Notes under the pieces: generated by a model
What the model was told of the DNA's origin: nothing
The model's input: the letters and a program-made list of their open reading frames with translations, nothing else
The model's database searches: none
Position numbers and translations under genes: made by a program
In this document: positions 1 through 32,000 of the stretch, one piece after another
How the letters are laid out: each line of letters starts with the position of its first letter
Position numbering within the stretch: the stretch's first letter is position 1
Assembly: GCA_963692945.1 (NCBI GenBank)
Contig: OY843585.1
Span: forward strand, 1,140,001 to 1,172,000
Direction of reading: 5' to 3'
DNA length: 32,000 bases
From: Bdellovibrionales bacterium
GTDB lineage: Bacteria; Bdellovibrionota; Bdellovibrionia; Bdellovibrionales; UBA1609

Positions 1-873
1 TAACTCGCTAGGAGATTCTGTCACTTTATAACAATCTGGATCTCCACTACCTCCGCCTCCACCAACAACTACATCACCACAAACATCTTTTGCATAAGTT
101 AAAGGGGTTGTATCTGCTATGATTAACTCTACCACTTCTTCCACCTTTGTTTTTCTGGTTGCATGAGTAGTAGCTGGTAAAGCATCTATCTGTGTCTGTA
201 TATTTGTAGGAAGACCAGACTTCCCATCTGCTTTATCAATAATTTCTTCATAAAACAGAGAACAGCATTGAGAATCTTTCACTGAAATCTTAAAATCCCA
301 ATCTGTTGGAGGGTTTGTTGGAGTAGTTCCTGTTCCTTTTAAGTGAATGATTTTTGGTCTTTCACTTGCTGGCGTGGTGGTTGCACACTCTGGCAACTCT
401 GGGTCTGTTGTTGCTGTGCAATCTCTAGATACAAATTCAAAACCTGAAGGTTTAGTTTTGATATTATCATTTAAAACTTTCAAACATTTTTTATTATCAT
501 CTGTATTTGTTGAATCATCTTCATTTGCAAATTTATTTAAAAGAGATTGAATCTGAATCACCTTCCAAAGCTCCGTGTTAGAATCTTTTATTTTTTTTTG
601 AGAAGTAGATTGTTGCATGATAGATGTCCCAACCCCTAAAATAACGATAGCCCCTATTGCCGATGCAATAACAACACTAACAAGAGCAGAACCTTTTTGA
701 TTTAAATAAGAAAGCTTATTGTTTTTTAAAAGAAAGGAAAGCTTGTGAAAAAAAAGAAATTTACACTTTAAAAGTAAATGGGGGGGGGTAGAAAGGTTTT
801 TTAGAAAATAAAAAAGCAAATTTTTAAAATAAAAAAAGAAACTTCTACCTCTAGATTTAAAGGATTTTTTCAT
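1..873 (-). CDS. PilX-like minor pilin/pseudopilin, partial (3' end lies beyond position 1); start codon unresolved
   Basis: Absent from the ORF track because it has no stop inside the window. I checked by hand that the minus-strand frame is open from 873 to 1. The product contains ...LNQKGSALVSVVIASAIGAIVILGVGTSIMQQ... (Lys-Gly, then ~22 hydrophobic residues, no Glu5), the pattern of PilX_N-type minor pilins, followed by a Cys-containing Thr/Pro-rich domain. It lies directly downstream of two pilin genes on the same strand. Confidence 0.55.
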   Translation of the reverse strand, partial: MKKSFKSRGRSFFFYFKNLLFYFLKNLSTPPHLLLKCKFLFFHKLSFLLKNNKLSYLNQKGSALVSVVIASAIGAIVILGVGTSIMQQSTSQKKIKDSNTELWKVIQIQSLLNKFANEDDSTNTDDNKKCLKVLNDNIKTKPSGFEFVSRDCTATTDPELPECATTTPASERPKIIHLKGTGTTPTNPPTDWDFKISVKDSQCCSLFYEEIIDKADGKSGLPTNIQTQIDALPATTHATRKTKVEEVVELIIADTTPLTYAKDVCGDVVVGGGGGSGDPDCYKVTESPSEL

Positions 874-983
874 AGATAAATTATGAAGAAGGTTTAAAAA
901 AATATCAACTTTTAACTTAAAAAATTTACTTTAAGAATTATACACTTAATCATCAGAAAATAAGGGGAAAAAACAGGTTTTTT

Positions 984-1442
984 TTAACTACAAACTTGAG
1001 CTGCACAGGTTCCTGTCATACTCGTTCCTTTTTTTGAATTATCTGTTAACTTTCCTGTGCTATCAATACAGAATTTTAAGGGTTCGGCCTGACTTGTAGA
1101 ACTGAAACCTAAGGTTGTGTAGTCACCACCAGTTCCTACCATGTATAAACACCATTTTGTAGAATCAGAAGCATTAAAAGAAAATGTGGGCTTAGCAAAT
1201 TTACTTTTATCTTCAAAAGTCATTCTCTCCCATGCTGTATCCACAGGATTTGAATGTTCAAAATTACGAGACATTTCATATTTTTGATAAAACTCTAGAA
1301 ACATATCCTTTACCATTCCTGACTTGGCACTGTTTTTTATATTGTTATAACTGACTATTGCGACACTAGAGAGAACCCCTAGGATTGAAACAACCACAAG
1401 CAACTCTATCAAACTAAAACCTTTTCTATTTTTTTCACACAT
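984..1442 (-). CDS. Type IV pilin (prepilin-type N-terminal cleavage/methylation domain)
   Basis: Track ORF 984..1475. Motif KG|FSLIELLVVVSILGVLSSVAIV. I place the start at Met12 (ATG 1440-1442, leader MCEKNRKG), which gives a normal short leader and removes the overlap with the upstream pilin stop at 1460. C-terminal Cys pair (GTCAAQVCS). Confidence 0.85.
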   Translation of the reverse strand: MCEKNRKGFSLIELLVVVSILGVLSSVAIVSYNNIKNSAKSGMVKDMFLEFYQKYEMSRNFEHSNPVDTAWERMTFEDKSKFAKPTFSFNASDSTKWCLYMVGTGGDYTTLGFSSTSQAEPLKFCIDSTGKLTDNSKKGTSMTGTCAAQVCS

Positions 1443-1459
1443 AAAACACTTCCAAGCTT

Positions 1460-1945
1460 TTACTGACATCCACATGAAGAACTACTACAAGTCCCTTTGA
1501 TTGTAGGAGAGGTTTTTTCACTATTGTCCGTAAATTTATTTTCGGAATCCATACAAAAATTTATTGCCTCTTTAGTATTACCGTTATAACCAAATTTTTG
1601 ATACTCTTTGTGGGCATTAGTTCCAGTACCAGTGTTTGCAGTTAGGGCCTGACACCATTTTTTAGGATGAGCAGAACAATTTTTAACAATAGCAGATTTA
1701 GTAAAATATTTTTTATCGTTAGATCGGAGACTATCCCATGCTGTCTGCCAAGGATTTGTTTCTCCTAGATTTTGATCCACAAAGATAGATTGATGATAAG
1801 ATTTAAATAGCAGTTGAAGTGTATTTACCTTTCCGTCTCTCACATATTCTTGAAAGGAACTAATACTAAATGCCCCTAAGATTCCTATAATTACAACCAC
1901 TGTAAGTAGTTCTATTAAACTAAAACCTTTTATATCTTTATACAC
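1460..1945 (-). CDS. Type IV pilin (prepilin-type N-terminal cleavage/methylation domain)
   Basis: GTG start; a stop lies two codons upstream in frame. Leader MYKDIKG|FSLIELLTVVVIIGILG. Paralogous to 984..1442 (shared NP..TAW and FC.DS..K.TDNS.K....GTC motifs). C-terminal Cys cluster. Confidence 0.85.
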   Translation of the reverse strand: MYKDIKGFSLIELLTVVVIIGILGAFSISSFQEYVRDGKVNTLQLLFKSYHQSIFVDQNLGETNPWQTAWDSLRSNDKKYFTKSAIVKNCSAHPKKWCQALTANTGTGTNAHKEYQKFGYNGNTKEAINFCMDSENKFTDNSEKTSPTIKGTCSSSSCGCQ

Positions 1946-2074
1946 TCTTTAATGATTAGATAAACTTTAGGAATTATCAAATTCTTTTAGTAAAATTTTG
2001 ATCTTTAAAAAGAAAATCTTAGACTTTAGTGTTTAAAACACTCCTATGCTTTTAATCTCATTATGAGATTCTTT

Positions 2075-2387
2075 CAAAACTCTAGTGCGAAAAACAGAAG
2101 TTTTTCTCTAGTTCAAACATAAACCTGTTAAACAACTCTTATTTTAATGAGATTTGAAGAAAATTTTATAAGCGAAAAACCAGTAGTTTTCCTATATGTA
2201 AAAACCAGCAGTGCGAAAACCAGTAGGTTTTCTCTAGTTCAAACAATAAGCCTGTTAAGTAACTCTTATTTTAACGAGATTTGAAGAGCATCCCTCTTGC
2301 GATGAAAAGCTCGTTAAAATAAGAGTAGGAAATACTTTTTTGAACTAGAGTTTTGTAAAAGAGCATTAGAACTGAACTAGAGTTTTG
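2075..2387. mobile_element. MITE-like hairpin repeat element (long copy with an internal ~126-bp duplication)
   Basis: Begins CAAAACTCTAG (2075-2085) and ends CTAGAGTTTTG (2377-2387), 11-bp perfect terminal inverted repeats. Internal unit gtgcgaaaa..ctctagttcaaaca..cctgttaa..aactcttattttaa.gagatttgaaga occurs at 2085-2160 and 2211-2286. Perfect 17-bp stem 2262-2278 / 2310-2326. Homologous to 4220-4432. Confidence 0.5.
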
Positions 2388-2712
2388 TTCTATGACTATT
2401 TTTTAGTTTTTTAATCTCTGCTTTAGACAAACCTGTCACTTCCGAAATCAAAGAGATATCAAGTTTTTTCTTTAACATATTCAAAATAACTTTTTGAAAC
2501 TTTTGTTGTCCTTCTTGTCGTCCTTTTTGTTGTCCTTCTTGTCGTCCTTTTTGAAACCCTTTTTTAAACCCTTTTTCAGACTCTTCTGGAAACCATTCTC
2601 GTTGTGCTTCTTCAAACCCTTTTTGACGCTCTTTTATCCAAGTTTGAAACCCTTTTTTAAGAGTTTCTTGAAACTCTTTATCCATAGCTTGTTCTTTTAT
2701 AATCTTTTTCAT
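2377..2712 (-). CDS. Stand-alone Rpn C-terminal-tail protein (RpnS-like), 111 aa
   Basis: The C-terminal ~35 aa (VILNMLKKKLDISLISEVTGLSKAEIKKLKNSH) are nearly identical to the C-terminus of the adjacent Rpn protein. GAGGAGG lies upstream of the ATG. The Lys/Gln/Gly/Glu-rich linker contains a tandem duplication (QKGRQEGQ x2). The last codons run into the MITE-like element. Confidence 0.7.
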   Translation of the reverse strand: MKKIIKEQAMDKEFQETLKKGFQTWIKERQKGFEEAQREWFPEESEKGFKKGFQKGRQEGQQKGRQEGQQKFQKVILNMLKKKLDISLISEVTGLSKAEIKKLKNSHRTKL

Positions 2713-2767
2713 ATTTATTATAGTTCCTCCTCTTTTTAAAAATCCCTCTTTGAAGACATTTAAAAAA

Positions 2768-3034
2768 TCACTTATGACTATTTTTTAGTTTTTTAATCTC
2801 TGCTTTAGACAAACCTGTCACTTCCGAAATCAAAGAGATATCAAGTTTTTTCTTCAACATATTCAAAATAACTTCTTTAAACTCTTGTCGTTTTTCTCGT
2901 CGTCCCTCTCGTCGTCCTTTTTTAAACCCTTCTTGTCGTCCCCTAGTTTGTCCGTTTTTAAACCATTTTTTTCGTTCTTCCTGTCGTCCTTCTTCCCGAG
3001 CTCGTTCTCTTACAATCTCTCTCATATTTATCAT
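2768..3034 (-). CDS. Stand-alone Rpn C-terminal-tail protein (RpnS-like), 88 aa
   Basis: MINMREIVRERAREEG... parallels Rpn residues MINMRKIIRERALEEG... It has the same C-terminal module and the same upstream aaaagaggaggaact-ATG. Confidence 0.7.
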   Translation of the reverse strand: MINMREIVRERAREEGRQEERKKWFKNGQTRGRQEGFKKGRREGRREKRQEFKEVILNMLKKKLDISLISEVTGLSKAEIKKLKNSHK

Positions 3035-3080
3035 AGTTCCTCCTCTTTTTAAAAGCCCCTCTTTGAAGACATTTAAAAAA

Positions 3081-3275
3081 TCACTTATGACTATTTTTTA
3101 GTTTTTTAATCTCTGCTTTAGACAAACCTGTCACTTCCGCAATCAAAGAGATATCAAGTTTTTTCTTTAACATATTCAAAATAACTTTTTGAAACTTTTG
3201 TTGTCCCTTATCTTGCCCTTTTTGAAACCCCTCTTCCAGAGCTCGTTCTCTTATAATCTTTCTCATATTTATCAT
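3081..3275 (-). CDS. Possible internally initiated small isoform of Rpn (RpnS-like, 64 aa)
   Basis: In-frame ATG at 3273-3275 is preceded, inside the Rpn coding sequence, by GAGGAGG (complement of 3281-3287). This is the same SD-ATG arrangement used by the two stand-alone tail genes. Confidence 0.45.
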   Translation of the reverse strand: MINMRKIIRERALEEGFQKGQDKGQQKFQKVILNMLKKKLDISLIAEVTGLSKAEIKKLKNSHK

Positions 3276-4124
3276 AGTTCCTCCTCTTTTTAAAAATCCC
3301 TCTTTTACCATCAAATCCTCAATCTTCTTCCAATTCTTTGCACTCAACCCCGTGTTCTGTTTCAGATACTCAGTAATTCCTAACAAAACATCCTCTTTTC
3401 GTTGACCTTCTATACTTTTAAACAACTCCTTAAAATCTAAAACAATCTCACGCAACTTAGAATCTGTTGGGTTCTTTAAACTCCATATTTCCCTCAATAA
3501 ACTCAACGCCCCTCGTCCCTTAAACCTTTTATCCTTACCAGCTCTTTGGACTCTTGGAGCATTCACATCTATTACTTTCAACTTGTAGTTTAACATGTTT
3601 TTTCTTGTTTCTAAAGGAATTTTAAAAAGAGAATCTCTAAAATTCTCTTCTAAAAAAGAAGATTTCCACTTCATATTTTGTCTCCCATGATAAAACAAAA
3701 CAGGAATTATAGGTTGTAAATAACCAAGATGGTCTTTATTGTGTCGGTGAATTAACACTTGATAATCTAAGAGTTGATGGAAGAGGTTTTTATCATAATA
3801 GGACTTATGTTCTAGAAGAATAAAGAGGGTGAGTTTCATTTTAGGGATTTTTTTAAAAGGAACGGAGAAAATAAGATCAGCTCTTTTATCTTCAAAACTA
3901 TCTTTTTCTATTTTTAGTTTTTTCCAATCATAAGCTTTCATTTCTTTTTTTGAAAAGATGAGTTCAAAGAGTTCTGTAGCTAAGTCAGGATTAGAATAGA
4001 AGAGTTTAAAAAACTTATCATGACTAAAAGCTGTGTTTTTCTTATGAATTCCTTTTTTAAATTCTAAGGTTTGATTTTTAAGATTTAAAGCTTGCTTAGT
4101 TTTTTTAGACATTGTTTTTCTCAA
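3081..4124 (-). CDS. Rpn family recombination-promoting nuclease / putative transposase (YhgA-like PD-(D/E)XK)
   Basis: 347 aa. Nuclease core pattern KRADLIFSV ... LTLFILLEHKSYYDKNLFHQLLDY (D ... E-x-K), typical of the Rpn/Transposase_31 family. The C-terminal tail is repeated in the two downstream genes. Confidence 0.8.
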   Translation of the reverse strand: MRKTMSKKTKQALNLKNQTLEFKKGIHKKNTAFSHDKFFKLFYSNPDLATELFELIFSKKEMKAYDWKKLKIEKDSFEDKRADLIFSVPFKKIPKMKLTLFILLEHKSYYDKNLFHQLLDYQVLIHRHNKDHLGYLQPIIPVLFYHGRQNMKWKSSFLEENFRDSLFKIPLETRKNMLNYKLKVIDVNAPRVQRAGKDKRFKGRGALSLLREIWSLKNPTDSKLREIVLDFKELFKSIEGQRKEDVLLGITEYLKQNTGLSAKNWKKIEDLMVKEGFLKRGGTMINMRKIIRERALEEGFQKGQDKGQQKFQKVILNMLKKKLDISLIAEVTGLSKAEIKKLKNSHK

Positions 4125-4219
4125 TATCTATATAAAGCAAAAAGAGAGTATGAATAAACTATCAAGAAGCAGGGCTTTTTTTCATTTTTTATTTGTAAAT
4201 TCGGATACTGTCGTTTTTA

Positions 4220-4432
4220 CAAAACTCTAGTGTATGAACTTTCATTTTCACGAGATTTGAAGAACAAAGCCCTTCATGTGAAAAACAGCAGTTTTTTTAT
4301 AAGCGAAAAACCAGTAGTTTTTCTCTAGTTCGCTATAAGTAAGAACTCTTTTCTTTTTAGGTGTTTGAGGAGCTCCTACGACGAAAATCTCCTAAAAAGA
4401 AAAGAGTATTAGAACTGAACTAGAGTTTTGTA
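4220..4432. mobile_element. MITE-like hairpin repeat element (short copy)
   Basis: Same 11-bp termini as the 2075-2387 copy (CAAAACTCTAG 4220-4230 ... CTAGAGTTTTG 4422-4432), flanked by TA on both sides. Perfect 17-bp stem 4345-4361 / 4391-4407. Shares ataagcgaaaaaccagtagtttt and attagaactgaactagagttttg with the left copy. It abuts the cpaF-like stop codon. Confidence 0.5.
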
Positions 4433-4433
4433 A

Positions 4434-5552
4434 TCAAGCGGCTTGTTTCTTAACAAAAAACTTCCTAGAAAATGAAAGTTGATTGTCTTCAATCTCTTCC
4501 ATAAAAGAGGGAATAACTCCGGTTGCTTTCAAACGACCTTCTAATTTACCATCTGGTTTTTTCACAAGCCGACCAATAGAAAATAAGTTTTGCACTTGAT
4601 ACACACCATTTTCAACACCTAAGACTTCAGAAACTTCACTCACTCTACGAGAACCATCAGAAAAACGAGAAATCTGAACAATCAAATCAATAGCCGATGC
4701 AATTTGAAACTGAAGAGCTTTTTCACTCAACTGTGAATCAGCTCCTTGAGCAAGAGCTTCTAGTCGGACAATGGCATCTTGAGAACTATTGGCATGAACT
4801 GTTCCTAAACATCCTTTATGCCCTGTATTCATTGCATTGATCAACTCTAAGGCCTCACCCCCACGAACTTCTCCCACAATAATACGATCAGGACGAAGTC
4901 TTAAGCTACTTTTAACTAAATCTCTAATAGTCACTTCTCCCTTACCTTGAGCATTAGCCATTTTCGTTTCAAAAAAAACAACATGTTCATATTCCACTTT
5001 TAATTCACTAGCATCTTCTATCACAATAACTCTTTGTCCTTTAGGAATATAAGAACACATCGCCCCTAGTAGTGTTGTTTTACCAGAACCTGTCCCACCA
5101 CTGATTAATATATTCTTACCTAAAGCACTTGCAACTTTTAAAAATTCAGCCACTGTTCCTGTTAAAGTTCCAAAACGAATGTAATCTTCAAAAGTAAATT
5201 GATCGGAAGAAAATTTACGAATCGCTAAAGTTGTTCCTTTACGAGAGCAAGGAGGTATAACAGCATGAATACGATAACCATTAGGCAATCTAGCATCCAA
5301 GCGAGGATGCTCTTCTGTGATCTGACGACCTACACTTTGAGCAATATTTGTGATGGCAGCAAATAAAGCATCTTCATCTGAAAAAGCCGCGTCTGTTTTT
5401 TGAATCTTTCCAGCCACTTCCACCCATATTTCCTGATAACTATTGACCATAACTTCAGTCACTTTTTCATCTTTTAAAAGATGCCAAATAGGTTGAAGAA
5501 AACCTTTTACAGCGGATTCAAAAACACTTGTGTTTTTTTCTTTTTCGTCCAT
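4434..5552 (-). CDS. cpaF: CpaF/TadA-family type II/IV secretion system ATPase
   Basis: Walker A GGTGSGKTTLL. LRPDRIIVGEVRGGEALELINAMNTGHKGCLGTVHANS matches the CpaF/VirB11-type hexameric ATPase signature. RLDARLPNGYRIHAVIPP..GTTLAIRKF. Confidence 0.85.
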   Translation of the reverse strand: MDEKEKNTSVFESAVKGFLQPIWHLLKDEKVTEVMVNSYQEIWVEVAGKIQKTDAAFSDEDALFAAITNIAQSVGRQITEEHPRLDARLPNGYRIHAVIPPCSRKGTTLAIRKFSSDQFTFEDYIRFGTLTGTVAEFLKVASALGKNILISGGTGSGKTTLLGAMCSYIPKGQRVIVIEDASELKVEYEHVVFFETKMANAQGKGEVTIRDLVKSSLRLRPDRIIVGEVRGGEALELINAMNTGHKGCLGTVHANSSQDAIVRLEALAQGADSQLSEKALQFQIASAIDLIVQISRFSDGSRRVSEVSEVLGVENGVYQVQNLFSIGRLVKKPDGKLEGRLKATGVIPSFMEEIEDNQLSFSRKFFVKKQAA

Positions 5553-5621
5553 ACCTACTTTTCGGCAAAATAGAGCTAAAACTGAAAAAAATTTAAAACC
5601 AAATCTATTGAAAATAAATAA

Positions 5622-6674
5622 TCAACTGATATCACAAATGGTTTTTAAGATACGAGAGGAAACCACATAAGGGTCTGCATTGGCACCCGGGCGACGATCT
5701 TCCAAATAACCACAACCTTTTTGAGCCACATGCAAAGGAATCCGAATAGAAGCTCCTCTATCACCTACACCGTGTCTGAATTGGTCAATACGACAAGTCT
5801 CATGTTCACCTGTTAATCGCTCTGATAAACGATCTCCATAAACAGCAATGTGTTTGTCATGTTGTTTAGATAATCTATCTATACATTTATCAATAACACT
5901 CATCCCTGTTTTTTGATCTCTCATAGTTTTAATAGAAAAATTTGTATGTTGACCAGCCCCGTTCCAATCTCCTGTGATAGGTTTGTTATCTAAAGTCACA
6001 GTGATTCCATAATCTTCTCCTATACGGTAAAGCAACCAACGAGCCAACCAAGAATGGTCAGCTACATTTAATGGACCTGCATCTTCTCCTTCTACACCTC
6101 TATAACCAATTTGAAACTCCCATTGACCAGGCATCACCTCTGCATTAACTCCAAAAATCATAAGACCGGCTTGCAAACTACAAATCGCATGTTTTTCTAC
6201 AAGATCTCTACCAAAAACTTCATCAGAACCAACACCACAGTAAAAAGGTCCTTGAGGGGCTGGATAACCTTTTTCAGGCCAACCTAAAGGTATACGACCT
6301 TTAAAAAGTGTGTATTCTTGTTCAAAACCAAACCAAGGCTCTTCTTTTGCAACCCCTGCAGCTAAAACTCTTCTCAATTCGGCTCTTGTATTTGTTGAGT
6401 GAGGAGTATTATCAGAGTTAAAAACTTCACACATTGCCAAAAAATGACCTGCTCCTCTAATAGGGTCTTGAATAAAACAAACTGGTTTTAAAATAAGATC
6501 TGAATTATTACCAGGAGCTTGATAAGTTGAAGAACCATCAAAACCCCAGTCTGGTAAATCTCCTAATTTCAAATTATTAATATCGCCTTTGATAGGAATA
6601 ACCCTAGATTTAGATCGTAATTTCTGAGTGGGTTTTGCACCATCCATCCAAATGTATTCACAAATACCTAACAT
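5622..6674 (-). CDS. glnII: Glutamine synthetase, type II (eukaryote-like GSII)
   Basis: 350 aa. The N-terminus EYIWMDG..PTQKLRSKSR and overall length match GSII rather than GSI. AGGAGG SD upstream. Confidence 0.85.
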   Translation of the reverse strand: MLGICEYIWMDGAKPTQKLRSKSRVIPIKGDINNLKLGDLPDWGFDGSSTYQAPGNNSDLILKPVCFIQDPIRGAGHFLAMCEVFNSDNTPHSTNTRAELRRVLAAGVAKEEPWFGFEQEYTLFKGRIPLGWPEKGYPAPQGPFYCGVGSDEVFGRDLVEKHAICSLQAGLMIFGVNAEVMPGQWEFQIGYRGVEGEDAGPLNVADHSWLARWLLYRIGEDYGITVTLDNKPITGDWNGAGQHTNFSIKTMRDQKTGMSVIDKCIDRLSKQHDKHIAVYGDRLSERLTGEHETCRIDQFRHGVGDRGASIRIPLHVAQKGCGYLEDRRPGANADPYVVSSRILKTICDIS

Positions 6675-6781
6675 AGTCCCCTCCTGTTATAAAAAAACTA
6701 GGATAATATTTTTAAAAAATCAAGTTTTTATATTAGATTCTTGAGAAAAATAATAATAAATCTTTTGAACTTAATAAAAAA

Positions 6782-8218
6782 TTATTTTTTTATGCTAATT
6801 TCCTGAGAAAAATAATCCTTAAAAGAGATTTCTTCTAAAGGGGCTAAGCCTTCTACTTGCAAGAGTTGCTCCTTAACAGCAGGATTTCCATAAACAACAA
6901 CACCTAAATTTTTAGAACTCAAATAAGATTTTATGGCTTCATTGACTTCTTCAATAGAAATATCATCAATTAGAGAGATAGAATCTTTCACAAAAGAAGG
7001 ATTTGTACCTAAATAATAATTATAATACACCCTCTCACTCAAATAACTCTCTGGTGTCTGTATAGATTGAAGTTGTTCACTTTTTAACAACAATTTTGCC
7101 TCTTTTAACTCTTTTTCTGTAATACCTTTTTCCTGAAAATCTTTTAAAAGATTTAAAGCCTCTTTTAAAAAAAGACCCGTGGTCTTTGTCTGAGTTGCAG
7201 CCACTAAGGTGAAAAAACCATAAGCCTTACCTAAAGACAACTGAGAATAAACACCATAAGTTAACCCCATTTCTTCTCTCAACTGAAACATCAAACGACT
7301 TTCTAACCCAGCATCACCTAAAACTTTATTTGCTAAATCTAAAACGATAGAAAGCCTTGGATTATCCTTTGGAAAAGCAAGAGTTTGAAAACCAAGAATG
7401 ATTTGAGATTGCACTTGATCTTTTTTCTTTAACAGCTTGAAAAAACTAGACTTTTTAAGAGGCACAGAGGTTAATGGTTTTTCTGTTTCTTTTTTAAATT
7501 GGCTGTCAAAAGAGGAAATGATTTCCTTTTCCAATTCACGATCAAATTGACCAACAACTGTGAGAACGGGCTGACCTTCTAGGTAATAATCCTTAAAAAA
7601 CTGTTTTACATCTTCTAAAGTTATCTCATTTAAAGAAGGAACGGTTCCATTTACAGATTGAGATACAGCAGCCTCCCCTTGAAAAAGACTACCTCGCCAA
7701 ACTTCAAAAGCTACAGAACCGGGACTATCTAAATATTCATATCTTATGTCTAAAAATTGGTTACGCAAAAGATTAAATTCTTTTTGTTCTAGATGAGCTT
7801 CCGTTGTGATTTTAAAAAACACATCCCATAAGTTTTCAGCATGCCAACTTAAGCCACTCATACTGATTTTTGCAAACTGTCTAGTTACATTAGAACCGAA
7901 TCGAGCTCCATAATAATCTATAGTTTCTTGAATAGATTCTGAGTTCAACCCCCCAGCCCCTTGCTCAAGCAAGTTAGCCGTTACAACACTCAAACCACTT
8001 TTATTTTTGTAATCATAATCAGCCCCTGATCTTAAAAACCATAATGTGAACCGAATATAGGGAAGATTTTTATCTTCCAAAAATAAAATTTTTAATCCTG
8101 ACTTTGTAACAACCTCTTTATAGGTTTTCATAAAAGACTTATTGATAACCACTCCTCCAAGTATAGTAAAAACTCCAAAAGCACAGATAAAAAAGAAATA
8201 TTTTCTTAAAAAAGCCAT
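6782..8218 (-). CDS. M16-family (pitrilysin/insulinase-like) peptidase, non-catalytic-type subunit
   Basis: 478 aa with an N-terminal signal/TM segment. M16 fold pattern but no HxxEH motif. Immediately downstream of the HxxEH-bearing partner. Confidence 0.7.
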   Translation of the reverse strand: MAFLRKYFFFICAFGVFTILGGVVINKSFMKTYKEVVTKSGLKILFLEDKNLPYIRFTLWFLRSGADYDYKNKSGLSVVTANLLEQGAGGLNSESIQETIDYYGARFGSNVTRQFAKISMSGLSWHAENLWDVFFKITTEAHLEQKEFNLLRNQFLDIRYEYLDSPGSVAFEVWRGSLFQGEAAVSQSVNGTVPSLNEITLEDVKQFFKDYYLEGQPVLTVVGQFDRELEKEIISSFDSQFKKETEKPLTSVPLKKSSFFKLLKKKDQVQSQIILGFQTLAFPKDNPRLSIVLDLANKVLGDAGLESRLMFQLREEMGLTYGVYSQLSLGKAYGFFTLVAATQTKTTGLFLKEALNLLKDFQEKGITEKELKEAKLLLKSEQLQSIQTPESYLSERVYYNYYLGTNPSFVKDSISLIDDISIEEVNEAIKSYLSSKNLGVVVYGNPAVKEQLLQVEGLAPLEEISFKDYFSQEISIKK

Positions 8219-8225
8219 CTCTTCA

Positions 8226-9557
8226 TTATTTTGCAGGTTTTAAAATAATATAAGACATCTTTTCAGGGCTTAGATATTTTTTTGAAACCTCTTGAATGTA
8301 TTGTGAAGACAATTGATCCAATTCATCTATATCTGTCCAGATTTTTTTATAGTTTTTATAATCGGACTCATACTCCCATAGAAGGTAAGACCTTGACCCA
8401 TTTCTTTTTAACCGAGAGACCAAATGATTCAACTGGGTGTTTTTCATTTTTTCAAGTTCTCTGTTATTGATAGGTTCTGTAAAAGTTTTTTGAATTTCTT
8501 GCTGAATGACAGATATCACTTCTTGCTCCTTACTCTTATCTAATAAAGTGTAATTGATAAGAAATAAGTTTTCTTGAAGAAGACCCCAAACTTCAGCACT
8601 GACACTAGAGACCAACTTTTTTTCTCTTACTAGTTTTTTATAAAGTCGACTCGACTCCCCTGCTCCTAAAACAGAAGATAATATTTTTAAGGCTGAAGAT
8701 TCTTTTGTTCCACTGGCTCCAACTTTAAAAACCATTCCTACCATATTAGATTGAACATTTTTTTTAAGAGAAACAAAGCGAGATTTTTTTTGTTCCGGCT
8801 CTTTAATAAGAACTTCTTTTGGTATTTCTTGAGGCTCTAAGACTCCAAAATACTGTTCAATAAGTTTTTTTGCTTTTGATTCTGAAAAATTTCCAGATAA
8901 AATAAGGGTAGAATTATTAGGAGAGTAATAAGTTTTATACCATTTTTTTAAATCTTCCAAAGAGTAATCGGCAATGTCTTTTTTATAACCAATGATGGGC
9001 CACCTGTAAGGATGCTTTACAAATAAGGTGTCAAACATAGTTTCTATGAGTTGTCCCATTGGACTGTTATCAATTCTGAGACGACGCTCTTCTTGAACGG
9101 CTTGTCTTTCTTTATCTAAAGTCTCTTGTGTAAAATTTAAATTCACAAACCGATCCGATTCCATATCCAAAATAAGATCTAGTTTTTCACAAGGAAAACT
9201 GGCTTTATAAGCTGTTGCATCATGAGAGGTGAAAGCATTCGTATTTATAATACCATTTTCATTATGGGTTTTTCCAAATTGAGGATATTTTGTTGTCCCT
9301 CTAAACATCAAGTGTTCAAACATATGAGCAATACCTGTTATTCCTTCTCTTTCATGACGACTTCCTGTAGGAATACCTAGCAAGTAACTACATAAATTAG
9401 AGGAACTATCAGAGTTTAAAAGAACTCTCATCCCATTTTTTAACTGATACTTTGTAACAGATAGTTTGATACGAGAAGATAAATTAGCAGATTCACTTAA
9501 AAAAGTCATAAATAATAATAAAAGTAACCCCTTATTTATCAACCCATTTTTTTTCAT
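8226..9557 (-). CDS. M16-family zinc peptidase (HxxEH active site)
   Basis: 443 aa, signal peptide, inverted zincin motif GIAHMFEHLMFRGT. Confidence 0.8.
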   Translation of the reverse strand: MKKNGLINKGLLLLLFMTFLSESANLSSRIKLSVTKYQLKNGMRVLLNSDSSSNLCSYLLGIPTGSRHEREGITGIAHMFEHLMFRGTTKYPQFGKTHNENGIINTNAFTSHDATAYKASFPCEKLDLILDMESDRFVNLNFTQETLDKERQAVQEERRLRIDNSPMGQLIETMFDTLFVKHPYRWPIIGYKKDIADYSLEDLKKWYKTYYSPNNSTLILSGNFSESKAKKLIEQYFGVLEPQEIPKEVLIKEPEQKKSRFVSLKKNVQSNMVGMVFKVGASGTKESSALKILSSVLGAGESSRLYKKLVREKKLVSSVSAEVWGLLQENLFLINYTLLDKSKEQEVISVIQQEIQKTFTEPINNRELEKMKNTQLNHLVSRLKRNGSRSYLLWEYESDYKNYKKIWTDIDELDQLSSQYIQEVSKKYLSPEKMSYIILKPAK

Positions 9558-9681
9558 AAAAAGATTCCAATCAAGTTGTTATTTGGTTACATGTTTCACT
9601 TTTAAAAAAGTAAAGCAAACCTCTTTAAATTTGTCAATTTTTTTTCTATGTCCTTTTCTCTACAATTGGTAGAATCATTTT

Positions 9682-9757
9682 TAGTTCTCGCAATGTCTCT
9701 TAGTTCTCGCAATAAAACACAATGTCACTTAGTTTTCGCAATAAAACACAATGTCAC
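9682..9757 (+). repeat. Tandem 29-bp direct repeats in the divergent M16 / PhoH2 promoter region
   Basis: tagttctcgcaataaaacacaatgtcac at 9701-9728 and tagttttcgcaataaaacacaatgtcac at 9730-9757, plus a partial copy tagttctcgcaatgtc at 9682-9697. Confidence 0.8.
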
Positions 9758-9822
9758 AAAGAGTAAATAACTTTTTTCTTTCTTTATGAAAAAAGAAAAG
9801 ATTTAATAAAATCTGAAGTGTC

Positions 9823-11136
9823 ATGATTTTAAAAGAGCATTGGAATAATAAAGTCGTCCTTGATACAAGTGTTGTCCTCTATGACGCTTTATCTTTAAAT
9901 GCTTTTAAAGAGACAGACATTCACATTCCTCTCCCTGTTATAGAAGAAATTGACCGTTTTAAAAGAGATATGGGCGAAAATGGGCGAAATGCTCGTCATT
10001 TTAGTCGTTTTATGGATACCTTAAGAAGCCAAGGCTCTCTAACAAATGGAGTCCCTTTAAAATCAGGCTCTTATGTCTATGTCAATATGTCCACTATTTC
10101 TGAAGACTTCACAGATTTAGATAACAGCAAAACAGACAATCGTATTTTAGGAACTGCTCTTTTACTTCAAAGACAATTTCCAAGTTCTAAAGTTGAGCTG
10201 ATTAGTAAGGACATCAATTTACGAGTTAAATCGGATGTCTTTGGTATTGCCAGTAAAGATTATGATCCAGACCGTGTGGCCTCGGTTGAAGATATGTACA
10301 CAGGCATTAGGCATATTGATATTGAGATAGATCGTATCAATAAATTTTTTCAAGAAGGTTCTTTAGACATAGGGACAGAAAAATTTTATGCCAATCAATA
10401 TGTCGTTATGAAGTGTCAGGATAAAACGGCTTTAGGTCGTTATGATAAAAAGCAAAACAAAGTTGTAGCTCTTGTCCAATCCGATATTCCTGTGTGGAGA
10501 GTGCATCCTCGTAACTCCGAACAAAGTTTTGCTTTTGATGCTCTATTCAATGATGATATTTTATTTGTTTCTTTAGTGGGAAAGGCTGGAACAGGGAAAA
10601 CATTATTGGCTCTGGCTGCTGGTTTATTTAAAACAATGGATGAAGGTCGTTACAAAAGACTCTTGGTCAGTCGCCCCATTTTCCCTATGGGACGAGATAT
10701 TGGTTATCTACCAGGAGATTTAGAACAAAAACTAAACCCTTGGATGCAACCCGTTTTTGATAGTTTAGAATTTATTATGGGTATGGGTAAAAAAGCCTCC
10801 CATTTGACTCAAGATTTAATTGACCAAGGGTTATTAAATATTGAACCTCTCGCTTACATTAGAGGTCGCAGTATCCCTCGCCAGTATCTCATTGTTGATG
10901 AAGCACAAAATTTAACACCTCATGAAATTAAAACCATTATAACAAGAGCAGGCACAGGAACAAAAGTTGTTCTCACAGGGGATTGCTATCAAATTGACAA
11001 TCCTTATGTAGATGCATCTAATAGTGGTCTCACTTACTCTGTTGAGAAATTTAAAGGAGAAGAGATTGTAGCCCATGTTACTCTTCAAAAAGGAGAACGA
11101 TCAGAACTTGCAGAGTTAGCCGCTAATCTTTTGTGA
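9823..11136 (+). CDS. PIN domain + PhoH-like ATPase (PhoH2/YlaK family)
   Basis: N-terminal PIN pattern (VVLDTSVVLYD ... DNRILG). Walker A GKAGTGKT. Walker B LIVDEAQN. Confidence 0.85.
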   Translation: MILKEHWNNKVVLDTSVVLYDALSLNAFKETDIHIPLPVIEEIDRFKRDMGENGRNARHFSRFMDTLRSQGSLTNGVPLKSGSYVYVNMSTISEDFTDLDNSKTDNRILGTALLLQRQFPSSKVELISKDINLRVKSDVFGIASKDYDPDRVASVEDMYTGIRHIDIEIDRINKFFQEGSLDIGTEKFYANQYVVMKCQDKTALGRYDKKQNKVVALVQSDIPVWRVHPRNSEQSFAFDALFNDDILFVSLVGKAGTGKTLLALAAGLFKTMDEGRYKRLLVSRPIFPMGRDIGYLPGDLEQKLNPWMQPVFDSLEFIMGMGKKASHLTQDLIDQGLLNIEPLAYIRGRSIPRQYLIVDEAQNLTPHEIKTIITRAGTGTKVVLTGDCYQIDNPYVDASNSGLTYSVEKFKGEEIVAHVTLQKGERSELAELAANLL

Positions 11137-11249
11137 AGATTTGAGAAAGTTTTATTTCTAATAATCTTTTGTGCAGAATGCAAAAACTACAAAGACAAAT
11201 TTTCAAAGAGAAGATTTTCTTCTAAAATTTTTTGTGCAGAATATGAAAA

Positions 11250-12047
11250 CTACAAAATATTAAATTTTATATCAAATTGCTTCTTACTGGCTTTTCTAAG
11301 TTGGCTACATTTGCCGTATCTACGAGAGTCTGAAAACCAATTCAACAAGCCTCCTTTCCGACCAGAATCTTTTGACACATTTAAAGCAGCTTTTAATCTA
11401 GGCCCTTCTAAACGAATTTGTTTTCTTGATTTTAAATTTTCCAAAATCAAATACAATTTATGTTCATTTTCTAGATTTTTAAGTGAATCTATAAACACAT
11501 AAATATTTTCAGAGAATCTAAATGCTTTAGAGCGTGTTTTTTTATTATTTTCAGGCTCTATAAAATCAATCCACATAAATTGACCAGTATTAGATACCTT
11601 ATAACTTCTTTTAACAGGATATTTTATAATATGATCTGAATAGGAAAATGTTTTTAAACCTACCCCTGTAGCTATTTCACCCGTTTTGATATTTTTCATT
11701 TGTAAAGTAATAGAAAAAGAATCACCAGCCCAACTTGTTAAAGTGGCTATTCGCATTTTAGTAGGATCAAAACTCACTCCCCGTCTTTGTTTCCCACTTC
11801 TAATATCAAGAACCAATCCCAAGTTCACTCGCCCTAAAGCAAGGGCTTTTGGATTTGTGCTTTCAAAGAAAGCGTAAGATTGCAAATTGTTTGGACGCTC
11901 ATTATCCATTTCAGAACAAACATGCTTAAAATGCAAAATCTGATTCTTATTAAAAGGCTTAAAGTTCTCTCCAAAAGATTTGTCACTTCCCGAGCTACAA
12001 GCATAAGAAAAAACAGCCAATACAAAAAATAGAATTTTTATTATCAT
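11250..12047 (-). CDS. Hypothetical lipoprotein
   Basis: 265 aa. N-terminus MIIKILFFVLAVFSYAC|SSG resembles a lipobox. No recognisable domain. Confidence 0.6.
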   Translation of the reverse strand: MIIKILFFVLAVFSYACSSGSDKSFGENFKPFNKNQILHFKHVCSEMDNERPNNLQSYAFFESTNPKALALGRVNLGLVLDIRSGKQRRGVSFDPTKMRIATLTSWAGDSFSITLQMKNIKTGEIATGVGLKTFSYSDHIIKYPVKRSYKVSNTGQFMWIDFIEPENNKKTRSKAFRFSENIYVFIDSLKNLENEHKLYLILENLKSRKQIRLEGPRLKAALNVSKDSGRKGGLLNWFSDSRRYGKCSQLRKASKKQFDIKFNIL

Positions 12048-12080
12048 TGGTTCTAATATTAGGGTTTATTTTATAAAAAA

Positions 12081-12192
12081 AGAAGAGATTTTATATGCAA
12101 AATCTAAAAACTATCCTAGAGACTAAGAAAAGTGTGTAAAGAAGAGATTTTTATATGAAAAATCCAAAAACTATCCTAGAGACTAAGAAAAG
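12081..12192 (+). repeat. Tandem ~60-bp direct repeat (2 copies)
   Basis: agaagagatt(t)ttatatg.aaaatc.aaaaactatcctagagactaagaaaag at 12081-12132 and 12140-12192. Confidence 0.8.
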
Positions 12193-12245
12193 CCTTTCTT
12201 AATTTGTTACTAACAAAAGGGTTTATTAGATACTGTAGATCTTCT

Positions 12246-12686
12246 TTATTCTAAATCTCTTGCGTATTGACAAGAAACCTCAAAGGCTTTTTTTATGACA
12301 GGAATAGATTCTTTATTATAGTTTTCTAACTTACGAATCTTACTTACAGCCTGATCCATTTCTTGTATCCAATTTATATAGCCATTAAGAAGATTTATAT
12401 ACTTTTCTTTATTATCTGTGGCCATATATAAGCCTCGCATATAGCCGTGAACATAGACTTCACAGCGTTCAATAAAAGACCTTGTTTTAAAAACAACTGC
12501 AAGAGGAGATATTTTAAAAGATTCTTCAATTTCCTTCCATGCCTGTTGATACCAAACATCGTTTATTTTCGTTGCTTCTATAATATAACTCCCAAAAGAT
12601 TCCAAATCTGGTGGTGTGTTTGAACCGCTTTCATCAGCAAAAGATATCATAGGGATTGCCAAAATTATCAATAGTAAGTGCTTCAT
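12246..12686 (-). CDS. Hypothetical secreted protein
   Basis: 146 aa. Signal-peptide-like N-terminus MKHLLLIILAIPMISFA|DE. Confidence 0.55.
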   Translation of the reverse strand: MKHLLLIILAIPMISFADESGSNTPPDLESFGSYIIEATKINDVWYQQAWKEIEESFKISPLAVVFKTRSFIERCEVYVHGYMRGLYMATDNKEKYINLLNGYINWIQEMDQAVSKIRKLENYNKESIPVIKKAFEVSCQYARDLE

Positions 12687-12833
12687 TTAAATTCCTCCAT
12701 TAATTAGTATAAATCAATATTTCCAAAATAAGATTTGAATACAACGTATCTTCAAATGTAGTGAAACACAAGAATTTTATAAAAAAGTTCTGTTTACAGG
12801 ATAAAGTGGATTTCTTAAGTTGTTAATTTTGTT

Positions 12834-13664
12834 CTAAACAATTATTTCTTTTTCAAATAGATCAAAATTAGATTTATCAATTTTTTTAGGTGTTTGAGAA
12901 TGAGGAGGCTTGCCTTGTATCTGAATAAATGACGAAGAGTTTTTAAAATTACTTGGAAAAATAGCTAGACAATCTCTCCCAGTATAACAGGATCTATATA
13001 CTATACCTGAAATTCCTGAAGATCTAACCAGTTGACCAAAAATTTGTGAATTAGAGGGAAGATCAAAGTCTTTTGTGTGACGTATCCAGTTTTTATTCAT
13101 TATGGATTGATGAATTTCTTTTCTATTTTGAAGAATTCTTAGCTTCGGCTTTAATTTCAATTTCTTACTTTTTTCTTTTAGAGTTTTAGAAAATTTAAAT
13201 TTCTTTAATATTTTAGTAATCCTTGTTAGTTTTTTATAACCTCTTATATCAAATATAAAATCTAGTTTCCCACTAATAAAAATAGAAGAAAAAGAATCTT
13301 TTGTTGATAAAGATAAATCGTAAGTAGACATCTCATTAGAGTTTTTAGAAGATATTTTAGAAAGTAACCCTTCACTTTCAGCTGTTTCTTTGTCCTTTGC
13401 AATGTACAATGCTGAAAACTGAGGAATTAAATTAGGACTCATGTTTCCCATATTAAAACGCCCACCAGACTCTCTTATACTTCCAAGGGTACACAAGGGA
13501 TGATTGCTATAACGCCATTTAACAACTCTACACCAATCCTTAAAAATAAAATCATCCGTAGATTCTGAAAAAAGACTCTCTTTAATATCTTCTAAATGAG
13601 ATTCTCGTTGTTTTGCAAGTTCAAAGTATTCTTCCAAATAGTAGTCACGATGTTTTTCAAGCAT
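12834..13664 (-). CDS. RES-domain toxin (RES family NAD+ phosphorylase-like)
   Basis: R-E-S landmarks: ESGGRFNMGN, ALYIAKDKETAESE, GIVYRS. Located downstream of an Xre/ParS/MbcA-type antitoxin gene. Longer than typical RES proteins because of a Lys-rich insertion. Confidence 0.7.
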   Translation of the reverse strand: MLEKHRDYYLEEYFELAKQRESHLEDIKESLFSESTDDFIFKDWCRVVKWRYSNHPLCTLGSIRESGGRFNMGNMSPNLIPQFSALYIAKDKETAESEGLLSKISSKNSNEMSTYDLSLSTKDSFSSIFISGKLDFIFDIRGYKKLTRITKILKKFKFSKTLKEKSKKLKLKPKLRILQNRKEIHQSIMNKNWIRHTKDFDLPSNSQIFGQLVRSSGISGIVYRSCYTGRDCLAIFPSNFKNSSSFIQIQGKPPHSQTPKKIDKSNFDLFEKEIIV

Positions 13665-13728
13665 ACTTTTAGTGTATTTAATTACGTTAGAATCTGTTTG
13701 TTCTAAGAGATATTCTTTCTGTAATTCT

Positions 13729-14133
13729 TTAATTGGATTTACTTTTTTTTAAGGGTTTGTTTTCAGAAAGAGCATTTCTAATAAATTTAATCAATGCTTT
13801 AGATCTACCAATACGAATCATATCTTTTGGTGTTCGTTCCCCTAAAAAAGGATTAGGAGTAAAAAACCAACGCATAGTTTTATCTTCATCTTCAAAAAAA
13901 TTAGCAACCAAGTTGATAGCTGTAGCCCATTCCCTCATTCGTTCTTTTAGTTCTTGAGGCATTTTTTCATCGTATCTAATAGAAGATAATTTCACTCCTG
14001 AAGATTGAGAAACTTCTTGTTTTTTTAATTCTAGTATTTTAACAACTGCTTCTCCTTTTACATTTTTCCCTTTAAATAAGGAAAGCCTATCTTTAGGGAG
14101 AGTGAATGCTTTATTTGATTGAAATTGAACCAT
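13729..14133 (-). CDS. Xre/MbcA/ParS-type antitoxin (DUF2384-like toxin-binding domain)
   Basis: C-terminal pattern MRWFFTPNPFLGERTPKDMIRIGRSKALIKFI, typical of RES-partner antitoxins. AAGGAGG SD upstream. Confidence 0.7.
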   Translation of the reverse strand: MVQFQSNKAFTLPKDRLSLFKGKNVKGEAVVKILELKKQEVSQSSGVKLSSIRYDEKMPQELKERMREWATAINLVANFFEDEDKTMRWFFTPNPFLGERTPKDMIRIGRSKALIKFIRNALSENKPLKKSKSN

Positions 14134-14423
14134 AAATTCCTCCTTCTTTTTAACTTATCGGATTTTTTTAACATAGATTAAATCTATTTTCCACGCTTTT
14201 CCTTCTTTTTTCCACATTTTTCCTCCATTTTATAGACCTCTGCCATTAAAAAGGTATAAAAATAGCATCTCATTCAAAATAAAACCTTACTTCTTCGCTT
14301 TTTTACTATTCTTATGTTTTTTATAATAATTAAAAATTAAATTTTCTTTATTAGAGAAAAGAGATATTTAAAAAATCTACACCTCTTAGTAATAGCCTAA
14401 AACTACAAAAAAATAATGAAAAA

Positions 14424-17400
14424 CTAATATATTTTAGTATTTAACCAATTCTGTATACATTGACATATTTCATCTTGATGAATTGGTAATAAGGCAGTTT
14501 TAGATTTTACTAATTGAATCAAACTATCAGCTATCTTTTTTGGATTTTCAGATCTTCCAAAGGATAATTGATTCAAAGTTTCTTTCACAATGACCTCCTG
14601 ACTAGAAAGTAAGATAGGAGAATTTTGAAATAGATCAATAAAAAAATCTGAAGTGACACAAATAATACTTTGTAAATTTGAAACAGGCCCTAAAAAGAAT
14701 AATCCTCTTTGAAAACCAAAATGGTTAACTCCATATTGTCCTTCTTTTAATAAAAACATAAGTATCTTATGATCTATTGGTATATAAGTTTGATTTAATT
14801 TTACTAATTCAGCTTTAAATTGGATAGACTTATTAACATCAATAATTTGTTGATTTTCAAAATATCTAACCATATCAAATAGTCTAACTCCTAAAGATTC
14901 AAAATCATTTTTAGCAAGTGTTCTAGAAACTTCATCCTCACATAAAAGAATTATGTTTTTTTCTTCTTTAACCACCAATAATGGATCACAAAATTCTTTT
15001 CCCAGAAGTTTCTCCATTTCATTTATTTTTTCTCTGCTTATTATCAATGAATCACTTATTGATTTAATTTGACAATGATCTTTAGCCCATTGTTTCACTT
15101 TTTTAAGGAAGTCTAAATTTTCTACTATTTTTTCTGGTGAAGTGAAAGATTTTTTTGGCTGCTCATTTTCTCCACCAGGAATAAGCATTAATAACCCATC
15201 TTTAGCATGTAATTTCCTACTTTGTATAAGGTTTTCTAAAGAATCTATTGTAGATTGACATATATAAAGATTAAATTTGTTATTACTTCTCTCTAGATAT
15301 TGTTCTAATTTTATTCCATGAAGTGTAATAAGAGATGATAAATCTATTATCAAGTCACTATAATTATTCAAAACTGTAAGAGAGTTATTGTAATCATCTC
15401 TTTCAGGTTGAGAGGATATGAATTTATCTTTCTTAGATCTAGTTAAATATTCAATTACTTCTATAGGATGTTGATTGATAATTTTCGATATAGCTCCAAT
15501 ACCTATTTCTCCTTTTTTATAATATTGAAATACTTGATTATTCCTTTTTTCTATTTGTGAACTATCTGCCATAAATTGTCTCATCGATTGTAATATATCT
15601 TTAGCTGTTGCATTTTTTGTAATAGAGATGGATTTCATAAAATTATTTGAAGGAAAATTTATATTCATATTGCTTGGAATATCCTGATATTTATAAATAT
15701 ATTTACTTTTTATATCTACGATTTTATACTTTTCGTTTCCAATATCAATTACATCTCCCTTCTTTTTTCCTAATAATTTTTTAGATAACTCATGCCCTGG
15801 AGTAAATATATCTGCTGACTCCTCAATAATAATTTCTCTTTCTGTTTGATTATTTATTTCTTTAATTTTTACATAATAATCTAAATCTACTTTATCACTT
15901 TGAAATAAAATAGAATTTTGCTCTTTAATTTGACCATAAACAGTAACCAATTCAAAATATAATCTTTGTGCTTCTAAGCTTGAAGGATGATTCTTGATAT
16001 TTTGATATTGAATTTTTAAAGCTTTTTTAAAATCCCGTATATGTATATAAGCTATTGAAAGATAGTTTATTTGCTTAACAGATAATTGTTCTAAATTAGT
16101 TATAGAATCTAAAAGTTTTTTAGCTTCTATAACTTTTTGTTCCCTTATATAAGCAAAGATTAATTGTAATTTTATTATGCTATTGTCAGGATTTAAATGA
16201 ATAAATTGTTTACAATAATTTATTGCTTTTTTTCTATTTCCTAAAGTTTCATGGACATGAAATAAAACATCAATAGGCTCTATTCTATTAGGAAATTTTT
16301 TGAATAATTGTTTTGCTAACTCTATAGCCTTTTCATTCTTCCCATTTTCAAAATAAACATGTAATAATTTAAATTTTTCAGGGTGATTCATATTGTTTTC
16401 TGTGATTTTTTCTAATAAAGATTCACACATCCTATACATCTTTGAAAAATACAACTCAAGCACAAGTTGTTGAATATCTCTGATATGAACATTATTTTTT
16501 TTAGACAAACTAATTGCTTCTTTAAGATAGTTATTTTTTTGCTCGATATTTTTTTTATGACTCTCAATTTTAGATTTTAAGATTAAAGTTAATATATTGC
16601 CTCTATCATCTTCAAAAAAAGCATCTAATATCTTTTCTGCTTCATTAAAATCTCCAAAATTGATTAATCTAAATATTAAATATCTTTTTGCTTCGATTCT
16701 ATTATCTTGACTTATAGATTCATCAATAATTATTTTTCTTAATAATTTTTTCCCTTTTTCTTTGTTATCTGTAAAAAAATACAAATCTGCTAATTTTAAA
16801 TTCATTTCAAATGTTTTTTCTTTAATTTTTTCTAATATAATAATACTTTCTTCAATTTTTCCTATTACTTCTAAAAATCTACATAACTCTATTTTTAAGT
16901 CTTTATTTTCAGGAAAAATATCAATTCCCTTATTGATAACTTGAATAGCCTTATCTATCTGTCCATTAATTTCAAGAGATATAGCATAATGTATATACCA
17001 ATATGGATGAAACTTTTTTAATTCATCAAAATCTCTATTTGTAGTTAACTTTTTATAAATATCTATAATTTTTTCTAATTCAGGAATTACACTATCTGGA
17101 GCACATCTTGATGTAAATACCTTATATTTCTCTAAAATGATTTGTAAAGACATTTCTGCATATTCAGATTCTACAATATGATCTTTATTTTTACACGAAA
17201 GTTTTAACCATTTTTCAGCTTGCTCATACTGTTTTTTTCTTATACTAATATGAGCTAATGCATGAATCATCCTATCATTTTCTTTCAAGTCTGCTGGAAT
17301 GCTATCAATAATTTCTTCTAAAGTTTTATCCTCTCTATCCTGAATTTGTACATTAATAATGTAAGCATTTATATTTAACGGATTTAATTCTTTAACTTTT

Positions 17401-18227
17401 TCTATATATTGTTTTGCTTTTTCTATATCATTTCTAATTAGATAACCCATAGCACAATTATAATTAGCATCTTCATCTTCTTTATTAAACTGTAATGCAC
17501 CTATCAATAATTTACATCCTTCCATATTTTCATTCATTTTTATTTTTGCACACCCCATATTAGTTATGACTCTATATTTTTCTTTATCATCTAATATATG
17601 CCATTCTTCTGCTTTAAGTTTTTCTAACTGCTTAAAGGCTGTTTGTGGTTTGTTATCTATTAAATCTTTTATTCTGTTAAGTTCAGAATGAGAACTATTA
17701 CTCTTAATTAAGTTTAGATCTAATTCACTATTCAAATTATATTGAACAGCATTATATTTAGATTTTTTTATGAATTTATCAATACCATAAAATTTTTGAT
17801 ATATTGTAGGATGTTTTTCAAATAAATCTTTTATTTCATCCCAACTATGAATTTCTACAGAAAAAAGATCTTGATTTCGATGTTTTTCAGAAATGATTCT
17901 TGCTTCTTTTTGTATATTTGCATCTCTTTTACAAGTTGTTGCTAAAATAAATTTTTTTAAACTAGGGTCAAAATTTTTTGCTTTTTCTACTTCTTTAAGT
18001 AACTCTTCTTTCTTAATTTTTGAGGTAACCTCTCTTTTTTTGCACTGTATTCCTATATCTTGATCTTGCACAAAAATATCCACACCATCTTGAGATTGAC
18101 CTTGTCTTCCATTTATTTGAGTTTGCTCTCCATACTCTGCTTTATATAACTCCAAACATATTTTTTCAAAAAGACCTCCATCACTAGGAGGAGGAATTTG
18201 TAAGTTAAACAAAAAAAAGCCCTTCAT
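14424..18227 (-). CDS. Large multidomain protein: N-terminal Mrr/restriction-endonuclease-like domain, long TPR-like helical repeat array, GreA/B C-terminal-like domain, C-terminal PIN-like domain
   Basis: aa 15-145: GGLFEKICLELY...GQSQDGVDIFV...IGIQCKKRE...FILATTCK (Mrr_cat-like D...QxK pattern). aa ~190-770: repeated helical-hairpin TPR-like units. aa ~778-842: VDLDYYVKIKE...FTPGHELSKKLLGKKKGDVIDIGNEKYKIVDI (GreA/B C-terminal pattern). aa ~955-1125: LIIDLSSLITL ... QSTIDSLE ... ILLCEDEVS (acidic residues spaced as in PIN folds). Confidence 0.75.
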   Translation of the reverse strand: MKGFFLFNLQIPPPSDGGLFEKICLELYKAEYGEQTQINGRQGQSQDGVDIFVQDQDIGIQCKKREVTSKIKKEELLKEVEKAKNFDPSLKKFILATTCKRDANIQKEARIISEKHRNQDLFSVEIHSWDEIKDLFEKHPTIYQKFYGIDKFIKKSKYNAVQYNLNSELDLNLIKSNSSHSELNRIKDLIDNKPQTAFKQLEKLKAEEWHILDDKEKYRVITNMGCAKIKMNENMEGCKLLIGALQFNKEDEDANYNCAMGYLIRNDIEKAKQYIEKVKELNPLNINAYIINVQIQDREDKTLEEIIDSIPADLKENDRMIHALAHISIRKKQYEQAEKWLKLSCKNKDHIVESEYAEMSLQIILEKYKVFTSRCAPDSVIPELEKIIDIYKKLTTNRDFDELKKFHPYWYIHYAISLEINGQIDKAIQVINKGIDIFPENKDLKIELCRFLEVIGKIEESIIILEKIKEKTFEMNLKLADLYFFTDNKEKGKKLLRKIIIDESISQDNRIEAKRYLIFRLINFGDFNEAEKILDAFFEDDRGNILTLILKSKIESHKKNIEQKNNYLKEAISLSKKNNVHIRDIQQLVLELYFSKMYRMCESLLEKITENNMNHPEKFKLLHVYFENGKNEKAIELAKQLFKKFPNRIEPIDVLFHVHETLGNRKKAINYCKQFIHLNPDNSIIKLQLIFAYIREQKVIEAKKLLDSITNLEQLSVKQINYLSIAYIHIRDFKKALKIQYQNIKNHPSSLEAQRLYFELVTVYGQIKEQNSILFQSDKVDLDYYVKIKEINNQTEREIIIEESADIFTPGHELSKKLLGKKKGDVIDIGNEKYKIVDIKSKYIYKYQDIPSNMNINFPSNNFMKSISITKNATAKDILQSMRQFMADSSQIEKRNNQVFQYYKKGEIGIGAISKIINQHPIEVIEYLTRSKKDKFISSQPERDDYNNSLTVLNNYSDLIIDLSSLITLHGIKLEQYLERSNNKFNLYICQSTIDSLENLIQSRKLHAKDGLLMLIPGGENEQPKKSFTSPEKIVENLDFLKKVKQWAKDHCQIKSISDSLIISREKINEMEKLLGKEFCDPLLVVKEEKNIILLCEDEVSRTLAKNDFESLGVRLFDMVRYFENQQIIDVNKSIQFKAELVKLNQTYIPIDHKILMFLLKEGQYGVNHFGFQRGLFFLGPVSNLQSIICVTSDFFIDLFQNSPILLSSQEVIVKETLNQLSFGRSENPKKIADSLIQLVKSKTALLPIHQDEICQCIQNWLNTKIY

Positions 18228-18265
18228 ACAATATCACCATTGTTCTTGCTAAGATTAATAGTCCT

Positions 18266-18433
18266 TTAATTTATTTCTTCATAATCTCTAATTATTCCAT
18301 GAAGATTGTTTACACCTACTCTAATCTCTTCTGTACTATTATCTATTTTTTCACAAAAATTCTTTGCAAATTTTTTAATATCTTTTATATGCTCTTCTAT
18401 TAAATCCCTAATCTCACTATAGTGAACACTCAT
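18266..18433 (-). CDS. Small acidic helical protein, 55 aa (hand-called, below the track cut-off)
   Basis: MSVHYSEIRDLIEEHIKDIKKFAKNFCEKIDNSTEEIRVGVNNLHGIIRDYEEIN. ATG preceded by aacaaaggagtaaagt (strong SD). It ends 38 nt upstream of the 1267-aa gene on the same strand. Confidence 0.55.
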   Translation of the reverse strand: MSVHYSEIRDLIEEHIKDIKKFAKNFCEKIDNSTEEIRVGVNNLHGIIRDYEEIN

Positions 18434-18483
18434 ACTTTACTCCTTTGTTAATAAAAATAAAAACTTTTGTTAAAGAAAGATAC

Positions 18484-18660
18484 TTTTAAGATCATAGGGT
18501 GGTAAGTTGATTGTTTTAAAAGATCTATTCTATTTAAAAAAAATTTAGTTTTTCTAAGTACTTATCATCCTACCGTTCAAAGTTTAAGCTTCATACTTTT
18601 TAATAGTCTCGTATCAATAAAAAAATCTGTTTAAGTTTCATCTGTTTTAAAACTATACTA
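18484..18660 (+). repeat. Intergenic repeat family, copy A
   Basis: ttttaagatcatagggtggtaagttgattgttttaaaagatctattctatttaaaaaaaatttagtttttctaagtacttatcatcctaccgttcaaagtttaagcttcatactttttaa aligns by eye along ~125 bp with 24768-24902 and with the reverse complement of 31114-31262. Confidence 0.65.
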
Positions 18661-18770
18661 TTTATGCAATAATTCTCTGTTTTTAGGTAAAAATCTCAGT
18701 ATAAATATAGTTTTAACTATACTTTATATGTAGAAATTACTCATTTTTAAGTAAAAACTACATATAAAAA
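18651..18770 (+). promoter_or_regulatory. Two ~56-bp direct repeats with a 64-bp period, upstream of abiEi (candidate operator/promoter)
   Basis: aactatactatttatgcaataattctctgtttttaggtaaaaatctcagtataaa (from 18651) versus aactatactttatatgtagaaattactcatttttaagtaaaaactacatataaa (from 18715). Each contains a near-palindrome tttttaRgtaaaaa. Confidence 0.4.
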
Positions 18771-18806
18771 TTGATTTTACAAGAGAATTACTGTATAAAT
18801 GAAGTT

Positions 18807-19700
18807 ATGAAAAAACAATTACTTACAACCAAACAAAAGCTTTCTGCTTTATTTGCTTCTGGTGATTTTATAAGAATCGACGATGCTAAAAATATACTAA
18901 GACTATCAAGGGTTCAAACTTCTAAAACTCTATCAAAATGGGCAAAACAAGGTTGGTTGAGGCGAATCGCTTCTGGTGTTTATATACCTGTTCCTCTTGG
19001 TATTGGTGATGATGAGCAAGTTCTAGATGATCCTTGGGTTGTAATACCTGAATTATTTCCAACTTATTATATTGGAGGTTTATCAGCAGCTTCTTATTGG
19101 GAACTCACAGAACAAATTTTTAAAAATACTTTTGTTTTTACAACAAAAGCTGTTAGGTCTAACACTACTCTTATACAAGATAATACATTTATTATAAAAA
19201 ATATTAACCAACGAAAAATATTTGGTACAGAACAAATATGGAGAGGAAGAAGAAAAATTTTTATATCAGATGTTTATAAAACTTTAATTGATATGTTAGA
19301 TGACCCTTCTGTTGGAGGAGGCATTCAGCATGTCTCTTATTGTTTTGATACTTTGATAAAATTAGATTTTAAAAAGAGGCAAGGACATAGATTGTTATCA
19401 CGAAAAAGAAGTGAACTAAAAAATGGAAGATCTCTGGAATATGATGATTTAAAAGAGTCTAGACAAAAAAAAGATTTTGAAAAATTAATCACTTACTCTA
19501 AGAGGATTAATAACGGCAGTGTTTTTAAAAGGCTTGGTTTTCTTGCAGATCAAAATCCTCAATCTAGAAATCTAGCTATGGAGTGTGAAAAATATTTAAC
19601 TAAAGGATATGCTAAACTAGATCCTTCTATAAAATGTGATAAGCTTATAACAAAATGGCGATTATGGATTCCAAGTTTCTGGTTTAAAAAGAATTTATGA
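18807..19700 (+). CDS. abiEi: AbiEi-family antitoxin / transcriptional regulator (type IV TA)
   Basis: N-terminal wHTH-like segment (ILRLSRVQTSKTLSKWAKQGWLRRIASGVYIPVP). Gene order and a 4-nt overlap with an AbiEii-type NTase gene. The track ORF starts at TTG 18771; I prefer ATG 18807 (MKKQLL...). Confidence 0.7.
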   Translation: MKKQLLTTKQKLSALFASGDFIRIDDAKNILRLSRVQTSKTLSKWAKQGWLRRIASGVYIPVPLGIGDDEQVLDDPWVVIPELFPTYYIGGLSAASYWELTEQIFKNTFVFTTKAVRSNTTLIQDNTFIIKNINQRKIFGTEQIWRGRRKIFISDVYKTLIDMLDDPSVGGGIQHVSYCFDTLIKLDFKKRQGHRLLSRKRSELKNGRSLEYDDLKESRQKKDFEKLITYSKRINNGSVFKRLGFLADQNPQSRNLAMECEKYLTKGYAKLDPSIKCDKLITKWRLWIPSFWFKKNL

Positions 19701-20875
19701 TTACAAAACAAGAAATAAGAAATAGAGCTTCTATAACATCATTATATCCTCATGTTATTGAAAAAAATTATGCTTTAGCTTGGTTACTAAATGGAATTTT
19801 TAATCATAAAGAGCTTAAAGATAAATGGATATTTAAAGGTGGAACTTGTATAAAGAAATGCTACTTTGAAACTTATCGTTTTTCGGAGGATTTAGATTTT
19901 ACTTTGAAAGATAATACTCATTTTGAAGTAAGTTTTCTAAAAAATACATTTAATGATATTTCACATTGGATTGAAAAAATATCAGGCCTCTCTTTTCCAT
20001 CTGAATCCCATACATTTGAGATTGTTACCAAACAAAACGGTCAGGTAAGTGTTGAAGGAAAAATTGCTTATTCAGGCCCAGTATCTCCTCAAATTGGATT
20101 GCCAAAAATAAAACTAGATCTTACAGCGGATGAACTAATTATTTTACCTCCTGTTCAAAAACAAGTCTCTCATCCATATTCAGATCGCCCAAAAGCTGGC
20201 ATTCAGATTATGTCTTATGCTTATGAAGAGATTTTTGCAGAAAAAATTAGAGCTCTTGCTCAAAGAGCAAATCCTCGTGATCTTTATGATGTGGTCAATC
20301 TCTATAGAAATCCAAATGCAACATCAGATATATCTTTATTAAAAGATATTCTTAGGCAGAAATGTGAATATAAAAATATTTCAATTCCAAAGCTAAAAGA
20401 TGTCATGAGTAATAAAGATAAAATAAATGCTTCATGGAAGGCTATGTTAAATCATCAGCTTTCTTATTTACCTCCCGTAGAGGGTTATTGGAAATCTCTA
20501 TCTAATTTCTTTCATTGGATAGGAGGTAATGTAAAAAATGAAAAAACATCTATTCAACTAAAACAAAATGAAATTTTAGTTACAGAACAAACCCTTAACC
20601 TTCCTTTAGAACAAATAAAAATAAAAACTTTTGTTGAGAAAATTCGTTTTGCTTCTACAAATCATCTTTGTGTAAAAATTAAATATGAAGATTCAGAGCA
20701 TCTCATTGAGGCTTATGCTTTAAGCAAAAAAGAAGGAGTGCATTTTATTTTATACACTTGGAATCTTACAAAAGAACAAATTTGCACTTACCTTATAACA
20801 CGAATAAAATCTTGTGAGATAACAGATCAATCTTTTAACCCTAGATATAAAATAGATATAATACCAAAGATTTAA
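19697..20875 (+). CDS. abiEii: AbiEii/AbiGii-family nucleotidyltransferase toxin with a C-terminal WYL-like extension
   Basis: FKGGTCIKKCYFETYRFSEDLDF and EEIFAEKIRALAQRANPRDLYD match the AbiEii (DUF1814) NTase pattern. The extra ~100 aa at the C-terminus (VKIKYEDSEHLIEAYAL..FILYTWN...TYLITRIKSCEIT) are discussed in findings. Confidence 0.75.
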   Translation: MITKQEIRNRASITSLYPHVIEKNYALAWLLNGIFNHKELKDKWIFKGGTCIKKCYFETYRFSEDLDFTLKDNTHFEVSFLKNTFNDISHWIEKISGLSFPSESHTFEIVTKQNGQVSVEGKIAYSGPVSPQIGLPKIKLDLTADELIILPPVQKQVSHPYSDRPKAGIQIMSYAYEEIFAEKIRALAQRANPRDLYDVVNLYRNPNATSDISLLKDILRQKCEYKNISIPKLKDVMSNKDKINASWKAMLNHQLSYLPPVEGYWKSLSNFFHWIGGNVKNEKTSIQLKQNEILVTEQTLNLPLEQIKIKTFVEKIRFASTNHLCVKIKYEDSEHLIEAYALSKKEGVHFILYTWNLTKEQICTYLITRIKSCEITDQSFNPRYKIDIIPKI

Positions 20876-20898
20876 AGTTACACTCTCAAAATCTACCA

Positions 20899-22887
20899 TC
20901 ACTTCCATAACTCGCTTTCTGTTTTGTATTTACCACTATAAACAGCATGGTAAGCCGAGGGGATATCTATAGGCTTCACAGGTAAACCTTTAAACTTTCC
21001 GGTTTTAAAAACCTTGATTCCTTTTTTAGAAAGACTAACACTTTGTTTAGCATATTCATTCCAACCCTTTTGAGACCAACATCTCTTATCAAGTGACTTT
21101 TTTAAAAATCTTTTAAATTCAAAAAAGGATCTGTATTTTGCCTTTATCAAAGAGAGATTTCCTGTTCCTAAAAAACAACCAAAACCCTCAAAGTCTTTTC
21201 TATAAGTTTTATCAACAGCAACAGGAATGTCTATAGGCTTCACAGGTAAACCCTTAAACTTTCCTACAGGTAATCTCGGCAAACCCTTAAACCTACCACT
21301 CTTAAAAACCGACAAACCTCCCACAGCACCCTTAGAACCCAACACAGCACCCCTCAAGCCAGAAACACCCTTAACACCAGAAGCACCTCTCACAACACCC
21401 CTCAAACCAGAAACACCCTTAACTCCAAAAGAGCCAGAAGCACCCTTAACTCCAGAAACACCCCTCAAGCCAGAAGCACCCTTAACTCCAGAAGAACCAG
21501 AAGCACCCTTAACTCCAAAAGAGCCAGAAGCACCTCTCACAGCACCACTCAAACCAGAAGCCCCCTTAACTCCAGAAAAACCAAAAGAACCCAAAGAACC
21601 CCCCAAAGAACCAAAAGAACCAACAACAGCCCAAACTTCCAAAGAAACTCTACAATACTCTTTCCACTCCACTTGACCCTTAAGGTTTAAACTTTGAACA
21701 AATTTTTTAGCCTCAACATAAGATCTATAATTTCTTTTGCGAGTTGGAATATTTCCACTTCCTAAAAAATCCCCCCAACTAAAGTTTTCATTCCTAAAGT
21801 TTTTATAATGATGATAGACAGCCCTTGGTATATCAACGGGACGCAAAGGGAGTCCTTTAAACTTCCCTTTATCAATAACCAACCGACTTCCTTTAAACTT
21901 CCCTCTACCAGTAACCAACCGACTTCCTTTAAACTTCCCTTTATCAATAACCAACCGATTTCTTTTTCTTGCCAGATCTGAATCTCTACAATAATCCCTC
22001 CACTCAAACTGATTTTTTAAATGAAGGTTTTTTACAAACAAGCATGCCTTTTTATAACTTCTATAAGAAAGGGGTTCTCGCTTTGGTTGAACAAAAAGTA
22101 AAAAGAAACTCCAACCTCTCCACTGACTTTGATAAATCTTTTGAGGGTGGTCAGGAATGTTTGTAGGTTTAACTTTTAATCCTTTAAACTTCCCTTTTTT
22201 AAAAACCTTTAAACTCTCATATTTTTTAGAAACTTCACAATACTCTTTATAAGTCTTCTTCGAATCAATGAAAACATGATGTTCATTCAATCTTCTCACC
22301 CATTTGTAAGCTATAGAAAAAGAACAATATTTTTTTTGATAAGGAGCCAGATGCTTAGAGTCTAAAAAATCCCTGTAGCCCTTCCATTCCTTTTTATAAA
22401 CGGCGTAGGGATCAAATGGAACTTTTCCTGTTGGAAATTTTGGGAGCAAGACTTGCCCATGACAGATTTCACCTTTAGCCCAGAGTTCAAATTCTTTTTT
22501 ACTTCCAAGTTTTAGTTTTCTAACATAAGCCCTTGCTTTTTTATAAGACCAAAAACCTTTTGACCTTTGATGAGGTGAAAAATGATTTGTCCCTAAAAAA
22601 TCCCCCCAACCCTTCCACTCTTTTTTATAAACAGAGTGAACAGACGAGGGTATGTCTTTTGGCTTTTTATTAGATTTAGCCCAACAAATAAACTCCCCTC
22701 TATTCTTAAACTTTTTAGATTGAATATACTTTTTAGCTTCCAAAAAACTTTTGTAGCGTAAAGATACAACATCTAATTTCTTACTAGACTTAACTAAGAC
22801 AATAGATGCTTTTTTATTCTTAAACTTTTTAGCTTGAATGTATTTTCTAGATTCTGAAAAACTTTTATAACTTTTTTGGTAAGGCAT
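20899..22887 (-). CDS. Repeat protein built from integrase-repeat-like modules with a central Gly-X-Y (collagen-like) segment
   Basis: At least 5 modules of the type YRSY.EAKKFV..L.LK...EW.EYC....GKFKGLPVKP.DIP....VYK.EWKGWGDFLG. aa 421-526 are Gly-rich with long runs of G-X-Y triplets. Confidence 0.7.
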   Translation of the reverse strand: MPYQKSYKSFSESRKYIQAKKFKNKKASIVLVKSSKKLDVVSLRYKSFLEAKKYIQSKKFKNRGEFICWAKSNKKPKDIPSSVHSVYKKEWKGWGDFLGTNHFSPHQRSKGFWSYKKARAYVRKLKLGSKKEFELWAKGEICHGQVLLPKFPTGKVPFDPYAVYKKEWKGYRDFLDSKHLAPYQKKYCSFSIAYKWVRRLNEHHVFIDSKKTYKEYCEVSKKYESLKVFKKGKFKGLKVKPTNIPDHPQKIYQSQWRGWSFFLLFVQPKREPLSYRSYKKACLFVKNLHLKNQFEWRDYCRDSDLARKRNRLVIDKGKFKGSRLVTGRGKFKGSRLVIDKGKFKGLPLRPVDIPRAVYHHYKNFRNENFSWGDFLGSGNIPTRKRNYRSYVEAKKFVQSLNLKGQVEWKEYCRVSLEVWAVVGSFGSLGGSLGSFGFSGVKGASGLSGAVRGASGSFGVKGASGSSGVKGASGLRGVSGVKGASGSFGVKGVSGLRGVVRGASGVKGVSGLRGAVLGSKGAVGGLSVFKSGRFKGLPRLPVGKFKGLPVKPIDIPVAVDKTYRKDFEGFGCFLGTGNLSLIKAKYRSFFEFKRFLKKSLDKRCWSQKGWNEYAKQSVSLSKKGIKVFKTGKFKGLPVKPIDIPSAYHAVYSGKYKTESELWK

Positions 22888-23070
22888 GTTGAACTATTCA
22901 CTATCTATGCAAGCGACACTTTGCTTGGATATATTTCTTAGCTTTTGAAAAACTTTTGTAACTTTTTTGGTAAGGCATGTTGAACTATTCACTATCTACA
23001 AGATACACTTTGCTTGAATGTATTTCTTAGCTTTTGAAAAACTTTTGTAACTTTTTTGGTAAGGCATTTT
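22888..23070 (-). repeat. Two extra tandem ~90-bp copies of the 5' end of gene 20899..22887
   Basis: atgccttaccaaaaaagtta.aaaagtttttc starts (minus strand) at 22887, 22978 and 23067. The upstream copies encode MPYQKSYKSFSKAKKYIQAKC.. and then hit stops. Confidence 0.8.
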
Positions 23071-23916
23071 TTAGTAAGCTCCACTAAAAGCCGAAGTATG
23101 ATCTGAGTCACATAAACCATAACCTACTGAAAAAAACCAACGCTTTGTAAAACCAACTTTATCACCTATTAGGAATCCTCTTTGATCAGCTGAGGCTCTC
23201 CAATGAGGTTGTCCAGTAGAATATTTAGGACTTTTTGTGTGTGTAATAGAAATACACACTACTCCTCTACCGATATCAGCTACTCCTGTGCATACGAGTC
23301 CATCTTTATATGACTGACCTGATGAAAAAGTCTTGCCAGAACTAACTGCGTGAAATATTGATGAGTAAGACTGCCTTGTTCTAACTCTATATAGACCATA
23401 ATTATCACATTTAAAACCTAACTTTTGAAAAGAGTTACAACCCCTTACCCCGTTTAATGCTAAACAATTCTGTATGGCTTTACTTGCGTTGATTGTAGAG
23501 ATTTTTATTACTCTTTTTACAGCGCTTTCTTGATATTTATTATACGCAGTTATCACAATAGAAGCTAATAGTCCTAAAATTCCAACTACGATTAAAACTT
23601 CTATAAAAGAAAATCCTTTTTTATTTTTACTTAGTTTTTTCTCCTCTGCTTTCAATTCTTTTATGGAGTAATCTTCATATTTTCTATAAGTTTCTTTGCT
23701 TAGCTCGCTACAGTTTCTAAGTCCTTTACCTGTTTCAATAGATTTATAATTCCTACATTTCATTTTTATACTATCTAAAGAACAAGTAAAACTTTCATCA
23801 TTCTTTTTTAAATTTTTACAAAGCTGGTCTCTATGAAGAACATTTTCTCTATAAATTATAAAGACTTTTAGCTCATGTAGATTTGTCCATTTCATTCTTG
23901 TTTTTCTTTTACTCAT
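23071..23916 (-). CDS. Pilin-like protein with a prepilin-type motif ~100 aa from the annotated N-terminus
   Basis: KKG|FSFIEVLIVVGILGLLASIVITAYNKYQESA at aa 99-130. No in-frame ATG lies close to the motif. An in-frame TTG at 23653-23655 would give a normal 14-aa leader (MKAEEKKLSKNKKG). Confidence 0.65.
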   Translation of the reverse strand: MSKRKTRMKWTNLHELKVFIIYRENVLHRDQLCKNLKKNDESFTCSLDSIKMKCRNYKSIETGKGLRNCSELSKETYRKYEDYSIKELKAEEKKLSKNKKGFSFIEVLIVVGILGLLASIVITAYNKYQESAVKRVIKISTINASKAIQNCLALNGVRGCNSFQKLGFKCDNYGLYRVRTRQSYSSIFHAVSSGKTFSSGQSYKDGLVCTGVADIGRGVVCISITHTKSPKYSTGQPHWRASADQRGFLIGDKVGFTKRWFFSVGYGLCDSDHTSAFSGAY

Positions 23917-23938
23917 TACCTAAGAAGTAAGGGCTTCC

Positions 23939-23964
23939 TTTTAAAGAAGCCCTTTAATTTATAA
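23939..23964 (-). terminator. Hairpin downstream of pilin gene 24012..24656 (candidate intrinsic terminator)
   Basis: aagggcttc (23939-23947) / gaagccctt (23956-23964), 9-bp perfect stem with an 8-nt loop, followed on the minus strand by acttctt. Confidence 0.5.
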
Positions 23965-24011
23965 AATTTCATTATTTACATACATAACACTAACTAATAG
24001 ATATGAACTTA

Positions 24012-24656
24012 TTAAGGACTACATACTCCACTACTACACTGAACAGTTGTTTTGGATGTTGTTCCTGTTCCACAATTAGTTGGTGAAGCCACGCTAGGAG
24101 CTGTTCCAGTGCAAACAGGTGGAGTGCAACCAGATGGGCATGAAGCAAGAACATGAGTTCTACAAGTAACTAGTGTTGAACTACCTCCAGCAGTGTAAGA
24201 AGAAGGAGCTAAGTCAATACAAGCTGCCCCACCAGGTGATCCAGTTCTTTGCACTGGTACATTACTTGTAGTATCTATAGACCAACAACCTTCATTTCCA
24301 TCACCATCATTTCCAACATATACTTCAAAACAAACATTATTAGCTGTTCCATTATCAACAGCAATTGTTGCTCCAGACTGAGATTTTACTCCTATCTCTG
24401 TTATAGAATTACACCCATCAAAACTACCTAAGACCCTACAAGTATTATAAGATTTCTCTATTAAATTTAAACTTGATGCTACCACTCCTCTCCTAGCACT
24501 ATCTTGATATTTTTGATACGCAGGAATAGCAACAGCAGCTAACACTCCAATTATGGCGACAACCACAAGCAATTCTATTAAGGAAAACCCTTTTTTCCTC
24601 TTTTCTTTTTTGTTCTTATTTAAAGGCTTGAACCAGCCTATTTTTTTAAAGTCCAT
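24012..24656 (-). CDS. Type IV pilin (candidate major pilin of the second cluster)
   Basis: Leader ...KEKRKKG|FSLIELLVVVAIIGVLAAVAIPAYQKYQDSA. AAGGAGG SD. Cys-rich C-terminal region. Hairpin terminator downstream. Confidence 0.85.
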   Translation of the reverse strand: MDFKKIGWFKPLNKNKKEKRKKGFSLIELLVVVAIIGVLAAVAIPAYQKYQDSARRGVVASSLNLIEKSYNTCRVLGSFDGCNSITEIGVKSQSGATIAVDNGTANNVCFEVYVGNDGDGNEGCWSIDTTSNVPVQRTGSPGGAACIDLAPSSYTAGGSSTLVTCRTHVLASCPSGCTPPVCTGTAPSVASPTNCGTGTTSKTTVQCSSGVCSP

Positions 24657-24767
24657 ACGACCTCCTTATTGATAACAAATAGATAGAAATACAATTATAT
24701 CTATACCGATATATTCTCATTTAAGAAAAACTAAAAGGCAATTTTTTGATTGAAAAAGTCGGTTTTT

Positions 24768-24902
24768 AAGATTTTAGGCTAGTGAATGGATTACTTTAAA
24801 AGATAGATTTTTATTTAAAAAGCTAGTGTTTTTAAGCATTTATTGACTTACTGTTCATAATTTAATCTCTTTTAAAAAGATATTCTCAAAATGAAACACT
24901 GC
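24768..24902 (+). repeat. Intergenic repeat family, copy B
   Basis: tttaagattttaggctagtgaatggattactttaaaagatagatttttatttaaaaagctagtgtttttaagcatttattgacttactgttcataatttaatctcttttaaaaagatattctcaaaatgaaacact. It ends 5 nt from the XRE gene stop codon. Confidence 0.65.
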
Positions 24903-24907
24903 TTTAA

Positions 24908-25189
24908 TTATTTGATCTTTTTCAGGTCTATTTTTTTGCTTTGAAGCATCAAAGGACTAACATTTAAAGCCTTTGAAATAGCTGTTATGGTTCCAACCCT
25001 CAAATCCTTTATTCTTCTTTGCTCAATATCTGCAATGGTAGTCAAAGATAGGTTAGATTTTTTAGCCACATCTAGTTGGGTATAGCCCCTATATTTTCTA
25101 ACAAGTTCCATGTTGATAGAAAAGTTTGAAATAATCCTTTTAAGCTCCAAGTCTTCTATCACTATATCTTCAGGTTTTAATCGTGCCAT
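24908..25189 (-). CDS. XRE-family helix-turn-helix transcriptional regulator
   Basis: 93 aa. HTH_3 pattern RKYRGYTQLDVAKKSNLSLTTIADIEQRR. Confidence 0.75.
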   Translation of the reverse strand: MARLKPEDIVIEDLELKRIISNFSINMELVRKYRGYTQLDVAKKSNLSLTTIADIEQRRIKDLRVGTITAISKALNVSPLMLQSKKIDLKKIK

Positions 25190-25427
25190 AACTAGAAAAT
25201 AATACTTTTTTCTACTTATTAAATATGGAAATACCCCTTGTTGATAAAATGGCTATATTCTAAGAAATAGGAGTTTAAAGTATCAAAAAACAACCCTGCC
25301 TATACCAGAAGAAGCAAATGGTAAAGATACAATCTACAAAATTTTTGAAAAAACCTACATATATTAAAAATTTAGATTAGTAAATTGATTGTTTTAAAAG
25401 ATATATTTTATTTAAAAAATACAAAAA

Positions 25428-27161
25428 TTACTTCAAAAATCTTTTTGGGAAACTTATAGGAAATTGATGTCCTTCAAGATAAAAAGATATAGCCTTTTCT
25501 TCTTGATCAGGGAAAATTTGAGCAAAATTTCTTTTTGAGATGTAGAAGATATTTCTAGCAAAAAGTTTTTTCTCGTCATTACAATTTCTTAACTCCATTT
25601 CTGAGGTGGTAGTCGTAAGTCCTAACACAGATTTAGGCATAGGGCTGTAAGATATAGGTGAAGATACGATTTGTAGCATTTGCAATGCAGAGCCTTTCCT
25701 AGTGTCAACAATTTCAGTTAACCCTCCTGCATGAATATCACCACTTAAAATAAAAATCTCTTTTCCTTTTCTTGCTAGTTCTGTCAGAACCTCCATTATT
25801 TCATTTAAAGACTTCCTATTTGAATCAGAGCTTAGTCCATCTTCCATATCATCACTTAACTCAGGTAGTTCAGGTATGGCTGCAATGCCTTTAGGAATGT
25901 ATGAAAGTATAATCAGTATGAGTATAATAGAACCAATGATAGGAAGCAGTATAACAAAGATAAAATAGAGTATAGAAAAAATGGGAATTGGTATTTTTCC
26001 GCATAAACTACAATTAAGAATTGATACTAGTAATGGGCTAAGAAAACATAAAGCAGATATAGGCAACCATAGTTTCCATTTTTGAATTACATACCAAGGC
26101 TTATTTTTCTCAACATCCGTTTTAAGTTTGAATATGAATCTAAAAAGTTCAGATATTCTTTTATCACCAAGAAAATTAGTTCTAAAAGCTACAACGGGAC
26201 TTACAAAAAAGATTTTTTTAATATGATCTGGAGTTTGTTTTAAGTTATCCAATATTTTGTTTTTGTGTTCTTCTGTCCATATTTGATTTTTAGATGAATT
26301 TCTTTCTGATCTAAAATCAGCCAATACAAACTTCATATCTCCCCAGTTTAAAATAGAAGAAAATTTATGAATTGGTTTTGGATTTCTAGAAGCTTGATAA
26401 ATTTTAAAGGATTCTTTTGCAGTTTCAAAAAACTTCCACCAATTCTTTTTAAACCCTGATTCTTCTTTAGAGTTGAAAGACTCAAGACGACTTCCCCAAC
26501 CATCCGTTATATCATGGTCATCCCACATAGTTACACTTAGTGTAGAAGCTAAAACTTTTCTATAACTAATATTTCCCCAATATTTTTGATATTGTTCAAT
26601 AAATCTTTCCTGTAGAGATTTTTTAATTTCACCATCTGCATCTTCTTGTTTAAGTTTATTTATAAATTCTTTTTCAATATCATCATTATAGATTTGATCC
26701 CCTCCTAAAACGAGAAGTCTAACATTTTTATCTTTTTTTAAATGTTCAGAAAGTTTTCTCCACATTTCCCAACCTTCACCAGCACTTCCATTTTTTTGCT
26801 TAAAAGGATTATGGCAACTCATAAGTATAAAAGATTTTTCAATATCATTTTTTCCTAAAATTTGAAAACGACAATCTTCTTCTGTTAAACCTCCCTCTAA
26901 GTCTAAAGATTGTCCATTAGATAAAAATTTGTATTTATATAATCTATTATCTTCTAAATTTTCAAATTTAAAACTAAACAATCTATAAAGTTCATTTTTC
27001 ACCTGTGATTCTTTAGAATCAATTTTTTTATCTTCATATAAAATCTGACATTCTATTTTTTCTATTTCAGATTTGTGTGGAAGAGCAATAAATACCTCAA
27101 CTCCTGTTTCACCATGAGGTCCCAAAAACGGCCCAATTATTTTAACTTTATTTTTATTCAT
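25428..27161 (-). CDS. PhoD-like metallophosphatase interrupted by a transmembrane insertion
   Basis: Motifs in order: LMSCHNPF, VLGGDQIYNDD, MWDDHDITDGWGS, ILSGDIHAGG. aa ~362-424 are strongly hydrophobic (LWLPISALCFLSPLLVSILNCSL ... IPIPIFSILYFIFVILLPIIGSIILILIILSYI). ATGA overlap with the upstream gene. Confidence 0.7.
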   Translation of the reverse strand: MNKNKVKIIGPFLGPHGETGVEVFIALPHKSEIEKIECQILYEDKKIDSKESQVKNELYRLFSFKFENLEDNRLYKYKFLSNGQSLDLEGGLTEEDCRFQILGKNDIEKSFILMSCHNPFKQKNGSAGEGWEMWRKLSEHLKKDKNVRLLVLGGDQIYNDDIEKEFINKLKQEDADGEIKKSLQERFIEQYQKYWGNISYRKVLASTLSVTMWDDHDITDGWGSRLESFNSKEESGFKKNWWKFFETAKESFKIYQASRNPKPIHKFSSILNWGDMKFVLADFRSERNSSKNQIWTEEHKNKILDNLKQTPDHIKKIFFVSPVVAFRTNFLGDKRISELFRFIFKLKTDVEKNKPWYVIQKWKLWLPISALCFLSPLLVSILNCSLCGKIPIPIFSILYFIFVILLPIIGSIILILIILSYIPKGIAAIPELPELSDDMEDGLSSDSNRKSLNEIMEVLTELARKGKEIFILSGDIHAGGLTEIVDTRKGSALQMLQIVSSPISYSPMPKSVLGLTTTTSEMELRNCNDEKKLFARNIFYISKRNFAQIFPDQEEKAISFYLEGHQFPISFPKRFLK

Positions 27162-27793
27162 TTTTTAAACTCCTGTTCAAATTCTACATAAAAATCAATA
27201 AGTGAGTTATATACAGCTTTGTTTTCTCTTTGAAAATCAGAAAGCGTTTGATGATTAAAACATGAGTAGCCTTCTCTGTAATACCTTTCATAACAGACCT
27301 TTAGTTTATTAAACATTTTTTCAAATCTTTTATTTATTTTTTTGAGATCCTTTTCTATTTTAGGTTTACTTTTTTTATTTTTAATATCTTCTTTTTCAAT
27401 AGCATTGTCTTGAATATAACTTAAGGTGTCTTTATAGCTCTTTTTCCAATCTTTGAATAATTTTTTTAAATTTTTAAATTCAGATTCGACATCTGTTTCT
27501 TCTTTAAATTTTCTGTTTTTATATAATTTTTTTAAAGTTCTATAGAAAAGATCATATGAGATAGAAAGTTTTATTGATGATCCTATATTGTTATTTTGTA
27601 ATAACGAAAGATTTAAAGTCTTTATAATATGAGATGAAGTAACATTATTTATTGATGTTAAAATTGGAATATTGAAACATTTAATTATGAAAACACCAAG
27701 AAATCCTACTATACATAATCCAATAAAATTACCAACACCTTTTTCTATAATACTCTTATATAAAAAATTATTAGTAAATCGTTCCATTTTCAA
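27158..27793 (-). CDS. Membrane-anchored Lys-rich helical protein (hypothetical)
   Basis: One N-terminal TM segment (VGNFIGLCIVGFLGVFIIKCF), then a charged helical region. The track start is TTG 27793; ATG at 27787 is an alternative. Either start lies at or within a few nt of the upstream gene's stop codon (27790-27792). Confidence 0.6.
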   Translation of the reverse strand: MKMERFTNNFLYKSIIEKGVGNFIGLCIVGFLGVFIIKCFNIPILTSINNVTSSHIIKTLNLSLLQNNNIGSSIKLSISYDLFYRTLKKLYKNRKFKEETDVESEFKNLKKLFKDWKKSYKDTLSYIQDNAIEKEDIKNKKSKPKIEKDLKKINKRFEKMFNKLKVCYERYYREGYSCFNHQTLSDFQRENKAVYNSLIDFYVEFEQEFKK

Positions 27794-28488
27794 CTTAAAT
27801 CATTTCCTTTTTTTTGTTCACTACTTCTACTGCCAAAATAAAAACCAATTACAGCTCCAGATAAACTTCCAAAGCCAGTCAAAACAGTACTTAGTTTGTC
27901 ACTACTTATACAGTTACTCAAAAGACCAAATATAAGAGCCATAAGAAAAGAACCGATGATTGAAATAGCTATCATTCCTCTTATAGAACCTTCGGGTAAA
28001 CCAAGTCCTTTTAATTTTGGAATATCACTTCCATTTTTTATATACTTAAAAAATAATAAAGATATAATAGGATATCCTATGAGTATGACTAATAAAAATG
28101 CTAAATAGTATCCATATAAATTATCTTCGCATTGAGATAATTTATCTTGGGTTTCTCCAAAAGCTGACCATGTAAAAAGGAAAAAGTTTAAAAAAGAAAT
28201 CTTTAGCAACATATATCTACTTATTATGTTTGAGATTTTCAATTTTTTCTTATTAGCTTTTCTATTATATAAACAATCAATTGTTTTATGAAGTCTATAG
28301 ATTTGATCATACTCTGTTACAGACTCCTTTAACTCATCAAACAGTTTTTTAAATTCCTTTTCTGTATCCACTTTCCCACCTTTATTTGTTTTGAAATTTT
28401 TTTGATGAAATTTAGCAACCTTATCTATCAACCTATCTCTTGAATCTTGCCAAGTCTTTTGAAAACTGTTTCTCATTTGTTTATCCAT
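27790..28488 (-). CDS. Polytopic membrane protein (hypothetical), ~95-aa cytoplasmic helical N-terminus plus ~4 TM segments
   Basis: Hydrophobic segments YMLLKISFLNFFLFTWSAF, YYLAFLLVILIGYPIISLLFF, GMIAISIIGSFLMALIFGLL and LTGFGSLSGAVIGFYFG (glycine-zipper-like). First gene of a three-gene operon. Confidence 0.6.
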   Translation of the reverse strand: MDKQMRNSFQKTWQDSRDRLIDKVAKFHQKNFKTNKGGKVDTEKEFKKLFDELKESVTEYDQIYRLHKTIDCLYNRKANKKKLKISNIISRYMLLKISFLNFFLFTWSAFGETQDKLSQCEDNLYGYYLAFLLVILIGYPIISLLFFKYIKNGSDIPKLKGLGLPEGSIRGMIAISIIGSFLMALIFGLLSNCISSDKLSTVLTGFGSLSGAVIGFYFGSRSSEQKKGNDLS

Positions 28489-28729
28489 AATGAATTATAA
28501 ATCTATGAGATTTTATTTAAACAATCAAGCAAAAACATAGATTGCTCTATAAAAATATTTTAAACTTTTTTAACACTGATCATTTTTTGTTCATGTCTCA
28601 AATTGAGAGTTTTTTATTATGCAAGAAACAACTGTTTTTAAAAAAATAAGAATTTTTTTTAAATTTTCAAAGATACATCTGATAATCTTAGTGAGTCGGT
28701 TTTTTAACAAATAACAAAGGAGTGAACAC

Positions 28730-28921
28730 ATGAGTCAAGAAATATATAATGAAGAGGAAGCATATCGTAAACAAATTGAAGCTAAAACAGAGATTCTTAA
28801 TACTATAATTAATTGCTCTAAACGCATAAATACATATCTAAACAAAGGAGAACATCTAGATACATGTTTAAAAAATATTAAAGACTTATCAGAAGCTTAC
28901 TCTTTAGTTCAGGAAAATTGA
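28730..28921 (+). CDS. Small acidic helical protein, 63 aa
   Basis: Strong SD within the conserved leader ttttttaacaaataacaaaggagt (28700-28723). It ends 47 nt upstream of the RloC-like gene. Confidence 0.6.
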   Translation: MSQEIYNEEEAYRKQIEAKTEILNTIINCSKRINTYLNKGEHLDTCLKNIKDLSEAYSLVQEN

Positions 28922-28968
28922 ACAAAAATGAAAATAAATAAAAACAAAGATTAGGACTTTTAATTATT

Positions 28969-31113
28969 ATGAAAATCACTTTAAAAAATGTTGCAAGTTG
29001 TGATGAAAATCCTGTAATCCTTGAAACAGATCAAAAAATCAATTTAGCTTATGGTTTAAATGGAACAGGAAAAACAACACTTTCTGATTATCTCTACTAT
29101 AAAGATCAAAGTAAAGATAAGTTTAATGATTGTGATTTAACAGATACTGGAAACGCAAAGATATTAGTTTATAATCAAAATTTTATAAAAGATAATTTTT
29201 ATGATAAAGATAGTCTCAAAGGAATTTTTACATTATCTAAAGAAAATAAAGAAGCAGAAGAGTCAATAAAACAAGCTGAACAAAATATAAAAAAATTTGA
29301 AGAAGAGAAAACAAAAAAAGAAAAAGACAAAGAAGAATATGAAAAAAATCAAAAAATAAATTTAGAAGAAATTCAAAAAGCTATTTGGAGTATAAAAACA
29401 GATTATACAGGTGGCGATAGAGTTCTAGAGTTTTGTTTGATTAGCTTAATGGGGAAGAAAGAAAAACTATTCAATCATATTAAAAGCATTCAAAAATCAG
29501 AAAATCAACCAACATCAATAGAAGTACTAAAAAAAGAAGCTCGACTGATCAAAGAAGGTGAGCCACAAGAGACACTACCAAAAATTAAGATGAATATAAA
29601 AGATATTGAAGAAAACAGTATTTGGAAGGAAGTTATAGTAGGTAAAGAAGACAGCCCTGTTGCAAATCTTATTACAAAACTAAATAACTCTGATTGGGTT
29701 AAGCAAGGGGTAAATTATTTATCAATAAGTGAGGAGCAATGTCCATTTTGTCAGGAAAAAACTATTACTGAAACAGTAGCAAAAAATATCAAAGATTATT
29801 TTGATGAAACTTATGAAAATAAAATTACAGAAATTGAGTCATTATACAATCAGTACAAAGATAAACAAATATTAATACCAAAAATAAGCAAATACCAAAA
29901 CCATCCTTTAATAGAACAAGATAAAGATAGGATTGAAATCCTCTATAATAAATTAGTTACAACTTTGAATGATAATCTTTCAAGTATAAAACAAAAATCA
30001 GAGAATTCAAGTCAAAAAATAGAAATTAAAGAAACAAAAGATGAAATTACAGAAATTAATAATTTTATTGAAAAAATTAATCAAGATATCGCAATATATA
30101 ATGAAAAATTAAAAAATAAAGATCAAACCCAAAAAAAAATAAAAAATCAATTTTGGCAAATTATGCGTTGGAATTATGACAATGCACTAATTCAGCATGA
30201 AAAAAATAAAGATAAAACTGAGAAAAAAATAGAAGAAATAAACAATGAGATAACAGGTATTAACAAAAAAATATCTCTTCAAAAAGAAAATATAAAACAA
30301 CAACAAGAAAATATGATCAATATTGAAGGGGCAATAAATAATATCAATAATGGATTGAGAGAATTAGGAATTGAAGGATTCAATATAATAAAATTTCAGG
30401 AAAATTCATATAAAATTGTGAGAGAGGGTCAGGAAGAAGGACAGTTTCAAACTCTCAGTGAAGGTGAAAAGATGATTATAAGTTTTCTCTATTTTATGGA
30501 ATTATGCAAAGGAAAAGAAAGTAAGGAAGAAGTAGTAAAAAATAAAATTGTGGTGATTGATGATCCAATATCAAGCTTATCACATACTTATATTTTTAAT
30601 CTCAGTATTTGGATAAAAAACCATTTTTTTAAATCAGAAAATTATAAACAGATTTTGGTATTAACTCACAGCTTGTATTTTTTTCACGAACTCATAAGAT
30701 ACGATAAAAATAGAAAACTTTTTCGTTTTCTAAAACTATCAACAAATAAAATTCAAATTGAAAAAATGGAAGAAAATGAAATAAAAAATGAATACGAATC
30801 ATACTGGCAAGTTATTAAAGACCATGAAAATGGCAAAGCATCAAATGGATTGCTTGCAAATAGCATGAGGAACATACTTGAACATTTCTTTGGTTTTATA
30901 TATAAAGAAGGACTAGAAAAAAAATTAGAGTCCTTAGGTAAGGATAATAAATTCGAATCTTTTCTAAGGTATATGAATAGGGAATCTCATTCAGATGCTA
31001 TAAATATCACTGATGACAAAGAAATAGATTCAAAACTTTTTAAAGATGCTTTTAAAGAAGTATTTACTAAGTCTGGCTATGAAGAACACTATAAAAATAT
31101 GATGAAAACTTAA
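28969..31113 (+). CDS. RloC/PrrC-like AAA_13 ATPase (candidate anticodon nuclease)
   Basis: Walker A GLNGTGKTT. Long coiled-coil insertion containing CPFCQEK (zinc-hook-like CxxC). ABC signature LSEGEKM. Walker B IVVIDDPISSL. The C-terminal SMRNILEHFFGF ... NRESHSD resembles the Arg/Glu/His nuclease motifs of PrrC/RloC. Confidence 0.6.
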   Translation: MKITLKNVASCDENPVILETDQKINLAYGLNGTGKTTLSDYLYYKDQSKDKFNDCDLTDTGNAKILVYNQNFIKDNFYDKDSLKGIFTLSKENKEAEESIKQAEQNIKKFEEEKTKKEKDKEEYEKNQKINLEEIQKAIWSIKTDYTGGDRVLEFCLISLMGKKEKLFNHIKSIQKSENQPTSIEVLKKEARLIKEGEPQETLPKIKMNIKDIEENSIWKEVIVGKEDSPVANLITKLNNSDWVKQGVNYLSISEEQCPFCQEKTITETVAKNIKDYFDETYENKITEIESLYNQYKDKQILIPKISKYQNHPLIEQDKDRIEILYNKLVTTLNDNLSSIKQKSENSSQKIEIKETKDEITEINNFIEKINQDIAIYNEKLKNKDQTQKKIKNQFWQIMRWNYDNALIQHEKNKDKTEKKIEEINNEITGINKKISLQKENIKQQQENMINIEGAINNINNGLRELGIEGFNIIKFQENSYKIVREGQEEGQFQTLSEGEKMIISFLYFMELCKGKESKEEVVKNKIVVIDDPISSLSHTYIFNLSIWIKNHFFKSENYKQILVLTHSLYFFHELIRYDKNRKLFRFLKLSTNKIQIEKMEENEIKNEYESYWQVIKDHENGKASNGLLANSMRNILEHFFGFIYKEGLEKKLESLGKDNKFESFLRYMNRESHSDAINITDDKEIDSKLFKDAFKEVFTKSGYEEHYKNMMKT

Positions 31114-31262
31114 AAGTGTTTCATTTTGAGAATTTCTTTTTAAAAGAGCTTAAGCTTTGAACGATAGAATAATAACTGTTTAAAAACACTGGCTTTTTTT
31201 AAACAATTAAATCACTATCCTAAGACCTTAAACTATCCTTTTTTTAAAACAAAATCTTACTT
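31114..31262 (-). repeat. Intergenic repeat family, copy C (inverted relative to A and B)
   Basis: aagtgtttcattttgagaatttcttttaaaagagcttaagctttgaacgatag... is the reverse complement counterpart of 24768-24902. It starts directly after the RloC-like stop codon. Confidence 0.65.
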
Positions 31263-31362
31263 ATTTATTTTTCTTAACTAAGGATATGTCAATATGATGT
31301 ATAATAGCATATGTCTAGTTAAGGATAACTAGTTTTTTAACAAATAACATAGGAGTAAAATT

Positions 31363-31644
31363 ATGGAATCATATTTAGATATAAGTCGTTTTGAACCAGC
31401 TAGAATTGAATTTATAAATCAAGAAATCTCTCTAGAAAGAATTTTGGGAATCTATGACGAGCATAAAGATACTTTATTAGATCATTTAAAAAAAGATAAA
31501 GAAGAATTAGAAAATAGCTTAAAAATACCTGTAGATATAGGTGAAGAAATTCAAAAAGTACAACTTGAAGAAATTGAAAAAACAAAACAAGCTATTAAGA
31601 AAGTAGAAAATTACAAAAATACAAACTCTTACAATCTAAGGTAA
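31363..31644 (+). CDS. Small acidic coiled-coil protein, 93 aa
   Basis: Preceded by ttttttaacaaataacataggagt (31333-31356), which is 23 of 24 nt identical to the leader at 28700-28723. Confidence 0.6.
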   Translation: MESYLDISRFEPARIEFINQEISLERILGIYDEHKDTLLDHLKKDKEELENSLKIPVDIGEEIQKVQLEEIEKTKQAIKKVENYKNTNSYNLR

Positions 31645-31656
31645 TAGTACTTCATT

Positions 31657-32000
31657 ATGGCTTTAATTAAGAATAGTAAAGGTAAGGAAAATAGCGGATA
31701 TGTCCATATATTTGGCAATGAAAAACTAGGAAGGCTTATTAGTCGTGTTCATAGTGTTTCTAATAAAAATGGGCAAGAACTTAAAAACCTTATAAAAAAA
31801 TATTCAAAACAAATTCTTATAGATAAAAAAAAAGATATAGATAAACAAATAAAAGAATTTTTAAATAGTAGACAATCAGGAATATACCTTCTAAGTGTAG
31901 GAGATATAAAGCATAGAAAAAAACTAAAAGGAATGCAACCAGACTTCATTATTTTTAATAAGATAAATAATAAAAACCTAAAATGTTATTTATTGAAAGT
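31657..32000 (+). CDS. Partial ORF (continues beyond the window); function unknown, possibly a PD-(D/E)XK-type nuclease
   Basis: Hand-translated with no stops from ATG 31657 to the window end: MALIKNSKGKENSGYVHIFGNEKLGRLISRVHS...GMQPDFIIFNKINNKNLKCYLLKV. The PDF...(15 aa)...xLK segment is only loosely nuclease-like. Not in the track because it lacks a stop. Confidence 0.5.
   Translation, partial: MALIKNSKGKENSGYVHIFGNEKLGRLISRVHSVSNKNGQELKNLIKKYSKQILIDKKKDIDKQIKEFLNSRQSGIYLLSVGDIKHRKKLKGMQPDFIIFNKINNKNLKCYLLK

Follow-up and report, generated by a model that had tools for sequence, protein, structure and literature searches.

Intragenic antitoxins of Rpn nucleases, termed RpnS, were described by Zhong et al. 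2023 (PMC10400941), and stand-alone RpnS genes located downstream of an rpn gene are known as well, i.e., rpnESs (= ypaA) and rpnCSs (PMC10400941). [quoted passage not shown] Variation of a 4-aa repeat in Rpn tails was likewise described (PMC10400941): a single additional repeat deprives RpnCS of its ability to block RpnCL, abolishing neutralisation, and mismatched repeat numbers prevent complex formation (PMC10400941, PMC10400984). In E. coli, RpnESs is expressed and the YpaA protein was detected, while rpnSs has also been reported to be lost where the N-terminal domain became fused to the rpnSs region (PMC10400941). Arrays of rpn genes formed through tandem duplication are described with reference to SI Fig. 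S1B (PMC10400941). In E. coli K-12, YpaA corresponds to the RpnE tail plus exactly one more tetrad and has its own Shine-Dalgarno (SD) sequence 12 nt after the rpnE stop codon; the ypaA gene is annotated as a pseudogene.

The locus studied here lies in a window of 32 kb (the whole stretch of DNA that was analyzed). In common with rpnE-ypaA and rpnC-rpnCSs, it comprises an Rpn gene of the PD-(D/E)XK type with an in-frame internal SD-ATG as well as small downstream genes on the same strand, which copy the gene's own tail, possess their own SD sequences and probably originated by local duplication. The copy differs by whole 4-aa repeats in the E. coli pairs, as does tail gene 2 here. In contrast to these pairs, two stand-alone copies are present instead of one. 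The length gaps are also much larger (6 extra tetrads in the second and 47 extra residues in the third copy), the duplicated unit extends ~30 nt upstream into the coding sequence and carries the complete SD sequence, the third copy starts at a substitute codon and takes its C-terminus from a flanking repeat, and the host is a Bdellovibrionales-like organism with 30 % G+C. The Rpn gene with its extra tails is a multi-copy version of the rpnE-ypaA arrangement, and as such real, but not a new type of system. The interpretation offered by an earlier note on this DNA is only partly new, since RpnS, stand-alone copies and repeat variation had been published.

The domain order and the conserved internal start are shared with two anti-phage defence systems having an intragenic antitoxin, RpnA-RpnAS and RpnP2. 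In the corresponding structure (7TH0) the tail is a three-helix unit whose long first helix forms the dimer interface; for the present tail, a long helix and two short ones after it are predicted. Sequence identity to the E. coli proteins is low (NF007361 RpnA, 35 bits versus a cutoff of 583). Published Rpn arrays resemble those of the relatives analyzed below, whereas duplication in the window is restricted to the tail unit, the search of the 32 kb having found no second nuclease domain beside the single one. With this locus, the Rpn gene-within-a-gene toxin-antitoxin design is clearly exemplified outside the enterobacteria. It would represent a toxin-antitoxin/abortive-infection defence gene of the kind characterized in E. 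coli, in which a toxic RpnL (DNA cleavage, SOS induction) is neutralised by its cognate RpnS, and with good confidence we regard it as such a gene followed by two duplicated, repeat-lengthened tails that are probably poor inhibitors of this RpnL. The features are compiled in Table 1.

Table 1 Features of the rpn locus and its flanks (positions in the window)
Feature	Position	Strand	Basis and remarks
Upstream flank element, between T2SSE-type ATPase gene and rpn	4217..4433	.	Repeat and hairpin searches
rpnL, full-length Rpn nuclease gene	3081..4124	-	ORF list, profile matches, homologues, AF2
YhgA-like PD-(D/E)XK nuclease domain	3522..4022	-	Pfam match, residues 35-201
Putative internal translation start (AGAGGAGG, AACT spacer, ATG; in frame with rpnL)	3273..3287	-	Sequence; GAGGAGG 3280-3286, 4-nt spacer, ATG 3273-3275
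Intragenic RpnS (64 aa), presumed cognate antitoxin	3081..3275	-	Sequence, alignments, AF2
SD sequence of tail gene 2 (GAGGAGG)	3039..3045	-	Sequence; 4 nt before ATG 3034
Tail gene 2, stand-alone, rpnSs-like (88 aa)	2768..3034	-	ORF, tblastn, TIGR01784, alignments
12/36-nt repeat tract, tail-2 linker	2894..2989	-	TRF; repeat family D1
SD sequence of tail gene 3 (GAGGAGG)	2726..2732	-	Sequence; 13 nt before usable ATG (2712)
Tail gene 3, stand-alone (111 aa)	2377..2712	-	ORF, sequence, alignments, TIGR01784, AF2
12-nt (4-aa) repeat tract, tail-3 linker	2501..2594	-	TRF; repeat family D1
Conserved 3' core of unit 3 (VILNMLKKKLDISLISEVTGLSKAEIKKLKNSH)	2389..2505	-	tblastn; 98-99 % nt identity over 100 nt
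Downstream flank element(s), direct repeat of the upstream one	2072..2390	.	Repeat and hairpin searches

The nuclease gene and its intragenic tail

On profile evidence, the locus is an Rpn nuclease gene, as the earlier note had proposed from the letters of the DNA, and belongs to the PD-(D/E)XK type: the rpnL product matches PF04754 (E = 4.7e-23, 82 bits, cutoff 21) and TIGR01784 (52.2 bits, cutoff 52.1; residues 35-342), and the top names among its 273 homologues are "Rpn family nuclease" from Bdellovibrionales/Oligoflexia MAGs. Translation may start at TTG 4124, yielding 347 aa, or at ATG 4112 (ORF 3081-4112), yielding the 343-aa form that is identical to database protein P0001. The nuclease domain displays the motif D...E-H-K (RADLIFS / LLEHKS); the presumed catalytic residues D79, E101 and K103 (343-aa numbering) are invariant across 28 aligned homologues. 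The AF2 model of the full-length protein (pLDDT 80) retrieves with Foldseek only weak, non-significant matches of the PD-(D/E)XK type, restriction endonucleases and XisH; the full-length profile matched nothing in the PDB sequence search, and PADLOC returned no Rpn model for the locus. RpnL would thus be a PD-(D/E)XK DNA endonuclease carrying a helical C-terminal tail.

The in-frame GAGGAGG plus ATG reported earlier to lie 64 codons before the Rpn stop is present, and an SD-like motif precedes the equivalent internal methionine in 78 of the 81 full-length relatives scored. The protein alignment of homologues shows G277 and G278 to be invariant and M280 nearly so (GG-x-M). From residue 279 on, AF2 predicts the long helix of the tail (279-316), succeeded by two short ones (321-328, 332-342), and 33 aa link the start to the NML core. 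Made separately from the internal SD-ATG, the tail would by analogy bind and silence RpnL, in which case the 64-aa intragenic RpnS would be the cognate antitoxin.

A long helix with two short ones is also predicted for tail 3. Foldseek with the tail model lists 7TH0 (RpnA-S) at rank 10 (TM 0.62 on target, 35 % identity over 40 columns, non-significant at E = 1.5), and at the sequence level neither the Rpn nor the tail profile matched 7TH0 in the PDB. The Foldseek list is led by HTH domains of resolvases, the tail profile matches residues 112-182 of gamma-delta resolvase (E = 7e-5), and PADLOC gives a "putative invertase" match (2e-4). The likeness to the gamma-delta/Tn3 resolvase HTH extends only over the small HTH and the last part of the long helix; unlike serine recombinases, no catalytic domain is present here. 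Pfam DUF4351 (PF14261) does not match the tails even at E <= 10, and tails of relatives are annotated as PF27070 (precomputed annotation). Matches of the tails to FliH (NCBIfam) and hints of Yae1_N and DUF4355 were discarded, being attributable to the composition of helices rich in E, K, Q and G.

The stand-alone tail genes and their repeats

Two stand-alone tail ORFs of 88 and 111 aa had been recognized downstream of the Rpn gene, and both are confirmed on the minus strand. They match the intragenic tail in tblastn (tail gene 2, E = 1.7e-25; tail gene 3, E = 9e-25), and their resemblance to RpnS, likewise suggested before, is upheld by TIGR01784 matches (E = 5e-7 and 5e-8, respectively) that sit at the C-terminal end of the model. 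The SD-ATG-tail unit was thought to be repeated twice as a whole. This holds for GAGGAGG, which precedes both genes, and for the ATG of tail gene 2; in tail gene 3 the conserved ATG is changed to ATA (2719-2721), and therefore the 111-aa ORF begins at the next ATG. Counted from the ATA position, the linker of tail gene 3 comprises ~80 aa, exceeding that of the intragenic tail by 47 and being out of tetrad register, whereas the linker of tail gene 2 (57 aa) is longer by 24 residues, i.e., 6 tetrads. At the C-terminus of tail gene 3, NSH-RTKL* replaces NSHK*, the last codons being supplied by the flanking repeat. The AF2 model of this protein (pLDDT 73) has predicted helices at 2-40, 43-81, 86-93 and 97-110, the second with a proline kink at FPEE. 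The products of two plus-strand ORFs (2494-2739, 2885-3052) are low-complexity sequences rich in L, S and F, and these ORFs were therefore dismissed as mirror ORFs of the repeats.

The near-identity of the 3' DNA of the three units and the divergence of their linkers by short tandem duplications, both claimed in the earlier note, are reproduced in the three-way alignment: a 3' core of 100 nt is 98-99 % identical (equivalent cores at 2771-2887 and 3084-3200), a 66-nt SD/start block is 88-94 % identical (94 % between tail 2 and the intragenic tail), and the linkers in between are unalignable. Correspondingly, blastn aligns 3086-3224 with 2391-2529 (95 %, 139 nt, E = 7e-59) and 2773-3204 with 2391-2891 (77 %, 501 nt). 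Tandem repeats were detected in both linkers by TRF, with a period of 24 (2.2 copies, 100 % match, 2501-2553), representing a perfect 24-nt duplication in the tail-3 linker, nested in period-12 arrays (2503-2594, 2894-2989); the encoded tetrads are visible in the tail protein alignments. Upstream of tails 2 and 3, the sequence keeps the reading frame of the KRGGT coding block.

The likeliest origin of the extra tails is tandem duplication followed by repeat expansion. The unit giving rise to the rpnSs-type genes 2 and 3 would have begun ~30 nt before the internal ATG and ended 16 nt beyond the stop codon. Both tail-to-tail junctions are identical, which points to a second round of duplication after the first junction had formed; slippage of the 12-nt repeats may then have extended the first helix.

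Extra tails in relatives and their possible roles

The copy number of tail genes in related Rpn loci, a comparison proposed in the earlier note, was surveyed in 79 distinct Rpn genes, most of which come from related Bdellovibrionales MAGs and one of which is that of the window; the latter was counted by hand as having two extra tails, the scripted 130-aa cut-off leaving out its third tail. One extra tail accompanies 23 of these genes, two accompany 5 and four accompany 1, amounting to ~37 % of genes with extras and a maximum of four extras (five tails in a row). The linker-length differences between an extra tail and the adjacent gene's own tail are multiples of 4 aa in all 34 scorable cases, the two lengths being unequal in 27 and equal in 7 (e.g., identical in L011). 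Some extra tails of relatives are truncated (7/41) and many are without SD sequence (27/38), which fits birth and death of tails. The arrays of relatives show whole-gene, partial-gene and tail-only duplications; mosaics occur, e.g., L002 with identical linkers on different cores, and tail number varies among paralogues. Tail-only duplication is thus frequent in a single lineage of Bdellovibrionales MAGs with small genomes and low G+C, the repeat number of the extra tails usually differing from that of the gene they follow. The pattern bears on a question of Zhong et al., i.e., the role of downstream rpnSs and the origin of tetrad repeats and tail copies.

The longer tails of the present locus are length-mismatched and probably represent products of such a birth-and-death process. 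Considering start-to-core linkers of 33, 57 and ~80 aa together with the published mismatch rule, tails 2 and 3 are probably poor inhibitors of this RpnL and not equivalent antitoxins. If mismatched tails fail to inhibit their neighbour, they are not simple dosage back-ups. The mismatch rule is experimental only for RpnC plus or minus one repeat, and 6-12 extra tetrads, or this lineage, may behave differently; one nuclease with tails of three linker lengths provides a natural test set for repeat-number specificity. Both extra ORFs are intact, with a perfect SD sequence and the core retained, which suggests that they are young, undergo gene conversion or are maintained by selection. They may therefore have some function, and they may serve as spare tails.

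Alternatively, the extra tails could be non-functional by-products, i.e., recent neutral duplications that arose by repeat-driven unequal recombination and are now decaying. The lost start codon and replaced C-terminus of tail gene 3, the truncated or SD-less tails of relatives and the pseudogene annotation of ypaA agree with this, but the two ORFs staying open (88 and 111 codons) despite a genomic G+C of 30 %, the perfect SD sequences in both genes, the recurrence of extra tails in over a third of the clade's Rpn genes and the detected YpaA protein (PMC10400941) speak against it, and we consider it rather unlikely.

The earlier note read the locus as one toxin with three antitoxin-like tails. 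On this reading, every tail product would neutralize the nuclease, and the extra genes would raise or buffer the antitoxin dose. The position of the tails directly downstream on the same strand, each with GAGGAGG, their almost identical cores with the two short helices, the relatives with equal linker lengths and the expression of RpnESs in E. coli (PMC10400941) are in line with it. This reading is nevertheless doubtful and has a low probability, because it conflicts with the published RpnC results, in which one extra tetrad abolishes neutralisation and mismatch blocks complex formation (PMC10400941, PMC10400984): the three linkers differ in length, 27 of the 34 extra tails in relatives are mismatched, and tail 3 is without the conserved start codon and out of tetrad register.

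One may also speculate that the extra tails serve as alternative specificity modules rather than redundant antitoxins. Homologous recombination between the 5' blocks or the 3' cores of two units would delete the DNA in between and fuse the nuclease in frame to another tail, so that toxin and antitoxin change together in one step and specificity is reset; in the Bdellovibrionales clade, the store would be fed by continual tail duplication. Hypervariable linkers flanked by conserved blocks of 66 and 100 nt, the reading frame kept 5' of tails 2 and 3, the published loss of rpnSs by N-terminal-domain fusion (PMC10400941) and the mosaics and variable tail numbers of relatives would suit such a cassette-switching mechanism, which if true would be one for a defence system. 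However, neutral unequal crossing-over predicts the pattern equally, and such recombination only deletes tails, so that the store needs refilling. No switched variants were seen, because no close strains were found for comparison: scanning JGI metagenomes for the Rpn protein yielded no close relative, and exact-match queries with the Rpn protein from either start and with the adjacent ATPase returned no record. The proposal appears improbable at present.

Mis-assembly of a single tail into three, raised in the earlier note and conceivable in a low-G+C, repeat-rich region, can practically be dismissed, since the units have linkers of different length and sequence, the array ends in unique sequence both on the Rpn side and distally, and matching architectures recur in many independently assembled chromosome-level MAGs.

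Flanks and genomic surroundings

The upstream flank element, in which a long hairpin lies at 4345-4407, is bounded by ACTAGAGTTTTGTAA copies in inverted orientation. A 15-mer of this element recurs in the downstream flank at 2072, 2344 and 2376, together with a hairpin at 2262-2326, and the stop codon of tail gene 3 lies within the copy at 2376-2390. The cassette lies between the two halves of a perfect inverted pair of 17 nt (2344-2360 / 4215-4231), whose motif is part of the flank element present five times. The reading as an insertion sequence or transposase (old "Transposase_31" label) was considered but not adopted; a short target duplication around the rpn cassette was not evident, and the flank motif is absent in relatives.

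The three tails are probably formed from one transcript, because the spacers between them are short (46-55 nt) and without significant hairpin (z -0.6 and -0.9), each tail has its GAGGAGG, and long hairpins bound the operon (z -3.4 and -2.9). Scans for promoter and terminator consensus sequences performed no better than shuffles and were uninformative, and Rfam and tRNA scans of the 32-kb window were empty. The window also contains RES-Xre, AbiEi/AbiEii and PIN-TPR-GreABC genes.

Anatomy of the Rpn gene and its tail units

The ATG at 4112, preceded by just a weak SD-like GAGAAA, agrees as start of the Rpn ORF with the matching database protein P0001. The ORF matches Pfam PF04754 (Transposase_31/YhgA-like; E=4.7e-23), scores barely over the cutoff of the Rpn family model TIGR01784, and has its closest proteins (50–56 % identity; where named, Rpn family recombination-promoting nuclease) in Bdellovibrionales/Oligoflexia MAGs. 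Across 28 aligned homologues, the PD-(D/E)XK residues D79, E101 and K103 as well as G277 and G278 are invariant, and M280, the Met of the internal start, is almost invariant. AlphaFold2 (pLDDT 80) predicts a confident α/β nuclease domain and a tail of one long helix (279–316) plus two short helices.

As described in the earlier note, GAGGAGG precedes an in-frame ATG within the gene; an SD-like motif ahead of this Met was found at the DNA level in 78 of 81 full-length relatives. Also borne out were two stand-alone downstream copies of the tail. All three units carry GAGGAGG and share a 66-nt SD/start block (88–94 % identity) and a 100-nt 3' core (98–99 %); the intervening linkers are not alignable and are built of 12-nt repeats, i.e., 4-aa tetrads, including a perfect 24-nt duplication (2501–2553). 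From start to core, the linker measures 33 aa in the intragenic tail, 57 aa in tail 2 (six extra tetrads) and ~80 aa in tail 3, which is out of tetrad register because of its 47 extra residues. That the same SD-ATG-tail unit recurs twice holds for tail 2 and needs one correction for unit 3: with ATA replacing the conserved ATG, the ORF opens three codons downstream, at an ATG 13 nt away from the SD, and the protein ends in NSH-RTKL in place of NSHK, since the unit is fused there to the flanking repeat. AlphaFold2 (pLDDT 73) models tail 3 on the plan of the intragenic tail, with a first helix of ~80 residues kinked at FPEE. Both tail-to-tail junctions are identical (CATAAGTGATTTTTTAAATGTCTTC joined to AAAGAGGG), and therefore the unit was duplicated again after the first junction had arisen. 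Two antisense ORFs over the 12-nt repeat tracts (2494–2739 and 2885–3052, + strand; 81 and 55 aa) mirror these repeats, encode L/S/F-rich, low-complexity sequence and are unlikely to be genes.

The Foldseek list for the tail is headed by resolvase HTH domains and includes E. coli RpnA-S (7TH0; TM 0.62 on target, 35 % identity), with all E-values >0.5, unsurprisingly for a domain of 40 residues. The tail profile (alignment A4) matches the C-terminal E-helix end and HTH of γδ resolvase (residues 112–182; E=7e-5), and PADLOC returned a 'putative invertase' match (2e-4). The resolvase HTH match is consistent with published work, in which a relation to HTH motifs is mentioned.

Features of the window (window coordinates)
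Feature	Position	Strand	Remarks
Rpn ORF (rpnL)	3081-4124	-	347 aa from TTG; 343 aa from ATG at 4112
Internal SD GAGGAGG	3280-3286	-	4 nt ahead of in-frame ATG
Internal ATG	3273-3275	-	opens last 64 codons of Rpn ORF
Tail 2 ORF	2768-3034	-	88 aa; repeats Rpn tail, tblastn E ~1e-25
Tail 3 ORF	2377-2712	-	111 aa; repeats Rpn tail, tblastn E ~1e-25
Upstream flank element	4217-4433		long, AT-rich hairpin 4345-4407
Downstream flank element	2072-2390		long, AT-rich hairpin 2262-2326
RES-domain protein (276 aa) and adjoining Xre/MbcA/ParS-type antitoxin (134 aa)	12834-14133		RES-Xre toxin-antitoxin pair
TPR protein, 1267 aa	14424-18227		PIN domain of PIN-TPR-GreABC system (PF20698, E=2.7e-15)
AbiEi-like protein (309 aa) and AbiEii nucleotidyltransferase (392 aa, E=2e-38)	18771-20875		4-nt overlap; type IV TA/abortive-infection pair
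Collagen-repeat protein, 662 aa	20899-22887		collagen triple-helix repeats and 'integrase repeat unit' matches
149-aa ORF	21227-21676		inside collagen-repeat gene, opposite strand
Four ORFs with prepilin N-methylation motifs, and T2SSE-family ATPase	984-1945, 4434-5552, 23071-24656
AAA_13 ATPase, 714 aa	28969-31113		full-length match, E=3e-120

Published precedent and possible function of the extra tails

Neutralisation of the toxic full-length nuclease (RpnL) by its C-terminal tail made from internal starts (RpnS) and phage defence by a plasmid Rpn, both invoked in the earlier note, are indeed described by Zhong et al. 2023 (PMC10400941). The same study reports RpnS also as a separate downstream gene (rpnESs = ypaA, and rpnCSs) derived from the upstream gene's own tail, tail variation by 4-aa repeats sited in the first helix, and nuclease-domain fusions to another tail. 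In E. coli K-12, 12 nt separate the rpnE stop from the start of ypaA, which lies behind AAAGGAGAG, and YpaA differs from the RpnE tail only by a single additional tetrad, KLEG. Thus, the design principle proposed in the note is already published, including the differing repeat number of the stand-alone copy. The window locus represents a two-copy version of the rpnE-ypaA arrangement and is best read as a putative Rpn toxin-antitoxin defence gene with two duplicates of the stand-alone (rpnSs) type.

Because conserved blocks flank the variable helix, with in-frame sequence upstream, the nuclease domain would end up joined to a different tail if two units recombined. Such recombinational tail swapping and a neutral birth-and-death process among the duplicates account for the locus about equally well. 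Weakened is the proposed ratio of 1 toxin to 3 antitoxins, with all three tails neutralising RpnL. One repeat added to RpnCS abolished counteraction of RpnCL unless the same addition was made in RpnCL (Zhong et al. 2023, PMC10400941), and the accompanying commentary states that repeat-number mismatch prevents complex formation. This specificity rule predicts poor pairing of tails 2 and 3 with the RpnL of this locus because of their linker lengths (57 and ~80 aa vs 33), although the rule was tested for one repeat in RpnC only. The observation underlying the note stands, and its interpretation is partly supported. The window locus offers a natural test of the rule and bears on what stand-alone RpnS genes do.

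Extra tails among relatives

The scan for Rpn relatives (one genome per species) yielded 76 loci (L001–L076); Bdellovibrionales MAGs contributed most of them, Nitrospirales a few. Extra downstream tails accompany 29 of 79 distinct full-length Rpn genes, window included: 50 have none, 23 have one, five have two (window, L004, L007, L014, L015) and one has four (L004, gene from 6068); the window's entry was hand-corrected from one to two, its third tail having been lost to the tally script's 130-aa cut-off. An assembly artefact of a single tail is contradicted by this recurrence among related MAGs; the arrangement is a recurrent, real feature of the clade.

In 34/34 pairs of an extra tail with the tail of its neighbouring gene, the linker-length difference is a multiple of 4 aa (unequal lengths in 27, equal in 7; one pair is counted twice, two loci overlapping). 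Among extra tails of relatives, 7/41 are truncated and only 11/38 have an SD. Many stand-alone tails (L002–L015) lack an SD and start ~10 nt past the upstream stop at the junction TTTTAAGATTCTCAATGCTT-ATG, which differs from the window's tail junction and suggests translational coupling or poor expression.

Besides tail-only duplications, relatives show duplicates of whole genes and of gene parts, and all three kinds are combined in dense arrays of up to five full rpn genes in 9 kb (L002, L004, L006, L008, L012–L015 (MAG CBDBBW01), L055, L061). In these arrays, linkers and two types of core (KKKLDIS... and KEKADIAF...) occur in shuffled combinations, sometimes with an identical linker on a different core. 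Rpn genes of Nitrospirales MAGs (L039, L042, L062, L069, L075) are 42–49 % identical to the window's Bdellovibrionales-type gene, suggesting horizontal transfer, possibly between co-resident bacteria, as several bin names (RHO, APA, CAR) resemble labels of host-associated samples.

Flanking elements and gene neighbourhood

The rpn cassette is flanked by a T2SSE-type ATPase gene on one side and two type IV pilin-like genes on the other. Long hairpins follow the upstream ATPase gene (z=-2.9) and tail 3 (z=-3.4), and no significant structure was found in the inter-tail spacers, which together would fit a single rpn-tail 2-tail 3 transcript; scans for consensus promoters and terminators gave no useful signal. 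Both intergenic flanks are direct-orientation copies of one 220–320-nt element bounded by inverted ACTAGAGTTTTGTAA. This motif occurs five times (0.38 expected), confined to the cassette flanks, and was not found in relatives; one copy contains the tail 3 stop codon. A perfect 17-nt inverted pair (2344–2360/4215–4231) brackets the cassette. The element could be MITE-like or a recombination site. According to a published statement, rpn genes are without flanking repeats; other direct repeats (20–270 nt) lie up- and downstream of ~11/70 rpn blocks in related MAGs, e.g., in L030 (3455–3726 vs 5082–5353; 272 nt, 94 %), L068, L070, L073, L048 and L007.

Two ORFs upstream of the AAA_13 ATPase gene (27158–28488) had no Pfam match; AAA_13 proteins occur in defence and anticodon-nuclease-type systems. 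The RES-Xre, PIN-TPR-GreABC, AbiEi/AbiEii and AAA_13 genes of the window accord with reports that rpn genes lie in defence-rich neighbourhoods.

Follow-up and report, generated by a model that had tools for sequence, protein, structure and literature searches.

We propose that the large minus-strand gene in the window, i.e., the 32-kb stretch of DNA analysed here, encodes a single-chain, predicted anti-phage protein of the TPR-GreA/B-C-PIN (TGP) class, belonging to the subtype with an Mrr/Avs4-type PD-(D/E)xK DNase head and acting by the mechanism outlined below. We place the probability of this reading at roughly 0.6. The TGP core was described by Kaur, Iyer, Burroughs & Aravind (eLife 2021, PMC8195603) as TPR, GreA/B-C and PIN domains joined to one of 13 alternative N-terminal effectors, the variants including REase, HNH, SIR2, TIR, PNPase, peptidases and EAD10; these systems were called mostly standalone, with few conserved neighbours. 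A first-pass annotation of the same DNA had correctly noted that such an architecture was predicted computationally as a conflict module. It had also stated that no experimental characterization was known, which is no longer accurate: the TGP protein Agp, together with Bab, from E. coli ECOR25 protects E. coli from phage T5, and it is for Agp only that anti-phage activity has been shown within the TGP class (bioRxiv 10.1101/2024.11.07.622273).

Table 1. Features of the TGP locus and its flanks (positions in the window; aa, residues of the 1267-aa protein).
Feature	Residues	Position	Strand	Basis or remark
RES toxin		12834-13664	minus	RES, 28.4 bits (cutoff 23.2)
Xre/ParS-type antitoxin		13729-14133	minus	Xre_MbcA_ParS_C, 30.3 bits (cutoff 24.5)
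REase-TPR-GreAB-C-PIN (TGP) protein gene		14424-18227	minus	1267 aa, ORF intact
Mrr/Avs4-type PD-(D/E)xK nuclease head	aa 8-145	17793-18206	minus	Mrr_cat profile, AF2 model, Foldseek
TPR array, presumed sensor/scaffold	about aa 200-760	15948-17630	minus	Pfam TPR families, partial NCBIfam TPR-protein models
GreA/GreB C-terminal (FKBP-like) domain	aa 776-846	15690-15902	minus	Foldseek, PF01272
Four-helix short module	aa 875-930	15438-15605	minus	Between GreAB-C and PIN; AF2 model helices 108-163
PIN domain of TGP type	aa 946-1112	14892-15392	minus	PF20698, Foldseek
All-helical C-terminal domain	aa 1116-1267	14427-14882	minus	AF2 helices 349-499, pLDDT >90
Orphan acidic ORF, 55 aa		18266-18433	minus	Real-gene status uncertain, partner role unsupported
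Shine-Dalgarno AAAGGAG		18440-18446	minus	6 nt before the ATG of the 55-aa ORF
AbiEi		18771-19700	plus	PADLOC AbiEi, E 2e-100
AbiEii		19697-20875	plus	PADLOC AbiEii, E 3e-161; Pfam AbiEii, 132.9 bits

The 1267-aa reading frame and, 38 nt upstream on the same strand, the 55-aa ORF were both present where the first-pass annotation had placed them. Pfam, PADLOC and NCBIfam matches also supported the neighbours that it had named, i.e., a RES and an AbiE toxin-antitoxin pair, with the RES/Xre pair (12834-14133) matching NF049845 (NCBIfam, E 2.3e-8) and the AbiEi/AbiEii genes lying divergently to the TGP gene and the 55-aa ORF. A PDC-S06 match was found by PADLOC within the window, 10 kb from the TGP gene. 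GC content was 0.22-0.30 over 12-20 kb of the window vs 0.30-0.37 upstream. The TGP gene is thus located in a small, low-GC defence islet between the two toxin-antitoxin pairs, and the maintenance of an open 3.8-kb reading frame at approximately 25% GC argues for selection.

The nuclease head was first assessed by profile searches. Pfam Mrr_cat (PF04471) gave a borderline score of 21.3 bits against aa 8-160 (cutoff 21) and 20.9 bits against the same cutoff when aa 1-175 were used as the query; across the family it matched 20 of 27 heads, with a best E of 2.5e-7. The AF2 model of the head (pLDDT 89.9) exhibited the alpha-beta-beta-beta-alpha-beta core of the PD-(D/E)xK restriction-endonuclease fold (H10-25, E29-31, E44-46, E51-56, H66-77, E85-90). 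By Foldseek, its best match was the nuclease head of Avs4 (8dgf; TMq 0.63, probability 1.0), with EcoT38I, Can2 and XPF/FANCM coming next, and the best PDB profile match was again Avs4, at aa 18-99. The catalytic signature E...D...(E/Q)xK corresponds to E21, D50 and Q61-C-K63, which were kept in 52-54 of 56 aligned homologues; all counts of catalytic-residue conservation refer to these 56 proteins, some lineages of which are only 20-28% identical. The same nuclease head, at 40% identity, is borne by a NACHT STAND protein. The profile, fold and structural matches and the conserved E21/D50/Q61/K63 bear out the earlier description of the head as Mrr_cat-like.

The region behind the head had been described as a helical repeat array lacking an NTPase. 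Consistent with this, TPR_19 (80.6 bits), TPR_14 (63 bits), TPR_2, TPR_8 and TPR_1 all exceeded their Pfam cutoffs, with the strongest stretches falling within aa 254-714 and weaker TPR-type matches widening the array to about aa 200-768. No Walker A motif was found in the 1267-aa protein, nor any NTPase family by Pfam, NCBIfam or PADLOC. The array is followed by a segment carrying the motif H812-E-L-S-K-K-L-L-G-K-K-K-G-D825, for which PF01272 (GreA_GreB) gave an E of 0.006 against aa 776-846; of the 31 family segments, the same profile matched 22, at E values down to 2.9e-7. The model of this segment could be superposed on the structure of GreA from E. coli (1grj) with an rmsd of 1.5 A across 72 aligned columns and a probability of 1.0, and Foldseek also matched it to Gfh1 (2f23) and to the RNAP-Gfh1 complex (3aoh). 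In the profile alignment it covers GreA residues 99-155, SPIARGLIGK included. The 1grj superposition and the PF01272 family matches confirmed that this is a GreA/GreB C-terminal segment, as the first-pass annotation had proposed.

The short four-helix module next to this domain is possibly HTH-like. Amongst the 56 aligned homologues its Y903 is invariant and its G911 nearly so, and Pfam gave weak hints of UPF0175 and WhiA. The PIN domain scored 57.3 bits with PF20698 (PIN-TPR-GreABC, aa 960-1106; cutoff 27.8), and Foldseek matched it to structures 1o4w and 1y82 and to the SMG6 PIN (2hww). Its acidic residues D962, D1081 and D1098 were kept in 51-54 of the 56 homologues, and the S992/T993 pair in at least 51, so that the PIN-like region discerned earlier from its acidic residues can be regarded as a PIN domain. 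In the C-terminal domain, the conserved residues were L1141, L1156, F1195, R1225, P1248 and W1261 (56 aligned homologues). All four domain calls of the first-pass annotation therefore survived the profile and AlphaFold/Foldseek checks of the nuclease, GreA/B-C and PIN regions.

From its fold and its conserved L-x-x-x-L-G-K-x-x-G-D motif, the GreA/B-C domain is predicted to dock on RNA polymerase in the manner of GreA, GreB and Gfh1, at the coiled coil of the beta-prime subunit next to the secondary channel. The TPR array, of approximately 560 aa, would sense either a phage protein or the takeover of transcription by a phage. The PIN domain, whose acidic site is intact, would then cut transcripts, and the N-terminal nuclease, with its intact E-D-QxK site, would be freed or activated, probably by oligomerization as in Avs4, and would cut DNA. 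The outcome would be phage restriction or abortive infection. The first-pass description of a two-nuclease, single-chain sensor/effector is a fair one, and both the architecture and the defence-island setting were rightly recognized.

Work on Agp bears on this mechanism in two ways. Mutations in its GreA/B-C or PIN domain abolish T5 protection, and alleles that copy RNAP-binding-defective GreA mutations lose defence (bioRxiv 10.1101/2024.11.07.622273). The same study reported that the PIN mutant D762N is unstable, with a lowered protein level, and found no Bab-independent activity for Agp; for this reason, the PIN domain may have a structural or regulatory function and not act as an RNase. The TGP core would then be an infection sensor or oligomerization platform only, in the way that Agp serves Bab, its PIN domain non-catalytic or autoregulatory, and the DNase head the sole effector, which would agree with the resemblance of the head to the Avs4 nuclease, on which the sensor protein Avs4 relies as its one effector, and with the head being the swappable part of the TGP family. 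We consider this unlikely, as conservation of the three PIN aspartates and of S/T992-993 between lineages that are 20-28% identical is an active-site-like pattern.

Homologue searches retrieved an identical protein on a 1.56-Mb contig (P0001) and approximately 50 full-length homologues at 40-50% identity, those few with source names being Bdellovibrionales MAGs. The constant region matched 3,440 clusters (50% identity clustering). Amongst the best 150 matches, the same nuclease head was present on 64 of 103 full-length proteins; other heads on relatives of the constant region were SIR2_2, PNP_UDP_1 and alpha/beta-hydrolase, and TGP proteins without an REase head were at most 26% identical to the window protein. 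By PADLOC v2, no defence-gene model recognized the TGP protein, its sole match being a weak TPR one (PDC-M71B).

An AAA_14-DUF4143 ATPase was encoded upstream in seven of eight unfused Bdellovibrionales loci and was fused to the TGP protein in seven further cases, yet no trace of it was found in the window, and the window copy might for this reason be incomplete. The functional unit would in that event be the ATPase plus the REase-TGP protein, and the copy studied here, having lost the former, would be inactive or decaying. This appears improbable to a high degree: the 1267-codon frame is intact at approximately 25% GC with all catalytic and invariant residues kept, the closest relative (P0002, 50% identity) likewise has no ATPase, the distant REase-TGP protein P0052 has none upstream, and the TGP family as a whole is mostly standalone (Kaur et al. 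2021, PMC8195603).

The genomic neighbourhoods of the homologues also bear on whether the protein is an immunity factor at all. Transcript quality control would be a conceivable use for a GreA/B-C fold combined with a PIN RNase, in which case the protein would be an RNAP-associated RNA-surveillance or transcription-termination factor, and at two loci (L005 and L006) the cassette does lie between unrelated housekeeping genes. The first-pass annotation had held that consistently housekeeping contexts would speak against a defence role; what we found were variable loci rich in defence and mobile genes, with housekeeping flanks in those two. Neighbours at L003, L004, L007, L008 and L012 included methyltransferases, ResIII, KAP NTPase, GmrSD, AAA_13, an integrase and transposases, and the genes surrounding homologues were of the RM, Abi, transposase and integrase kinds. 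No conserved synteny was seen among the homologues, and single genomes carried several paralogues, for example on the same contigs (P0002 with P0005; P0029 with P0035). Together with the swappable toxic heads (SIR2, PNPase, REase) and the atypical GC of the window locus, these data make a housekeeping function very hard to credit.

The first-pass annotation had further suggested that the 55-aa ORF is a partner of the large gene. In such a two-gene system the small acidic protein (net charge -4) would be a dedicated inhibitor, antitoxin or adaptor, for which Bab, as the small partner of Agp, provides a precedent. The two ORFs are closely spaced on one strand, promoter-like hexamers were present upstream of the small ORF only, and, as noted in the first pass, the small ORF has a perfect Shine-Dalgarno sequence (AAAGGAG) vs a weak GGTGAT for the large gene. 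The core AAGGAG occurs 20 times on both strands of the 32-kb window. Shuffling of the 543-nt region yielded ATG-initiated ORFs of 55 codons or more in 6.9% of cases, so the length of the small ORF alone is not significant. Its product formed a singleton cluster with no homologue among 5.8 billion proteins, gave no tblastn match in the loci of seven relatives (L001, L003 and L004 among them), and had no Pfam, PADLOC or NCBIfam match at E <0.001; in relatives, its position is occupied by the ATPase gene or by nothing conserved. It shared no motif with the first 80 aa of the large protein (alignment score 19 vs a shuffle mean of 23), and neither a hydrophobic helix nor a Bab-like amyloid-type segment was found in it. 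A partner role is accordingly doubtful, and we regard the 55-aa ORF as no more than a leader or small gene specific to this lineage, not a conserved component.

We compared the single-chain TGP protein with the known systems that it most resembles. The ATPase that accompanies most close relatives, as a neighbour or as a fusion, matches models of the PADLOC candidate PDC-S01 (E about 1e-41), whereas the window has no such gene. The PADLOC definition does not include a coupling of this ATPase to TGP proteins, which was observed in the present analysis. Avs4 (PDB 8DGF) provides the best structural and profile match of the nuclease head, likewise placed on a long, repeat-containing sensor protein; however, Avs4 uses a STAND ATPase, and what it senses is the portal protein of the phage (entry "Avs4 bound to phage PhiV-1 portal"), whereas the window protein has no NTPase and carries GreA/B-C and PIN domains. 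With GreA, GreB and Gfh1 it shares the C-terminal globular fold and an aligned h-x-x-L-h-G-K-x-x-G-D motif, but it has no counterpart of their N-terminal antiparallel coiled coil, the acidic tip of which extends to the active site of RNAP. Foldseek alignments spanned about 72-78 columns of the 150-residue factors, the C-terminal domain alone being aligned; of the Gre architecture, the window protein thus has just the docking part.

The TPR-GreA/B-C-PIN core is shared with Agp, whose gene likewise has a small neighbour, and the anti-T5 abortive infection that Agp provides depends on GreA/B-C integrity. Agp differs in that it carries at its N-terminus a BASS11 amyloid motif, which recurs at the C-terminus of Bab, whereas the N-terminus of the window protein runs straight into the nuclease fold; a BASS11 motif common to this N-terminus and the 55-aa ORF was not found. 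Moreover, Agp signals to Bab, a Bell-domain membrane protein with a hydrophobic helix at its N-terminus, whereas the small neighbour in the window is an acidic orphan. From the TGP systems of Kaur et al. (PF20698), nothing essential separates the window protein: the order of TPR, GreA/B-C and special PIN is the same, and the variable N-terminal effector is here an REase. Those systems were described as mostly standalone; in the Bdellovibrionales clade around this gene, the window copy and P0002 stand alone, but pairing with or fusion to AAA_14-DUF4143 is usual. The Mrr-like head, put forward in the first pass as a fusion to the predicted architecture, adds nothing new to it: it is one of the published effectors and is carried by the majority of full-length matches given above. 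The window protein is a well-supported member of the large, published TGP family rather than a new system.

The first-pass annotation had the coordinates and basic description of the two ORFs right, including their minus-strand orientation and the 38 nt between them. The four domains that it had called in the large protein i.e., a nuclease head, a TPR array, a GreA/B C-terminal (GreA/B-C) domain and a PIN domain, were all confirmed by profile searches, AlphaFold2 and Foldseek. We classify the protein as a TPR-GreA/B-C-PIN (TGP) protein with an Mrr/Avs4-type nuclease as its N-terminal head (REase-TGP), with a probability of about 0.95.

Features of the window and of relatives' loci (L-numbers), with positions in the respective sequence
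Feature	Sequence	Coordinates	Strand	Remarks
RES/Xre	window	12834-14133		flanks large gene
Large ORF, 1267 codons	window	14424-18227	-	intact
All-helical C-terminal domain	window	14427-14882 (aa 1116-1267)	-	well conserved; confident model, beyond PF20698 boundary
Four-helix module between GreA/B-C and PIN	window	15438-15605 (aa 875-930)	-	Y903 invariant, G911 nearly so; weak Pfam UPF0175 and WhiA-HTH hints
Small ORF, 55 codons	window	18266-18433	-	ends 38 nt upstream of large gene
AbiEi/AbiEii	window	18771-20875		flanks large gene on other side
AAA_13 protein, 714 aa	window	28969-31113	+	PDC-S06 (candidate defence model), E 3e-237 (PADLOC); weaker LmuB and PrrC matches
AAA_14-DUF4143 ATPase	L001	4613-5767	that of TGP gene	directly upstream of REase-TGP
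AAA_14-DUF4143 ATPase	L004	4553-5872	that of TGP gene	directly upstream of REase-TGP
AAA_14-DUF4143 ATPase	L005	4790-5971	that of TGP gene	directly upstream of REase-TGP
AAA_14-DUF4143 ATPase	L006	4747-5997	that of TGP gene	directly upstream of REase-TGP
AAA_14-DUF4143 ATPase	L007	3596-4936	that of TGP gene	directly upstream of REase-TGP
AAA_14-DUF4143 ATPase	L008	3658-4986	that of TGP gene	directly upstream of REase-TGP
AAA_14-DUF4143 ATPase	L012	3460-4776	that of TGP gene	directly upstream of REase-TGP

Neither Mrr_cat nor GreA_GreB was seen in a Pfam scan of the whole protein; both emerged in segment and family-wide scans only. The N-terminal segment scored 20.9-21.3 bits against Mrr_cat (cutoff 21), which matched 20 of 27 homologous heads in the family-wide scan (best E 2.5e-7). 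An AlphaFold2 model of residues 8-160, built on 27 homologues, reached a pLDDT of 89.9 and displayed the alpha-beta-beta-beta-alpha-beta core found in PD-(D/E)xK nucleases. By Foldseek, the model was closest to the N-terminal nuclease of Avs4 (8dgf, probability 1.0, TMq 0.63), with EcoT38I, Can2 and XPF/FANCM as the next matches, and Avs4 was again the first match of the head's sequence profile (residues 18-99). Of 56 aligned homologues, 52-54 retain E21, D50 and Q61-x-K63. The same head, 40% identical over 147 aa, was observed on P0057, a 1519-aa STAND/NACHT protein (NACHT PF05729), and has therefore been exchanged between TGP and Avs-like sensors. It is a shuffled effector module. A single terminator-like hairpin was found in the region (CCTCCTAGTGATGGAGG plus a T-run, 18175-18191, minus strand); it falls among codons 1-20 of the large gene, reads as PPPSDGG in translation and is probably coincidental.

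In the whole-protein Pfam search many TPR families scored above cutoff, with the best stretches at residues 254-714 and weaker TPR-type matches to approximately residue 768, and PF20698, 'PIN domain associated with the TPR-GreAB-C-PIN system', was identified at residues 960-1106 (57.3 bits, cutoff 27.8). A profile of the C-terminal 500 aa gave noise only against PDB sequences, and predicted folds were therefore needed for this part. As modeled by AlphaFold2 (residues 768-1267, pLDDT 87.3), it begins with a beta-rich portion that Foldseek superposed on E. coli GreA (1grj; 1.5 A, 72 columns, probability 1.0), as well as on Gfh1, including the RNAP-Gfh1 complex, and Nitrosomonas GreA/B; the central alpha/beta portion matched the PIN structures 1o4w, 1y82 and 2hww. 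PF01272 (GreA_GreB) matched 22 of 31 family segments (best E 2.9e-7; window segment, E 0.006). The family profile aligned with GreA residues 99-155, spanning the SPIARGLIGK...D motif, the counterpart of which in the large protein is H812-ELSKKLLGKKKGD825. The module at residues 875-930 may be an HTH unnamed in the TGP family description, and the C-terminal helical domain yielded no informative structural match. The large protein has no Walker A motif, and no NTPase family match to it was found in Pfam, PADLOC and NCBIfam. PADLOC recognized AbiEi/AbiEii beside the gene. It assigned no defence model to the large protein itself, for which the sole match was a weak TPR one to PDC-M71B.

The TGP system was described by Kaur, Iyer, Burroughs and Aravind (eLife 2021; PMC8195603); Kaur et al. 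2020 (PMC7159879), also considered as the source, contains no description of it. According to the 2021 paper, the constant region is fast-evolving and comprises TPR repeats, then a GreA/B-C domain and a version of PIN that had until then escaped detection, preceded by N-terminal effectors that include REase, PNPase, TIR, SIR2 and peptidase. In the mechanism put forward there, GreA/B-C would contact the beta-prime coiled coil of RNAP, PIN would cut the extruded transcript, and the N-terminal effector would serve as a back-up suicide module (PMC8195603). According to a 2024 preprint, Agp, the TGP protein of E. coli ECOR25, provides abortive-infection defence against T5 with the small Bell-domain protein Bab; signalling between the two goes via a shared amyloid motif, and no Bab-independent activity of Agp was seen (10.1101/2024.11.07.622273). 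In light of these two papers, the nuclease-head fusion, put forward as a novelty, is not new, since the architecture, head included, was already published, and the family can no longer be called experimentally uncharacterized. The initial observation was thus confirmed, and its interpretation only in part supported.

We established here the folds, the conservation of motifs and active sites, TGP membership and a variable, defence-rich context, and the large protein probably works in phage defence. The specific mechanism is proposed tentatively, at rather less than even odds. The protein would dock onto RNAP via GreA/B-C, in line with the Agp substitutions S628L and L634P in this domain, both of which abolished defence (10.1101/2024.11.07.622273). 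The TPR array would act as sensor, PIN would cleave RNA, and the head would cleave DNA after being activated, possibly by oligomerization as in Avs4. The main rival is that PIN is no effector and that the head alone kills. Bearing on this choice, conservation of the PIN residues D962, S992/T993, D1081 and D1098 extends to at least 51 of 56 homologues, and the Agp PIN substitution D762N also abolished defence, the D762N protein being unstable (10.1101/2024.11.07.622273).

A profile of the constant region (residues 768-1267) retrieved 3,440 clusters (50% identity) at an E threshold of 1e-3, of which 1,395 remained at 1e-30. Of the best 150 of these 3,440 matches, 145 were considered; 103 of the 145 proteins have at least 1000 aa, and in 64 of the 103 a profile of the head found the same nuclease. 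Other constant-region relatives bear SIR2_2, PNP_UDP_1 or alpha/beta-hydrolase heads. REase-TGP is the dominant form around the clade of the large protein. Its homologues are 40-50% identical over their full length, with two copies on some contigs, and the few of known source belong to MAGs of Bdellovibrionales, whose chromosomes measure 1.4-2.3 Mb. No match to the large protein was found in the phage collection, and the plasmid collection gave one distant match, annotated only 'tetratricopeptide repeat protein'. In a contig scan with a single protein, locus L002 was rejected as a spurious TPR match; the other match was a true relative.

The position of the large gene between RES/Xre and AbiE was as first described, and GC content is 0.22-0.30 across its stretch versus 0.30-0.37 upstream. 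No tRNA or integration landmarks were found in the window. The surroundings of relatives are not syntenic across the loci examined, in agreement with a variable rather than housekeeping context: neighbors in L003, L004, L007, L008 and L012 include methyltransferases, ResIII, KAP NTPase, GmrSD, AAA_13, integrase and transposases, and in L005 and L006 the cassette is flanked by unrelated housekeeping genes. AbiEi_4-type antitoxin genes lie within a few kb of REase-TGP at three independent loci (window 18771-19700, L007 10779-11414, L012 2319-2981), which may reflect only defence-island clustering, and an AAA_13 gene is also found near the TGP gene of L004. Elsewhere in the window, a 662-aa protein (20899-22887, minus strand) combines repeated 'KFKGLP.KP.DIP' units (Pfam INT_rpt) with a Gly-X-Ser/Val collagen-like tract, its gene coinciding with a local peak in GC content (0.40) and with strongly negative GC skew (-0.49). 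At 3081-4124 (minus strand) lies a gene for a YhgA-like transposase (PF04754), and several type IV pilin-like proteins with the N_methyl motif flank the low-GC islet (984-1945; 23071-24656, minus strand).

Ahead of the small ORF stands AAAGGAG with a 6-nt spacer, versus only GGTGAT for the large gene, bearing out the noted difference in Shine-Dalgarno strength. Such a perfect site is unlikely by chance: the 32-kb window contains AAGGAG only 20 times, both strands counted. When the 543-nt region is shuffled, 6.9% of the shuffles contain an ATG ORF of 55 codons or more, so that the length of the small ORF by itself is not significant. Promoter-like hexamers 5' of the large gene were found only upstream of the small ORF, in a promoter and terminator scan that was uninformative, with fewer matches than in shuffles. 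The chances that the small ORF is translated are about even. In a search of 5.8 billion proteins it formed a cluster by itself, and it was encountered on the source contig only. No homologues were detected by tblastn in the relatives' loci checked or elsewhere in the window, and no Bab-like motif is common to the small ORF and the N-terminus of the large protein (score below the shuffle mean). The suggested partnership is thus unsupported, and a functional one is very unlikely.

As a discovery this adds little, given the published architecture and the unsupported partner. The large protein is a clean and intact representative of the commonest TGP subtype. The family is large, with 3,440 clusters at 50% identity matching the constant region, and presumably protects RNA polymerase from being taken over by phages. 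It suits experiments in that both nuclease sites and the predicted RNAP-docking motif are readily mutated and no partner protein is needed.

An AAA_14-DUF4143 ATPase gene lies directly upstream, on the same strand, in seven of eight unfused relatives. In seven proteins (P0003, P0017, P0026, P0034, P0035, P0036, P0044) the ATPase is fused in frame before the nuclease head, forming an ATPase-nuclease-TPR-GreAB-C-PIN protein of ~1700 aa. PADLOC matched the ATPase of the relatives to its candidate PDC-S01. It is absent beside the window gene and beside the closest relative of that gene, P0002 (locus L003), as well as from the distant REase-TGP P0052, and tblastn found no remnant in window 18228-18770; since some relatives have the ATPase and others do not, a natural comparison is at hand. 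Conceivably, though we think it rather unlikely, REase-TGP of this small-genome Bdellovibrionales lineage would normally supply the sensor and effector of a system gated by an NTPase, with the window copy an ATPase-less derivative and the 55-aa ORF in the regulator's place. The coupling of ATPase and TGP is itself outside the published description, in which TGP systems are 'mostly standalone' (PMC8195603), whereas in most of the Bdellovibrionales relatives analyzed here the ATPase is encoded upstream or fused.

Follow-up and report, generated by a model that had tools for sequence, protein, structure and literature searches.

A coupled membrane-protein operon around a candidate stand-alone defence phosphodiesterase of the PhoD family

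We describe three tightly packed genes, g1, g2 and g3 (Table 1), within the window, the whole 32,000-nucleotide stretch of DNA that was analysed. We read them, with a probability of roughly 0.4, as a lineage-specific, coupled and membrane-acting operon that lies in a defence and toxin-antitoxin island and is built around g3, a candidate stand-alone defence phosphodiesterase. The trio is a one-off combination, and g3 alone recurs; since it does so in the anti-phage defence islands of related genomes, g3 by itself is a candidate new defence enzyme.

Table 1. Features of the window and gene content around g3 relatives at other loci
Feature	Positions	Strand	Description
g1	27790-28488	minus	ORF, 232-aa membrane protein
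g2	27158-27793	minus	ORF, 209-211-aa single-pass protein
g3	25428-27161	minus	ORF, 577-aa PhoD-family metallophosphodiesterase
ATGA overlap	27158-27161	minus	g2 stop/g3 start; sequence read
XRE HTH gene	24908-25189		neighbour of the trio
Repeated intergenic element, copy	25364-25419		immediately 3' of the g3 stop; repeat families D6, I1
Promoter-like TTTAAA-16-TATAAT	28521-28494	minus	consensus scan; end 6 nt before g1 ATG
Divergent intergenic region	28489-28729		between g1 and the plus-strand 63-aa ORF/PDC-S06 module
AAA_13/PDC-S06 protein	28969-31113		divergent from the trio; own small upstream ORF
L001 context			PDC-M47A/PD-T4-4_A ATPase, SocA, RmuC, SLATT + ThsB-like TIR
L002 context			MmeI-type restriction-modification gene, DUF1016, HKD-Snf2, SLFN/AlbA
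L167 context			ThsB, AAA + S8 protease, transposase
L168 context			SIR2 + HerA, KAP NTPase, transposases
L169 context			AAA + S8 protease
L170 context			SocA, Dcm methylase, AAA_14/DUF4143, IS66, M78 peptidase
L171 context			PD-Lambda-1, PDC-S20, D12 methyltransferase
L172/L173 context			CBASS (SMODS, HORMA, AAA), BrxR, ThsB, DUF4238
L174 context			Zeta toxin, Fic, RES
L003/L004 context			AraC, PhyH, NadA genes
L005 context			hybrid histidine kinase
L087 context			PQQ beta-propeller gene

The sequence-only reading had described three minus-strand ORFs packed almost without spacers, and the ORF list and the sequence itself bear out the coordinates, the spacer and the overlap. The TGA stop of g1 (27792-27790) lies 2 nt ahead of the g2 ATG at 27787 and overlaps an alternative TTG at 27793, and the TGA stop of g2 (27160-27158) shares bases with the ATG of g3 (27161-27159). 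The AGGAG said to precede the third gene was found at 27174-27170, 8 nt upstream of the g3 ATG. A 2-nt spacer and an ATGA overlap point to co-translation of g1, g2 and g3, and because each has homologues elsewhere, we take all three to be real genes. At L001, a g3 relative is likewise ATGA-coupled, and the upstream ORF there is unrelated. Evidence for a g1 promoter is weak, since the consensus scan of the divergent intergenic region returned no more promoter-like sites than the shuffled expectation. A sequence "echo" that had been proposed between the g1 head and g2 proved insignificant (BLASTP E 0.09-0.17).

Family, fold and conservation of catalytic motifs together place g3 in the PhoD family, as had been proposed from its motifs. 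It exceeds the Pfam cutoffs for PF09423 (PhoD; E 1.3e-14, 54.5 bits, cutoff 27) and PF19050 (PhoD_2; 28.3 bits, cutoff 22), and its score for the calcineurin-like family PF00149 is 15.1 bits, below the cutoff of 21.5. In the AF2 model (pLDDT 90.9), an N-terminal beta-sandwich precedes a metallophosphatase beta-sandwich core, and the top Foldseek match is PhoD (2yeq_A; E 6.9e-14, TM-score 0.51-0.56), ahead of purple acid phosphatases. We found 242 homologues of g3. When the family profile was aligned with 2yeq (E 2.2e-5), the SC motif with its Cys ligand, GDxxY, WDDH(D/E) and GD(I/V)H lined up; residues C116, D155, Y158, D214-D217, D475 and H477 are invariant among 58 homologues, as are D437, D438 and D441 across the homologue alignment. 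The metal site of this type of phosphodiesterase, to which g3 belongs, has Cys and Tyr as ligands of an Fe3+ and, in addition, Ca2+ sites (PMC4223295).

A two-helix hydrophobic hairpin of g3 (approximately aa 362 to 430, with a CxxC at its tip) separates the conserved SPVV..R.N strand from the DD..D motif and is present in the 18 best-scoring loci, window included. The sequence-only reading had overlooked this hairpin. The N-terminus of g3, MNKNKVKIIGPFLGP, has neither a twin-arginine motif nor a hydrophobic signal, and inspection of the alignment showed a signal peptide in neither g3 nor any aligned homologue; distant relatives on P. aeruginosa megaplasmids, which are soluble, have no signal either. 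Lack of a signal peptide and the position of the hairpin between conserved motifs suggest that g3 is probably membrane-anchored and its catalytic domain cytoplasmic.

Hydropathy and a low-confidence, all-helical AF2 model (pLDDT 67.5) agree with the proposed architecture of g1, a helical head (approximately 80 to 90 aa, predicted to be cytoplasmic) followed by four TM helices; the protein would have 228 aa if it started at the ATG at 28476. The likeness of g1 to membrane effectors was borne out; its last two helices (aa 160-223, LKGLGLPEGSIRGM...GAVIGFYFGSR) form a conserved holin-like 2-TM module. Homologues of g1 (12 by word search and 1,394 clusters by profile search at E<=1e-3) match its C-terminal half only. 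An HMM built from viral 2-TM proteins finds g1 (E 3.9e-14; hhalign 98.9%), and on this profile comparison the module is homologous to the phage proteins, which span 55 to 105 aa and combine two TM helices with a charged tail. In L178, L196 and L180, the viral homologues have an endolysin-type gene as immediate neighbor, and the family is putatively assigned as holins by its position beside an endolysin in only 3 to 4 of about 18 loci (binomial p ~0.002-0.06). The module occurs in many contexts; in L085, for example, it lies beside an SMC-like ATPase and a TIR protein. Pfam has no family for g1, and its PHROGs matches are marginal (E 0.001 or weaker) and to families without known function. The 2-TM family of about 1,400 protein clusters, which has members in bacterial islands as well as among phage genes at holin positions, thus has no Pfam model and no functional annotation in Pfam or PHROGs.

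Hydropathy and charge distribution likewise agree with the description of g2 as a protein with a single, N-terminal TM segment (aa 19-48), the approximately 160 aa after it being helical and rich in Lys and Glu. The predicted topology is N-in/C-out, and the Cys-containing helical domain is probably periplasmic. Nothing in Pfam, PADLOC or PHROGs matched g2 above threshold. The sole g2 homologue is a 230-aa gene in L002, 9 bp upstream of a PhoD-like gene (30.5% identity over 203 aa; tblastn E 2.7e-14; phmmer E 3.6e-16), in which both C167 and C180 of g2 are matched by Cys. We also considered g2 as an i-spanin; its architecture is compatible, and the assignment was rejected because a lipobox ORF for a cognate o-spanin was not found on the operon strand and g2 has no PHROG match.

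The three genes had been put forward as one functional unit, and recurrence of the trio elsewhere had been set beforehand as a test of that claim, which failed: among approximately 170 loci encoding PhoD-like relatives of g3, the trio was not seen as a unit, a g1 homologue occurs at none and a g2 homologue at one (L002). Because the trio is not conserved, the object of interest narrows to g3 alone. At the nine other loci with close relatives, the gene upstream of g3 is the g2 homologue in L002 only and otherwise an unrelated neighbor, or no upstream gene is called (for L167 and L174, the upstream sequence available is approximately 590 bp). That a g2 homologue again directly precedes g3 at L002, even though the two g3 proteins are only 50% identical, argues for a real link between g2 and g3.

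The island in the window contains RES-Xre, TPR-PIN, AbiEi/AbiEii and PDC-S06, in keeping with the defence-island setting that had been suggested. The neighbors of the trio also correspond to those described, an XRE regulator and an "RloC-like" gene, the latter being the AAA_13/PDC-S06 gene, whose product matches PADLOC PDC-S06 at E 3e-237, has weak PrrC similarity and contains an Rx4H motif, RNILEH, spotted by eye. At the other loci examined, PDC-S06 does not co-occur with g3 homologues. Further copies of the repeated intergenic element lie at 18486-18541, 24766-24900 and 31115-31213, and we found no stable fold for it. None of g1, g2 and g3 matched any family in PADLOC-DB v2.0 at E<=1, and PHROG matches were marginal and confined to g1, in line with the sequence-only reading, which had recognized no named system in the trio.

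Close relatives of g3 (49 to 66% identity) were found at nine distinct loci besides the window, and in all ten contexts, which come from low-GC metagenome-assembled genomes of a single lineage, g3 lies among defence, toxin-antitoxin or mobile genes. The candidate defence role of g3 is guilt by association from these ten contexts. A phosphate-regulon setting had been named in advance as evidence against such a role; gene calls yielded no phosphate-regulon gene (pstS, phoU, phoB) in these ten, window included. Upstream partners of g3 at the close loci are variable or missing. Since these relatives sit in defence-rich islands mostly without a conserved partner, g3 is probably self-sufficient. Remoter relatives that carry the hairpin (38 to 46% identity) lie in ordinary contexts, such as those of L003/L004, L005, L087 and L088/L089.

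From these observations we infer a topology, a substrate class, a defence role and an interplay of the three proteins. The hairpin would pin g3 to the inner membrane on its cytoplasmic side, where the conserved motifs that flank it would probably lie close to the catalytic center, and g3 could act there as a membrane-proximal effector that cleaves a phosphodiester substrate. Candidate substrates are the head groups of inner-leaflet phospholipids, by analogy with the PhoD-family member Streptomyces chromofuscus phospholipase D, or a nucleotide such as NAD+, by analogy with MisA of Metis. For its part, g1 may contribute a holin-like 2-TM module controlled by the cytoplasmic helical head. Both g1 and g2 would be locally recruited accessories, with roles in membrane permeabilization and in regulation or scaffolding, and not defining parts of the system. 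The more specific proposal, that g3 is a new stand-alone anti-phage effector that upon infection hydrolyzes inner-leaflet phospholipids or an essential nucleotide at the membrane and is here wired to g1 as a holin-like pore and to a periplasm-exposed g2 able to sense envelope perturbation as phage enter, we consider unlikely.

A serious alternative, if a somewhat unlikely one, is that g3 serves metabolism or the envelope and not immunity, as a membrane-bound phosphodiesterase for remodeling or scavenging phospholipids or the products of nucleic-acid breakdown, with g1 and g2 as unrelated co-transcribed small membrane proteins and its presence in islands reflecting accessory cargo only. PlcP-type lipid remodeling and the PhoD-plus-nuclease pairs of phosphate scavenging are parallels. 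In L088/L089, a gene for an APP1 phosphatidate phosphatase (E 3e-46) ends 12 bp before that of a hairpin homologue with 46% identity, an arrangement that would provide a two-step route from phospholipid through phosphatidate to diacylglycerol. Nucleases are also found nearby, in keeping with scavenging, with an Endonuclease_NS bearing a signal peptide 24 bp downstream of the g3 relative in L169 and L172/L173 and an SNase-like fragment or remnant upstream of it in L001 and L168. The wider g3 family is common among predators (Bdellovibrio, Bacteriovorax, Halobacteriovorax, Micavibrio and Myxococcota, for example); g3 could aid prey digestion in predatory Bdellovibrionota-like bacteria. The housekeeping contexts of the remoter hairpin members fit as well, and so does the known activity of the PhoD family on teichoic acid and phospholipid, with one member that cleaves phospholipid (PMC4223295). 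However, all ten close contexts contain known defence or toxin-antitoxin genes and no called Pho-regulon gene, and the position of g3 varies between genomes, as that of mobile cargo would. Moreover, g3 lacks an export signal whereas scavenging PhoD is exported by Tat and the neighboring nucleases are secreted, which puts g3 and these nucleases in different compartments.

The genes could also be unrelated island cargo that shares a transcript without joint function, g3 perhaps being toxin-like or selfish. Their separate distributions are what such an assembly would predict, with the g1 module spread over approximately 1,400 clusters in many contexts, g2 nearly an orphan and g3 mostly found without the other two; but the overlap and the short spacer point to co-translation, the g2 homologue recurs upstream of a g3 relative in L002, and all three products are membrane proteins, so we regard this explanation as improbable. 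Very improbable, in our judgment, is a remnant or derivative of a phage lysis cassette in which g1 is the holin, g2 is i-spanin-like and g3 is an unusual envelope-degrading enzyme. The homology of the g1 module to small phage 2-TM proteins beside endolysins would suit this origin, as would the N-in/C-out single pass, long helical domain and paired Cys of g2. Against it, g3 has no relatives in IMG/VR viral contigs or GenBank phage records and no PHROG match, and has neither a signal nor a SAR-type N-terminus; phage structural genes are absent from the window and no lipobox ORF for an o-spanin was found; and g1 does not resemble a minimal holin, having 232 aa, an additional head and two more TM helices.

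Among metallophosphatases, the PhoD branch has so far been regarded as one of exported phosphate-scavenging enzymes. If g3 is a defence effector, this branch would join bacterial immunity, with g3 as its first PhoD-family enzyme, membrane-tethered and acting on a lipid or nucleotide substrate that is directly testable. If g3 instead scavenges lipid or nucleic acid, it would still represent an undescribed PhoD subfamily, cytoplasmic and membrane-inserted, though of ordinary interest.

Compared with known systems, the likeness to the PrrC-RloC-type ABC-ATPase anticodon nucleases and PDC-S06 belongs to the neighbor of the trio and not to the trio itself. Class II holins and pinholins (2-TM, N-in/C-in, charged C-terminal tail) may be likened to the C-terminal part of g1 (aa 160-232), which has these traits by prediction and shares homology with the small phage 2-TM proteins; taken whole, g1 differs in its extra head of approximately 90 aa and two extra TM helices, and the window contains no peptidoglycan hydrolase or endolysin. 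Precedent for a metallophosphatase as a defence effector comes from MisA of Metis, which cleaves NAD+ to NMN and AMP (bioRxiv 10.1101/2025.11.05.686725), and from DS-8 and DS-9 (DefensePredictor; PMC13092281); in each of these anti-phage systems a metallophosphatase is an essential catalytic component. We considered g3 as a member of these systems and rejected it: their enzymes belong to PF00149, whose threshold g3 does not reach, whereas g3 has a PhoD-type N-terminal beta-sandwich, no PUA-like sensor or NACHT domain and no HAD partner gene in the operon and, unlike them, is probably membrane-anchored. With Bacillus subtilis PhoD (2YEQ; PF09423), g3 shares the beta-sandwich and the metallophosphatase core at only approximately 10% identity in the structural alignment. 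It lacks the capping C-terminal helix of PhoD (PMC4223295) and has a two-helix membrane hairpin of approximately 70 residues between conserved motifs. Classical PhoD carries a Tat signal, whereas g3 has neither a Tat nor a Sec signal and is thus probably cytoplasmic; and whereas PhoD belongs to Pho regulons, g3 is found in defence islands.

The three genes under study encode a membrane protein with a two-transmembrane (2-TM) module (g1), a single-pass protein (g2), and a PhoD-type protein (g3). Both the ORF calls and a reading of the sequence recovered them as tightly spaced minus-strand ORFs, as had been described from the sequence alone (here, the sequence-only reading). Because each has homologues elsewhere, we regard all three as real genes. 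A scan for promoters and terminators gave counts not above shuffled expectation, and no RNA families were found in the window.

Features of the window and of related loci (gene junctions and the AGGAG motif from sequence reading)
Feature	Location	Strand	Details
g1 ORF	window 27790-28488	minus	232 aa
g1-g2 junction	window 27792-27790, 27787	minus	AA separates the g1 stop TGA from the g2 ATG at 27787
g2 ORF	window 27158-27793	minus	211 aa (TTG start); 209 aa if ATG 27787 is used
g2-g3 junction	window 27161-27158	minus	ATGA overlap, g2 stop and g3 start
g3 ORF	window 25428-27161	minus	577 aa; AGGAG 8 nt ahead of ATG
CxxC at g3 hairpin tip	window 26001-26027	minus	NCSLCG; g3 aa 379-387
RES toxin and Xre/MbcA-type antitoxin	window 12834-14133		
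TPR protein with PIN domain	window 14424-18227		1,267 aa; TPR-GreAB-C-PIN type
AbiEi/AbiEii	window 18771-20875		
Repeated AT-rich intergenic element	window 18486-18541, 24766-24900, 25364-25419, 31115-31213		56-nt core, up to 99 nt in two copies
28-nt leader	window 28699-28726, 31332-31359		nearly identical copies
ORFs directly after leader	window 28730, 31363	plus	63 aa (before PDC-S06) and 93 aa
Repeat-rich ORF and following tandem repeats	window 20899-23087	minus (ORF)	662-aa ORF; local GC rise to 0.40
Three 79-nt tandem repeats	window 22829-23087		after the 662-aa ORF, reaching pilin-like gene start
Upstream of close g3 relative	L001 7786-8004		72-aa SNase-like fragment, ATGA-coupled
Upstream of close g3 relative	L168 6861-7001		remnant of SNase-like fragment, C-terminal part
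Upstream of close g3 relatives	L167, L169, L170, L172, L174		no gene called (about 590 bp only of upstream sequence in L167 and L174)
Upstream of close g3 relative	L171		KAP NTPase gene, 148 bp away
Downstream of close g3 relative	L171		461-aa protein of unknown kind
Downstream of close g3 relative	L169 8843-9844		Endonuclease_NS with signal peptide, 24 bp away
Downstream of close g3 relative	L172/L173 8822-9823		Endonuclease_NS with signal peptide, 24 bp away
APP1 case	L088 32-625; L089 693-1763		soil metagenome contigs; g3 homologue 46% identity
Bacterial g1-module locus	L085 5321-10764		131-aa g1-module protein
PhoD-like protein on plasmid pPA30_1	L198 (NZ_CP104871.1) 6635-8215		29% identity to g3

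The assignment of g3 to the PhoD family rests on both its sequence and its predicted fold. The protein matched the Pfam PhoD model (PF09423) at 54.5 bits (cutoff, 27) and also matched PhoD_2 (PF19050). An AlphaFold2 model, built on an alignment of 58 homologues, was confident (pLDDT 90.9, pTM 0.88); its top match among solved structures was Bacillus subtilis PhoD (2YEQ; Foldseek E value, 6.9e-14), followed by purple acid phosphatases. Four motifs are invariant in the g3 family, SC(H) (C116), GGDQxYxD (D155 and Y158), WDDHD (D214-D217), and SGDIH (D475 and H477), and in the family profile they align to the corresponding PhoD segments (E value, 2.2e-5), which in PhoD supply the Fe3+ site with its Cys and Tyr ligands and the Ca2+ sites with their Asp/Asn ligands (PMC4223295). 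This match to the metal-ligand segments makes g3 very probably an active PhoD-type phosphodiesterase or phosphatase.

No Tat or Sec signal was found in g3, whose N terminus reads MNKNKVKIIGPFLGP; its IGPFLG start is kept across the family. The protein carries a hydrophobic insertion of ~70 residues, which the model folds into two long helices (residues ~362-386 and ~392-427) and which separates a conserved SPVV..R.N strand from the invariant DD..D motif. The tip of this hairpin, predicted to be periplasmic, bears a CxxC that the closest relatives retain (CSLCD, CNICE, CNVCD, and CTEC) and distant ones do not. Since the hairpin has two membrane helices and a signal peptide is lacking, we infer that the catalytic fold faces the cytoplasm on both sides of the insertion. 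The sequence-only reading had overlooked this hairpin. More distant g3 relatives lack it and are soluble and signal-less; they include a group on Pseudomonas aeruginosa megaplasmids. The gene for one of these proteins is flanked on plasmid pPA30_1 by an IS3 transposase, a PLD-like gene, and an integrase; the protein recurs in 98 records of Pseudomonas plasmids, most of them P. aeruginosa megaplasmids.

It had been proposed that the three genes may form a new membrane-associated system, and a conserved system should recur as a unit. We assembled ~170 loci of g3 relatives from one-genome-per-species contigs, JGI metagenomes, and exact look-ups of the closest proteins and queried all of their ORFs and DNA with g1 and g2 by phmmer, jackhmmer, and tblastn. 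No g1 homologue was found beside a PhoD-like gene in any of these loci, and a g2 homologue was found at one only (L002, a close g3 relative). Neighbouring genes varied: secreted nucleases flank the close relatives at L169 and L172/L173, and SNase-like pieces adjoin those at L001 and L168. The trio is therefore a singleton arrangement, and its reading as a conserved three-gene system falls. In L002, the gene that precedes the PhoD-like gene by 9 bp is a clear match to g2 (30.5% identity over 203 aa; phmmer E value, 3.6e-16). g2-g3 may be an older pair, retained twice. g2 has an N-terminal TM segment preceded by positive charges, followed by a Lys/Glu-rich helix of ~160 aa, and a word-based homologue search returned only g2 itself. 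As judged by eye, the L002 homologue has Cys residues where g2 has its own two, and in both proteins the paired Cys fall in the predicted periplasmic domain. A sequence echo reported between the g1 head and g2 proved not significant (BLASTP E value, 0.09 to 0.17).

Homologues covered only the C-terminal half of g1, with a core in which LKGLGLPEGSxR precedes two TM helices; a short loop joins the helices, and GAVIGFYFGSR closes the second. Beyond this module, hydropathy and a low-confidence AlphaFold2 model (pLDDT 67.5, pTM 0.33) indicate two additional TM helices and a helical head of ~90 aa in the cytoplasm. When a profile was run against 1.84 billion representative proteins, it returned 1,394 clusters with the module at E values of ≤1e-3, nearly all of them stand-alone proteins of 100 to 230 aa; no Pfam family and no informative domain fusions were found among them. 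At the bacterial locus L085, possibly a further defence-type setting of the 2-TM module, a g1-module protein lies inside an integrase-bearing element; downstream of it come a 66-aa ORF, an SMC_N/AAA_23 ATPase of 807 aa, and a TIR_2 protein of 415 aa.

The module also occurs as 2-TM proteins of 55 to 105 aa on 19 viral contigs. The HMM of this viral family matched g1 at an E value of 3.9e-14 (hhalign probability, 98.9%). PHROG matches of g1 were marginal only and to families of unknown function. The phage proteins share the signature (E/K)PLGLPxGS(V/I)RA...GFYFGSR (IMG/VR contigs L178-L197). The slot beside a peptidoglycan hydrolase is the classical holin position, and the phage family is a candidate new holin family because its gene adjoins an endolysin-type gene on four contigs: Amidase_2 endolysin (L178), Peptidase_M15_4 (L196), Peptidase_M23 (L180), and, as a weak match, CHAP (L186). 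Enrichment of endolysin-type genes beside the viral genes was modest only (P of about 0.002 to 0.06). A calcineurin-like metallophosphoesterase gene lies two genes from the 2-TM gene on two viral contigs (L175/L179 and L176/L185); a link between metallophosphoesterases and the 2-TM family was dropped as chance because only 2 of 111 neighbouring proteins (~18 viral loci) were Metallophos.

From about 11.2 kb onward, the window is a defence/toxin-antitoxin island in which RES-Xre, the TPR-PIN protein, AbiEi/AbiEii, pilin-like genes, an XRE gene, and the trio follow one another; past the trio come a small ORF and a PDC-S06/PrrC-like ATPase. All nine distinct loci of g3 relatives with 49 to 66% identity likewise lie among known defence, toxin-antitoxin, or mobile genes, as determined by Pfam calls confirmed with PADLOC. 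These genes comprise SIR2 with HerA, CBASS (SMODS, HORMA, and AAA) and BrxR, ThsB-like TIR proteins, PD-Lambda-1 and PDC-S20, a PDC-M47A/PD-T4-4_A ATPase, HKD-Snf2 and a restriction-modification gene of MmeI type, SocA/Panacea, the Zeta, Fic, and RES toxins, and transposases. No Pho-regulon genes were found in these nine contexts. The link of g3 to defence is strong guilt by association, but it comes from a single lineage of low-GC metagenome-assembled genomes whose nearest named genomes are Bdellovibrionota.

The island also contains repeated sequences. Each copy of an AT-rich intergenic element is followed, ~100 to 230 bp downstream, by a gene in the same orientation (a small ORF that precedes TPR-PIN, a pilin-like gene, XRE, and the 93-aa ORF), and the two 99-nt copies enclose the XRE-to-PDC-S06 block as an inverted pair. 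This arrangement points to a regulatory site common to these genes, perhaps the operator of the XRE protein; neither a terminator nor a structured RNA was supported, with fold z-scores of -1.1 to +0.2 and no stable fold. The leader GTTTTTTAACAAATAACA[A/T]AGGAGT[G/A]AA seems to be a 5' cassette common to successive modules of the island. The 662-aa ORF contains many internal direct repeats, with a Pro/Glu/Lys-rich, collagen-like region and 36-nt tandem units.

We propose, with a probability of roughly 0.4, that g3 is a self-sufficient phosphodiesterase effector of defence islands, tethered to the membrane and facing the cytoplasm, where it would cleave a phosphodiester; g1 (holin-like) and g2 (with a probably periplasmic helical domain) would be accessories recruited in this genome. 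Two kinds of substrate have precedents. One candidate is phospholipid head groups. The hairpin, inserted between conserved motifs, would probably keep the catalytic centre near the bilayer, and the PhoD family includes Streptomyces chromofuscus phospholipase D (PMC4223295). An APP1 phosphatidate phosphatase (PF09949; E value, 3e-46), whose gene precedes that of a PhoD-like homologue with the hairpin by 12 bp, fits such a substrate and hints at it. Alternatively, g3 might act on a nucleotide such as NAD+, which is cleaved by MisA, the metallophosphatase of the Metis system (bioRxiv 10.1101/2025.11.05.686725); in DS-8 and DS-9, metallophosphatase domains are essential for defence (PMC13092281).

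The main rival to a defence effector is a metabolic role for g3 in lipid remodelling or in nucleic-acid or phosphate scavenging, possibly linked to predation. The nuclease neighbours of g3 relatives and the APP1 neighbour speak for it, as do the ordinary neighbourhoods of distant members, among them the more distant hairpin-bearing relatives; we consider it a serious alternative, somewhat less likely than the defence reading. That g1, g2, and g3 are unrelated cargo, co-transcribed by chance, seems improbable to us. A degenerate lysis cassette is more improbable still: no g3 relatives were found on phages in IMG/VR or GenBank phage records, phage structural genes are absent from the window, and no o-spanin candidate was found, which also disposed of a spanin reading.

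With the trio set aside, what remains is a well-defined candidate that can be tested, namely a PhoD-type effector resident in defence islands. Alongside it is a large, holin-like family of 2-TM proteins (about 1,400 protein clusters), for which there is neither a Pfam model nor a functional annotation. The earlier view that the trio is not a recognised system held when PADLOC was run, none of its models matching g1, g2, or g3, and we found no literature linking PhoD to defence islands. Metis, DS-8, and DS-9 belong to a different Pfam family and have different partner domains, which places g3 outside all three. By comparison, g3 agrees with PhoD in every feature of sequence and fold that we examined, whereas classical PhoD is exported and g3 shows no export signal; g3 therefore represents a new subfamily within a known enzyme family, one that is probably cytoplasmic and inserted in the membrane.

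Follow-up and report, generated by a model that had tools for sequence, protein, structure and literature searches.

The window, the whole 32,000-nucleotide stretch of Bdellovibrionales DNA analyzed here, carries three putative operons in which a small ORF is followed by a gene of defence type: a 714-aa AAA_13 ATPase, a 1267-aa protein with TPR repeats and a PIN domain, and an ORF resembling a type II restriction enzyme (Table 1). Each small ORF is preceded by a copy of the same short leader, which we call leader B, and parts of the upstream DNA belong to a second, longer intergenic repeat, module A.

Table 1. Features of the three operons and of the intergenic repeats, numbered from the first nucleotide of the window
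Feature	Position	Strand	Remarks
Leader B, copy 1	28699..28726	+	AAGGAG 28717-28722, 7 nt before ATG 28730
Leader B, copy 2	31332..31359	+	24-mer 31333-31356, 6 nt before ATG 31363
Leader B, copy 3	18439..18477	-	23/24 without the 15-nt insertion 18451-18465; ends 5 nt before ATG 18433
Small ORF, 63 aa	28730..28921	+	No detectable homologue; two helices predicted; pI 5.0
Small ORF, 93 aa	31363..31644	+	No homologue, also by exhaustive search; two helices predicted; pI 5.0
Small ORF, 55 aa	18266..18433	-	No detectable homologue; pI 5.2
AAA_13 ATPase, 714 aa	28969..31113	+	Matches PADLOC single-gene candidate PDC-S06; PrrC/RloC-like
1267-aa protein	14424..18227	-	Borderline Mrr_cat, TPR repeats, weak GreAB-C, PIN of the TPR-GreABC-PIN family
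Partial ORF, 114 aa seen	31657..32000	+	Type II restriction-enzyme profile (227 aa), E = 7.8e-11; cut by window end
Promoter-like segment upstream of leader copy 1	28645..28698	+	-35 TTTAAA 28658-28663, -10 GATAAT 28681-28686
Promoter-like 3' part of module A upstream of leader copy 3	18478..18533	-	-35 TTTAAA 18520-18515, -10 TATGAT 18496-18491
Module A copy	31095..31233	+	Intergenic repeat, from the AAA_13 stop codon onward
Segment between module A and leader copy 2	31234..31331	+	TATAAT 31300-31305; homologous to the region upstream of the pilin gene
Module A copy	18480..18649	-	Upstream of the 55-aa ORF
Module A copy	24760..24920	-	Upstream of a pilin gene, 24012-24656 (-), not defence
Partial module A, 3' promoter-like part only	25372..25419	-	Upstream of an XRE-family HTH gene, 24908-25189 (-)

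Defence-type genes follow three small ORFs

Family profile matches indicate that the three downstream genes, called effector-like in the original prediction, are of defence type. The AAA_13 protein matched family PDLC04886 over its full length (E = 3.2e-237, residues 2-713) and the AAA_13 family with E = 2.9e-120; the match to PrrC covered its C-terminal part only (E = 1.2e-9). The 1267-aa protein was matched by several TPR families and by the PIN family PF20698 (57.3 bits, cut-off 27.8), weakly by the GreA_GreB C-terminal domain (E = 0.073), and by Mrr_cat at 21.0 bits, exactly at the Pfam cut-off of 21. The TPR and PIN parts of its earlier label, Mrr-TPR-PIN, stand, and the Mrr part reaches only the cut-off. 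Judged by these profiles, the protein belongs to the TPR-GreAB-C-PIN conflict systems, with a weak GreAB-C and a borderline Mrr domain. The third ORF is cut by the window end and matches a 227-aa profile only, so that its description as large is not established; searches with it against PDB and plasmids found nothing.

A neighbouring Xre-RES toxin-antitoxin pair has a strong Shine-Dalgarno (SD) element before its first gene and a weak one before its second. No integrase or recombinase was found among the window proteins scanned.

One leader precedes all three small ORFs

The 24-mer TTTTTTAACAAATAACAAAGGAGT at 28700-28723 recurs upstream of the 93-aa ORF with 23 of 24 positions identical, and both plus-strand copies end 6 nt 5' of an ATG, as first described. 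A scan allowing up to three mismatches confirmed this pair and returned no further match in the window, and 100 shuffles gave 0 matches. The similarity widens to 28 nt (26/28), covering -31 to -3 from both ATGs. The minus-strand copy had been taken for a shorter version; it does exist, and it is a full copy. Its two halves, 18477-18466 (TTCTTTAACAAA) and 18450-18439 (TAACAAAGGAGT), rebuild the 24-mer at 23/24 once a 15-nt insertion (AGTTTTTATTTTTAT, 18465-18451) is removed, and this insertion sits exactly between two TAACAAA half-sites. AAGGAG is carried by all three leaders, 5-6 nt separate the leader end from the ATG, and four of the six TTAACAAA octamers of the window fall within them.

Among the 29 genes of the window, only the three small-ORF-led operons have the leader and the other 26 gene starts are without it, a specificity that rests on the 32 kb examined and on few copies (three); the leader may be common elsewhere in the genome. 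A profile of the leader module likewise found no copies in the window beyond these three. For the 63-aa/55-aa pair, the leader is identical at 23 of 24 positions versus 28 of 55 in the adjoining flank (Fisher p = 7e-5), and the conserved positions include the T-run and the first half-site, neither of which is needed for SD pairing. Since the leader has stayed near-invariant next to a promoter that now shows about 50% identity, a sequence-specific role that goes further than the six SD bases is probable for it. Its near-identity could also come from recent gene conversion instead of constraint.

The leader folds no better than its shuffles (z -0.76 to +1.24) and contains no dyad symmetry or hairpin. 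Rfam gave no match at the gathering threshold across the window; the sole match with E ≤ 1 near 31000-31400 reached 19.7 bits where the gathering score is 70. We rejected a structured RNA such as a riboswitch or attenuator, given no excess stability and no Rfam match.

When 185,579 species genomes were scanned for the 19-mer core of the leader, single copies were found in 33 unrelated genomes and more than one copy in none. Most of these copies (23 of 33) sit 3-12 nt before an ATG, and the core therefore behaves as a ribosome-binding context there; such sites include one before atpE in an Oligoflexia MAG and one in a phage family. Pattern scans at the DNA level, covering species genomes, metagenomes and viral contigs, gave only single matches, all unrelated.

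The small ORFs look coding and have no detectable homologues

By codon usage, the three small ORFs look genuinely coding: their frame-specific codon scores (0.38-0.46 per codon) compare with 0.33 ± 0.10 for true genes and exceed those of stop-free random ORFs (z 2.9-5.1). The 63-aa and 93-aa products had been called acidic and helical. All three products are indeed acidic, if mildly so (pI 5.0-5.2, net charge -3 to -6), and two long helices are predicted for two of the three, the 63-aa and 93-aa proteins. Word-index searches among billions of proteins returned only the query itself for each of the three, and an exhaustive search with the 93-aa ORF found nothing beyond the query. Pfam, NCBIfam, PADLOC and PHROGs gave no family at a significant E-value for any of them, and Foldseek of the models against PDB found no informative match, the models being generic helical hairpins. 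Kinship among the three, not demonstrable from the alignments, was rejected as well, with shuffle p values of 0.016, 0.07 and 0.84 and inconsistent alignment registers, in agreement with the original view that they are not obviously homologous.

The gaps to the next gene are 47 nt (AAA_13), 12 nt (partial ORF) and 38 nt (1267-aa gene), as had been claimed. The accompanying claim that the large genes have a weak SD does not hold for the 1267-aa gene: a GGTGAT element lies 7 nt upstream of it, which makes its SD moderate. By eye, we also noticed a motif AGGACT(A/T)TTAAT between the small and the large ORF in two operons, which we judged compatible with chance.

The leader adjoins a mosaic of repeated intergenic segments

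Upstream of leader copies 1 and 3, promoter-like hexamers lie in the same register, and the two flanks are still more similar than background (28/56 versus a null of 17 ± 3.6). The segment upstream of copy 1 is homologous to the 3' part of module A but has diverged from it. The promoter assignment itself is weak, since shuffles of this AT-rich DNA give at least as many promoter-like matches (67.8 expected versus 58 found).

Module A is an intergenic repeat of about 150 nt, with three full copies and one partial copy in the window, and its orientation relative to the downstream gene is the same in every copy. Identity reaches 79% over 99 nt of module A, and 82% over 56 nt between the pilin and HTH upstream regions. 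The region upstream of the 93-aa ORF is a mosaic: its -270 to -45 part resembles the DNA before the pilin gene (72% over 250 columns), and its -31 to -3 part resembles the leader of the 63-aa ORF. The leader forms the 3' end of a larger mosaic built from repeated segments between genes. Module A also precedes the pilin gene and, in part, the XRE-family gene, and this upstream context is not a defence-cassette signature.

Module A folded no better than shuffles on either strand (z about 0), with a consensus fold of -6.2 kcal/mol; because no significant fold was present, we rejected attC, REP, MITE and structured RNA as identities for it. A search of plasmids gave one 83-nt match, which was spurious.

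Discussion

The shared start of the three operons most likely reflects a copied promoter-plus-leader with common expression signals, and it is not a proven new system. More specifically, we give an even chance to the reading in which a promoter-plus-leader module, with the 24-mer as its 5'-untranslated leader and ribosome-binding site, was copied or recombined before three unrelated operons of a single AT-rich defence island. The promoter of each module would be sigma-70-like, with TTTAAA, a spacer of 17-18 nt and GATAAT or TATGAT, and transcription would begin some 35-50 nt before the ATG, with starts predicted near 28693, 18484 and 31311. An A-rich, unstructured leader with AAGGAG at optimal spacing would then give efficient translation of the first cistron, a small, helical and mildly acidic protein, and the enzyme gene, which begins 12-47 nt further on behind an SD that is poorer or misplaced, would be translated less. 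The expected outcome is a high ratio of small to large protein under common control, with the module forming part of the larger module A family that would also serve the pilin gene and, in part, the regulator gene. The strong-then-weak pattern of translation is not uniform, given the reasonable GGTGAT of the 1267-aa gene itself.

Cases in which unrelated genes share a re-used promoter region are documented, and a survey of putative mobile promoters, for which identity must reach 80% across 50 nt or more before non-paralogous coding sequences, scored the range from -150 to -50 (Matus-Garcia, Nijveen and van Passel 2012; PMC3575422). As in those cases, highly similar non-coding DNA lies here before non-homologous genes, the homology stops at the coding sequence, and there is no Rfam or insertion-sequence match. 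Here, though, the best conservation falls in a 24-nt 5'-UTR/SD segment at -31 to -3, outside the surveyed range; the coding sequences are unrelated, module A only comes near the criterion, and the leader spans just 24-28 nt.

The layout also recalls type II toxin-antitoxin pairs such as Xre-RES, where the first gene is small, has a strong SD and encodes an acidic product, and where the enzyme gene close behind it is larger and has the weaker SD, in a defence-island setting. By analogy with such pairs, the small proteins may be operon-specific negative modulators, which is our best guess at their role and a rather doubtful one. They match no antitoxin family or DNA-binding fold, and homologues of the effectors stand alone elsewhere.

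The cassette format of the original prediction, taken to mean that leader, small protein and effector form one functional unit in which each large protein has its small neighbour as an obligatory partner, be it antitoxin, chaperone or trigger sensor, seems unlikely to us. The threefold arrangement behind it is real: all three leader copies precede a coding-like small ORF and then a defence-type gene, and gene order and SD strengths parallel those of the adjacent Xre-RES pair. On the other side, no small ORF lies upstream of AAA_13 homologues with 40-43% identity or of a TPR-PIN homologue from Nostoc, so that the small ORFs are not partners conserved with either family; PADLOC lists PDC-S06 as a single-gene system, and the small proteins, which lack detectable homologues, match no antitoxin, regulator or defence family. 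The 93-aa ORF directly upstream of the restriction-endonuclease-like ORF at 31657 resembles the arrangement of C-protein-controlled restriction-modification, but its product has two long predicted helices and no HTH match, and no methyltransferase is visible within the window.

BrxR/CapW-type WYL regulators offer another precedent, in which a conserved protein-coding regulator gene and its operator precede diverse defence systems. One conserved upstream element with varied defence effectors, implying common control, is found here too, but what is conserved does not code for protein, and the small genes all differ. The leader might be imagined as a sequence-specific post-transcriptional operator that co-regulates translation of the three operons through a small RNA or through an RNA-binding protein of Hfq/Crc type (A-rich motif) or CsrA type, which we consider improbable. 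Its conservation far above that of the adjoining flank, the insertion placed exactly between the half-sites, the concentration of octamers in the leaders and its predicted single-strandedness would all fit. By eye, AAUAACAA next to the SD also fits the AAnAAnAA / (ARN)3 pattern. That match comes from inspection only, A-rich sequence beside SD sites is common, and no such regulator was identified in the window. Somewhat more improbable still is the specific form in which two TAACAAA half-sites at variable spacing, next to the SD, make a bipartite translational operator that places several defence operons under one switch, each with a fast-evolving small helical modulator of its effector. If this reading were true, it would describe a plug-in format for defence genes that is defined by a non-coding element and not by a conserved protein.

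We see very little prospect for the suggestion that the leaders are recombination junctions. The direct copies at 28700 and 31333 would then flank a 2.6-kb insert (63-aa ORF, AAA_13 gene and module A) as att-like sites or target duplications, or would be substrates for cassette exchange. They do enclose exactly one small-ORF-plus-effector unit, the homology ends at start codons, and the G+C content of the region is low, as is typical of acquired DNA. The recombination site raised in the original prediction found no support: the window lacks an integrase or recombinase, the leader lacks dyad symmetry or a hairpin and module A lacks an attC-like fold on both strands, copy 3 is inverted, 10 kb off and shares longer promoter homology with copy 1, and the identical SD-to-ATG spacing is better explained by function. 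Integron cassettes likewise combine unrelated genes in a repeated format, and module A resembles them as an intergenic repeat starting right after a stop codon; the cassettes here differ in carrying promoter-like sequences of their own, module A has no attC-like hairpin, and no IntI integrase was present among the window proteins scanned.

The least probable reading is that the genome uses the leader generically as a strong ribosome-binding context, sampled three times by chance and with no meaningful link to small ORFs or defence: the 19-mer core does serve as such a context in many unrelated genomes, but 0 of 26 other window genes have the leader, strong-SD genes included, 0 of the 33 matching genomes hold a second copy, and the conserved T-run and first half-site go beyond SD pairing.

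If the leader is just a re-used promoter and ribosome-binding site, the three operons would add one more case of promoter re-use in a repeat-rich genome. If it is specific genome-wide to small-ORF-led defence operons, unrelated immune genes would be wired together by a shared non-coding 5' leader, and the homologue-less small proteins would become candidates for modulating three enzymes, namely the AAA_13 ATPase, which is anticodon-nuclease-like, the TPR-PIN nuclease and the restriction enzyme.

Three copies of a shared leader

The leader, a short ribosome-binding sequence ahead of three small ORFs (63, 93 and 55 aa), occurs three times in the window (table). The original observation of a near-identical 24-mer pair was confirmed and could be extended: copies 1 and 2 are alike over 28 nt (26/28), spanning -31 to -3 from either start codon. 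The third version, on the minus strand, is indeed present and is more complete than had been noted; its halves TTCTTTAACAAA and TAACAAAGGAGT, split by a 15-nt insertion (AGTTTTTATTTTTAT), match the 24-mer TTTTTTAACAAATAACAAAGGAGT at 23 of 24 positions once joined. The insertion sits exactly between two TAACAAA half-sites. Allowing up to three mismatches, we found no 24-mer match in the window beyond those at 28700 and 31333, and none in 100 shuffled sequences. A module profile search of the window returned three copies only.

Leader copies, module A copies (a ~150-nt intergenic repeat) and members of the 12.8-32 kb defence island
Feature	Position	Strand	Remarks
Leader copy 1	28700-28723	+	Reference TTTTTTAACAAATAACAAAGGAGT
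Leader copy 2	31333-31356	+	23/24 vs copy 1
Leader copy 3, first half TTCTTTAACAAA	18477-18466	-	Half of 23/24 match
Leader copy 3, second half TAACAAAGGAGT	18450-18439	-	Half of 23/24 match
Module A	31095-31233	+	~150-nt repeat
Module A	18480-18649	-	~150-nt repeat
Module A	24760-24920	-	Upstream of pilin gene
Module A, 3' part only	25372-25419	-	Upstream of XRE-family regulator gene
Xre-RES pair	12834-14133	-	Defence island member
1267-aa protein	12.8-32 kb island		Borderline Mrr_cat, TPR repeats, weak GreAB-C match, TPR-GreABC-PIN-family PIN domain
AbiEi/AbiEii	12.8-32 kb island		
714-aa AAA_13 ATPase	12.8-32 kb island		PADLOC PDC-S06 match, E 3.2e-237
Partial ORF	31657		Matches 227-aa type II restriction-enzyme profile

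The leader lies at the end of a repeat mosaic

Sequence comparison places the leader at the 3' end of a mosaic made up of intergenic repeats. Relative to the downstream gene, module A is oriented the same way in every copy, and two of its copies precede non-defence genes (pilin, XRE-family regulator). The region upstream of the 93-aa ORF is closest to that of the pilin gene (72% over 250 columns, -270 to -45, with a common TATAAT) and switches to the 63-aa leader sequence only at -31. Over ~88 columns the upstream regions of the 63-aa and 55-aa ORFs align collinearly; they carry promoter-like hexamers in the same register (TTTAAA, 17-18 nt, GATAAT or TATGAT) and, immediately 5' of the leader in fixed register, agree at 28/56 positions (window null 17 +/- 3.6, p about 0.002). 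Module A had no Rfam match and no significant folding on either strand.

Within the window, module A occurs only at 18-31 kb, and two copies begin at, or a few nt from, the upstream gene's stop codon. Its promoter-like 3' part is the most conserved and the sole part kept before the XRE regulator gene. The promoter-leader copies at 18439-18533 (-) and 28645-28726 (+) are inverted to each other, both reading away from the ~10-kb stretch between them, where AbiE, an INT_rpt/collagen-like gene, two pilin-like genes, the XRE gene and a PhoD-like operon are found.

Intergenic repeats seem to be frequent in this genome. Repeats of ~80 nt at 2084-2160, 2210-2287 and 4222-4336 (families D11, D13) are unrelated to module A, and the intergenic stretch 12089-12192 holds a tandem pair of 44-nt repeats with 95% identity and a spacing of 60 nt (D20). 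At 2377-4124 (-), a YhgA/Transposase_31-like gene (3081-4124) and two shorter paralogous ORFs (2768-3034, 2377-2712) have a C-terminal tail and 250-nt DNA repeats in common (D2, D5, D9). At 20899-23087 (-) lies the gene for a 662-aa protein that combines integrase-repeat units with a Gly-rich, collagen-like tract; the 5' end and upstream region of this gene occur as three tandem ~90-nt copies (22829-23087, D6).

The small ORFs

All three small ORFs are already predicted proteins in an NCBI/ENA-sourced collection. They score 0.38-0.46 per codon for coding (true-gene segments, 0.33 +/- 0.10) and clearly outscore stop-free random ORFs matched in composition (z 4.2, 5.1, 2.9); chance open frames of this kind have probabilities of 1e-2 to 7e-5 in the AT-rich DNA here. 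No homologue could be detected for any of them: a word-index search with each of the three returned only the queries, as did an exhaustive phmmer search with one of them against 1.84 billion representatives, and no significant family match was found in Pfam, NCBIfam, PADLOC or PHROGs. Pairwise similarity among the three was not significant. AlphaFold gave two long helices for each of the two ORFs tested; structure searches with these models returned no informative match. N-terminal fragments of the large proteins are ruled out, since homologues and profiles align from the large proteins' first residues.

Downstream genes

The 12.8-32 kb region is a defence island. G+C is ~30% across the window, 22-28% at 14-19 kb (14001-19000) and 26-32 kb (26001-32000) and 30-37% in the housekeeping part; the two low stretches are consistent with acquired DNA. 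The three genes following the small ORFs, predicted to be large effectors, are of defence type; the ORF at 31657 is partial and its profile is only 227 aa, so the size of this third one is not established.

The suggested cassette of leader, small partner and effector holds for the leader, shared by all three, but not for conserved partners. Upstream of AAA_13 homologues from Pseudoalteromonas and Yersinia (40-43% identity) there is no credible small ORF; none is annotated ahead of the 1267-aa protein's homologue in Nostoc, and PADLOC lists PDC-S06 as a single-gene candidate. In Lactococcus the gene next upstream of the AAA_13 homologue encodes a 431-aa DUF2130 protein and is separated from it by 92 nt.

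Probable promoter and leader re-use

Most likely, one promoter-plus-leader module is re-used ahead of the three operons; a large-scale survey has documented such re-use (PMC3575422). The module would supply shared signals for transcription and, for the small first cistron, a strong and accessible ribosome-binding site. The SD of the enzyme gene 12-47 nt downstream is weaker or out of place. With transcription from the predicted promoters, the leader would account for most of a 5'-UTR of 35-50 nt.

Between the 63-aa and 55-aa ORFs the leader is 23/24 identical, against 28/55 for the flank (Fisher p 7e-5), and of the six TTAACAAA octamers that the window contains, four fall inside the three leaders; with the insertion site, this suggests either that more than the SD is under sequence-specific constraint or that conversion was recent. 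In predicted folding the leader is no more stable than its shuffled versions (z -0.8 to +1.2). Less probably, the leader could be a sequence-specific post-transcriptional operator, an insertion junction flanking a 2.6-kb AAA_13 cassette, or a generic genome-wide ribosome-binding context. Against the last of these, the leader is absent from the remaining 26 gene starts of the window, strong-Shine-Dalgarno genes included, and any genome matching the 19-nt leader core holds just one copy (33 unrelated genomes among 185,579 species scanned, about the chance number).

The leader contains AAGGAG 6-7 nt from the ATG. Of the 33 core copies, 23 sit 3-12 nt before an ATG, so the sequence behaves as a ribosome-binding context. 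Exact 19- to 21-nt cores precede atpE in an Oligoflexia MAG and a 127-aa gene in an estuarine phage contig family, there directly 3' of a TTGACA...TATGAT promoter; both are probably convergent strong ribosome-binding sites.

The small-ORF operons resemble the Xre-RES pair, in which a strong SD (AAGGAGG) precedes the antitoxin gene and none precedes that of the RES toxin. From this shared strong-then-weak pattern, a toxin-antitoxin-like stoichiometry may reasonably be inferred for the small proteins. Promoter and leader re-use would take a new form here, and its possible link to small ORFs without known homologues before defence genes is intriguing.
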